Positions 1 to 64,000 of a stretch of DNA of 64,000 bases are shown here, piece after piece; the first letter of the stretch is position 1; the number at the start of each line of letters is the position of its first letter. The DNA comes from Amphiscolops sp. MND2022 (taxonomy: Eukaryota): the NCBI GenBank assembly GCA_964187785.1, contig OZ076411.1, positions 34,100,001 to 34,164,000 of the forward strand, in the 5' to 3' direction. A program made the translations under genes and the position numbers. The notes beneath the pieces are model-generated. The model was not told where the DNA came from and made no database searches. It saw nothing but the letters and a program-made list of their open reading frames with translations.

Positions 1-1931
1 TTATCTGCTTTGACCCCTTTGTATCTAATATGCGTATACCGAGCTCGGTGGAGTTCTATTGAGCTTTTGAAAATACAAAATGAAAGTTAGGGACGAATGA
101 TGAATACTTCGAATGATATTGCAAGTATTCATTGCAAGGTTTTATAAGGAGAATGTATTTGGAGCAAATGTTGCACAGGTGCTTTACAGATGTTTCAGGG
201 TGCATTTTTTTGAAAGAAGCTGATAGATTTTTTGAAAAGAAGCGGCATCCGAAGTAATTTGGAGATTTCCCGCAAAGTAACCCATGTTGAGCTTTCCTTG
301 AGAATCTGTACAGATCTGTGAGCCTTTTTTCCTTGAGGATCTGTAAAGATCGTGCCACTGCTACGTAAGGACCACTGCAGATCTGCAAGGATCTATAAGG
401 ATGTTCAAGGATTTTCTGTACCGATTGTTCAGGAAATTTTTTCGCGGAGCTTCTGGGAAACAATGTATTGCATTTTTGGGTTTCTTCAACAAGTATTTTT
501 GCTGACCAAGGCTCAGTCAGTTGAAAATCTCCATCACTCAAAATTCTTGAGCAGGAAAACTTGTCCCCATCAAGGTAATTTTGGTGTCTGGGGAATGTTT
601 GGTATAGGTTTTCACGGTAATTTATCTATTTCGCTCAAACTTTCCAGAAGTTGCTGTTCAGCTTTGAGCGGCTCGTTTGCTATATTGACTTCGATTTGGC
701 GGATGTAATTATACATGTGGCTACCGTCTGGGTTGGTAGAGGTGTTGATAAAGGAATGTGGTTGTAATATTTCGGGAACATGGTTAGCTGGAGTAGTTTT
801 AGTAATTGCTGGAAACTTAGAATACATTATAGTAATTTATTGGTCATTTTTGTATGGTTAATTTACGACCAATCCTGGAATATCTGTCAGGATCTGTACA
901 GATCTGTACAGATTCGCACAGAACAATTAGTTAATACCGACACTCAGATGATTTTCCAATCAAAAGACGTATAAATAGAAGAAATTTGTCCCAAAGTTTT
1001 AGACTAAATGCATTTTGCCGAATGTCTGAAAACTAGGTTTTTGTTGTGCCAAAATCATTCTAAATGAAATTATAATCGCAATATTCATTGCGAAAATCTA
1101 AAGGCCAATCGTGATAACATGTATGCCACCACAAAAACGTTACGGCCACCGAAGTGGCCACCGATGGACCTGTACTGGAAGATCAGTGACCACCCCAGAT
1201 TTCCCTGGGTTGTCAACTCGGGTAACTTGACTTTTTACCCATTGACTCTGATACTTCCTTCTAAAACGCTGTTCATTTCCCAAATCAGAACACTTCCATG
1301 ACTTCAGCAGATCTGGGAAATTCTATTGAAGAGAAAACAAGCCCAAAATCTGTAGGTAAAACAGTCAAAATCTAAAAAACGTCAAAAAGCCTGTTTTTTA
1401 CTCAGGTAAGCCAATTCTAGCCTAAAAACGTTTTTTCAGTGAACTTTTTGGTTTGAAAATACTGATAAAGCTGATACTTTCACTTTTCGTATCTTGTAAA
1501 ATTATAAAGTAGCTTCGGAAACCTTGAGATGAAAAATCACAGCATTGTTTAATTACTTACACATTTTAAAAAGAACCATGTAGCCAGACGAATGCGCTTA
1601 AAATCGACAACAAGGAATGAGAAGAGAATGTCAAGAGTCGGCTCTCCGCTTGAGGCTCAAAAAGCGAAACAAAATTTGTCACCGTATTAGTTATATCACC
1701 GTAATTTGTCACCGTAATCACTTTTTCGTATAAAATGCGCCGCCTAAAAATGGTTTTTGTGTTTTTCTTACCGAAAAGCGTAAAAATGTGTAAGTTTCAT
1801 TGTTCTACCAAATATGAGAACTTTTATTGCCTTCAATTGCCAAAAAATTGTTTTAAAGGCCTGTTTTAATAGGTTTTTAAAATCCCTTAGCTCAATGTAG
1901 TTCGAATTTTGAGGATTTCACTACACATTTA

Positions 1932-2245
1932 GGATTTCTTTCACTATGCCCCCCCTCTATATAACTCGTTACACTATGTCCCCCCCCCCTAGAGAAAAAG
2001 AATGATTGTGGCTCATTTATATTTATCTCCTATTGGCTAATCTCTCTTGCTATTCTGTCAATCAATTGATCTTGTCATAACTAATGACACTTTTTATTGG
2101 TTCTATTATCAAAATCCCCACTCAACCAATCAGAAGTGTTGTTAGAGAAGAGAGATCTGCGCTATTAGAATGTGCAAAACATGTATTTAATAGCGCTTCA
2201 CTATGTCCCCCCTTTTTGCTGTAGGGGATATAGTGAAAGAGGTCC
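1932..2245. mobile_element. 314-bp MITE with 8-bp TSD (hAT/P/Merlin-type duplication length)
   Basis: Imperfect TIRs: GGATTTCTTTCACTATGCCCC at 1932 versus reverse complement GGACCTCTTTCACTATATCCCC ending at 2245. CACATTTA flanks both sides (1924-1931, 2246-2253). Subterminal copies of CACTATGTCCCCC at ~1972 and ~2199. Confidence 0.65.
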
Positions 2246-3149
2246 CACATTTATTTGCCACTTATTCTATTAATTGGTATGATTAACTGTGTTCGAAAAC
2301 ACACACAATGTAAATCAATTAAGGACTAAAATCAACAATAAGGCCGTAATCAACGATTCTAGCAACCAACACTACCTCATGACTTCCAAAAACGATTCTC
2401 AAAGATTTCAAGACATGATTTTTATTCAAATTGAGGAGCAAAAGTCTGAAACTGATTAACTTTCACTTAGCTTCATGCATTAGAAACTCGGATGAAAGGT
2501 TTTGGATTTTTTAGTAACCCTTTGAGTTTTTTTGCTGATTGGTCATCCATGCCAGATTTACGAAGAACCCGTACTTTTTCTTCCGCTGATGATTCTCGAG
2601 TTTTATGCGAACGAGTTTATTCTTGTATTTTCTGTTCCTGGATTAAACTCAAGAACGATTGAAAGATGGTAAACTTTGTTCAAGTGATGAAATTCTGATT
2701 CTTCATAAATACTAAAGAACATGGTCATCGTATGACCGAACCCTGTCAACCTTCGTTATCTCAAGTTCAAATTTCATCACGCAAACTCCAACTTATGGGG
2801 GAGAGATTTTGAATTTCTGTGATTGAATTTGAAAGAGGTCATCCGAGTTCGTTTTGCATCGCAGTATCTAAAAGTGTAGATACACAAGTAGCAGAGTGTA
2901 CGAGTTTAGAGTATAATGGCCAGTAGCAAAAGGTTTTCAGCGTCTATGCAACCGAGTGAAAAGTTCGTTTTCAGGTCTTTTTTGTGAGAACATAAAAAGC
3001 AGTGAAAAAAACAGTGATCATTGAGCACCGCACAAATGATGGTCTGTAGGGCTCAATTTTCAGCTTTGAAGCTTATATTCACTAGATGTCTTAAATATAT
3101 AAAATGAGAGAACAATACAATGTAGTCTTATAAAATATAATTCGAATCT

Positions 3150-4450
3150 TTTTATTTTCCGCCCATATTTCATATGGGAAAGGAAAATATTTAATTCAAA
3201 CGTTTTTTTACAAAAGTTTCCAAGCACAAAATTTATATTCAAATTTAAGGGTGTTACCCATATAATTCAACTCACATAAATTTAGCTTCGTGCAATTTGT
3301 ATTTGTGGAGATTTCTGGACTTTTTTAGTTGACCTCAAGGACCCAGGAATGACCCAAAAATGAGAAAATTTCCAAGTTATTACGTTTTAAGACAGTTTTG
3401 TCAATTTTTTGATGGATATCGTAAATTAGAATGTTGAAAATGTTTAACAAGGCACAAACTTACTGTCCAATACTCTTCTATGAAGAGATAATTGATGTTT
3501 TTCAGAAGAAATAGATCTCAAATTGACACCGAAAATGATAAAAAACCAAAAATTTTCTGATTTTCAACGTTTTTGTGCAATTTTTGTCAATTTATCGATA
3601 GACTTCGTGGATTAGAATGTGGAAATGCTCAACATGGCACTACTTCGTTGTCCAGTACCCTATTCCGAAGAAATAATTGCTTTTTCCAAATGAAAAGAAT
3701 CTCAAATTGACACCGAAAATGACAAAAATCCCGAAATTTTCTATTTTTCAAAAATTTTATGCTTTCATTCAAAATCTTTGATGGACTTTGTGGATTGGAA
3801 CGCTGAAAAGGGTCAAAAAGGAGAGAGAGTATCTCTACGTGAAAATGTCTCAAATTGACACCGAAAACGACAAAAAACTCAAAATTTTCCAATTTTCAAA
3901 GCTTTTATGCATTTTTTTTAAAGTTGCGACAGACTTCATGCTTTGGAATATTTTGAAGGGTCAAAAAGGAAACGTTTGGTTGTCCAGTAGTCTTTTCTGA
4001 AGAGACATTTGCAATGTTCTGAATGAAAATGTCTCAAATTGACACCGAAAATGACAAAAACCCCGGAACTTTCCACTTTTCAAAAATCTTATGCATTTTT
4101 TCCAACAATTCGACAGACTTCGTCAATTGGAACACGGTGAAAAGGGTCAACAAGGTAAGAATGTGTTGTCGAGTGGGCTTTTCCGAAGAATTTACTGCAG
4201 TTTTCTATGTGAAAATGTCTCAAATTCACACCGATAATGACAAAAAAGCAAAGTTTTCCAATTTTCAAAGTTTTTATGCATTTTTGCTAGAGTTTCGACA
4301 GACTTCATGGTTTGAAATAAGTTGAAGGGTCAACAGGAAACGGTTGGTTGTCCATTAGTCTTTTTTGAAGACATATTTGCATTTTGGAAAAGAGATAAAT
4401 ACAGTTTTCAAACGCAACCTTTCCGGAATTGACATCAAGAAGACAAAATT
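3150..4450 (+). repeat. Dispersed repeat with an internal ~184-bp tandem array (Helitron/Helentron-like non-autonomous family)
   Basis: The motif AAATTGACACCGAAAATGACAAAAA recurs at ~3520, 3705, 3855, 4038, 4222 and, degenerate, ~4425. 3150-3620 matches the reverse complement of ~42800-43310. Confidence 0.7.
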
Positions 4451-6581
4451 TCGAAAGTTTGGCGATTTTCACTAATTGTGTTAGTTTCAAATAGACTTCG
4501 TGGACTAAAACGTTAAAACGTCTAGAGCATCGGCAAATTTGTTGTTTCGGTGAGCTTTCGTCACGAGATAAGTTCAATTTGTAAAAGAAACATGCCTCAA
4601 ATAGACCATTAACTGTCGAAAAAATTGAAGTATTTGTCCTTTTTGATACTATTTTTGTACAATTTCCGAGAGGTTTTGTTCTAAGTTCCATTACAATCAA
4701 CTCAACAACGAAACAACGAGCTATGCATTACCTTTTTGAAAGAGAACGTTGCAGCGTTTCGCTTCAAAAATACTTCACAATGACTCCAAAGCAGTTTAAA
4801 AAGTTCAACATTATCGTTTTGTGCAACTCATGTACTTTTTGAATCGTTTTGGATTCAGAATGTTGGCAACCGTTCAACAAACACTCAAATCATAATCCAA
4901 TAAGCGTATAGATAATATTTGTAGACTTCAGTTGGAAAATGGCTCCAAATTTACCGCAAAAACTCAAAAACATCGAAACCTTTGTCGATCTGACATTTTC
5001 AGTTGATTGTTTTTTGAGGTTGGAAAACTTCGGTAGAATAGAAGCTTCAAAAAAGTCTGAAGCACGTTTTTGAAAAAAATGCCTAATTTATGGTTAAAAT
5101 TTCCCTCAGCATGATCCAAATATTGGAAAAATTGAGAAATTTCATTTTTTTTATTTTTGGCCGCTTTTTGTACAAAATTTGAGCTAATTCCTTGCAAAAA
5201 ATGGTTTGCTTAAAAAACTCAACATTGACTGATCCGGGTATCTCCAGTAGGCAATTTTGAAGCGATACTTGCATTTTTTGTGGGAATTGGCATCAAAAAC
5301 ACCCAAAAATCCATGAAACAACAGAAAGGCACGTTGTTTGACGAAACAATCCCAACTTTTATTCAAACCACGAAAGTTTCTGAAGAATAGAGCTTCCAAT
5401 TACCTGAGCTTTGCAACAATAGGATATTCAAAACACAATAGGTGAAAACAGTGGGATGAAGGTCATCGAGTTTACAACAAAGGTGTCAAAGTTTCCGAAC
5501 TTTGTTTACTTTCGACAGCATAGTCCCAATTTCGAACCCTTCCGAAAATTTATTCCAATCGGAAATACCATAGGCTCAGGATTGAAACTTGTAGCTATCG
5601 GTAGTGATTCGAAAAGATATCAGACAAGTTTATGTGCACAACTTTCAGAAAACTTTACTTGAAAGCGTAATTTTCGACCTCTTTTGTCCAATGTTTGATA
5701 TTTTAAACCTCCATTATTACTAGATATGGAGTACACCTTCCAAAGGAAATTGTTTCCAGCTACTTCGTGAATTAGAATGGGTAAACATTGAACAATAACT
5801 AATCCCGGTGTCCAGTAGGCCTATTTTTTGAAGAGACATCTGTAGATTCATGCTAGAAAAGTTTCTCAAATTTGGCAAAACTCTTTCCATTTTTTGACAC
5901 TTCTGGTGAAGCTGGTGGTGCAATAATAAAACAAATCGGGATCTCTCAACTTCCAAAAGTGTAAAGGACCTAGTTACAAGCTTTTACCAATTTTTCAAAA
6001 TCCATTTTTGGATTTTTTCTGGTAAAGTTCTATAATCGCGACACAAGTTTCAGCTCGCAAAACTACTTTTCTCAAGTCGAAATCAGCTATGAAAGCAAGG
6101 GGGTACTCTTTGAACAAATGAAAGTTTCGGAAAGACGCACAGAGCCGGAAAAATTGAAATGAGCTATTTTCCACAATCAATAAGAAACCCTGTAAATCGC
6201 ATAGCGCCAAAAAAACAAAACGTGGCCAGCTATCGCAGAAATGAATTAGGTGTTTAAAATGGGCTAAGACGAATCAAAGCTTTCTTTTCTTCGAACTTCT
6301 TTGCGTTTTTTAGTGCATTGGCTTTTCTTGAGCCTCAAATTTATGTAGTTGTAGAACAGTTTGGGGGCGGAAAATATCTCGCTGCTCAGCGGGCGTCTTG
6401 TTTTTATTTCATTCAGAAAAAAAACATTCGTCGTCTTTTTTGTTGTTAAGAGAATTTTTCGCTTATAAAATATGAACAAGTTGATTTAAATTTTCGAAAA
6501 ACTTCTCTCACTCTTAATATTATCTGAAGAAACTTGCTACGGTCAATGAGACAGTCAAAACAGTGTAGTTCCGATTACTAG

Positions 6582-7695
6582 AATCTCATGAGCAATATTT
6601 TAGGAGATTACGTGTACACGGCGAGCTTGAACACAGGAGACACTGACTTCTACGCCGCTATGTACCGAATTGCTCTGGTCTTCTTCACTTCAGTTGCACT
6701 AGTTATCCTCTATGGGAGGATTGTCTACGAGCTGGGAAAACGCAAGAAACAGTCCCGAAAGCTACACAAAGAACTGAGAAGAGTATCCGAAGCTCCTGTA
6801 GTCGGTCTTGCAGCTAGAGCCCAAAACATGCCGCCTGAGTAAGACTGGCTTTTTGTGAATACACCGAAAATTCTTTAAAAAAACCTGTTATCTTTCAAAA
6901 AACGAAGGATTGAAATGACTGTTTCGTTCTAGATTGCGGTCGCATTGCAGCCCAAGGTAAGCTTTTGATGCTCGAATGCACATTGAATATCATCTCTCAT
7001 CTTGGCTTTATCAAAATCTGACATTCTTCAACTGCAACTAAAAATTGTCTGAGTGCATTTTGTGAAATTGAGAAGCTGATAAGTTTGATATCAAACATTT
7101 ACTATATATAACCCCTGTTAGTGGTTTTTTGAACCTCGTGTTCAAACAAATCTTGAGCGAATTCGTTTCAAGGTAATCTGAAAACGTATGTGCCCATCCT
7201 TTTCGCTGAATCAGAGAAAATTGATTTCGATAATTCTTTCACATCTACGTTGTGCTCAAGTTATTTTCGTTTTGAAAAATTTTTTCAAACCTTTTCATTT
7301 TTTGCAGTTTTGACATCGCCACAGCAACCCAAGAACAAATCGAGCATTTCAAAGAACAGCTTGAAAGACTTACTTGGTTCTTCACCGGGGCCAAAGAGTA
7401 CGTGAAAAATCACCTTTCAACGACATTTGGCTTTACCGAAGACTCTGATGCTCAAACGGAAGTCATGTTCATCAACGTCTTCCTGTTATTCGGCTTAACA
7501 AATATACCCTATTCTTTAGTAGAGACCATCAATTCCCTGTCCGGGGCACCGAATCCAAATCCGAGGGGCGAAAGCATGTTGCTGCTGCTGTTCGTTATCG
7601 GGTTCAACCTGAACCCATTCATTTTCTATTCCGTTAATATTTGGTTCCGCAAGACAATCAACAACACATTCCGCAAAGTTTTCTGTTGCCGATGA
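6582..7695 (+). CDS. Class A (rhodopsin-like) GPCR, 3' exons TM5-TM7; model join(6582..6838, 6933..6956?, 7308..7695)
   Basis: TM5-like YRIALVFFTSVALVILYGRIVY is followed by a basic ICL3. TM6-like VMFINVFLLFGLTNIPY, TM7 FNLNPFIFY (NPxxY-like), helix-8 FRKTINNTFRK and a terminal CC follow. GT-AG junctions at 6839 (gtaaga) and 7306-7307 (tttgcag) keep the frame. Upstream exons not located. Confidence 0.8.
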
Positions 7696-9507
7696 ATTTG
7701 CAGGAAATCTGAAAAAAAAATACTCAAGAAGGAGAACCTTATGAACGGCAGCCCTTAACTACGGCAGGGGCCCCCGCTTTTACTTGAGGGGCTATGTTTC
7801 ATGAGGTGACAATTATAAACAGGGGTGTCCATTGAGATTAAACAATAACAAAGAAATTGATCAAAGTTGAAGCAAGATGAGATTCAGAAGAATCCAAAAA
7901 CGACTGATAACAGTTAATTCACTCCTATTTTGGGAATTACTGAAATACGGTAATATGTGTAGTTAGAGAAAAATTGTTTGAACGAGCATACTTGGAAATA
8001 ACATGAACGTCTTGAGCAATTGGTGTACCTGGGAGGCTATTCTTCAGTGAGTGAGGGTAACGGGCTGTCGTTCATAACATCGAAGAACGAAATTTTATCC
8101 CACAACACTTGAGATAAAAAATAAACAGCAATTAAAAACATACTGGTTCAGTTTGTTCCCAAGTAGTATCTGTTGTATCTTATTTATACTTTGGGTGAGT
8201 TGGAATATTATCGTAGCGCCGCCAAGGCATTTTTGCCTCATTTTGTTTGTTCACCAAAATCGATCATTTGTTGACTTACGTAATTTGTTGACTGTCCGCA
8301 GGGAGCTTCTGAAAAAATGTTCATTTACCTTACTTGTGGCACAATATTTTGTTCAAGTGTACAGGATCATTGTCCTTGATTGCAGTAAGAAAGCTTATAG
8401 ATTTAGATTTTTTCCAGTGAAAGTTATTACTTTGGATTGCGTTTTGCGAAATTCGAAGATTAATTGTTTCGAGTAATTTATCTTCAATTAAAATATTTAT
8501 ATTTGCGAAAATACATGCATAAACTCAAATTCTATTACAGAAAAGCTGTAGAAATTATATATTCCTCTATTTTATACTTTTGCAGGTACAGAAATATTTG
8601 TTTTGCTAATTCATTGATTTTTAACGAACCATTTTACCATCTTGCAGTAGTTTCTCAGGGAGAACAGCAAGCAATCCAAATAAAAACGATAATCTAAAAT
8701 TATCAACAATATAATAGCAAAGAAATCAATTTCCTGCAGTTTAGAATAATCGAACGTTACGACATTTTATCTTTCTTTCGAAATGGACCAGTTTTTCTGT
8801 TTTTTTTTTGAAAAAATCTAAACCTCTAAAACACCCGCAATGGGATCCAACGCAATACCGTGAGTTTCTACTAATGGATCCATCGGATTTTGTCGATCTT
8901 CATTTTCACAAATTCCATTTTGTCAGCCTAATTTGACAATCACATTCAGCATATCATCGAAAGGAAGGCTTCTTTTGCGTCAAAAAATATTTCCAAAAAC
9001 GGTTTCGTGCTTTTTGCGAAAAAAAATGAAAAAACATCAATGTCAACAGTTTCTTTTAAAGTTTCTTTTTACGACGGTATTCAGTTTTTGAAAGCATTTT
9101 AAAAGTTGCTTATACTTCGTAAAGCTCTCCTCCAGGAACTTTTGAAGCCTTTGAAGAACGCAGTTTTCGTGAGCTTTTCGCAAAGCACTTTGACTACAAC
9201 ATTTAGACAGAGAAGGGAAACAAGCAAATCCAATTTGCGCGCAGGTTTTCATGGATGAAACCTCCCTTTTTTCCAGACTCCTTTTTGTGGAGATTTAGTG
9301 ATTTAGAAAACCTTTTGAAAATACCTTTTTCTACTTTGAAGTATTTTTCTTAGAGCTAGGATATATGTGTATAAGAGGAGTCTTTCATTCTTAAATTATC
9401 TTTATCAATAATTCTCATTCTCAGTGAGAATACAACTCTATGAAAGTCAAAAGTGACAATGTCTACGGAAAAGCTAAAATATTAGTAGAACGAGATTTTA
9501 AATCATA

Positions 9508-9677
9508 CAGTCGACGTCGACTAATCGAATACTGACAGGACCGGCAAAATCTTCGATTCAGCTAAATTTTCCCTTAAACGAAACCAGTTAGAGGATTCTT
9601 TACAGCCGGAGATTGAAAATTTATTCGTTTACCCGAAATATCGGATTAGCCAATATTCGATTACCCGAAACCTACTG
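9508..9677. mobile_element. 170-bp Tc1/mariner/pogo-type MITE
   Basis: TA|CAGTCGACGTCGACTAATCGAATA ... TATTCGATTACCCGAAACCTACTG|TA. Termini are CAGT...ACTG with a TA duplication and an imperfect 24-bp TIR. Confidence 0.65.
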
Positions 9678-10399
9678 TATTTTCAGTTAAATTGCCAAAC
9701 TGGTGAAAAAAGTACCTCATTACGAATGGTACAGCAGTAGCACAATATAAATCGTTCACAGCAATGTCGTATATTTTTCACGAAAGTATTTGCGGAATCA
9801 GATGTTGACATTTTTTCACAAGATATGATGATCTTCAAAAATCACATTGAATTTCTTGAAAAGAATTTTGCTAGTTTCAATGCTCAACCTTTCCATAAAA
9901 GTAAGATCGGAATTCCTCTAATATCACAGCCCGTTCCCCTTCCCGTTCCCTGTCAACACCGAATACATAGAAGAGCGTCGGCCATGGAAAACTCAAAATT
10001 TTTGTTACTAAGTAAATTCTACTGACAACACAGCCAATTAGATTGTATGGAGGTTTTGAGAACAATGAATAGATGACGTAAAGTTGACGTGAAATATTTT
10101 CCGCATAAGTAAAATCCTCTAAGGAACTTCCAGTTTAATAATTTTAGACTAAACACTACTACAATTCCAATTTACTACTACAAATCCGATTTTCAATCTG
10201 AAAAGAGAAACGCAACATTTAAACCTTACTTTTAACGGATATCATACGACATGAAATAATCAAAAATTCAAGTCCTCAAAAGAGTACAGAAAGTCCAATT
10301 TAAAATGGCTGTTAAATTTACTAAGATTACAAGTATGTATTCTAGGAAAAGATATACAACGCAATGGAAGCGTCTTACAGCAAACGTAAAACTCAGAAC

Positions 10400-13100
10400 T
10401 GCTGTCATAACGAACCAAAAGCGTCGCAGCTAGGACGACGTACTTGCGCTGAAGCCAATAGGAGTGATTTTATGACGTCAATAGTATGAGAATTGGAGTG
10501 CTTTCTGAGCTCGACGTAAGTCTCCGTCAGTCCTTGGTCAACTATTGCTAATCTTAATACACAGGTCAACACTACGTCAAGTCTGATAGTTGACTCAACA
10601 GGCGATGTGCCTGTTTCTAAATAAAAATGAGTTTCCATAAGAACTAATGTAAATCACTAGGAATGTAATGTAGCATCTTGTTTGCCTAAGTATTTCAAGA
10701 GTTGTTTTGTTAGAATATGTCATGAAGTTATTTACAACTCACTAGAAATATTCAGTCGCAACGTTGTGCTTTTCTTTTTTCCACCTAAACCTCGAAGCCA
10801 ATACAGGAAACACGTTGACATTGCGTCACAATGATGAACTTCTTCTGATTTCCCAAGTGAGTCTTAAGCGTAGGGCAATTTTCCTTCCCATAGGCAATTT
10901 GAATGAGTGACGTTAGGTCAACTCTAATCAAATGAAGGTGCATGTGTAGTTGCAATCGATGAAAGTTTTCTGCTGAAGTACTGCGTAATATCTGGTGTGA
11001 ATTATGAATTACCAAACATTTACGATGAATGTGCTTGTTAAGAAAGCAAAATGTTGTTTATCTTCGATGTATCTAAATAAGCTGTGTTTTCCGGTCGTGA
11101 GACTTTCGTTGCGTTTCGTTTCAGTGCATTTTTAGTTGAAAGAGTGATATGTTGTGTTGTAACAATTACCTAATAGTGTTGCAACATTAAATGTATTTGT
11201 GATGATCGGAATATGTTAATGTTCAGAAGGTGATCTTCTAGCATTAATTTGTTTTCCCTTAGCACTTACTTATTTCCTTTTGGACATTTTTTCCTTCCGA
11301 TTTAGTTGCGTCGCCAATTATGCTTGCCATTCGTATGTTCCAATTTTCTTTTTTTTTCATTTTTGGAATTGAATAATTGTTCACGCCCAGCGTGCTTTCA
11401 TCGTTCAAAACTCAACTCGACTTTACTTTTGATGCCATTTTGAGATGAATGAAAAAACCTCAACAACCGTTACGCATGATTGGCGCAACTAGGAAATTTG
11501 ATACCTGAATTTTAGACGCTGTTCTGCAATGATATGAATCAACAGGACTTTTGGATGAACAAACTTGATTTTGGTTATACCTAGTAATTTTTAGGGGAGT
11601 AACAAGTGATAGTAGAATGATATAAATGCGTTGGATTTGTAACATGAAATCAGTTATTCGAGAGTGATCGCTGTTTACTCTGTTGTTAAAACGACTTCCT
11701 TCGGGAATCCAATTTCTTACAAACTCCTTGTTTCAAGTGAATTTGACGACTAGAAGTCAGAAAAAGGAAAACTGTGGATGAACTAGTCACTGGTGAGTTC
11801 GAGGCATCAGGAGCCGAAAATAACTCTGTTGCGAACCTAGTAGCTAGTCGAAGTGAAACTCCAAAACGTCAACTTGGGATTCTTGACGAGATCAATACGT
11901 CACATAGAATCTGATCTCACTAAAACATTAGCAGAAACTCAGAAGAAAACGCTAATACTAATAGCTTCAACTGTAAAGAAAACTTCGGATCCTCAAAGCT
12001 TCTGAAACAAGAAACACTTTTATCACACCAACATCTACCCAATAAGAACTAAAATGACTACTAAAAATAATCAAAACAGTCAACACATCTAATCTCATCT
12101 ACCGCTAGTAAATCTACTTTGTCGATGGAATTTGTATTCGATTTCATTCAAAGATCTACTTCCGTAAGCTATCGCGTGGTGGCTTCCTGCCACAATGTTA
12201 TACATAGTCCGGAAGTGCTAGCATCTGCTGTTCCTATGTTGTCCTTTCCCTTCCCATCGTGTGCTGGATATGGTCCTTCGGTTAACATTGGTTTTATTTT
12301 TCCGGAAATCTTTCTGTTGTCTTTCCCAACAAGTCTGCATGATGGGTTCCCTGTCATTCTGTTTTTCGATCTTGTCCCGATTTTTAAATTTTTTCGAAGT
12401 AGTTCTTCTTTTAGAGTATCTCTTTTCTGTTGAAATGGAATAGTCCGGTTTTCTTTCCATTTTTTGTCGTAGGTAATTTGTTCATCAGTTCAATTGTTTT
12501 TCAAATTTCTACTTTTTCCATCGTATGGTCCCGGAATTTCTTGTCGGTCATTGCGGTCAAGTATTTTGACTTTAATTGTTCTCCAACCGAAAACGTACTG
12601 AAATTGCACTCTCTCGATTTCAGTCAGTCGTCTCTGAAAATTTTTGGGTGTTTCATCTACAGTTTGTTTTGCCCAAAACAACACATAATTGTATGTGTTG
12701 CTATTGAGGGGATAGTATTCGGCGGAAAACCGGAACAATTTGTTTATTTTTCTACTGTGCGGTTCTGTTTTGTATCCGGATCGGGTTATCTTGTAACGTG
12801 CTTGGGTCCCACCCTCCAATTGTAATTGTAATTTTCATAAATAAACTGTTTTTTGCACATCCATCCAGATTCTGCGATGTCTTATACTTTTAATGACCGT
12901 GCGCTATCTACTCTATGTTTTCGCTTCGTTAATTGCCAAAATCTCTCCAGCCACTGTCTTGGTTTGAAAAACGGAGTTCCCTCCGGTGCCCTTGCTTCTA
13001 GATTCAGTACGGTGTTTTTCTCAGCCATCAACAGTTCGACTCAAAAAACTTGTTTTAAAACTTGGTGGACTGCGCCTTGTTGGATTCTATGGCTATACTA
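10400..13100 (-). pseudogene. Old, degraded Gypsy pol fragment (RT-RNase H region), split by a solo LTR; duplicated in the second tandem unit (~15821-18370)
   Basis: Minus-strand translation gives TADASTSGLCITLWQ (TDASxxGLGAVLxQ-like), then IAYGSRSLNEIE, and across the solo LTR LLAV...YISSYGNSFLFRNRHIA (RNase H YLxGxxFxxRTDH-like). Many stops and frameshifts. Confidence 0.6.
10679..12085 (+). mobile_element. Gypsy solo LTR (1407 bp) with CATCT TSD
   Basis: TGTT...AACA termini. CATCT at 10674-10678 and 12086-12090. Contains a decayed gag N-terminus (TTRSQK... from ~11743) similar to the MSTRSQKK start at 38223. Confidence 0.85.
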
Positions 13101-15629
13101 ATAAGAAAGGAAACAAGATTTGAAAGACATGCATTTTCTTCAGTACTATCTCAAATCCAAAACTGTAATGTCTGCAGTGAATGTATGCAAACAAAGTTTT
13201 GGGGGTAGGGTCGTTGTTTTGAATTTTACCAATTCTAACGGATTTAGTAGGGTTGTAGAAATTTCTTGATGCATTTTGGAGTAGTGTGTGTTTCGTTTTC
13301 ATCATTATTGTTTTCCCCATTTTTCTGTTTAAGCAGATTCAACAGCTCTCTCTGGGAATCTGCAAGTAGGCTAATAATTTTAGAAGTTATTTCCTCTTTC
13401 TAAGCAGTTCTTAGGCCCTTTAAAGTGCTATTTTCAACTCTCGTAGACTTGGCGCGAGAAGACCCCGCTATCAAGACGTCCGGTTCTACTAAACCTCCAT
13501 TTTCAACTGAAATCGGGGAAACTATGCACTCACTTACAATTTGTTGCTTTCCTGAAGAACATTTCTTCTCTTTTGACTCCTCGTTGACATCTTCATGAAA
13601 AGACTTTCAAGTTTGTCGGTTTTGAGTTGACTTTGCAGACTTATAGTTTGGACAAAACAAAGTTGAATTTGATACTAGATCACAGAAGAAATTAACGATT
13701 TTAAATATATGAAGATATATATGTATATACCCTCCTAGCATCATCCAATCACAAAAACGTACTTCAATTTTCCTCAAACAACTAGTAATTTCCTGTACTT
13801 TCGTGGTAAAGTGCACTTAGCTTTCAAATTTGGGTCGACATTTTGTCAAAACATAAGCACAAGATCCATATTCCAATTTTAGTTTTCACCCATAATCATA
13901 TATCATTCCGATGACCTTACTATCTCCTCCCGAGCAGGAAGTAGGTTTTACTTCAACCTATCAAACCGGAAATGTTTCCTGGTTTCACTGCTATGGTTCG
14001 CGGAACATTTGACGCGAAGATGACGATAAAGTGAACAACTAAAACCTCATTTGGAAGTTCAACCTGAGAAAACTGTGACTACTTCCCAAAATTGCAATTT
14101 GATCTTATGCTAGGCAAGAAAAGTACTCAAAAAAATGGGGAAGATGTAATTTTTTTTGCTTAATTAACTTTTATTTTCAATTGAGCACGATATTGATAAG
14201 TTTGGCGGACGTCGTGACGACGTAAATTGGCAACAGGGGTTATGACTATGAAACCCAACATCAGATTTATTTATTAACATATCAACGTTAATAAGAACTT
14301 GCAATGAATATTGCACGACATTATTAGATTTGTTTAAAGCGAAGAAAGTAGAAAATTATCAAGTGGTTTATTTTATAAAAGTGTACAAAACGCTGGTATA
14401 TCCATCTTGTACGAAACTGTAAACTGTGACTTTTGCTTATTGAGTTTTGAAATATTTCGCTGGTAACGTTGGTTCGACGTAAGAGTTTTCTTTCCCTCAT
14501 CTCCTGCATGAATCTACGTAATATAGCCGCAAATTAGAGTTTGTATTGTCGTGTATTTCCTTGCGAAAACGACACATCTTTCAAAGTTAATATCGTTCAA
14601 ATGCTTAATTCATAAATTTGTGACGTTGTGCTGACACGTTTTTATGGCTAGCTATGCAAGCTGCATGGTATGACATAATGCTTACGAAAAAATTGGAATG
14701 AAATTCTAGCTAGTTGCTCTAGCCGTGACGTCGTTAGATTGAAGGGGATTAGCTACGCCATGGCGAGGCGGTGACTTCATCAAGGTATTCTCAATACCGT
14801 CTGCGTTGTGCTGACGTCACAGATATAGTAAAATTGGCCAGCGCTGCCGTGATTGTTTACTCTACAACGGTTTCATCAACCTAATTCGCACCAAATGCTC
14901 GTCAAATCTACTAACAAGCTGCCTTTCTCAGAAAAAGGGTAACGCTTTGACAGCTAGTTTGCAATGAAATTTTCATTTCAGATTTGGCAATGATCTTTTG
15001 AAGACGCGTATCGTAATTGAAATTTCGAATGGAGAATGAGCGTATTTCCGACGTGGCTTAAACGTCTTGGCGGAAATACGTAATTTCATTTTGATCTGTT
15101 CATTTTGGTAGACATTTTTCATTTTAGGTTTTCCAGAATTTGGCTAATATTTCCTCGTAGGTTACATTTTTCTACTGGAAAAGTTTAACAATACCATCTC
15201 GTTGACCTCGACATGCACCCGCCGTGGCCTCTCCGTGCGTAAAACTGAATCGTTTACAGTTTCAACCCAGTCTGGAAGCGGGCTGTGACAAAGATTTTGT
15301 TACTAAACAAATCGTATGGTACTCTAGAATGTACAGGTGAACTCAAACTCAGGTCAGGAGACAGTTGAATCGTATTACAAAAACTTCCGACAGTTGTGAA
15401 GTGCTTTTGAAATATTTTGAGAACTATCAAAAAATGGACTACTGTAGAGTGTTTCTTCTGAAATTCATGTCATTTGATGGGCTGTGGCTGAATAAATCCA
15501 AAATTTCAAAACTGAGAGGCTTAAAGCATCAGCTTTAGATGCAGACAATTGCAATTGAATAATAGATTAGGACCACCTGATTGCTCTTCTTTCAAATATA
15601 ATATTCTTTTGTCATTCTATTTACTTTGC

Positions 15630-15820
15630 TGTCGGAACGTGTACAGTTCTTATCTGACGCTGTACTTGGTTTGCTCCCTTCTCCAACATTGGAGATAACT
15701 TCTCGGTTAGAGCCAATACTAGTCCAGTAAGATCGCTAATGTGTTTTTTCATGTCTATAAAGCGTTGATCGATCGATCTTTGTTCTGAAGTGCAATCAGT
15801 ACGGATAAGATTTCCGTTGT
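15630..15820 (-). mobile_element. Partial copy (191 bp) of the large Gypsy LTR, cut by the duplication breakpoint
   Basis: Matches 20894-21084 and 34379-34569, and is preceded by the same TTTGC flank. Confidence 0.85.
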
Positions 15821-15953
15821 TGCTAATCTTAATACACAGGTCAAAACTACGTCAAGTCTGATAGTTGACTCAACAGGCGATGTGCCTGTTTCTAAATAAA
15901 AATGATTTTCCAGAACAACTACTGTAAATCACGAGGAATGTAATGTAGCATCT

Positions 15954-17359
15954 TGTTTGCCTAAGTATTTCAAGAGTTGTTTTGTTAGAATATGTCATGA
16001 AGTTATTTACAACTCACTAGAAATATTCAGTCGCAAAGTTGTGCTTTTCTTTTTTCCAACTAAACCTCGAAGCCAATACAGGAAACACGTTGACATTTCG
16101 TCACAATGATGAACTTCCTCTGATTTTCCAAGTGAGTCTTAAGCGTAGGGCAATTTTCCTTCCCATATGCAATTTGAATGAGTGACGTTAGGTCAACTCT
16201 AATCAAATGAAGGTGCAAGTGTAGTTGCAATCGATGAAAGTTTTCTGCTGAAGTACTGCGTAATATCTGGTGTGAATTATGAATTACCAAACATTTACGA
16301 TGAATGTGCTTGTTAAGAAAGCAAAATGTTGTTTATCTTCGATGTATCTAAATAAGCTGTGTTTTCCGGTCGTGAGACTTTCGTTGCGTTTCGTTTCAGT
16401 GCATTTTTAGTTGAAAGAGTGATATGTTGTGTTGTAACAAGTACCTAATAGTGTTGCAACATTAAATGTATTTGTGATGATCGGAATATGTCAATGTTCA
16501 GAAGGTGATCTTCTAGCATTATTTGTTTTCCCTTAGCACTTACTTATTTCCTTTTGGACATTTTTTCCTTCCGATTTAGTTGCGTCGCCAATTATGCTTG
16601 CCATTCGTATGTTCCAATTTTCGTTTTTTTCATTTTTGGAATTGAATAATTGTTCACGCCCAGCGTGCTTTCATCGTTCAAAACTCAACTCGACGTTACT
16701 TTTGATGCCATTTTGAGATGAATGAAAAAAACCTCAACAACCGTTACGCATGATTGGCGCAACTAGGAAATTTGATACCTGAATTTTAGACGCTGTTCTG
16801 CAAGGATATGAATCAACAGGACTTTTGGATGAACAAACTTGATTTTGGTTATACCTAGTAATTTTTAGGGGAATAACAAGTGATAGTAGAATGATATAAA
16901 TGCGTTGGATTTGTAACATGAAATCGGTTATTCGAGAGTGATCGCTGTTTACTCTGTTGTTAAAACGACTTCCTTCGGGAATCCAATTTCTTACAAACTC
17001 CTTGTTTCAAGTGAATTTGACGACTAGAAGTCAGAAAAAGGAAAACTGTGGATGAACTAGTCACTGGTGAGTTCGAGGCATCAGGAGCCGAAAATAACTC
17101 TGTTGCGAACCTAGTAGCTAGTCGAAGTGAAACTCTAAAACGTCAACTTGGGATTCTTGACGAGATCAATACGTCACATAGAATCTGATCTCACTAAAAC
17201 ATTAGCAGAAACTCAGAAAAAAACGCTAATACTAATAGCTTCAACTGTAAAGAAAACTTCGGATCCTCAAAGCTTCTGAAACAAGAAACACTTTTATCAC
17301 ACCAACATCTACCCAATAAGAACTAAAATGACTACTAAAAATAATCAAAACAGTCAACA
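15954..17359 (+). mobile_element. Duplicate of the solo LTR (1406 bp) with CATCT TSD
   Basis: TGTT...AACA termini. CATCT at 15949-15953 and 17360-17364. Confidence 0.85.
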
Positions 17360-20300
17360 CATCTAATCTCATCTACCGCTAGTAAATCTACTTTGTCGAT
17401 GGAATTTGTATTCGATTTCATTCAAAGATCTACTTCCGTAAGCTATCGCGTGGTGGCTTCCTGCCACAATGTTATACATAGTCCGGTAGTGCTAGCATCT
17501 GCTGTTCCTATGTTGTCCTTTCCCTTCCCATCGTGTGCTGGATATGGTCCTTCGGTTAACATTGGTTTTTTTTTCCGGAAATCTTTCTGTTGTCTTTCCC
17601 AACAAGTCTGCATGATGGGTTCCCTGTCATTCTGTTTTTCGATCTTGTCCCGATTTTTAAATTTTTTCGAAGTAGTTCTTCTTTTAGAGTATCTCTTTTC
17701 TGTTGAAATGGAATAGTCCGGTTTTCTTTCCATTTTTTGTCGTAGGTAATTTGTTCATCAGTTCAATTGTTTTTTAAATTTCTACTTTTTCCATCGTATG
17801 GTCCCGGAATTTCTTGTCGGTCATTGCGGTCAAGTATTTAGACTTTAATTGTTCTCCAACCGAAAACGTACTGAAACTGCACTCTCTCGATTTCAGTCAG
17901 TCGTCTCTGAAAATTTTTGGGTGTTTCATCTACAGTTTGTTTTGCCCAAAACAACACATAATTGTATGTGTTGCTATTGAGAGGATAGTATTCGGCGGAA
18001 AACCGGAACAATTTGTTTATTTTTCTACTGTGCGGTTCTGTTTTGTATCCGGATCGGGTTATCTTGTAACGTGCTTGGGTCCCACCCTCCAATTGTAATT
18101 GTAATTTTCATAAATAAACTGTTTTTTGCACATCCATCCAGATTCTGCGATGTCTTATACTTTTAATGACCGTGCGCTATCTACTCTATGTTTTCGCTTC
18201 GTTAATTGCCAAAATCTCTCCAGCCACTGTCTTGGTTTGAATAACGGATTTCCCTCCGGTGCCTTTGCTTCTAGATTCAGTAAGGTGTTTTTCTCAGCCG
18301 TCAAAAGTTCGACTCAAAAAACTTGTTTTAAAACTTGGTGGACTGCGCCTTGTTGGATTCTTTGGCTATACTAATAAGAAAGGAAACAAGATTTGAAAGA
18401 CATGCATTTTCTTCAGTACTATCTCAAATCCAAAACTGTAATGTCTGCAGTGAATGTATGCAAACAAAGTTTTGAGGGTAGGGTCGTTGTTTTGAATTTT
18501 ACCAATTCTAAAGGATTTAGTAGGGTTGTAGAAATTTCTTGATGCATTTTGGAGTAGTGTGTGTTTCGTTTTCATCATTATTGTTTTCCCCATTTTTCTG
18601 TTTAAGCAGATTAAACAGCTCTCTCTGGGAATCTGCAAGTAGGCTAATAATCTTAGAAGTTATTTCCTCTTTCTAAGCAGTTCTTAGGCCCTTTAAAGTG
18701 CTATTTTCAACTCTCGGAGACTTGGCGCGAGAAGACCCCGCTATCATGACGTCCGGTTCTACTAAACCTCCATTTTCAACTGAAATCGGGGAAACTATGC
18801 ACTCACCTACAATTTGTTGCTTTCCTGAAGAACATTTCTTCTCTTTTGACTCTTCGTTGACATCTTCATGAAATGGTATTCAAGTTTGTCGGTTTTGAAT
18901 TGACTTTGCAGACTTATAGTTTGGACAAAACAAAGTTGAATTTGATACTAGATCACAGAAGAAATTAACGATTTTAATTAATTGAAGATAAATATGTATA
19001 TACCCTCCTAGCATCATCCAATCACAATAGCGTACTTCAATTTTCCTCAAACAACTAGTAATTTCCTGTACTTTTGTGGTAAAGTGCACTTAGCTTTCAA
19101 ATTTGGGTCGACATTTTGTCAAAACATAAGCACAAGATCCATATTCCAATTTTAGTTTTCACCCATAATCATATATCATTCCGATGACCTTTTTATCTCC
19201 TCCCGAGCAGGAAGTAGGTTTTACTTCAACCTATCAAACCGGAAATGTTTCCTGGTTTCACTGCTATGGTTCGCGGGAAGTTTGACGCGGAGATGACGAT
19301 AAAGTGAACTACTAAAACCTCATTTAGAAGTTCAACCTGAGAAAATTGTGACTACTTCCCAAAATTGCAATTTGATCTTATGCTAGGCAAGAAAAGTACT
19401 CAAAAAATGGGGAAGATGTAGTTTTTTTGCCTAACTAACTTTTATTTTCAATTGAGCACGATATTGATAAGTTTGGCGGACGTCGTGACGACGTAAATTG
19501 GCAACAGGGGCTATGACTATGAAACACAACATCAGATTTATTTATTAACATATCAACGTTAAAAAGAACTTGCAATGAATATTGCACGACATTATTAGAT
19601 TTGTTTAAAGCGAAGAAAGTAGAAAATTATCAAGTGTTTATTTTATAAAAGTGTACAAAACGCTGGTATATCCATCTTGTACGAAACTGTAAACTGTGAC
19701 TTTTGCTTATTGAGTTTTGAAATATTTCGCTGGTAACGTTGGTTCGACGTAAGAGTGTTCTTTCCCTCATCTCCTGCATGAATCTACGTAATATAGCCGC
19801 AAATTAGAGTTTGTATTGTCGTGTATTTCCTTGCGAAAACGACACATCTTTCAAAGTTAATATCGTTCAAATGCTTGATTCATAAATTTGTGACGTTGTG
19901 CTGACACGTTTTTATGGCTAGTTAAGCAAGCTGCATGGTATGACATAATGCTTACGAAAAAATTGGAATGAAATTCTAGCTAGTTGCTCTAGCCGTGACG
20001 TCGTTAGATTGAAGGGGATTAGCTACGCCATGGCGAGGCGGTGACATCATCAAGGTATTCTCAATACCGTCTGCGTTGTGCTGACGTCACAGATATAGTA
20101 AAACTGGCCAGCGCTGCCGTGATTGTTTACTCAACAACAGTTTCATCAACCTAATTCGCACTAATTGCTCGTCAAATCTACTAACAAGCTGCCTTTCTCA
20201 GAAAAAGGGTAACGCTTTGACCGCTAGTTTGCAATGAAATTTCAGATTTGGAAATGATCTTTTGAAGAGGCGTATCGTAATTGAATTTTCGAAAGGAGAA

Positions 20301-20893
20301 TGAGCGTATTTCCGACGTGACTTAAACGTCTTGGCGGAAATACGTAATTTCATTTTGATCTGTTCATTTTGGTAGACATTTTTCATTTTAGGTTTTCCAG
20401 AATTTGGCTAATATTTCCTCGTAGGTTACATTTTTCTACTGGAAAAGTTTAACAATACCATCTCGTTGACCTCGACATGCACCCGCCGTGGCCTCTCCGT
20501 GCGTAAAACTGAATCGTTTACAGTTTCAACCCAGTCTGGAAGCGGGCTGTGACAAAGATTTTGTTACTAAACAAATCGTATGGTACTCTAGAATGTACAG
20601 GTGAACTCAAACTCAGGTCAGGAGACAGTTGAATCGTATTACAAAAACTTCCGACAGTTGTGAAGTGCTTTTGAAATATTTTGAGAACTATCAAGAAATG
20701 GACTACTGTAGAGTGTTTCTTCTGAAATTCATGTCATTTGATGGGCTGTGGCTGAATAAATCCAAAATTTCAAAACTGAGAGGCTTAAAGCATCGGCTTT
20801 AGGTGCAGACAATTGCAATTGAATAATACATTAGGACCACCTGATTGCTCTTCTTTCAGTTATAATATTCTTTTGTCATTCTATTTACTTTGC

Positions 20894-21995
20894 TGTCGGA
20901 ACGTGTACAGTTCTTATCTGACGCTGTACTTGGTTTGCTCCCTTCTCCAAAACTGGAGATAACTTCTCAGTTAGAGCCAATACTAGTCCAGTAAGATCGC
21001 TAATGTGTTTATTCATGTCTATAAAGCGTTGATCGATCGATCTTTGTTCTGAAATGCAATCAGTACGGATCAGATTTCCCTTGTCTAACTCATCAATTTG
21101 GTCTCTGGAAAGGACCTCAGGGACACTATATTCACTTTCGGTATCACTATTTCCATCATGCCTATCCATTCCTCTCATGAATACTGGAATAGAACTTTCT
21201 GTTCGGGAACGCGCGTTGACCATTGTGAAAAATAATTGGAGTTTTAAGATTTTATTGTTTCGATGGAGGTTAGTTTAAATAGCTAAATGAGTGAAATTCG
21301 CTCGTATATTTCAAGTATGTAGGTGGTAACCAATCGTCAAGGTACAAACGATTCTACTGGTAGCACCTATTTGCTTCGTGTTAATTTTGCGACGTTGGTC
21401 ACGTGACCACATCAACCAATCATATTGTGGTATTCATTCATACCTTGGTAGGTGATTGCGCAATTTGCGTCTAAACTTGTTATAGCACAAGAATGGTGTG
21501 CAATTGTGTTACTATGGCTACATGACTCACTAATTGGTACACTTGGTAAGATGATGATGGTAGTATGGGCTCATCATAGCACGGTAATAATAATACGTTC
21601 ACTATATACATATATGTAGTAATGCACTGTAATGTTAATGACGTTGCGCATATAGCTCGTTGGTTGGGTGATGGTACTGATTGTACTTGTGAGCACCAAA
21701 TGAATGAAGTAAAAACTAATGATGATACATTAACTACGTCATCGGCTAAATGTTACGAGATTGATTTTAATGAGCATATGTAAAAAGGGTTGGTTATCGT
21801 TAATAAATAGTTGGAACTGTTCGGGATTAAATATAGTAGATGCATGTAAGAAGTTTGAGTTTTGTTTGCTTGATGTAGTTTTCTCGACTACGTTCCCTTC
21901 TTTCAGTTTCCAATCATGTTTTCGTCTAATACCATCTTCCTTCTAGATGTCGTGTGGTTAATTTCATTCAATATACTCATGCATCAGGCATGACA
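20894..21995 (-). repeat. 3' LTR (1102 bp) of the large Gypsy
   Basis: TG...CA termini. High similarity to 34379-35477. Contains the ORF MVNARSRTESSIP (21223 to 20885). Confidence 0.88.
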
Positions 21996-22012
21996 CTCCG
22001 GGTCCTTTTTTG
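21996..22012 (-). promoter_or_regulatory. Polypurine-tract-like site upstream of the 3' LTR
   Basis: The minus strand reads ...CAAAAAAGGACCCGGAG|TGTCATG directly against the LTR start. Confidence 0.55.
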
Positions 22013-23417
22013 AAAGAGAACATGTGGCGGGGGTGGTGTGTAGTTGCTGCTAATTGTGAGATAGGCTGGATTCTGTCTTTCAATTAGCGAAGTTGAACTC
22101 GTCTTTGGTCGTTCGTTGGAAGTAGCAGTGACGTTGTTATAGCAACCACATTAGCGGTGGCGAGTTGACTTCATGGTTGAAAGTAGTCGAATTGTTTGGT
22201 ACTTTAGCTAGGTTATGGCTGGTGAGAGGGAGAAAATGTTAGTCGCGCGTTGAATATTCCACTTCGGTAAGGAGTAAATATAGAGTCGATGTGGCGACTA
22301 TAGCCACGTCATCCAGTCGTGCGCGTTGTTTGCAGGAAGAGAGTGAGAGTAAGAATGAATTGGCCGGAAATTAATCTAACGTGGCAGCGTGATATAATTA
22401 CTCTGTTTATTCGGTAACTGTTCGGAAGTAAAATGCAGTGGAATATCGTGCGCTTTGTCATTACGATACACATCCCGGTACGAACTAGCAGAATCCTGCT
22501 AGTTCGATTTTTGTCCAATCAGAGAGCGAATACTTTCGTGGTGTAAGAAATGAATATAACATGGTGGAAGTTAGTCAAAACTTTGACTAACTTCCACTTA
22601 TTGCAAGTATAGCGATCTGCAATTTGCAAAAAGTGGAAGTTAGTCAAAGTTTTGACCGAATTACGAAAAAGTATTTTTGGACTAACTTCCACTTTTCACT
22701 AACTACGTGCTTTGACTAGTTTACACTATTTTCCATTACGCGCGTTGACACAGCTACACCGTTGAAGCATAGACCGTCTTGACTAACTTACGCTGAATGA
22801 TCATTTTACAGATTACACAGATTAGGCTGCGTGACTGAAATCCAATTTACCGCTACGTGTATCGTAATGGTAAACAAATCTTCGTCGATGCCAAATACAA
22901 TTCTGATATAGGTAGTGAAGTGATTACATTATTTGTCGTTTGCAGAAAGAGGCAGCCGATGTAGGTGTTGCGATAAACTGGATGGAGGTACAAATTAATA
23001 ATAAATCCGTTGTTTTTCTTTTGCGTAATAAAACTGGAGATATACCTTTTGTCCTTGTGGTGATTTGGGGTAAGTTGGAAAAATTTTAGCTCTGGTATTT
23101 CAGTTCCGTTTCTCTTTTTAATTTGTTTTGTTTTTTATAATATCAATGTACGGTTAGGTAGTGACGATCGTAAAGTTTCGAATCTACAAATTCTTTGACA
23201 GGAAAAATTTTTTGTTGAAGTATAATTTCCAGTTGTGGTTGGCCACACTCTTTGAGAATTTTTGAAGTCTTCTGTATGAGGTAATGTGGTTGATCAAGTC
23301 ACATCATACTCGGATGAAGATGCTGAAATCTGGTAGATCGCAATTCACTCCATTTGCCGTAGATTGAAAGTTATTGTGCTAGCGATTGTAGTTTTTGTTA
23401 TCGTCTGAATATTATCG

Positions 23418-26400
23418 ATGGAGCCATCGGATGAAGAAATTGCCTCACTTGATCAAGCAGCAGAAAGTGTTTTGTCGGAGTTGTCTAGTTTGAGCCATTC
23501 TTCTGGTGGAGATGATTTGGCGGCAGGAGCTGAGGACGTTCTTGCGGAAGGCGCTGTCTCAGTGTGTTGCCAGTTCGCTGAACGCCTGAATGCCACCAAC
23601 GTTGATTCTGCGGTGACTCTATTGGAGATAGCTTTATCCACCGAATTTCGTAAATGGTTTTCATTATATTTTTTGTAGTTGTTGTTTTCTACCTTCGCGA
23701 GAAGGTTTGGGTAACACTTCAAGGCAATTTGTCTACAATGGGATGACGATAAGGGGTAGGGCACATACCGTCTCTTTGTTTCGTAAGCACTTCCCGGGAT
23801 CAATTGCCTCGGTTTGAAGGTTAGGGTCGTTTAATTCGTATGAAATCGTTGTTCATGTCTACATTGATATGTTCTAGAGGAACTGAGTCTGGTGGAAATT
23901 GTAAGGGTACTGCGCGGGATGCTGCGGTCTGGTGATCCGTCGCCGGGCACATCTGGTGCTGTTGCAGTGGAGCCCAGACTGGAAAGTGATCGTCCAACTT
24001 CAACTAGTAACTACCGTGATAACGTAATAGTGGATTGTATTTTAACTCAGTTTGTCATTGGTCATCGGGTTGGGGGGTTAGGGGTCCCTTGTAGATTGTA
24101 GTAACGTGGTTGGGTAGCCTCATCCAAATCGTTAATGATGTGTGAGGTCGCTGTTTAGGTGTCCCTTCCCGTGATTCTATGTGCATGGAGCCTTTGCTCG
24201 CTTCGATCAATGAGTTTGAAAAGAAGGTGTCGCATGTTGTAAAGTGACTGTAGAATCGTCTCTGGGACAACTGGGCACTGTAGGTGCTATGGCAATTGAA
24301 GACTTCGTGGACCGGCTGAAGAGTATCGTGGGCAATGTAGTCAATGTGGAGAAGGTAACTGGTTCGTCAGCCGTTGGTGGTACTGGTATTGTTCAGACTC
24401 CAGTAGTGGCACCGCCTACTAATTCGGTTACTGTCTGTGAGGGTGGGTCAGATGCCAGTTCCGCTATGCCCTCAGTTTTTGGAGACGCCCGTTCCGTAAT
24501 GACATCTGGTCTGCCTGAGACTACTGCTGCGAAACCTGGTAAGAATCTCATAAGATCATATGACGGGTTTTAGTAATACGGGTTATAACACTAGTTTTTT
24601 TAACAGTTTCTTTGTACCGAAGTTCTCTTCAGCAGCAGAGGTCTAGGAAGTCTTGATTTTGTTTCAGCTCGGGCCCGGAAAATCAAGACGCTAAGACCGT
24701 CATACTTTGTGTCCGGTGTCGTTGGAACCTTCGTGGGCTTCCCGAGGCGGAAGCGTGTCGTTGATGGGTATGCTCGTTGTCTGCTATGCAGGGCAGACCT
24801 TAGTATCGCAGGTCGCGGTTTGTCCTCGCTGTGGGACCATTGAAAGGGAGTCGAGCATACTAGACTCGAACAGAAATACCGCATCATGACGCAAAGACTA
24901 CTGTTAGACAAAAGTTGCCGNNNNNNNNNNNNNNNNNNNNNNNNNNNNNNNNNNNNNNNNNNNNNNNNNNNNNNNNNNNNNNNNNNNNNNNNNNNNNNNN
25001 NNNNNNNNNNNNNNNNNNNNNNNNNNNNNNNNNNNNNNNNNNNNNNNNNNNNNNNNNNNNNNNNNNNNNNNNNNNNNNNNNNNNNNNNNNNNNNNNNNNN
25101 NNNNNNNNNNNNNNNNNNNNAAGGAGACGTATTGGTTGGAAAGGCAGTTGCTGCTTCCCTTGCATCGGACACCCCATTAGTTGTTGGGATGGTTACTGCC
25201 AGAACTGTATTTGATGAGATTCGACGTCAGTTTCTAGTTGAATTCAGTGGCCTGGATCCCTTAAGTTTTCGGGTGCGGTTGATGCCGTCAGTACGAGAGC
25301 GTTTCTTGGACCGTATGCCGAACTTGCGTCAGGTGAGTAAAAGAAATTTCTGTACCTTCATTTTTTTGTTTTTGGACGTGAGATTTGAGAAGAGGTTGGT
25401 TCGAGAGACTAGGGGGTTTTATAATACATGTTGTTTTTTCAATGTAAGTGTAGACCAAGACGTGGTGAGTCTAAGATCGTTATTGTAGTCGTGCTAGTAA
25501 ATAGCGTGTGTGTGTTTGTTTTCTAGTATATACGATCTGGTGGAGACGACATTTTCCAGTTAGCGAAAGTGTGTGGTGAGGTGGTCGAGCAGTGGAACGA
25601 ACTAGCGCTACCTTTTGGGAACACGCGGCCTGCCGTAACTTCAGAACTGATAGTGGTGATGCCTCTTGAGAAACAGGTGTTCGAGGATGCTTTGGTTCGG
25701 CCTCGATTTGCGATCCTCCGACTAGTTTTGGACCTAAGTGAGTAGCCTGTCGTTGTGTTTTGCCAACAGGGGGGTTAGTGATGTGATGTTATTAGCATCC
25801 TGTACTTGCAATGGTTTTTTCAGGATTCCTCGCGAGTGTAGCTTGTTTCTTGAAGTTTTAATATGTTGTTTTAGTGGTGAAGTACTGTAGGCAATTATGT
25901 GGGCAACGACGTGATCGAAGGCTGGTTATAGAGCGTGAGCTACCACAGATCATCCGCGGGTTAATGGAGTTTGTGTACCCAGCAGCAAGGATTCCAGCTG
26001 AGTACGAAGTCACAGCTTTATTGAAACCATTCGAATGCGAGTGTGCTAATGTCGACATCAATTTATATCGCTTGCACTTTGGACAGGTCTTTCGCTTCGA
26101 TATTAGCTCACAGTTACCATTCTTGTACAAATCCGTCCAGAAGTTGCTGGTTGCGTTGTGTAGAGGATTGACTACAATATGGCAACGTGTGTGGCCGAAT
26201 TACTTAAGCTTGACGCCGTTCGATCCTACTCTTATCCACAGCGGATCAGATGATCGTCGTGTCGATGCGTTAGTGGAGACGTGTGCCGTATTGACGAGTC
26301 ATGGATTGCTGGACATAGGAAGTGGCGGTACAGTACAACAACAAAACCATGACGTCACGCAGTATTTCAAGAGGAAGTGGATAGCACTGCAAGATGATGT

Positions 26401-27265
26401 ACCCGTATGTGAGGACATAATTTCAATGTGGATGTCCTACCCTCATTGGGCGCGTTGTGGTCAGCTGCGACAAGTTTTGGTTTTGGTTGTAACGATTACA
26501 GTTACTGGGACTTACGAGGCTAATTTTGATGATGAATCCCTTACGGCATCGGATACGGTTACCTTACTATCGAGTTTACACCTAGTGAGGAGCTGGCTTG
26601 CAGATTCGTTTGCGGGGCAGACACGAAAAAGGCTGCGAGGACTACTGCGTCTAGTGGAGTCAACTGACATGCTAGTCTCAAGGTTGACAGATGCGGTACG
26701 TGGGAAACCCTGGGACCAACTGCTGAAGGTAGGACTCGATCAGACTCTGGAGCGTAACGTTGGCATGTTGACCAATGACCTTAGCTCTGCTGTTGTACCG
26801 CTGATCGACGATTACAGGTCCGCAGCCGAGTTAAATGTTATGGAGGTTGTGACGACAAGCCCTATTCGACCATCGCCTAGTCCGAAAGTAAAGCGTTCTG
26901 TCGGGCCGACTAGAGGCAGAGGAGCTCGCAACCAAGCTGCTGTGCAGATTCCAATTGGGACTAGGGAAGTTGGCAAAAGCGGAAAAACGAGTAAGAAGTG
27001 TGGACGCCAATCTGAAGCTGGGAAGGACGGTCAAGGCCCGAGTATTCGCGGGCATCGTTGGAGACGAACAGATGGGAAGCCGCGTGGTGCTAAGACCCTG
27101 GTTTTGTCTAGTTGTACAAGCAGTCCTATATTACGAAGCCAGGAAAAGTCAGCGCCGAAACGAAAAACGAAGTGGACAGTTGTCGAATCCTCAGACGAAG
27201 ACTATTGGTTTTTACACTGTCATCGAAAACTTGTAACCCTATTGGTTAAAAAAGAAACTTCTTAG
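23418..27265 (+). pseudogene. Antisense, spliced cargo gene inside the Gypsy element; BED-like zinc finger plus a divergent hAT-transposase-like body (~1000 codons, at least 2 lesions)
   Basis: Proposed exons: 23418-23649, 23878-24006, 24159-24538, 24668-25332 (spans the gap), 25527-25737, 25875-27265. All five GT-AG introns (129-228 nt) are phase-compatible (1,1,1,0,1). There is a 1-nt frameshift near 24243 and an in-frame TGA at 24841. CLLC-x16-H-x5-H at 24778-24858. The last exon is a 463-codon open frame. Confidence 0.6.
24921..25120. other. Assembly gap (200 N)
   Basis: Run of N. The true length is unknown. Confidence 1.
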
Positions 27266-28899
27266 TGTGAAAGAAAAACTACTTCATTTTGCTAACTGTT
27301 TTGTTATTGCTCAATGCTATGAACTTGTTTTCCTCAATTTTATGATGGTGGTTTTATGCTTGGTTGCCATTGATGTTTTTACGAGTTTATATGTTTTGTT
27401 ATCATTGCATCGGGATTCACTCATTTATTTTTTCTTCTGCTGGCACCATAACCATAATGGAATTTACATGTTGCCTATGATATCTCAATTTTTTACATGT
27501 GAACTCCATTAGCTGGATTCAATTTGTTAGGTCGGTAGGCTCAGTTTTGCAATTCGTTCAGGTTCTGGTAGAGTAGTCGCTCGCGCAACTACCATTTGAA
27601 TGCTCTCACTCACCAAGCTCCACCTGTAAGTCAGCGTTGTTCTTTTTAATAGCTTACATATGACACGGGTGGAAACTTGGTGGGTGGGTGGAGCCGCTCT
27701 GCTCCTACAGATGATTTGAACGTGTTAAGTGGTTGCTTTTATACTACTCTAGTCGGTTTTTTGACAGGTGTTTACTAACATAAGTGTCATTCTGAGGTGT
27801 CGATCATTTTGCACTTTACATGTATTGTTTTTATCGTGAAATTAAGCGTTAGTTCTGACGTCGTCATCGCTGATGTGTGTCGTGAGACGTTATCACTCGC
27901 GACGGGTGTCAAATGTTACCGTCAATTTAATGGAAAATGGGTTTCCCCACGTCCAATAAACCTTTTGGCGAGGGGTGGTGTGTGCCATCCTTTGCTTCGA
28001 ATTTTGGTCATGTGGTGGGAGTGACTGCTTGTTTCATTACGTTGTTCTTTCTGACGCGAGGCGAAGCCTACGAATCACCAGTAAGAACAAAGGCGTCACG
28101 ACTTAAAAGTCGAGTAAAGGTGACGACTGCATGTAACTGTCCTTAAGGAGGAGTTTTTTTTGCTTTCAGTTCATTGGGAAAAACCCATACAAAACTAACA
28201 CCGAATCCACTTGCTAAAGAGCCAGCTTCATCTGAAGGTTTGACCAACCACACAGACGCGCTTTTGATGACGCACCCACACAGCCGAACCACATCATGAT
28301 TATTCGGGGCGGAAGTGTGAGACTAGGTTCTGGTGACGTAACTTAAATGAGTCGGCTAGTTCTTTTACATTCTCGATTGTGAACAGTTACGTGTTTGAAA
28401 GTGACTTAGTTTGGTTGATTCAGTGTTGGTGGATACAGAATTACAAAGCAATTCCTTTGAATTCGTGTGGTTGGAGTTTTTTGTGAATTGCATAATTTAG
28501 TAGCTCGTTTGCATGTGTTTTACATGTACTTAACAATTTCCGGTTAGAGTGATGTAGTGTATATGACTGCATTACATGTATTTATTTTCTCGCTCAGCTG
28601 TCTCGGTAGAGATTAACAATTTCTCTGCCGGTAAAGTCGAATATGGAGGACAGTGAGTCGTCACTGAATGGTGTAAAATAAATAGAATAATTCAATGGTA
28701 TGATTGGTACATGTGGTGGTATAGACTACATTGTATTGATTGCTTGTATTTTTTTTGGCTTGAAGAATTACGTTGCATGAATTTTAAAAGTGCGGGTTTT
28801 GCTTGCAGTTCATGAACAAGGAAGTTATCAAACATTTTAGGTACAGGTGCTTCGCGAAGGCTATATCTGGTATTATTGTTTCATGTGATCGGTTGAGAC

Positions 28900-30330
28900 G
28901 TTTAGGCAGATGATGTGGTCGATGCCGCATCATTATTCGACAGAATTTTGCTGTTCCGACTCGTCGGATTGGGTTTCAGGTTCAGTCCGGCGCGTACAGT
29001 CAGTGTGGACGGTTTCAGGCAGCGGGTTATGCAGAGATGACACCTCATGAACCCGTTTGTGTTCGTAATAAATTGTTCCATGCTCATAATCGTTGGTTTC
29101 AGTTTCGTTTGTGTCGAGGTCACATGTGTTTTCAGCTGCCGGTGATTGTTCGGGTGCAGGCAGATTATTGTTCAATTTTGTCTGATCGTCAATTGCGTCG
29201 GGGTCACTATAATGTCGGGCTGCATCGTCTTGTATGTCTTCAATCGGTTCATGTGCTACGAATGGGCGGGGCCGCATTCTATGTACACACTGCGTTCTGA
29301 AGGTACCGATTTTTCTGACGGTATAGTTCGATTGCGTCAAGACCTTAACGACCTTGTAAGGTCCTTCCCATTTGAAGGAGTTAAAGGGGATCTTTTCTGA
29401 TTGCGTGTTAATTTTAGGGTTCAGTAAAAAGACAAAGTCGTTTAATTTTAATGGTGATGCTTGAGCTTTGCGATCGTAGTACGCTTTTTACTTATGGAAG
29501 GCTCGGATAATGTTGGTATGCGTTTCTTTGAATTTGGCGTTCCGATTGTCCACTAACGACTGTGTATCAGTGGCAATTTTCCGTGAACTGAGAGGGTTGC
29601 CAAATTTTAGGTCTAGTGCGTTGTATGACACGCGGCCGTGGAAAACTTCGGTCGGTGAACATTTCAGTGTTTGGTGGTGTTGTGTGCCATGACGGCGAGA
29701 TTGACGTATCGGTCCCACTGTGGGCGGTCTGCAGAGACGTTTATTTTCAGAATTTGTTTTAAACGTTGATGTGACCTTTCGATCATCCCAATAGTTTGGG
29801 CTTGTTTGATTGTCGCGTGGGAGACTTTGATTCCGGCTTTGTTCATCAGTTCTGTTATGACATGTGATGTGAAGGCAGAGCCTTTGTCAGTGATGATGTG
29901 CTTCGGTACATACGCATGTTTCGTGAAAATGTCTAGCAGAGCGTCAACGACGGATTTCGTATCAGGTTTGCGTATCGGAATAGCAAACAGGTATCGTGAG
30001 AAGTAGTCACAGGCTGTCAGAATGTGTGAGTACCCATTAGATTGTGGTAACTCACCGACGAGGTCAATTTCCAGAACATCTTCAGCACCGTTGCAGGGGT
30101 CATAGATTGGTTCAAGTGGTGGTGTTACCGAGCTGGGTTTTACAGGTTTCGCTTTAATACAGTCTTGATAGCTGTTAACAAAATTTGAAATTTGTCGGCT
30201 TAGTTCGGAATGTAGTACCTTTTCCTGAGTTCACCTAACATTTTTGAAGCTCCAGGGTGTCCCTGCATGGGGTCTCCATGCATCGTCCTGATTATGTCTT
30301 CCGTAGTTTCTGGAGGAACTACAAATTGTC
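28900..30330 (-). pseudogene. pol: Gypsy integrase (frameshifted) and C-terminal tail
   Basis: Minus strand: HGVSKNHPGTP-like zinc-binding region, IDLVGELPQSNG, KHIITDKGSAF, HAT..HAQTIGMIERSHQRLKQIL, WDRYVNLAVMAHNT. No chromodomain seen. Confidence 0.85.
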
Positions 30331-30577
30331 GGTAAGCTAAGTTTCCTACGTTGTCGAAAAACTGCCTGTACAACACGTTGTTGACGTCTTCAAGTCTTTT
30401 ACGGTTTTTGAAAAGTTTTTGGAAAAAGGTACTTGCAAAGTTAACTAGGTTTGGAGGGGTTTCTTGCGCAGTAAGGATCCCAATTACCCGTTGAACGTCA
30501 CTGTTTTCGCCTTGAGCCTTAACAATCTCTGAATTCCCCGAAGGGCATACCTGATTTACTGTGTGAACCTGGTTCCG

Positions 30578-31900
30578 TTAGTAGAATCGGGTGAAGAACA
30601 GTGTTGGATCAGAGGGCGTCACAAATGGTTGAACCTGGGTCTTGATATCGTCAATGCGTCTACGATATTTGTCGTCGTCTTCGTGACACCATTGAGGGAA
30701 CATCGCCAGGAGTGACTGCATTACTGGGTTCGGTGATGTTGTTGTGTCGGGTACATTCGTCTCGTCTGGAATGTATTCTTCCTCCTCATCATCCTGCTTG
30801 GGCGTTTTTGAGACCAGATCGATTTCGACTCTGAAAACTGGTATTTCATCATGTAGTTTGAGGTGGATTCTGTCCTTAGGGTGGATTTCGATTCTGGACA
30901 GGTAGACTGCTGCTGGATTTTTGACACCAGCATTATGGGCCAGAACGAAGTCGAATTGGAGAGCTTGATCACAGTAGTTCCATATTTTTGGTGGTATTCG
31001 TTTAGACTGGAAGAATCTGGTGAGTGCCTTGTTATCAGTCATGACAATTGTTGGTTTCTTCCTTCCCCACAGGATATGGGCGAACTCGTCAAATGCGAAG
31101 TCCATGGCCAGGAATTCTTTCGCGTACACCGTGAGTGACATTTGGCCCTCGGTGAACCTTTGAGATCCAAAGGCTACTGGTGCATATGACTTCGTTGGTC
31201 CATCGTTGATTTCAGTGTAGTCTTCGATCAGAAGAACGTAGCAGGCTGCGTGCTCGCTAGCATCGCACATTATCACTAGTTGTTTGTCTGGAAGTGGTAA
31301 TCGCAGGGACATTTTGGCAGCATTTGCGAGGTTCTCATTGATGTCGAATATGGCGTCTTTGTGGATCTGGGTGAGTTCGTACTTGACATCTTTCTGTAAC
31401 AACTTGTATAGCGGAACCAGTTTTTCAGCTAGCCTCGGGATGTACTGACGGTAGAACTGTACATATCCAATATACCGTTGTAGTGACTTCACAGACGTCG
31501 GAAGTTTGATGTTCTTCAGAAATTTGTCAATTTTTTTTCGATGGGCGCGATGCCTTTGGTAGTGATGCTTTTGCTAAGGAATTCGATTTCGGGGTGACCA
31601 AAAGCACACTTCGCCATTGACAGCTTTAGACCGGCCTGTCTGATTTTGGTGAATACTGCTTCAATGTTGTTGACTAGCTCTTCGGCAGTGTTGGCAGCAA
31701 TGCCGATGTCGTCAACGTATTGGGCGCATTTGTCTGCCTTGACCAAGGGGTCAAAGTACTCACGGACAGTACTGTTGAAGGCTGACAGGGACCGGTTGAA
31801 GCCTTGGGCTAACCTGAGGAAGGCCAAGGTCCTACTTCCAAAGTTGAACGCAAGCAACTGAATTGACTGCTCATCCGCCATCTGGAGTGTTTGGGAGTCA
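30578..31900 (-). pseudogene. pol: Gypsy RT (N-terminal half deleted) and RNase H
   Basis: RLAQGFNRSLSAF, CAQYVDDIGIA, KSLQRYIGYVQFYRQYIP, IMCDASEHA, KEFLA, VMTDNKAL. The junction at ~31890 removes the start of RT. Confidence 0.88.
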
Positions 31901-32230
31901 ATTTTATCTTGAATTCGGTGTCGATCCCGATGTCCAGTCTGTGTCGCACGAAGGTGTCATGGTACTTGACCAATAGTGCCTCAATTTCTTGTTTTTTATG
32001 AAGGTTCAGTATTGATTGTTCCCACTTGAAGTTCGCCAAGAATTCTTGTCTTTCTTCCTTATTTGATGTTGGGTCCAGTTTTTCTTCAGCTCTGAGTTTG
32101 ACGATCTCGTCGTAGATGCGTCTCTCAATCAAGATGTGGTTCAGAACTGGCGTGGCCTCGTCTGGGTATTGCGTGATCAGATTGAGTTGGTGGCTCGTCA
32201 TCGGTTGCAGATTGTTTGCCTGTTTTGGAG

Positions 32231-33012
32231 TCATAATTTTGAATGACGCCACACTGCTGTCTCCACATTGATCGTGATCTGGTAATCTAGTGGGTTGGTG
32301 ATCTGCACATGCGATCGTCCCTCTCGGGTCTCGCTGAGAGCCGGAGATACCAGTAAGTGTGAACGCCTCTCGAAGGCGTGTAGTCCTTCAACAGTGCCAG
32401 TGTTGTCTCCCAGATCTCGTTCAAATACCACTGGGACGAACACTTGTTGGTTGGGTTGGATTACCATTTTCTGAGTCGTTTTCAGTTCGTGAAGTTTACT
32501 TTTGAAGTTCCTGTTGACAGGGCGTAGTTGGAGGGTGATATGTTGTTGGCTAAGTCCAGGGTTACTGAGTACTTCTTGAAGAACGACATTCCGAAGAGGA
32601 CATTTCCCATAGTTGGGAGGACCATGAATGTTTCTTCGAAGACCCTGCCGCCAATTAAGAATCGTAGTAACACCTGCTTCCTGACGGGAACACTGCTGCC
32701 ATTGGCGATTTGGACTTTGAACTCTGGGGCGGGGAGTTCTTGGAGGAGGGCTGCTGGGTGTCCTGAAAGAATTCGTCGGAGTTCTGCTTCCGACAGTACG
32801 CTCTGGATCGCGCCAGTGTCAAGGAGACCAAAATTTTCGTACTCACGAAATTGGAGAGGCACATATAGCATCTTGTCCTTTCTGTTGAGCTGCAATGTGG
32901 CACTCAACTGTCTGATTTCGTATTTCGGTTTCTTCGGTGGGTTGTGATGTTTGGGGGATGAAGGCTGATTGTCAGCGTTTGGTAGCTCAGGTAGGGTGCT
33001 GTCTTGACACAC
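32231..33012 (-). pseudogene. pol: Gypsy aspartic protease followed by a beta-rich PR-RT spacer domain
   Basis: GLLDTGAIQSVLSE and VLFGMSFFKKY in ORF 32482-33012. Spacer VIQPNQQVFVPV...LLVSPALS...VQITNP at 32231-32467. Confidence 0.85.
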
Positions 33013-33229
33013 TGGATTGATGTTGTCATATTCGGGTCCTCGTTTCGTTTCTCTTTGTTTGATTGTATAGTTGTCAGTGGAATGTCTTGTGATAACGAAG
33101 TTTGTAGTCTCTTTAGTATAGGTTGAAGGACGGGACTGCCACCCCGTGTAGTTTTTAGTTGTTGGTCGTTTTTGAGTAGTAGTCGGTTGTCGTTGATCTT
33201 GGTGCGCACTTTTGGTTTGTGAATTTGGA

Positions 33230-34250
33230 TGACGTGGCTTTAGAAGTTTTTTGGGTGCTCCTCGTCATCATGTCGCTCAGTTTCCTCAGCATTGTCGGTT
33301 TCATCGTTGGTGGTGTGGGACAGTTCATTGGTAGTGTAGACCCTGTTGTTGGTCTGTCTGAAATCTTTTCGAAATTGTTTATTCTCCTCTGTCGACTGCT
33401 TAGAATACGGGACGCTGCGGTAGGCTGACGTCGTCGTATTTCTGTAGTAGCAGTCCCGGGCGGAGTGTCCCACTTTGCCACAGATTTGGCACACCAGTTT
33501 GGGGTTGTATTTGGGTTTGATTTCCTGGGTGTGAGTTGGTTGGCTGGCTGTTGTTGGTTGTGATTGGTTGTTTTGTTATGCGCTTCCTCTCTGAGGCGCT
33601 TTCTGCATTCAGCCCACTCATGTCCAGTGATTCCACAGTGGCGGCATTGATCGTCGAATTATCGTTTTGTCTCTCTGTTTTGGGTTGGTTGGGAGTTGGA
33701 CGACGCGGGTGCTGCTACATTGGGTTGTGGTGCGCTTATTTGATTGAATGGTTGCGCTGTAGTTGTATTTGGAATGAGCTGAGCGTATTGACATCTGCGT
33801 TGGACAAATGTCCGGATTTCCTCCATGGATGCGTCATGTTTCCCTGCCATGGCCAATTCATTTTGCATCTGGACGGGGAGTTTGGCGAATAGGAACGTTT
33901 CTGTGAGATCGCTTGATTTGTCTCCAAAGGCTTGTTTTGCCACTTTCTTAAATTTGTTCAGAAAGTCGTTGAACGTCTCTGCTGACGGGTCGTAGCGCAT
34001 TTGGTCAAATTTGTACTTAGCTACTTCCTTCAGATCTTCCTTCGCATATTCTTTCTTGAAGTAGCGTAGAACTTGGGCGAGTGTAGTTTGGCTTGTCATT
34101 TTTAAGGATTGCCAGAATTCGATGGCGTCGTCTCGCAGCAGGCTCTGAAAACATGTCAGTTTCTGCTCTTCTGAGAACTTGTGCTGATGCGGTCTGAGGT
34201 GATTGAGCCGCAAGTGCTCGAATTCGTTAAATTTTTCCCGATTAATATAT
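33230..34250 (-). pseudogene. gag: Gypsy gag (5'-truncated) with a CCHC knuckle
   Basis: EKFNEFEHLRLNHLRPHQHKFSEEQKLTCFQSLLRDDAIEFWQ...; CQICGKVGHSARDC at ~33490. Confidence 0.85.
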
Positions 34251-34378
34251 GTTTATTAATCTGAGACGATTAAAGCATCGGCTTTAGGTGCAGACAATTG
34301 CAATTGAATAACAGATTACGACCACTTGATTGCTCTTCTTTCAATTATAATATTCTTTTGTCATTCTATTTACTTTGC

Positions 34379-35477
34379 TGTCGGAACGTGTACAGTTCTT
34401 ATCTGACGCTATACTTGGTTTGCTCCCTTCTCCAACATTGGAGATAACTTCTCGATTAGAGCCAATACTAGTCCAGTAAGATCGCTATTGTGTTTATTCA
34501 TGTCTATAAAGCGTTGATCGATCGATCTTTGTTCTGAAGTGCAATCAGTACGGATAAGACTTCCGTTGTCTAACTCATCAATTGGGTCTCTGGAAAGGAC
34601 CTCAGGGACACTATATTCACTTTCGGTATCACTATTTCCATCATGCCTAACCATTCCTCTCATGAATACTGGAATAGAACGTTCTGTTCGGGAACGCGCG
34701 TTGACCATTGTGAAAAATAATTAGAGTTTTAAGGTTTTATTGTTTCGATGGAGGTTAGTTTATATAGCTAAATGAGTGAAATTCGCTCGTATATTTCAAG
34801 TATGTAGGTGGTAACCAATCGTCAAGGTACAAACTATTCTATTGGTAGCACATATTTGCTTCGTGTTAGTTATGCGACGTTGGTCACGTGACCACATCAA
34901 CCAATCATATTGTGGTATTCATTCACACCTTGGTAGGTGATTGCGCAATTTGTGTCTAAACTTGTTATAGCACAGGAATGGTGTGCAATCGTGTTACTAT
35001 GGCTACATGACTCACTAATTGGTACACTTGGTAATATGATGATGGTAGTATGGGCTCATCATAGCACGGTAAAAATAATACGTTCACTATATACATATAT
35101 GTAGTAATGCACTGTAATGTTAATGACGTTGCGCATATAGCTCGTTGGTTGGGTAATGGTACTGATTGTACTTTGTGAGCACCAAATGAATGAAGTAAAA
35201 ACTAATGATGATACATTAACTACGTCATCGGCTAAATGTTACGAGGTTGATTTTAATGAGTATATGTAAAAAGGGTTGGTTATCGTTATTAAATAGTTGG
35301 AACTGTTCGAGATTAAATATAGTAGATGCATGTAGGAAGTTTGAGTTTTATTTGCTTGATGCAGTTTTCTCGACTACGTTCCCTTCTTTCAGTTTCCAAT
35401 CAAGTTTTCGTCTAATACCATCTTCCTTCTAGATGTCGTGTGGTTAAGTTTAATATACTCATGCGTCAGGCATGACA
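34379..35477 (-). repeat. 5' LTR (1099 bp) of the large Gypsy
   Basis: TG...CA termini. TTTGC on both sides. Contains the ORF MVNARSRTERSIP (34708 to 34409). Confidence 0.88.
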
Positions 35478-35545
35478 TTTGCCATGGGAATACTCATGTG
35501 AAGATGATTTCATGTGCAGAATATGTGGTTAGGAGACAGTGTGCC

Positions 35546-35950
35546 CCAAGCCACAAATCGTCCCAATTTCCAAAAAGAGAGAATTTGCTCTAAGCGGCTG
35601 TTCGGCCCGTTTGTGAAAAACGACAATTCGTTCCAAATTGTTCAATTGATCAGCTTTGTTCAACTTGTTTAATTGAACAACTGTTTGAAGACTGAAATCA
35701 AAGAGTTTTAACTTTCAAATATTGAACTACTGATGAATGTGAACGAAGATTGTCCAGTTTGCCAAAATGAGGCCCTATTAGTTGGTGGTAATTGTTGGTG
35801 AATGTCTCAAAATGTAATATTTCCGGATTATCCTTTATTTCAACGGTATTTATTGGCAAAAAAGCTGGGGAAGAATTGCAGACTTCAACATTTGGGACGA
35901 ACTGTTGCTATTTAAAATGGGACGAATTGTCGCTTTGGACGAATTGCTGC
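35546..35950. mobile_element. Foldback/Mutator-like MITE with repeated subterminal motifs
   Basis: AAGCCACAAATCGTCCCAA on the left versus reverse complement AAGCGACAATTCGTCCCAT on the right. Several GGGACGAA(T/C)TG copies at 35890-35945. TSD not identified. Confidence 0.45.
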
Positions 35951-37599
35951 TCTACTGGGGAGTTTGTTTCTGTTTTATTAAGTGAGCTGTAAATGCTATC
36001 CGGACTGATGCTTGGGCTAGATTTCATCAGCACATTGAAACCTTCTTCCGAAGTGAGTTCCAGACCCAACAAAACTCAGGAAATCTGAAATCTTTCACCT
36101 ACTTGATGGCGATTATCTGAGAACCTAACAGCACAGCATCATTGTGGTTATAAAACTATTAAAGTTTCTGTTTATTTGAAATCTGATGGTGACTCCCACA
36201 GGAAGTGCACTGGTCTCCTCTTCCTACAGTGATGGATCTTTTCAACTAAGTAGACAATGTCATGTGGATCATGGACTGTGTTATGTATGCCATGGATTGC
36301 AACAAACAAGGGGACTAGAGTCAATGTAATAATGTTCTCACTGGCTTCACTCTAAATGTCTACAACTATAAAAGGCAGTATCGCATATATATCCTCTTCT
36401 GAAAACTTCTATCACTTTTGTGATTCGTGAGCTGGCTACTGTTTGATGACTCAAATGAAAATGCTAAACCTAATGAACTCGAAAAGAAATCAAAACATTT
36501 GCCTGAAATGTCATTGAACAAAAATTGCCGAACAAAATTTCTTCAACCACGAAAGAACCAAACTAATGGACTGAAGTGTGGTTTAATAAGAACTGGATTT
36601 GGACGAGTTCACGGGTGCTTACCGAGTTTTCCAAAAAAAATACTCTTGATATTAGACCTAGTGTGAACTCTGACCGAAATCATTCTAAGATCTAAAAGAA
36701 AAATGACTAACAAAATGAACAATTTAAAACGATTTAACTATTAGAAATCATAATTAAAATACGTATCTTTGGAAAGATCATAGCTAAAACTGAAACGAAC
36801 AAACATCAAAAGGTAGACAAACAAACATTAAGTTTTTCTGAGGAAAGCAGATTGAATGGACTTTGAAAGGCAATTAAAACGGATTAAGACGATGTTACGT
36901 TGCTGAGTGATCAAAAATGGCCGCAGATGGTATTCAAATATTACTTTTTGACGTCACAGTCCCGACTAGGCGTAGCAACGAAATTTCAATTCCACGACGT
37001 GACTGCAGCGGACAAGAAATCATTCCAAATATGCGTCGACACTACAACAGACTGAGCAGTCTGCCAAGTTTGCCAACAAATTCTCGTCAACACTACGTCA
37101 CAAACTTTAAAAAATTACAAGATTTAGCTAGTATTAAATATAAGAGAAATGTCTGTTCAGGAGAAAAGAAAACTTTTCAGTAGAAAAGAAAACGTCTTAG
37201 CATTATGGTAAGTTAAAATTCACGTCGACTATCAAGGTATCATATTATTACGTCCGTCTTGCGTCAACTGAATTCGGGAAACAACTAAAATGAGGTTTAA
37301 GAATATTTTGTCAAGTTTATCACAAGATCATTGTGTTTGATAATTCCTATAGAAAGTCACAGTTTTTATTCCTGACGTGAAACGAGACGATGTTTGTGTT
37401 GTCTGCCTTAATTTTGAGAAACTGTTAAAAAAAAGACGTCGCTTTGACGTAACATTGACGATGGTTGAATTGACTGGTTTCGTAACACTTGAACGATTGC
37501 AATTGATAAACTTTTTCAAAGTTTGATACGATGTTTCAAGTACCTGATAAATCCGTTGCCTGTCATATGAAAGTCTATCCATTCCATGTAGTATTAAAT

Positions 37600-40500
37600 G
37601 TGGCTGTTGAAGTTAAAGTGTTGCTAATTAAAAAGATTGTTGTGTTTACTTGTTTATTGACGTTAATACTTCGTTCATAAAAATGCTAACGATGTACTAT
37701 TTTATGTAGATAAGTAAAGTGATGGTGCGTATTAGTTCTAATCTGAATCATACAATTGAAATACTTGTTTATTTTGAGATAATAGGCATAATATCCCCGG
37801 TTGAAAATCAAAATCACGTTCAGCGTCATCTCCGCGTCAAAATTGTTAACGATTCAGAGCGGTAAACTGGGAAACTTTTCTGGTTCGAAGGACTGAAACA
37901 AAAGCTACTTCCTCACTGAGAAAAAAGACGACGGAGTGCAATGTGATCAAGTGCGAGGACTTATAACTCACTGATCTGTCCGTGTTTTGAGATGTCGACG
38001 CAATTCAAAAGTTTGAATGACGTTTTCTACGAAAATACAGGAAATGACCAATTGACCGAAAGGTCTAAAGGGTACGCCAATGTGATCAATTGATGTTAGG
38101 AAGTTAAATTATTCTAAACTTTGCGAATTGAATTCAATCAACACTCGTCTTTCGTCAAGTAAACTACGACTTTGTAATTTGATTCTTAATTCAAAACAAC
38201 AGAAACCAGATCTTTTATCAAGATGTCAACTCGAAGTCAAAAAAAGAAGAAGCAATCAACAGGAAAGCATCGAAATTGTAAGTTAAACTATAGTATCTCA
38301 CGTCTTGGAGAAAAACGTAGATTTAGATGAAATACACGTCATGGTTGCGGGACCTTCTCGCTGCAAATCACCTAGGATCGAGAGTAGCCCCTTAGAACAT
38401 TTGAGAGCTTCCTCAAGCGAGGAGATAGCGACGAAATTCAGAGGACTGATGATAGAGTCCCAGAAAGAATTGTTGATACTAATGAAACGCAGAAACTGAA
38501 GCAACTGCAGAGATTGAACCAAAGATTTTTTACATACAAACAAGATCCGTCAGAGTCATTAGTCTTCTAAACAACGATCCTGAGCTAAGGCAGTCGACAT
38601 CAAAGGGGAAAAAATTCAGTGCACGCGTGTTTGTTTCCGAGATTCGGTGTCCTGATTTCCTCAAAACGCTCAGAAAAAGCTTGCCAATGCACTGTAATGT
38701 AAATCTTAACATGGTGACAGGAGTTTCGAACGACTTCACTAACCAACCAAAAAAGTCAAAATTACGGCCGCAGAGTCCACTTTCGTCAAGAGAACGACCA
38801 CTAGCACTTTCTTCGCACCAATGAAAAGTGACAACCTCAATCCCGCTTTTCCCATGCCCGGAGCGTTATCCGCGTCGCTTCTAACCTTCGATGCGAAATC
38901 TGACAAAATCGATTTGGTTGAGGATCTTGTTCGTAACAACATTGAACTCTACCCGCACCCTACGGAAATCCGGAAATTCAACTCTTTCCACTCGATACTT
39001 CGGGTTTACGCTCTGCAAGCGACGGTCCTTCTGAATAATGACGGTCCTTAAACGTCATTTTGGAGACTCCCTGTCAATGGCTATAGCACGCTGAGAATGG
39101 CACGCACTCATGTTTGACCCTACTACACAGCAACCACATGACTTTCTAGACGTCCTACAGAAAACAGAAGCCCAAAAATTTATAGATAAAGTAATATATT
39201 CCAAATTGCAGGATCACGTCGAGAACATACTTAACAGGACGTACTCAGAAGACAAACCCTATAACGACATAGCACTTCACTTCGGGCGAGAAATGAGACT
39301 CAACGGACTATGGACATCAGATGAATCTTTGTCCCTTTGAACAAAGAAGTAACCACTCCTCCCTCAACTGAACCACAGGGTACAGAAAACGGAGGTCGTG
39401 AAACTAAAAAGAGTATTGCATCTACTGCAACAAAGCAGAATGTCGAAAAATGAAACGAGATAAATGGCAGCGAACACGGAAAATTGATGCCCCAAACAAT
39501 GACACCGCAGGCAACATGCTAAAATGAGCATCTTGCGGGAAACTACACAAAATGGAAGATTGTTGGGACGGAGCCAATGCAGCCAACTATCCTAGACCAA
39601 ACAAAACCATCAAGCAGAGCGCCAACCAGAAAATAACAAATTAACGTCAAACTGACGACATCAGTCCCAACTGAAATTTCAAAAAACTAGATACGTGGCG
39701 CTTGCGTTTTGGGGAAAACGTGGATGCGAGGGCAAGGCATACACACAGAAAAAACTTCCAGTGTGTATAGCATACCACCATCGCCGGGGAAAAATAACAC
39801 CGGCTCCACAAATGATACACAAATAACCCTCCTGGACATGTTCCCAACTTCGCTCGTGTCCCTCAAAGAAAACAGAAGAAAAAGATGGTGATATCTATCT
39901 ACAACTTCATTGCACGAGTCCACTGAAGGAACGAAGAAGAAGGCTGTACCTACCTCTCAACGTTGGGGAAATGCCAAAAAACGGGGTTGTAGTTTCAAGC
40001 GCTTTCATCAACGCTATGTCATGGGGAGGTACACCATGATAAAATTCAACAGTGATAGCTGCGTTACCAAGACATATCCACAACCTTTCTTCAAAATCGA
40101 TTGCGCTAACCCGCAATTGCAACATCCAATAGTCACAACGGACACACAGTTGAACATGGGGTCGTACACAATCACAGACACGTTCGTAAGGCTATCCAAA
40201 ATATCCTTCCCAATAATAGGTCTGAACTTCTTGAAAAACCATGGGACTGTGTTAGACACGGCCAATAGAACAATCAATTTCCTGCACGTCGAAAAACCGA
40301 TGCCAATGACCGACGAAATGAAAAAAGGCAACTCAAAGTAGCTCCAGATAATAGCGTAAGGGAACCAAACAGTACCACCACCACAAAAACAACGGCCTCA
40401 GCAATAGTCATCACAACCAGCCCCAAATGACATCACAGGCGCAATAAGCCACTGCCGCAATTCGACCGAACGGCGAATATAATCTTCGCACCAACGTCAG

Positions 40501-42190
40501 CAAACGCATACAGAAAAAAATGAACATCAGAATGGCCAACAAAAAGAGGTCACATACACCATAAAGAACCAAACCCAAGTAGCAGAACTCCAAATTCTCA
40601 CACCGGAGAAAACGAAGCAAAACCAAGATACGGCCTATGAACGCTGAAGCACTAAAAATAATAAAAGCCCGGAAAACACGCACATGTACGTCAATGAACT
40701 CATGGGAGCAAAGGAAGGCGACCAAAATGACGAAACTTTCAGGTTCCCCACCCATGAAATCCCTAGGAACGAAGAGTTACACACCCATACAAAGTCGCCT
40801 ACTTAAAAAAATACGCGAGCTTAAAAAACTAAGAACTTGATCTGAAGAAAGACGAAGAATCGAGAAAAAAATTTCTTGACATGTTGAAATGGGAAGGATC
40901 AAAAATAGAATTCAAGATAAATAACAACTAGAGCAAATCGTAGAAGGGAACAGGGACATTTTCGCCCGAAACTGAATAGAGATTTGTTTCCACAACAGTC
41001 TAAAAGTGAAACAAACGCCCAAAGACGAAAGCCTAGTCTATACGCAAAGCTTGTCGTACCAGTCAATCTCGAAGAAGACCAAACAGTTGAATTAGAGCTG
41101 ATGCACCGTTATGGCATAACAACAACGTTGCCATTATCTGAATATGGCAGCCCAAGTTCCGCACGACGCAAACCAAATGGCACATTGCGTCTACATGTCG
41201 ACCTGCGAACAATCTCCGCGGGTGACTCAGATAAATTTATTAACAACACTCATTCAGTTAGCAGCCTATAAGATGCAGCGCAGCATTTAGCAGGTAAAAA
41301 ACTCTTTCGCAAAATAGGCTGCTCGCGAGCGTATGACTGCCTACCATAGGCTGATTGAGGATCAACTCAAATCCTAACTTTCGCAAGCAGAACATTAGCA
41401 TACAAAAGATTAGCACAAGGTTTGAGCAGAGTCTTAGTCGCACTTTCTAGCATCATGCTAGAGTGTTTGGACCACAAAATTAAAGCAGATCAATGTGCTC
41501 AATATGTTGACGATATCGGAATAGCTGCAAATACCGTCACACACTTGATATCCAAAATCTGCACAGAATTGAATGTATCAGGAAATCTGGCCTGAAACTT
41601 GAAACTGACCATAGAAAAACGCCATTTGAGAACAGAAACTGCATTGCCAGGCAAAACATCCCAATATCAAAGAGTAGCTCCCCAAGATCACGAAATTCAG
41701 AATTTTCAGACCAACTTGCAATTCCCCAAATCAAGGTTCGAAGATACATTGTCTTTGTACACTATTATCGCAACTACATCCCGCGTCTTTTTGAAAAATT
41801 ACTCGGACTTTACGAATTTTTAAGAACAAACAAACAGATAAAAATACCCGAAGAATTGTTGGACAATTACAAGGCGATCAACACAGTGCTAGACAGCGCT
41901 AGTGGAATCGTGCGGATTGGCTCTGAAACAACCAATCACGGGACACCAAAAATTAAGTCTCGAACATCTAATGAAAGACCTGCTACAAGCAATACACGGA
42001 TAAATGGGGAAACACCCCGGCATAAAACAAATGATCCAAGAATGCAGCTCAAAATCTTATTGTCCAATTTTGGCTAAACAAATAAACGATGGGTCAAGGG
42101 CTGCGAAAAAACCAAATGCAGACGGATAGACACCCTGCAGATCCGACCGAAACTGCTCGGCAAGGTGCGTTTTATGCACCAGAAATTGAA
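37600..42190 (+). mobile_element. Degraded, 3'-truncated Gypsy element (5' LTR, gag, PR, RT, partial RH/IN)
   Basis: The LTR ends ...AACA at 38711 (start uncertain, ~37600). gag LTFDAKSDKIDLVEDLVRNNIELYP and EDKPYNDIALHFGREMRLNGL; PR-like FPIIGLNFLK; RT RKPNGTLRLHVDLR and QYVDDIGIAAN; IN zinc-binding GKHPGIKQM. Many frameshifts. Confidence 0.82.
38712..38724 (+). promoter_or_regulatory. Primer-binding site, tRNA-Leu-like
   Basis: TGGTGACAGGAGT directly after the LTR end CA, one mismatch from TGGTGTCAGGAGT (complement of the 3' end of metazoan tRNA-Leu CAG). Confidence 0.6.
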
Positions 42191-42289
42191 ATTTCAGTCC
42201 CATATAGCAGAATTCAAATTACTCTCTTTCAGTGTTGCTACAGCCAAAATGTGTGGAACTTGATTGATTTGAAGATGTTAGCAACTTTA

Positions 42290-43645
42290 TTGGCTCGCTT
42301 CGCTCCCTTCGCCAAGTAGAAACATTGAGACTTGGCCATATGGCACGTCGCTCCCATTCGCTTCGCTCCTGCATTTAGGGCACTAGAGGTATGTGACCAT
42401 AGCTGACTACAATATCGTAATGTTCGATTGACGCCATTGTGTGTACAAGTACTACTCTCAGCATATATTTTTGTTTAATTAAATTTGAAAATGATTATAA
42501 AGGCATGAAATCTTTATAAATTGGAAACTTTGAGATTTTTGTCATTTTCGGTGTCAGTTTGAGACGTTTTCATCTAGAAAAACGCGCTAAACTATTCGGA
42601 AAAGACTACTGGACAACCAACCCTTTCCTTGATGACCTTTTAAAACATTCCAATCCACGAAGTCTGTCAAAACGTTGACAAAAAATGCGTAAATGCTTTG
42701 AAAAATAGTAAATTGATGTGATTTTTGTCATTTTCGCCGTCAATTTTTTTGAAAACAGCAATTATCTCTTCGGACAAGCCTATCAAACAACAAAATAGTA
42801 CCATGTTGAACGTTTTCAACATTCTAATCCGCGAAGACTATGGAAATTGTGACAAAAACTGCAAAAAATATAAAAAAATGGGAAATTTTTGCAATTTAGT
42901 CTTTTCTGGGTCCTTCTCTTTCCAGAATAACCGCATTTATCTCTTCATAAACGATGAATGGAGAACAAATTTTTGCCTTGTTGAACCTATTCAACATTCT
43001 AATTCTCAACATCTATCGGAAAATTGACAAAAATTGCATTAAAACATTTTAAAAAATTGAAATGTTCGAAAATGTTCTTATTTTTGGGTTTCACTTGTGA
43101 GTCGTTCTGGGCTCCTTGGGGTCAGCTAAAAAAGTCCAGAAATCTCCACATATACGTATCGCACGAAGCTAAATTTATGTGAGTTGAATTCTTTTGGTTA
43201 CAGCATTAGAGTTGAAAATAAACTTGGTTCTCGGCAAATTTTGTAAAAAAAACCTTTTGATTTAAATATTTTGCTTTCCATATGAAAAATGGGCAGAAAA
43301 TGAAAATAAGAAAAATAAGTGCTGTTACAGTCTATATATATGGAACTTGATTTTTTTGAAGAGGTTAGCATATTTGTTGTAGGGCTCGTGGCTTCGTTCC
43401 CTTCGCCAAGTAGCAACATTGAGACATTGCCATATGGCACGTCGCTTCGCTTCGCTCCTGCATTTAGGGCACTAGATGTATGCGACCATAGTTGACTACA
43501 ATATCGTAATTTTCGATTGACGCTATTGTGTTTACAAATGCTATTCCTAGCATAAATTTTTGTCTAACTAAATTCGAAATTAATAAAAATGCATAAAATC
43601 TTTATAAATGAGACAATTTTGAGACTTTTGTCATTTTCGGTGTAT
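42290..43645 (-). repeat. Helitron/Helentron-like repeat: inverted copy of the 3150-4450 family, with its end module present twice
   Basis: The module CTTCG(C/T)TCCCTTCGCCAAGTAG...GTCGCT..CTTCGCTCCTGCATTTAGGGCACTAG occurs at ~42300 and ~43390. The internal TTTTGTCATTTTCGGTGTCA units are the reverse complement of the 184-bp array. Confidence 0.6.
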
Positions 43646-45456
43646 GAAAGCGTATGTATTTTGTCAGTTCGACACTAGGGGTATGTGGATGTGGTGACTA
43701 TGTGTATTATTAACTAATTTAACTAACATTAAAAGTGATGGTTGTTAATTGTGTCTTTTCAGATTGAGGTGATAATGATTTATACGTGGAAATAAAGTTC
43801 CATAAATAAAGCTACTGCGATGTTACCACAGTTTATCAGCTCAACTTGTTTTCCTATCCATGTTCCATGGTTTGCTTTATCGGAGCTTCGTCACTCAACA
43901 ATTTGGTGGAAACCCGCAAGCGTCAACCTTGTTACCAACGATAAGTTGCATCTTACGTCACAAGTATTAGAGGATTATCATTTAACACGAATTCGCGAAC
44001 GAAATTGAAAAACTCGAACTTTCTCCTGAATTCAGGAAAACTCAAGCAGCTGTCGAACATTGTAAAATGGCACAGCATCCTCAATAACATCATGACTTTC
44101 TAACGGGAAGAGCCCATTGAGCACGTTTCAATTCATTGAAATTCTGAGACAACACCGAGAACGTAGTGCTGCAATGATGCCAAATAATTGATACGACCTG
44201 TATCGAGTTCGAGCTCCACCAAACTGGCATTTTAGTAATCAACGTCAAAGAAATTGCTTTCCAAGACATCGAGTGGCATTCTGTGACGAAATACGACAAC
44301 TACACCCTATCTTAGCGTTGGAGTGGGCTTTATTTTTTACCAAAAGTGCCAACTGAGCTTACTTGTGTAAACTAGTCAGCAGGACAGTCAAACGGGCCCA
44401 TCCAAGTCGAAGAAACCTCACAGAAAAAAACCAACAGTCACGTTGAGCATCTCACTGCTGCTAGATTTAACTTGTGATTCCAGAGAGATTAATTTCCTCA
44501 GAGTTGCTTAATTAAACATAAGTGTACTGACAGGTTGGAATTGCCACCAAGATTTCTTTGCTTTGTTTTTTTTGTTGGAGAAGATATCGACTTCTACAAC
44601 CTTTGGCTAAGTCAATTCGAACAATAACGAGATACCTTCGAGTGACCAAGCCTAACGCTGCCGACCATTTGAATCTGTTCCTCCTCTGCGCTGGGTCCGA
44701 ATCTGCGAGTTTTTATAACGAAGTTACTTGGTCACTTCTGACGAAAGAAGAGAAAGACGCAGGGCAATTGGAAAACAGAAGAGCCGTCGATTTCGTAACG
44801 AGAAAAATTGCTGCTGTTAAAAACGTTTTGTCGGAGCGAGTAAAACTGTATTCATTCAAGCAGAAACCGAACATATTGTAGAGTGAGTTTCTTAGCAAAT
44901 TACGTCAGGTAAGTAAGTTTTGCATTTTCCCGGCTACATTAGCGGACGAAGCCCTCAGGGACAAATTTTGATAGGGCCTCCTATCAGATACGACTGAGGA
45001 AGCTGCTTGCCGGGTGTTCGCTTCAACAAGACAGAAATCGAAGCAATTTTTTTAAACGATGAGATAACAGCAGCGAGAGTAGAACCCGCCTAACAAACAA
45101 GTTCGTCAACTCACGAAGTTACTGTGGTTGCTGCCACGATCAAACTGTGTACAAAGGTCCCGACCAAACCACCTCAGGTCCAGAGTTCCGGATCCACTTG
45201 TCAATTCCACTGGTGTGGGTCCCACATGCTCCACGGTAAAGCCAGATGTCCGGCCGGAGATAAAATCTGTCGTAAATGTAATCGCAAGGGTCATTTTCAA
45301 GGAGTGTGTCTGACGCAGAAACGAGTCGGGGTGATGAAAGGACATAACGAAGCTGACGATTCCGATGTCGTTGCAAGTTTATCTTACAAACGTTGCCAAC
45401 GACGCTTCATTCTTGGCAAAGTCAATGGCGTGTCACGACTTTTACTAGTTGACTCC

Positions 45457-46339
45457 TGTAACGGCGGATTGATCTCTTCACTTGACCAAATTTTACGCCG
45501 CCCTGAATTCGGTGCTCGGCACTGCGGATCGTTACCGAACACTGCGTGCTTCGTAGATTAAAAGGACTGTATCTTGACTTAGTAGGATCCAATGATCCCG
45601 AATTGCACTTCTTCCTTGTCTCTTAAAACGTCCAACTCTCCACAAGTTGAGTGTAACTAACTTAGCTTAGTCGCCCTTAGTCTTTGGCGAAAAGTCGAAA
45701 AGAGGTGTAGAAATGATTTGAAAATGTGTGTGGTCCTGAGACCCGACGTTAAAACAGCTTTCCAATCAAATTGTGCATACCTAATTATGGTATACATCTC
45801 GTTTACAATTATTCGAATAAATGAGTTGAAGTATGAAGTATAAATAAATGACATTTAAGGCATAATATGAAGTTATTGGCTAAGTAAACAAACTATGTGG
45901 TAGTTTTGGCATAGTTGTTAGGTGGGTTAGAAAGTTTGTTTACCCAATGTAAATATCACCTATATCAACAGAGTTAAACTTCCTTCAAGGTCATAAGGTA
46001 AAATCACATAATAATTTGTATATCAAAACTGGGTTTTCATGGGGTCAAACCTAGGTCACTTTGGGTGTTATTTGCTCCGAGCCCAGGAGAGATACGGGGT
46101 CGGGTAGTTCGAGTGAAAAATTAGGGTAGGTCCTCCAGTATATGTGTGCCGAATTTCAATATGATTGGAGAAATGGTTCATCGGGACGGGGGTGGAATTT
46201 TTCTACATAGGGTCATTTTTGCTGAAACATGTGTTTTCCAACCAAAATCTTGATATATTTTCTGAGTATTTTAAATTTTGAATTTCATCAGTCACGTTCA
46301 AATTTAAGTTTTTGATCTCGCAGTTGACTGGCGCCAACA
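45457..46339 (-). repeat. BEL 3' LTR (883 bp)
   Basis: Direct repeat of 52968-53853. The pol ORF (stop at 46288) runs into it. Confidence 0.88.
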
Positions 46340-49300
46340 TTGCCGGCCCTGTTTTTCTCGCGAAAAACACTTTCATAGAACAGGGGTGCCAGTTTCACTA
46401 CTGGTCTTTTGAGTTTGCCATTTTTTGTCACAACTGTCTCAGATCTGACTCTGCCATTGCTTCCTTTTTGTATTTCTAATACTCTCGCCATCTTGTAGTT
46501 GGACCGTTTCACATTTTCATCCACGACCCAAACCAAATCATTCACTTTCAGTTGTCTCACATCATCTTTGTTCCATTTGTTACGCATATTGCATTCCGGC
46601 GAATATTCTTTAGTCCATCTGGTCCAGATCATACAGATCATATCTGAATAAGCTTGCGACACTCGGAATACTCGTCTCAAATCTGTGTAACGTTGAGCAT
46701 CTCGTAGGAAAAGTGTCACTAAATTTGCTCTTCCCAATAAGAAATGATTTGGTGTCAAAGCTTCCAAGTCATCTGGATCATTACTAACACTTGTCAGTGG
46801 TCTAGCATTCAACGTATGCTCTACTAAGCACATAGTTGTTATGAGGACGTCGTTTGTCAAGGATCGTCCATCCAATACAGCTATCATCGCTTTTTTACAA
46901 CCTCGAACCAATTTTTCCCAGATTCCTCCAAAATGAGGGGCTCCAGGAGGGTTGAATTTCCACCTGACGTCTTTTTGAGCTAAAGACATCTCAATATCTG
47001 ACTGATTTCACGCAATTATACAATCTCTCATTTCTTTGACTGCACCCACCAAGTTTGTCCCATTATTGCTCAAAATTGTTGCAGGTTTGCCTCTCCGGGC
47101 TCTAAACTGTGTGATAGCAGTCAATCAGGTTTCTGCTTCCAATGATGGAACAACTTCGATGTGTACTGCTCTAGTCGTCAAACAGGTGAAGAGACAGCAC
47201 CATCTCTTCCTTGTCTTGCGGATGCATTTAACTTCAAACGGACCAAATTAATCAACTCCAGTGTTGGTGAAGGAAAACACTCGTTCCTGCAATCTTTCTC
47301 GTGGTAAATCAGTCATAAATGGTTGAGGCACTCCCGCTCGTTTCTTTCTACCTTTAACACATTTCGCTTTGACGCTGTCAAAGCGTTTCGCAATCCAATA
47401 ATCCAGTATTCTTGTCTTAGAACACATCTGACGTATTCTGTGCCTTCATGAAAATTCGCTTGATGTGCATCTTCAATCAACTTGATGACAACATAATGCT
47501 TCGTTGACAACAATTTTGGGTGGTTGATTTCATAACTTGACTCTGAATGTTGCAGTCGACCTTGTAGTCGTAGCAACCCATTTTTGTCCAGAAACGGCGA
47601 TACTTTATTTAATTGAACTGAATCCGACAGCGGCTGCCCTTTGGAGATCTCCTCGTAGGCATCATGGAAACATTCCTTCTGACAACGCTTCAAAAGTTCC
47701 AGTTTTGCCGCATTGAGTTCTTCAACTGTCAGAATTCTTTCAGATTTCGTTTTCTTTGATCTAAGGCAGTATGACAGTACTCGAATCATTTTCTCGAAAG
47801 CTCCAGATCTTTCCCATTTGAACGCGGGTTCCATTACAGCAACTTCCATGACTGGTTCAGGCTCCTCTTGAAAACTAAATTGCAATTTTTCAGGCACCTT
47901 AGGCCAAGCGTTTTCTGTCTCGGTGATCCACGTCGGCCCTGTGAGCCACTGATTTTTCTTTAGGGCTTCAATTGTCATTCCTCGAGTTGCAATGTCAGCA
48001 GGATTCAGTTTTCCTTCAACATGTCGCCATTGACCGATAGTTTAATTTTTGAGATTTCCAGCCACAAAGACCAGTTGTTTGTTGTTGCTTGCGTGAAGCC
48101 ATTGTAGGACCGTTGTTGAATCTGTCCAATGTACAATTCGGTCCACTTCAATATCATGTTCCTCCAAGAAGAGTTCTCGGCGCCTTACTCCAATAACTGC
48201 AGCCTGCATCTCCAACTTAGTCACTGTCATGTTTCGTATTGGAGCTACACTACAATTTCTAATCACGAAGGCCTCTTCGCAATTTTATAGCTTTCTCAAA
48301 TAAGCAACCATACACATTGCTTCCAAGGAAGCATCTGAGAAGGTATGCAGATCAACTTTCTTCACTCCAGACTCAAAATATGTTCTTTTGGGGGCCATTT
48401 GTTTCACAGGTATCATCTCTGATGCACATTACTCGAAATCATGTCGATCTTTTTCATTCAATTCTCTATCCCACGACTGTCCGAGATCCTTCCATATTGA
48501 TTCCAGAAGCAGTCGCAATTCTTATGGTGAAAGGAGACACTATTCCCAGACGGTCGAATACAGCTGAAACATGGGATAACACCGCTCTCTGCGCTATCTT
48601 CACCGGTATCTCCATCTGCATGACTCTGCAGACTTCCAGCTTGTCTCTGTAATTCCATTGCAGTCCCAAGATGGATGGAGAAGTCGGCTCAGCTTCAAAT
48701 GTTTTGCTAGAGGACGGTGACTTGTCTGCTTCGTCGATAGACGTCATAGTCTGTTCGCAGTTGCTAATACATTTTGTCAAGTGAAAGCCTCCCCTTGCCA
48801 GCATCGCTCTCAACAGTTTGTAGATTTCAATGGCCTGCGTCGTGCTGGGAACAGACTTGACAAAGTCATCCATATAAAGATTCGCCTTATCAGTTTGGTA
48901 ATTAGTGGGGACTCCTGTGCGTTATCTCTTGCAACTTGTTGCAGAGCATAATTGGCGCAAGTTGGCAAAATTTTTGCTCCAAAGATATGTCTTCCATTCT
49001 CATACACCTTAACGGGTTCATTCGGATGGTCTCTCCATTGAAATCTCAACATTTTACAATCTTCCGGCGTTACTTTCACTTGTAGGAACATCGCTTCTCT
49101 GTCAGCAGTGATATCGATCTTTTGTTCTCTAAACCTGAAGATTATTCCAATCAGATTCCGCAGTAGGTCCAGCCCTGTCAAGAGGTTATCGCTCAAGGAA
49201 ATTCCACAGAATTTGGATGCTGTGTTGCACACTCGCCTCACCTTTCCTGGTTTGTTTGGATTTTCGACTGTGTGATGTAGAACATACCTCTGTGTTTCCA

Positions 49301-52300
49301 ATTTCTTCAACTCCAGTTTCTTTTCAAATCTATACTCCAACGACTTCATTTGGCTTAAAGCAAAAGAGTAATTGTTCGGCAAGAAGGGGTCTTTCCTTTC
49401 CCAAAGAAGGCCAATTTCGTATCGTTCGCCATCAAACTTCGTTGTTTGTTCTAGCATCTGCAACGCCTCCTTGGATCTTCCAGATACATCACAGCGAGAC
49501 GCAAAGAATTCAATGTCCCACCAGGTTCTTATCTGTTCTGCCAGGGTATCATCTTCAGAAGCTGTTACGCAAGATGCAGTCATCTGCACAGCTTCCTGTT
49601 GTGGAAGTGGTCCACAGAGGGTCCATCCAAGCTTCGTTTTCACTGCCCCCGACTCACTATTCATGCTGCTTTTATATTCTTCAAGCCGATGTATATGCTA
49701 GCAGTTTTGTCCCAATATCATTTTTGCATCTTTCAATGTTTCTTCGCTTAGAACCGACAAATGATGATAGGCATTTTTGAGCTCTCGACAGTTGTAGATC
49801 TTTGATCCGGCGTCTTTGTTTGGGTGCGTGTAGACTGTCATGTGGTGTGTGTCGCTCCTTGCCTTGCCACGAATTCCCACGGTGAGTCGTTCGCATTTCA
49901 CGTCATTTGTCGCATGTATTCCAGCCACACTCAGATCAACTTCTTCACTGTGAGCATTTAACTTGTCAGCAAATTCATTGTCCATGAACGATAGGCTCGA
50001 TCCAGAGTCACACAGCGCCAAGGTTGATTCTTGTCTTTTGCCAACTTGAATGATGACAGGTAAAACTGGCAGAATTCCACTGCTCTTCATTGAACAAAGA
50101 GCTGAATTTGTCTTGTCTCCTCTTTCCGTTGTGGGTCTTCCCCTCCGCTTTCTTTCGGCCGTTTGTTTGCCTCGCGATGTAGCAATCGATGATGCCGCCT
50201 GCTACAGCCTTTGACTCCACACACTTTGTAAGTGCAATCTTTCGCTACATGTTTTCCAGCCAAGCAACAAAAGCAGAGTTTCAATTCTTTGGCTTTTTCA
50301 TATCGTGCTTGACAGGTCATTTTCAGAAACTTCTCGCATTTCCACAAAGGATGTTTACCATCTTTCGATGGACAATCATGACCAGTCTTCTTGTCGGCAC
50401 TGTCCCAGCAAAAGTTGAGAACGTAGAGTTCTTTGGCTTGTCTATACCTGTCCATTTTGATCTGTCTGCGTTGTGATTGCCTGTCATGGGAACATTTTCC
50501 TGCACCGCTGCTATCTCTTGCAACCATGCGCTGAACGCTTCCAGCCACATGTAGTAGTTGGCATTTTGTCTCGTGTAAGTCAACCATTTTGTCTTCATGT
50601 TCAATGGCAGTTTCCTGGTCGCACTACTCAGGACGCCTTCTGACTGCAAGACTCCAACATAGTTCATCTGCGTCAGAACTTGTACTCAACTTGAAACTGT
50701 TCTTGAGTATTTGACCAATGCTACAGAGATGAACGCTTTCGCTGGTGGAAACGTGTAGATTCGTCTCAGTTGTGCGTTAACTATAACCTGTGGTCTCCCA
50801 AAGTGCGCAACCAAGGTATTCAATGCAACATCATACAAGTCTCCAGTGTAGCCTAGTCCAGCTATTACTTCCTTTGTCTTTCCAGTGACCAGCGTTTTGA
50901 GGTGGTTCAACTTCAGACTAGTGTCAATGTTCGCAGCATGTACAGGTCGAGAGCAACAACCCTGACCACTCGGGCCATTCCAACGGGTCACCTGTGAATT
51001 CTGCTAACTTCAGTTTCGGGAGACTGGCTGGTAGACTTATGTTTTCCATTCTTGTGGGTCCGAAATGACTATGTGGGGGTGCACTAAGGATACCGGGGGA
51101 TGCAACGTGCAACCTGTGGCGGTACCGTATCATTTCTCATCGTGTTACTCAATGTTGGCTGATTCGGCGGTAAACTGTTTCCAAACTGAACATATTGTGG
51201 TGCAGCCTCCTTCTGCGTTACAGGAGCCACCTTCGGGGCAAAGAGATTACTCGTTGCCCACGTTTGCTACTGTTGGCTATGCCATCTTGGCAACTGGTTG
51301 AAACAACTTCGTTGTATGCGGCAATGCATGTTGTTGCATGGGTTCGCTGGCTAGGGCGATTCTGCATACATCATTCCCATTCTTCGTTAACTTGTCATCA
51401 ATTTCGACTTGATCAAGCCAAGAAAGTACCTTTTCAAACGGATCGCTTTAGATGGGTACTGGGGGGACGCTGCGCAAACTTGTATTTGCTCGGCTACTTC
51501 CCGCTCGAGCTATTTCTATTTCCTTTTCTGAGATTCGTAAGGCTCTTGCCTTCTCCACTTGGAGTTTAGCAATCTCTAGTTCTTCGGTGAGTTTATTCAT
51601 TTCTTCGTGTTCCTGTCGGATCTTGGCTTGACGTTTCTTTGCAGCCAGTTGTTCATCGACTTCTTCTTGTTTCTTCATTGCTTCCAGTTCTAGAAGCATC
51701 TCTTGCTTTGTAGTAGTTGACTTTGAGCTAACCGATGTTCTGATGCCTTTTGAATGTGCTTTGCTTGCACACTGATCTCTTTATTCAGGTAGCGAATTCC
51801 CTTAATTAACACAACGATTCACAAACGAATCGGGTCCATCGGTACCTTGTGCTACTTCTTCTTTCGCAGTCTTCCGAGGAGAAGTGTCGCGGGACTTTAG
51901 TTGTTGCTCCTGCCAATTCAGCCTGGCACGGGCCATGATTCCCTCCATACGATGCAGTTCACTGTAGATTGAAGTATCTTCACTGTGTTTCAACAACTCA
52001 TCCATCTCCGCCACAATTTCATCTCTCCTTTTGAGGGTTTCTTCGTTTGTTTCTACCAATGCTTTGTAATCCTCTGCATTGCGGAGAGTATCCCGATTTT
52101 TTATGATTTCATCTTCATTTTTTCGAAGCATTTCATCACATTTCTCTTTGTTGTTTTGAAGTTGTAGGAACTCCTTCAACTGTCCTTCCTTCTTTAAGTT
52201 CCGCATCATTGTGAGCATCTGACTAATGTTCTTATGTCGTGTTTCCAAGGAATCGAATTCATCCCGATATCTGCAGAATCGGTCGCCTTCACTATCCGAC

Positions 52301-52452
52301 CATTCTGGTTGGTACTTGGCTTTAAAGAGTGCTGTGTTCGGGGCGACGAGTCTCTTCCATCTGGGCAGTAGCTCTTGTCGGTTCGGTAGAAGGTCTGCGA
52401 TTTCTCCTGCGTAACGTCTGCTCTTGCGCAGCTGAGCATGTATTTCATCCAT
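46288..52452 (-). pseudogene. pol: BEL/Pao gag-pol polyprotein, fragmented
   Basis: Collinear minus-strand ORF fragments from 51802-52452 through 46288-46989 carry gag, PR, RT, RH and IN motifs. Confidence 0.88.
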
Positions 52453-52967
52453 TTTTGTCTCAAAGTTTTGAATTGCTCTCCCATTGTAGCTTGTTCATAG
52501 AGCTCTTCAAATGGATGTCATTGTTTTGTAATCAGTTTTCTTTGGATCAGCCATTTTTGAAGTTGCCCAAAACCCCAGAGTACACTGACTAACCAAAGGA
52601 GTCCAAGTTCTGCTGTGATTACAATTCCCAACAAGCTGATGAAGTAGCCCAAAACCCCAGTGTACACTATATACCCAAAAGCTCCAGTACTACTACTTCG
52701 AATTCAATCTCTCAGGGTCTGCAGAAGTAGCCCAAACCCCAGAGTACACAATTGACCCAGGAGAGCCCAGATGGGCCCATTTTGCAGCACACACGGTTTT
52801 TTATAGATCACCAACAGTCGTCGTTCACTGTACACGTTCACTTGTTCGCACGGTGATGTTCTGGCTGTGTAGCGATCAGACGATCATCCAGTTGTCCGCC
52901 CAACTGATTATGTCCGCCCAGATGATTATGTCCGCCCAATTGACCATGTCCGGGTCGGCGGGCAAAA

Positions 52968-53853
52968 TGTAACAGCTGCTTGATCCCTTCACTTGACCAA
53001 ACTCTACGCCGCCCTGAATTCGGTGCTCGGCACTGCGGATCGTTACCGAACACTGCGTGCTTCGTAGATTAAAAGGACTGTATCTTGACTAAGTAGGATC
53101 CAATGATCCCGCATTGCACTTCTTCTTTGTCTCTTAACACGTCCAATTCTCCACAAGTTGAGAGTAACTAACTTAGTCGCCCTTAGTCTTTGGCAAAAAG
53201 TCGAAAAGTGGTGACAAAATGAATTGAAAAATATGTGTGGCCCTGAGACCCGACTTTAAAACAGCTTTCCAATCGAAATGTGCCTAATTAGTTATTGTAT
53301 AAATTTTGTTTACATATATTCGATAATATGAGTTGAAGTATGAAGAATAAACAGATGACATTTAAGGCATAATATGAAGTTATTGGCTAAGTAAACAAAC
53401 TATGTGGTAGTTTTGGCATAGTTGTTAGGTGGGTTAGAAAGTATGTTTACCCAATGTAAATATCACCACTTTCAACAGTGTTAAATTTCTTTCAAGGTCA
53501 TATGGTAAAATCACATAATAATTTGTATATCAAAATTGGGTTTTCATGGGGTCGGACCTAGGTCACTTTGGGTGTTATTTGCTTCGAGCCCAAGGGAGAT
53601 ACGGGGTCGGGTCAATCGAGTGAAACGTTAAGGTAGCACCACCAGTATATGTGATATGTGCCGAGTTTCAAGGTGATTGAAGAAGTGGTTCCTCGGGACG
53701 CGGGGTGGCCCTTTTTTACATAGGGTCAATTTTGCTAGGACATGTGTTTTTCCAAATAAAACCCTGATAAATTTTCTAAATGTTTTGAACATTAAGTTTC
53801 ATCAGTCACGTTCGAATTTGAGTTTCTGATCTCTCAATTGACTGGCGCCAACA
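52968..53853 (-). repeat. BEL 5' LTR (886 bp)
   Basis: Direct repeat of 45457-46339, visibly diverged from it. Confidence 0.88.
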
Positions 53854-56030
53854 GTTCCGGAAGTGACATCACAGTAGGAGAACAATCTGTTGCCAAACAA
53901 CTGAAAGTGCGCATCAACCCCAAAACGCATTACACTCGCTCGATCGGACACCAACTGGTCAACATAATTGGCTCTGCGACAGCATTTTTTTAACTTGCGG
54001 GACACGAGTGCAACGAAGCATGCGATCCGGCAATCCTAGGTTCATCCGCACTTTCACAATTTGAATGGATAACTATCAAGTACCAAGGCTTAGCACCTCT
54101 TTTAGTTATTGCTAGCATTGCCAGTTTACCAGTCGAAGAGTCCGGCGGGCAGACTTACATAAATCTGGAGTCTTTCCCTATCGTAGCATTAAAGGAGAAA
54201 GCCAGCCCGATCCGTTGTCCTTCTCGATTCCGAAGTGAAGAAGATCATGGATTTTTTCGCGAAGAGATCAAATCAAAAAGCTAAATGAAATCGGTGTCAT
54301 AGAGAATTCGCAAACCTCTTCGCGGGCTCAGATAGTACTGTCAAAAATCGCTAACCACAAAAAACGAATATGCCTCGAGTATTCTACAACAGTTAAACGG
54401 TAGAGTGTTCGAGAAGCTTACCCTATCCCGGACATTGAACAATTGTTGTTGAAAGTGTGCCCCTGGCACTGGTTCCCCTACAAAAACCTGAAATCAGCCT
54501 ACCACCAACTCCGTTTAGTGAAGGAAGAAATACATCTAACCGCGTTTGAAACAAATGGAGACTTGTGGCAATTCACCCTGCTATCATTCGGGGTAACGAA
54601 CGGGGTGCTAGCCTTTCAGAAAGCAATTAACACTAGTGTCGATGGACTGCAAAGTATTGCCGTAGATATTGACGACGTAGTAATTGTATTGCAATTGAGG
54701 TGGAGCACGACAAAAATACAAAACAGATGCCATTTGTGCTCGAAACCGATGCCTCAGGGAACGCAATTGCGCGGTCTTAACAGCCAGTAGCCTTAACAAA
54801 ACGAACACCCAGTAGCCCTCGTATCTCATAACCCTTCGGATCAGTAGTTGAATTTCTCAGTGATCAAAAAAGCGTTTGCCATTGCGTGGTCGGTACAGAA
54901 ATGCCAGCAATACTTGCTAGTAAGTCATTTCAACATACTGAAAGATCAAGAAGGAGTTTCGTATTTGTTTGAAGCAAAACCACGGTCCTTTTATTAAAAC
55001 AGCAAACTATGTCGTTGGAGATTGGTAAAATCGGAACAAAATTCGATTTCAACGTACAGTACCGCAAAGGTAAACGGAACGTAGTGGCAGGTGCATAGAG
55101 CTGAGTCAGTGCTTTATGCTCACAATTGGACGAAACCGGCTACGACGCCATTAACGAGGAAAAGAACAAGAAGTACATCGCATGTGACGTAAGCTTCACG
55201 CTTAAGGAAGTCCATGACAAAATGGACCATCCCAGAATCGCTAGAACCGTTGAGTTTATCGACCGTCAATTTGATATTTCTGAAGCAGAAGCCTATCCTG
55301 GAGCAAAAGGTCCAGGACTACGTCTCGGAATGCTCTGTCTGTCTAGAGCTGACACCCAGGTTCTTCCAACCACCTTACACACCACTTACAAGATCCAAAC
55401 AACCTTGGGAGAGACTGTCGCTAGACTTTGTAAGTCCGAACAAACGCACACCAACAGGAAACAAGTACTTTTTACCAGTTTTAGATGAATTTAGCGGACT
55501 TCCGTTCGCTTTTGCCGGCGAAGAAGCCAACACAAAAAGCGTCATATCTGCTCTATCACCATTTTGATCTTCGGTCCTCCACTGGCGGTTCATAGCGATC
55601 GAGGAAGTTTGTTCGAAAGTTCGGTGTTCAAATCCTCACTAGACTGTTGGATCTTATGCAAAACGCGAACCATTCCGTACAACCCAGCTGGTAACTTCCA
55701 ATGGGAGAGGCTGAACGGAATAATCTGGAAGACAGTGAAACTTCGACTGAAGCAACTTCTTAAACCAGCTGCGCTCTGGGACGAAGGTATTCCGAAAGCT
55801 TTGTGCAATATTCGATAATTGTCGTTAGGAGCAATAGGCTTCATAACCAATGGCTTCACAGCCGTCTCTCCGGATTCACAAGACGCTCATCGCTGGATCA
55901 AAACCTTATAGATTTCGACAAAATTGACGTTACGCCACCGTGTTCCAGTTCTACACCCAAATGGATGTCTCAGGGGTCAGAGGTATTCATGAAGAATTTT
56001 ACAAGGAAGTCTGAGGACGATTCACTAGTA

Positions 56031-56817
56031 CGGCGGGCGGGACTAACGTCTAAGGAATAACGTCCAAATTCAAAACGGGAATAACGTCTAAATTTAAACC
56101 TTTTGTTTCCTGTTTTTTAGACGTTATTCCCGAAAATGAAAACTCGAGAAAGTGATTTCAAAAACTATCGGAGTTGGAAACTGACTATTTTTATACTACA
56201 TGGCAGAATTTGAAATCATCGAAGGCCGTGGTAAGAGGGCAGTTGTCTACATCTGCAAAAACATACTTATTGAAAGCGAAGATATCATAATGTGAGATGT
56301 GCTGTGTATGATTCGCGATCTCAGTTCTCGCAGGTCTTTGCTCCTGTTCGACCTCGCTTAGCAAGGTGGAAACATAAGCGGCCCCGAGGGGCAGCGGGGA
56401 ACCAGAGGAATTGAGGACATATCCGAGACACGTTTTATACTTTGAATCACTTCATAGCTTCAGATCTTGATTGAGTTGATTTTTCCCAATTTTAGATGTT
56501 ATTCCGTTTCTAAGACGTATTTTAAATATTTTTAGATCTTTTAGGCGTTTTTCCCGATTTTAAACGTTATTCCTGGTTTTCAGACGTAATGTTATAGTTT
56601 TTTGATATTTCGGACTTTTTTTCGATCTAGACGCTTCCCGATTCTAGAAGTTATTCCTCTTTTTAGACGTTATTCCCCTGTTTATACGTTATTCCCGTTT
56701 TTTAGACGTTATTCTTTAATATTTCACTTTAGATGTTATTCCTTCAGACGTTACTCCCGGTGGACCTTTAGACGTTATTCCTTAGACGTTATTCCTTAGA
56801 CGTTATTCCCTCTTCTA
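56031..56817. mobile_element. 787-bp non-autonomous DNA transposon (hAT or Mutator/foldback-like) with an 8-bp TSD
   Basis: CACTAGTA at 56023-56030 and 56818-56825. GGAATAACGTC repeats on the left and many AGACGTTATTCC repeats on the right. Removing it restores the Gypsy integrase reading DDSLVEAA. Confidence 0.8.
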
Positions 56818-57427
56818 CACTAGTAGAGGCTGCACGAATTGTGCGCCTATTATTGCCATAACACGCAGTGCTTTCGTACCCAGGGAAAAATAGAATCGAA
56901 ACGGTCGCAACGAATGTCATTTCGAAGGGACTAGAAGCACCTGACATTCTCAATCATTCGGAGCAGAACCCGACTGTATTCCCGACAGAATCTCACACAT
57001 TCTCAAGAGATACGTCACAGGAACTTCCGCCAGAGCAAGCAAAGGCATGTTGTAGAAGAGCACCGAGCCCTGTAAAGACAGTAGAAACACTTTCGGATGT
57101 TGATTTGAAACAGATCCCCTGCCGAACAGTCTATCGAAGAAACGTCATCTACCACCGCTACGAATAAGTGGCCGACTGAGAACACCAAGACAGGGATAGT
57201 GTGGTGACTACGTGTATTTTTAACTGATTTAACTAATTTTTAAAATGATGGTTGTAAATTGTGTCGTTTCAGAGTGAGCTGATAGTGATTTATACGTGGA
57301 ATTAGAGTTTCATCTGCTTTGCGAAGTTACGACAGTGAACATAGCTGACTACCTTGTAGTAATAGCTCCGACAAAATCTGACACGCGTTTTCAGCTTAGT
57401 GAATTCAATGCGATTTCAAATTTCAGC

Positions 57428-58405
57428 CAAAATAAAAGACCTTCAACTTTTAAATTATTTACACAGAACTGATACCATGTGCCTGAAACATAATTGTTAG
57501 ATTAACCTGCAATTCAGGGGTTGTGTAGATTCTATATACAATACAATTTTTCCTATATTTAATATAATAAGCCTAATTGTTGTGATAATCCTATTAAATA
57601 GTTTCAGAGACGTTGATTAAAATTGAACGCACATCTCGTTGCTGGACATATCTTCGGATTTTGTGGACCTGGATTGGACTTTGACTGGTTTGCAAACGGC
57701 TACAAGGGCATCAGTTGCAGAGACGCTGATTGCTTGCGGACCTGGATTGGACCTTGACTGGTTTTCAAAAAGGCTACATACTCAACTCTATCCTGTTAGT
57801 TCGTTCCTTTATCTATCTTTATACATGGTCTTTCTTATAGGCGCAAGCTGCTTAGACAACGCTTTTAATTCATTAGAAAGCCTCAAGCAAAAGTGACTAA
57901 AAAGAATTATTCTGGCAATTCTTGGCTTATCTTCAAATCCACAAGCCCTCGACCCTAAGAAAAAACTCCAAAACTTCTTACTAAGAAGTAGTACGGAAAA
58001 TATGGTTATTTGGCACGACATGATCAGCAACTCCATTTCCAAACATCGCAGCAAAGGTAACAGACCCTGTCAGACAAAAAATTTGTTGGACATCCTATGT
58101 TCGTTCAAGAACAGAATAGAAGCTATTCTTTACGTCCAACGGGCAAACTCACCGAACAACCTGCAAAAGTTGAAGAGAACGGGGATTCTTATTCTGGACG
58201 TGAAGACGCGCCTCACGTCAACCCGAAAAAGGAACAACCCGAATTTCATTGCTGATCTCCAGAAAATACACCCAAATATCGGGAATGGCCGCAAGTTACT
58301 ACATACTATACTGAAGAACCAATACAACTTCAGAAATCTTATCCGCAAAAAACGATCCCTCTCGAAAAACCGACCATCGCAAATAAGACGGAAGAAAACC
58401 CAAAA
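57428..58405 (+). repeat. Long direct repeat A (~0.97 kb) upstream of LINE ORF1
   Basis: Matches ~62974-63945 (ORF pairs 57639/63176 and 57809/63346, offset 5537). Confidence 0.9.
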
Positions 58406-58507
58406 ACAGTCGTCTGTTGAAAGTAAGCCACTCAAAACTGTCTATTCAGCTTAGGCGCCTCAGGGACTTCAGTGTCTCAGTAGGTTCCTTCGTTGAATAG
58501 CCAAACA

Positions 58508-59802
58508 ATGAGTCACTGTAACAAAAAGAAAATCAACAAAACAAGAATATGCATCAGTTGCCCTAAACGAGCCGGCAATTTTTTGCCACTCCTGTAAAAA
58601 GTGGTCCCACAGCAATTGCGTGGGACTCACAAAATAACAGATTGATGTGATGAACGAAACTGACGGGGCAATGTGGTTCTGTAAACAATGCAGACCAACA
58701 GTGAAAACGACAATCCAATCAGGGTTGCCAAACTTGCGTCTTGATCTTGAAAAAAACGTCATGACAATCAAAGACATGGTCGCAGATAGGATTTCACGAA
58801 GCAAATCTTTAGATTCCGAATGTTTTGAAAAAATTGAAGGCTTCCAGGAAGCTTGTACTGCATGCGAATCAACAGTTACAGGCCTCAAACCTACCTTGGT
58901 GGAGGTGAACAGAAAAATTCAATAGCACAGCAATACACTAACGCAACACAAAATGACTTATGCAGCCAAATGCGCAGCCACGCTATCCGAGCCCACGGAA
59001 AAGAAAGCTTCGCGGTCCATCGAGCAGATAATTCTTGTGGAAATCTCAGACAGCGGCCTTGCCAACATTATGTATATCAAGAAGGCGTTTGCCAAACATT
59101 TCCCAAAAAAACTGATCCACGCTTTTAGTAACAGTAGAGGAAAGATCCATCTGGAAGTTGATTCCGCAGACACAGTAGCGGATATAATGCAAAATTGGAA
59201 TAAAGATGTCATGAGTACAGACACTGGTGTCACAAACCCCAGAGGAAAACGCCGGCAAAATGCTCTAATTATAAGAGTGGTCGACACAGGAATTAGCGAA
59301 GAGACACTGGCGGAACAAATCGCAGTGCAACTCCACACAGACATGAAAAGGTCACAATCAGACGTTTCATCAAAAAACTGATAATTCCAAAATGACCACG
59401 GTCAAAGTTGACACACAAGAAAGAACTATGTTAGAGACCGCATCAGCAAACGGCCTTTTTGTTTACCAGCTGTTCTTCAGACCTACCGAATACATCGAGA
59501 AAACAGATATTCACGTGACCAGTTGCTTCAACTGCCAGAAATTCGGCCATATGGCACCATCTTGCAAATTGGGTCAAAAATGTGGTAAATGCGCGGAAAT
59601 TCATAATACCGATAGCTGTCACCAACCGGAACAAAACTACAAATGTGTCAACTGTCTGGAACAACACTTTCCAGCATCGAAAGAATGCCCTGTCTACCTG
59701 AAGACTATGGAGGAGTTGTATCAGAGCCGATCGGTACACCTACCAAAACAATTACAAGACAAAATTGACAGACTCATCATCGAAAACAAATGGCCCGCAT
59801 AA
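58508..59802 (+). pseudogene. LINE ORF1 (nucleic-acid-binding protein) with a PHD finger and three zinc knuckles; disrupted
   Basis: CISC...CHSCKKWSHSNC...WFCKQC (PHD-type spacing, one frameshift and one stop). CFNCQKFGHMAPSC, CGKCAEIHNTDSC, CVNCLEQHFPASKECP. Confidence 0.82.
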
Positions 59803-62800
59803 TGCAAGTAAATATGGCAGGGTTAAGCACTCATTGCTCAACCGCTTTATCTTTTTACCTGAACCAAGGAAAGCCCCATGCAGTGATTTTAACGGAGACT
59901 CGCTAGCAGCACATGAAATCAGTAATTATTCTGCCATTAGCTACTGTGGGACGAGCGGTCAGGGAGGAGTTTCCATTTTAGTCAGGAAAGATATCACACA
60001 CGTACCGAAAATCTTCAATGCCCCGATTGACTATGTCTGGACCATTGTCACTATCAACAGAATACCAATGTTACTGGGAGCCGTCTACATAGCACCAACC
60101 AGCTCACCGAAACTACAAACTCTTATCAGTCAGCTCGAGGAAGCGGCGGCCTTTTCCAATAGACACAACCTCGAACTTCTGCTAGCGGGTTACATTAATG
60201 CTAGATACCCAATGTGGGGAGATAGATCAACGAATGAGCACGACAGAACTCTAGTGAACGCACTACACGACTCCTCCAGGGTGGTAAATGTCATCAACGA
60301 CGGACAACCCACTTTTGTGTCAACCAACGGGAGCAGTGTTATCGATCTGTTTATCACGTCAGAGAGAATAACTGAAACTACAAACTTCTTAATGTTAGAC
60401 CACGAAACAGAATTGTTCACTGGTGGTCCGACGAGGGGACACCTTCCCGTATGGCTGAACAAGAAAAGAGAAGACACAAAAGAAGTCAAACTTAAAAAAG
60501 ATCTGAAGAACGCCAATTGGGAAGGGTTTTACGAGTGTGTAGAAAGCCTTCTAACAGAAAGGATAGATTTCAAGACAAGGGACGGCAATTCCTCATGATT
60601 GCTACTGAAAGAAGAGCTTCACACTGCTTCAGAACAACATATCCAGTGAAGAAGGTCTGTTGCTTCTTGAAACCGTATTGGTGCGAAGAACTCAGTTCGA
60701 AAAGCCGAGAGCTCCGTAAGGCACGGAAAAATTACCGATACCGTAGCTCGGAGCAAAACCCCAAGATTTTGAGAGAGCTTCAACAATCCTTTCAAAATAT
60801 GGTAGAAGATGAAGCAAACGAATACTTCAAAAGCTCCATCGAAGACGTTAACGATAGTCTTTCAAAGGAATTTTGGAAGCGTGTCAATAAGCTTTTGACG
60901 GACAAGGAAGATGCTGGTGTTTCCCCTTTGTTGAAAGAGAACAAAATCCATTTTGCTGAAAAAGACAAAGCAGATATATTTCGGGAAACTTTTTTCACGG
61001 GAAAGCCTTTGGAGAAACTCAGGTTCAACGAAGAATTCAAGCTACACGTAGAGAATACTTTACAACAATCCCTACATTCCGAAAGACCCGAAATAGAAAG
61101 TGACAGGTGGTTTAACTGTGACCTCACCTTCGAAGAACAGGACTAATTTCTGCGTTTTTTGAAAACATCAGGAAAGTCTCTCGATAACGACAACATACAT
61201 CCAAAATGATCAAGCACGCAGGACCCTTATATAAAGAAGTCCTTCTTCACATTGCAAACAGAACACTGAATGAAAATCACTGGCCGTGGAACCATTCAAA
61301 AGTGATATTCCTGAGGAAGCAAGGTAAAACGTTTTACACGACACTGTCAGCATATCGTCCAATAACAATTCCCAGCTATATCGGAAAAATTGTTGAAAGA
61401 TTATTGGATGCCAGGCTGAGAAGCTTCTTCAAAAAATTCAACCTGTTAGACGAAGAGCAGGAAGGCTTCCTGTCCCACAAGAGCACAGTAAGGTCGTTGT
61501 ATAGGTTGAAAATGGAATGTCAAGAAGTGAGAATGAGCAGGAAAAGTGGCGCATTGTTATCCATCGACTTTGAGAAGGCCTTCGACTCCGTATGGATCAA
61601 TGGACTGCTCCAAAAACTCTATAAATCGGGAGTTAGATGTATATTCATTATAATGATTGAAAGTATTTTGAAAAACCGACAACTCAGCAAAGAAATCGGT
61701 AATCTGAGAAGCCAATACTTTGGAGCCAAAGATGGACTTCCACTAGGTGTGTGTTATCACCATTTCTGTTCATTTTTTTCGTTTCCGACATATTCGAAAA
61801 CCTCAACTGTAAGACCTTCAAATTCGCTGACGATGGAAACCTACTAGTGACAGGATACACTGAAACCCAAGTCTACCTGAACTGTCAAATTATTCTAAAA
61901 CAACTGGAACCGTGGTGTAAATTTGGAGGATTGCAGTTAATGGTGACAAGGCGTCAATAATCCACCTCAACACTGAGAACCCGCACGCTCCGAAGTTTTT
62001 CGGCGAGGCCTGCAAGGTCACCAGAAGCACAAAAAGCCTGGGTTTGATTGTGGACGACACACTGGATTTCAATGAACATCTACAGCAGGTAGAAGGGAAA
62101 GTTGCTAAACAGCTGCAAATATTTAAAAAGTTTTGCTGCTCTACTTTGTGTCTAAGGCAAGCAACGATCATAAGCTTTACAAAACTCTAGTGCTCCCCCG
62201 ACTTCTGTACGCAGCCCCTGTGTGGGCCAGTAAACACGTTCAAGCACTTAGCCGATTTCAATACACCGCGCTCAATTTTATCATAGGTACAGGCACGAAA
62301 TTTGACCAGTTGGCAGCAGAAATACTGTGCGGTCTCCTGCCTATGCAATTACAAATTGACATTATCACTATTTAATTTGGAATCAAGCTTTCTCAACAGC
62401 AGGAAACTGTGGAAACTATTTCAGAAATGTTAATTGCCAGAAATAAAAAGCAATAAAAACATCATTGACAATTTGTATAAAGTCACAGGAGCAATAAATT
62501 GTCACACGGTGTCGACATGCAATGAGTACCTGAGAAGTAGATGGAACAGAATATTCAAGAACGCGCTCACGACTACCCCACTGGATTGGTCAATCACTCA
62601 AATTGAATTGGAAGGGATTGCTTATCCAAAAACGACAAGCAGACACCTAGAAAAACTATCAACAAGCTCCTTTTAAATTGCAACGTGAAACTGGCAGAGT
62701 ATGCGTACAAAATTTGGCGAGCGGAGACTCCGCTCTGCCCTTGTTGAGTAGAGACAAAATCAGTCCTGCATTACTTATTCATCAACCCTCTGTACGAGCA

Positions 62801-62900
62801 GTTTCGTGCGCCCGATTTCGCCGCAGGAAACATCTATTCACTCACCTGGACCACGAACCTAATGAATTTCTTCATCGATTCTGGACGTTTCGAAAGTAGA
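59800..62900 (+). pseudogene. LINE ORF2: APE endonuclease plus reverse transcriptase (I/Jockey-group-like), fragmented
   Basis: AGYINARYPMWG, GSSVIDLFITS, HLPV, YRPITIPSYIGKIVERLL, QEGF, SIDFEKAFDSVW, LSPFLFIFFVSDI, KFADDG. C-terminal Cys/His remnants at ~62700-62800. Confidence 0.88.
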
Positions 62901-62973
62901 ACAGAAAGGAAACGACACTTTCAAGATAGTACTCTACTACTGAAGACTCATCATTTTTGAGGCTATGACTAGC

Positions 62974-63945
62974 AGGCCTTCAACTTTTACTTTATTTACT
63001 CAGAACTGATACCAAGTGCCAAAAACATAATTGTTAGGTTAACCCGCAATTTAGGGGTTATGTAGATTCTAAATACAATACATTTTATTCTATATTTAAT
63101 ATAATAAGCCTAATTGTTGTGATAAACTTATTGAATAGTTTCAAAGACGTTGAGTAAAATTGAACGCACATCTCGTTGCTGGACATATCTTTGTCTCTTG
63201 TGGACCTGGATTGGACCTTGACTGGTTTGCAAACGGCTACAAGGGCATCAGTTGCAGAGACGCTGATTGCTTGCGGACCTGGATTGGACCTTGACTGGTT
63301 TTCAAAAAGGCTACATGCTCAACTCTATCCTGTTAGTTCGTTCCTTTATCTATCTTTATACATGGTCTTTCTTATAGGCGCAAGCTGCTTAGACAACGCT
63401 TTTAATTCATTAGAAAGCCTCAAGCAAAAGTGACTAAAAAGAAATATTCTGGCAATTCTTGGCTTATCTTTAAATCCACAAGCCCTCGACCCTAAGAAAA
63501 AACTCCAAAACTTCTTACTAAGTAGTACGGAAAATATGGTTATTTGGCACGACATGATCAGCAACTCCAGTTCCAAACATCGCAGCAACGGTAACAGACC
63601 CTATAAGACAAAAAAATTGTTGGACATCCTGTGTTCGTTCAAGAACAGAATAGAAGCTAATCTTTACGTCCAACGGGTAAACTCACCAAACATCCTGCGA
63701 AAGTTGAAGAGCACGGGGATTCTTATTCTGGACGTGAAGACGCGCCTCACGTCAACCCGAAAAAGGAACAACCCGAATTTCATTGCTGATCTCCGGAAAA
63801 TACACCCAAATATCGGGACTGGCCGCAAGTTACTACATACTATACTGAAGAACCAATACAACTTTAAAAATCTTATCCGCAAGAAACGATCCCTCTCGAA
63901 AAACCGACCATCGCAAAGAAGACGGAAGAAAACCCAAAAAAAAAC
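62974..63945 (+). repeat. Long direct repeat B downstream of LINE ORF2
   Basis: Near-identical to 57428-58405. It stops where a GACGTTTCGGCAAA repeat begins. Confidence 0.9.
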
Positions 63946-64000
63946 GGAAACAAGACGTTTCGGCAAAGACGTTTCGGCAAAAAAAAATCGAGACGTTTCG
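63946..64000. repeat. Start of another repeat (GACGTTTCGGCAAA units), probably the end of a foldback/Mutator-like insertion
   Basis: GACGTTTCG occurs three times in 55 bp. Truncated by the window end. Confidence 0.4.

Follow-up and report, generated by a model that had tools for sequence, protein, structure and literature searches.

The gene carried in antisense orientation by a Ty3/gypsy retrotransposon of Amphiscolops sp. MND2022 very probably derives, on the evidence of its sequence, from a hAT transposase, and the protein that it encodes is almost certainly catalytically dead. The exons of this cargo gene are under purifying selection, its BED-type finger is comparable to the element's integrase in degree of conservation, and in one of the two clades of elements the cores reassort as a block between near-identical backbones. 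The window referred to below is the whole stretch of DNA that was analysed, comprising 64,000 nucleotides of contig OZ076411.1.

The host element occupies positions 20894-35477 on the minus strand, has its pol domains in the order protease, reverse transcriptase (RT), RNase H and integrase, and is bounded by a 5-bp target duplication (TTTGC at 20889-20893 and 35478-35482). The hallmarks of Ty3/gypsy elements, namely LTRs, a primer-binding site, a purine tract and the PR-RT-RH-IN order, are present in the family, with the primer-binding site missing from the window copy, in which a 122-bp duplicate of flanking DNA (34258-34378) sits in place of that site and of part of gag. The window copy of the retrotransposon is dead, having lost the primer-binding site and accumulated stops, frameshifts and a deletion in gag and pol, and its cargo, a plus-strand gene situated between pol and the 3' LTR, is a pseudogene. 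The parts of the element proper are as follows.

20894-21995, minus strand: 3' LTR (TG...CA), with a purine-rich tract ahead of it on the minus strand; identified from the LTR pair (96.4% identity) and the target duplication
28755-33264, minus strand: pol remnant encoding protease, RT, RNase H and integrase, interrupted by stops and frameshifts and carrying a deletion in RT
33243-34243, minus strand: gag remnant
34379-35477, minus strand: 5' LTR

Searches of the 1.07-Gb assembly with the cargo returned at least 127, 132, 150 and 151 own-genome matches from 858, 952, 1308 and 2808 first-look candidates, respectively, these totals being lower bounds and not copy numbers. The elements fall into two deep clades, A and B, between which RT is ∼66% identical, and the window copy belongs to clade A. 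Intact copies occur in both clades, with LTR identities of 99.5-100%, gag and pol frames that are open and the cargo at a shared position; the arrangement and the intron positions are likewise common to the two, and gag or pol was found on the strand opposite the cargo at 17 of 20 loci. The core exons of the cargo share ∼20-30% identity between clades A and B. A profile search of 1.84 billion proteins identified 195 exon-sized relatives. Of ten of these that were traced to ENA records, one has no close match in this genome (31% identity at best), so that the cargo family, as judged by these similarities, probably extends outside this assembly. The finger was also used in a metagenome scan, which yielded no relative.

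The core of the cargo gene consists of four exons (finger, d, e and last), which follow a set of variable N-terminal exons. The features of the gene in the window are listed here.

22230-22460, plus strand: conserved non-coding block adjoining the 3' LTR, a candidate promoter
23418-23649, plus strand: first coding exon, with an acidic helical N-terminus; a homologous exon and donor occur in other copies
23775-24010, plus strand: two small N-terminal exons, with approximate bounds drawn from conserved peptides
24190-24538, plus strand: exon c, helical then low-complexity, its frame broken in the window copy
24668-24920, plus strand: visible part of the BED-finger exon (C-x2-C-x16-H-x5-H), with a premature TGA at 24841-24843
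24921-25120, no strand: N200 assembly gap, occupied in other copies by ∼750 bp at the same place
25121-25332, plus strand: visible 3' part of exon d, encoding the predicted RNase H-like core and the beginning of the helical insertion
25527-25737, plus strand: exon e, encoding the putative helical insertion domain, with an invariant W
25875-27265, plus strand: last exon, aligned with the hAT C-terminal half to about position 26590 and continuing into a helical region specific to the family and then a tail that is basic and contains an SSDE motif

Of the 19 other elements tested, 10, all from clade A, have the non-coding block of ∼230 bp at 73-87% identity, and it was not found in clade B among the same elements. 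The sequence that other copies have in place of the assembly gap completes the finger exon, runs through an intron and encodes the first four strands of the RNase H-like core. The splice signals are common to both clades: AG precedes exon d at 54 of 55 loci, GT follows it at all 58, and the exon e acceptor has a single shared offset in 56 of 58. Exons d and e are joined without an intron in two public proteins (P0063 and P0094). Longer homologues of the last exon were sought without success, and there is consequently no spliced full-length protein to work with. Reverse transcription leaves introns in place only where they lie on the strand opposite to the genomic RNA, which accounts for the antisense orientation of the cargo. 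The C-terminal hydrophobic-SSDE motif, which we take to resemble SUMO-interacting motifs, was recovered with a loose pattern in 26 of 33 long clade A frames, the clade in which the basic tail also occurs.

All of the motifs quoted in the initial annotation, which had described the cargo as a BED-finger protein derived from a hAT transposase, were located in the window: YARCLLC...WDH*KGVEH lies within the exon starting at 24668, while VTALLKPFECEC, LSLTPFDP, DVTQYF, EDIISMW and QLRQV...YEANF all fall in the frame 25862-27265. The TGA at 24841 had been taken for a mutated Trp codon, and W was indeed present at this position in 11 of 11 aligned copies; of the 51 rows in the larger non-redundant set, 39 have W here and 9, those of clade B, have C. 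The CCHH ligands of the putative BED zinc finger are conserved (C 41/46, C 46/49, H 44/50 and H 44/53), and the finger is 89-91% identical within each clade, compared with 89-97% for the integrase and 51-74% for the rest of the core. The finger exon also has a PxVxL-like motif, which was dropped from consideration since divergent rows do not keep it. The expectation that the Cys/His and W/E residues should be conserved in other copies was borne out for the finger ligands, for the W (42/52) and for the E of the ExxxY motif (E in 39 and D in 8 of 48 rows), but not for the E of YEANF. The latter residue, present in only 8 of 50 rows, is not the catalytic Glu; the flanking Y and F of the same region are each kept in 42 of 50 rows (Y..[D/N]F). 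In the FDP motif, D is found in 43 and P in 48 of 53 rows.

Descent from a hAT transposase was examined principally by aligning the four exon profiles, in gene order, with two hAT references, the first of 134 Ac/ZBED4-type proteins and the second of 178 subgroup rows from metagenome contigs, gathered by means of a C-terminal motif not present in the cargo. With the second subgroup the alignment, which was made with the author's own profile-alignment script against a reference chosen by that motif after the cargo had been seen, scored 111.7 bits over 553 columns (null 55-64), a value attained by 0 of 600 shuffles of columns or of 25- and 50-column blocks. The score without the finger exon was 83.1 against 50.6 ± 5.8, and the true exon order ranked best of 24. 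The ordered alignment covers template positions 35-680 of 683, or about 645 residues, within which the exons abut at 167/168, 346/347 and 407/408 with no gap at the borders. Against the Ac/ZBED4-type profile the score was 79.3 versus 46.4, with the true exon order third, 0.7 bit under two others; both hAT profiles align almost full length from the BED finger on. Control alignments of the element's own RT-RNase H and integrase gave Z scores of -1.0 and -1.2, respectively, and the two hAT references aligned with each other at Z 18.8. A MULE control profile (12 rows) gave Z 4.0-4.7 in an alignment that was out of register, and Z -0.4 with exon d alone; searches for DUF4371 and the P-element family gave no match, and for this reason the ordered test has no P-element control. 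As to the succession of hAT motifs proposed initially, ExxxY, W, L..lA..lL and the final F were found in their places in the ordered alignment and FDP lies near the equivalent motif, but LLKPF, which had been likened to LxPFxxxT, does not map there and is poorly kept (P in 14 and F in 3 of 48 rows). A register that sets DVISLWLS on the hAT DVxTRWNS motif was ruled out, as exon e occupies that position in the full alignment.

Pairwise profile, Pfam and fold tests of hAT origin are each weak on their own. In hhalign comparisons the finger (P 6e-4), the core with the Ac-type reference (0.008) and exon e with the second subgroup (0.008) each matched at the expected place, and the finger profile matches real hAT BED domains with an E value of 1.7e-5; the last exon alone was not significant (P 0.19-0.41), and no significant match was obtained with a 14-row hAT alignment. 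Nothing in the Pfam scans of the cargo rose above threshold. The expected zf-BED family was seen at sub-threshold level only (E 0.027-0.079 across the scanned cargo proteins), and PF05699, the dimerisation family that had also been predicted, was matched by none of them. The helical insertion and C-terminal dimerisation region can be assigned only tentatively: they are collinear with hAT in the ordered alignment, with no Pfam match, a non-significant hhalign result for the last exon and a poor structural model. PDB sequence searches with the four cargo profiles gave unrelated proteins at best (E 0.05), and the ESM Atlas gave no usable match for the last exon; ESM Atlas features of the cargo point to Mutator/IS256/ISL3 transposases (0.82), which is treated as a lead only.

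An AlphaFold prediction for exon d, taken from another copy, has an RNase H-like core with a pLDDT of 66-80, whereas the model of the last exon is poor (pLDDT 39) and fold searches with it were uninformative (best Z 4.8). The resemblance to Hermes that had been anticipated was recovered in part: Hermes ranked fifth by Foldseek with an E value of 3.8e-3 and the longest alignment in the top ten (361 columns), but the similarity is not Hermes-specific, since in VIA unrelated RNase H-like folds score higher than Hermes (Z 5.4, rmsd 4.7, 113 aligned). The proposal of a BED-finger hAT origin is upheld by the collinear end-to-end profile alignment, the weak pairwise profile matches at expected places and the predicted RNase H-like core, taken together.

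The initial annotation had been unable to identify catalytic aspartates, the N200 gap hiding the start of the RNase H-like core in the window copy. Inspection of the other copies indicates that the DDE triad is not conserved and has been lost family-wide, rather than being merely unidentified in the window. At the end of strand 1, the site of the first Asp, Asp occurs in at most 1 of ∼50 rows, and D occupies the turn position that follows in 16 of 52; at the second site E is found in 32 and D in 11 of 66 rows, and at the third D in 32, N in 10 and E in 1 of 50. Clade B cargo is without the acidic residues at the catalytic sites, and no conserved C or H of a CxxH motif was present in exon d columns 105-116. 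These residues are required in the hAT transposase Kat1 (PMC4763223). Given the loss of both DDE and CxxH, the cargo is classed as a hAT-derived pseudo-transposase and not as a hAT transposase. hAT transposons have terminal inverted repeats and an 8-bp target duplication; no inverted repeats were detected around the cargo in a whole-window scan (at least 40 nt) or in two flanks scanned, and the cargo sits inside LTRs with a 5-bp duplication.

Selection was assessed from pairs at dS 0.1-0.5. Median dN/dS was 0.086 for the finger exon, 0.23 for exon d, 0.11 for exon e and 0.20 for the last exon, with 7-12 pairs each, and 0.089 for the integrase (21 pairs). The dS 0.5-1.5 bin for exon e (dN/dS 0.90) was discarded, being near saturation and mixed with clade A-B pairs.

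Exchange of the cargo core is most apparent in a comparison of loci L202 and L204, which match along the element at 93-100% identity, apart from a block of ∼3.3 kb, extending from the finger exon to slightly beyond the stop codon, at 54-70%. Between these loci, synonymous divergence amounts to 0.02-0.04 for RT and integrase and has reached saturation in the core of the cargo. For clade B, 28 loci were fetched across identity bands, of which 25 were complete; L368, L370 and L374 were left out because the core or the integrase is missing. Integrases of 21 of the 25 form one cluster and the cores split into eight, with a median pair identity of 65%, although with such sampling cluster counts do not represent allele frequencies. 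Integrase and N-terminal exon are both near-identical in 35 pairs of loci, and in 19 of these the cores are divergent; 13 pairs among the 25 loci show the reverse pattern. In four pairs inspected closely, the upstream breakpoints lie in or near the intron preceding the finger exon. The same trend is seen in clade A, for example in L048 versus L047. The core frames are stop-free in their aligned parts at 23 of the 26 loci that hold them. Since cores are exchanged while the LTR and promoter are unchanged, core-specific recognition of the element's own DNA, in the manner of VANC, is a poor fit.

The combination of a conserved finger, a lost active site and a variable body fits a non-cutting DNA-binding protein engaged in conflict with a changing counterpart. 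In the scheme that is proposed here, an ancestral element would have captured a hAT gene once, in reverse orientation, its introns being kept as they oppose the genomic RNA, and the cargo would be transcribed from its own candidate promoter adjoining the 3' LTR. The protein may oligomerise and its finger may read short DNA repeats, by analogy with Hermes, the BED domains of which bind short subterminal repeats from an oligomer (PMC10368747). Binding to the element's own DNA could then keep the element active against host silencing, while conflict with sister elements or host factors would drive the diversification of the protein body and N-terminal exon. There is precedent in transposases that can activate cognate copies and in TnpA, which descends from a transposase (bioRxiv 10.64898/2026.08.24.746577); that preprint does not mention retrotransposons. 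The whole reading, in which a hAT-derived, non-cutting, putative DNA-binding protein is bound to element DNA and counters host silencing, is considered evenly poised between right and wrong. The self-activating or anti-silencing role itself, argued by analogy, falls slightly short of an even chance. Rather more tentative is the broader possibility that a retrotransposon lineage has domesticated a whole transposase as a chromatin regulator, the gene now being a multi-allelic recombining cassette under balancing selection that acts as an anti-silencing or self/non-self locus.

The exchange data could also reflect self/non-self discrimination or interference, whereby the dead transposase would oligomerise with the product of the same allele alone and would shut out or poison sister elements, or hAT transposases active in the host, rare alleles being favoured. 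The eight core alleles, ∼65% identical on a backbone of median 97% integrase identity, the 19 of 35 divergent-core pairs, the variation of the body but not of the finger and the many open hAT frames in the genome all suit this explanation. However, the hAT and BED loci sampled from the genome include no close hAT that could be donor or target, the cargo is probably too diverged to form mixed oligomers with the genome's hATs, and the banded sampling means that the allele counts are not frequencies; the explanation is thought unlikely. The same cores swap freely against near-identical integrases with no sign of tight co-evolution, which makes it distinctly improbable that the protein is an integration helper that, by binding element cDNA or host chromatin, would anchor the integrase complex at selected sites, or would assist entry into the nucleus, despite the finger being conserved as much as the integrase, the basic tail in clade A, the lack of any chromodomain reported on the integrase frames and the similar roles suggested for plant antisense ORFs (PMC7264820).

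Two further explanations dispute either the ancestry or the significance of the gene. Origin from a Mutator/IS256-like DDE transposase, or from a host protein of RNase H fold to which a zinc finger was added, would accord with the ESM Atlas features, the MULE control scores and fold searches that do not single out Hermes. The MULE alignment, however, sets the cargo core on the MULE N-terminus and fails with exon d alone, whereas both hAT profiles align nearly full length starting at the BED finger, and such an origin is very improbable. Finally, the cargo might be a nested hAT insertion, an active or recently dead transposase riding along neutrally, as the broken window copy and the acidic residues that many clade A rows retain at two of the three catalytic positions would allow. 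Against this are the absent first Asp and CxxH, the clade B proteins devoid of acidic sites, purifying selection, introns shared across clades, the fixed position and the lack of bracketing inverted repeats in the two flanks scanned; the neutral reading is largely refuted and scarcely credible.

The preferred reading, of a hAT-derived regulator, can be set beside several known systems. Hermes and Kat1, and the subgroup with a PHSNA-ERxFS C-terminus, share with the cargo a CCHH BED-type finger, an RNase H-like core, a helical insertion and the order of C-terminal motifs, the last three being predicted or aligned features in the cargo, and a BED zinc finger at the N-terminus, of CCHH or CCHC type, is described for hAT transposases (PMC10368747). 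Unlike them, the cargo has no conserved DDE or CxxH and no terminal inverted repeats, has extra N-terminal exons and a C-terminal tail, and moves inside a retrotransposon. TnpA of Spm and VANC of VANDAL are element-carried accessory DNA-binding proteins, as is proposed for the cargo, and TnpA is transposase-derived (bioRxiv 10.64898/2026.08.24.746577); recurrent catalytic loss, as in the cargo, is described for domesticated transposases such as FAR1 and MUSTANG (PMC13547354). These four serve DNA transposons or the host, whereas the cargo, a putative accessory protein, would have crossed from a class II to a class I element. Captured extra genes also occur in animal LTR elements, as in the ORF3 genes (GDSL, DEDDy) of bdelloid LTR retrotransposons, although the words transposase and intron are absent from the main text of that paper (PMC5408684). 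No hAT-derived gene in an LTR element was found in the open literature searched at the level of listings and opening lines of abstracts. The block exchange of ∼65% identical cores on near-identical clade B backbones is new here.

The closest parallels in arrangement are the antisense extra ORFs of the plant Tat/Retand gypsy elements (Grande gene23, RIRE2 and Retand TRP28), which, like the cargo, lie between pol and the 3' LTR and are kept in most copies, and for which an own promoter and a nuclear role have been proposed (PMC7264820; PMC11963269). TRP28 (PF04195) is a flowering-plant domain, and PF04195 was not among the Pfam matches of the cargo, which differs from the plant ORFs also in being multi-intron, in its traceable whole-hAT origin and in its exchange as a cassette. 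Where the antisense extra genes of LTR retrotransposons come from and what they do is an open question, the origin of the plant ORFs being described in a review as mostly unknown (PMC7264820). The cargo gives one such gene a traceable ancestry, in which a class II transposase would have become a class I accessory gene. Young copies, a conserved finger and natural allele swaps on near-identical backbones provide built-in controls, making it testable whether a retrotransposon carries its own transposase-derived anti-silencing or exclusion factor.

A 5.27 kb unit is duplicated in tandem at 10545-21084 of the window, its copies being 97.9% identical. At its end the unit contains sequence flanking the Ty3/gypsy element and then runs 190 bp into the 3' LTR, and a 122-bp piece of this flanking sequence is also copied within the element itself, at 34258-34378. 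This arrangement reflects either an assembly artefact or a rearrangement. The window copy carries an insertion of approximately 420 bp (22454-22874) that is MITE-like, being bounded by 27-bp imperfect inverted repeats with further inverted repeats internally. The insertion is missing from the close copy at locus L031, and a search of the other fetched loci returned no further match.

Other repetitive features were located in the window as follows:

3149-4381, repeat array of 150-185-bp units
42231-43643, repeat array of 150-185-bp units
45457-53860, minus strand, BEL/Pao-type LTR element with DUF5641 and a trace of Peptidase_A17
57437-63940, LINE-like frames with zf-CCHC, endonuclease and RT

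The arrays are opposite in orientation and separated by 39 kb, and the LTRs of the BEL/Pao-type element are ∼88% identical. The LINE-like frames are flanked on both sides by 970-bp direct repeats (95% identical), which is an unusual pairing.

Beyond the window, a metagenome hAT transposase (L259:260-2959) has an N-terminal extension resembling a putative OTU protease motif. In the genome assembly to which the window belongs, three cargo copies with identical scores, at positions 56944802, 56967183 and 56989491 of G000:C3, are spaced ∼22.3 kb apart and form a tandem array. In L202 (1200-1890) and its clade B relatives, the helical N-terminal exons of the cargo are replaced with a single long exon, acidic and rich in Pro, Ser and Thr, with conserved ends, and this exon and the core reassort independently.
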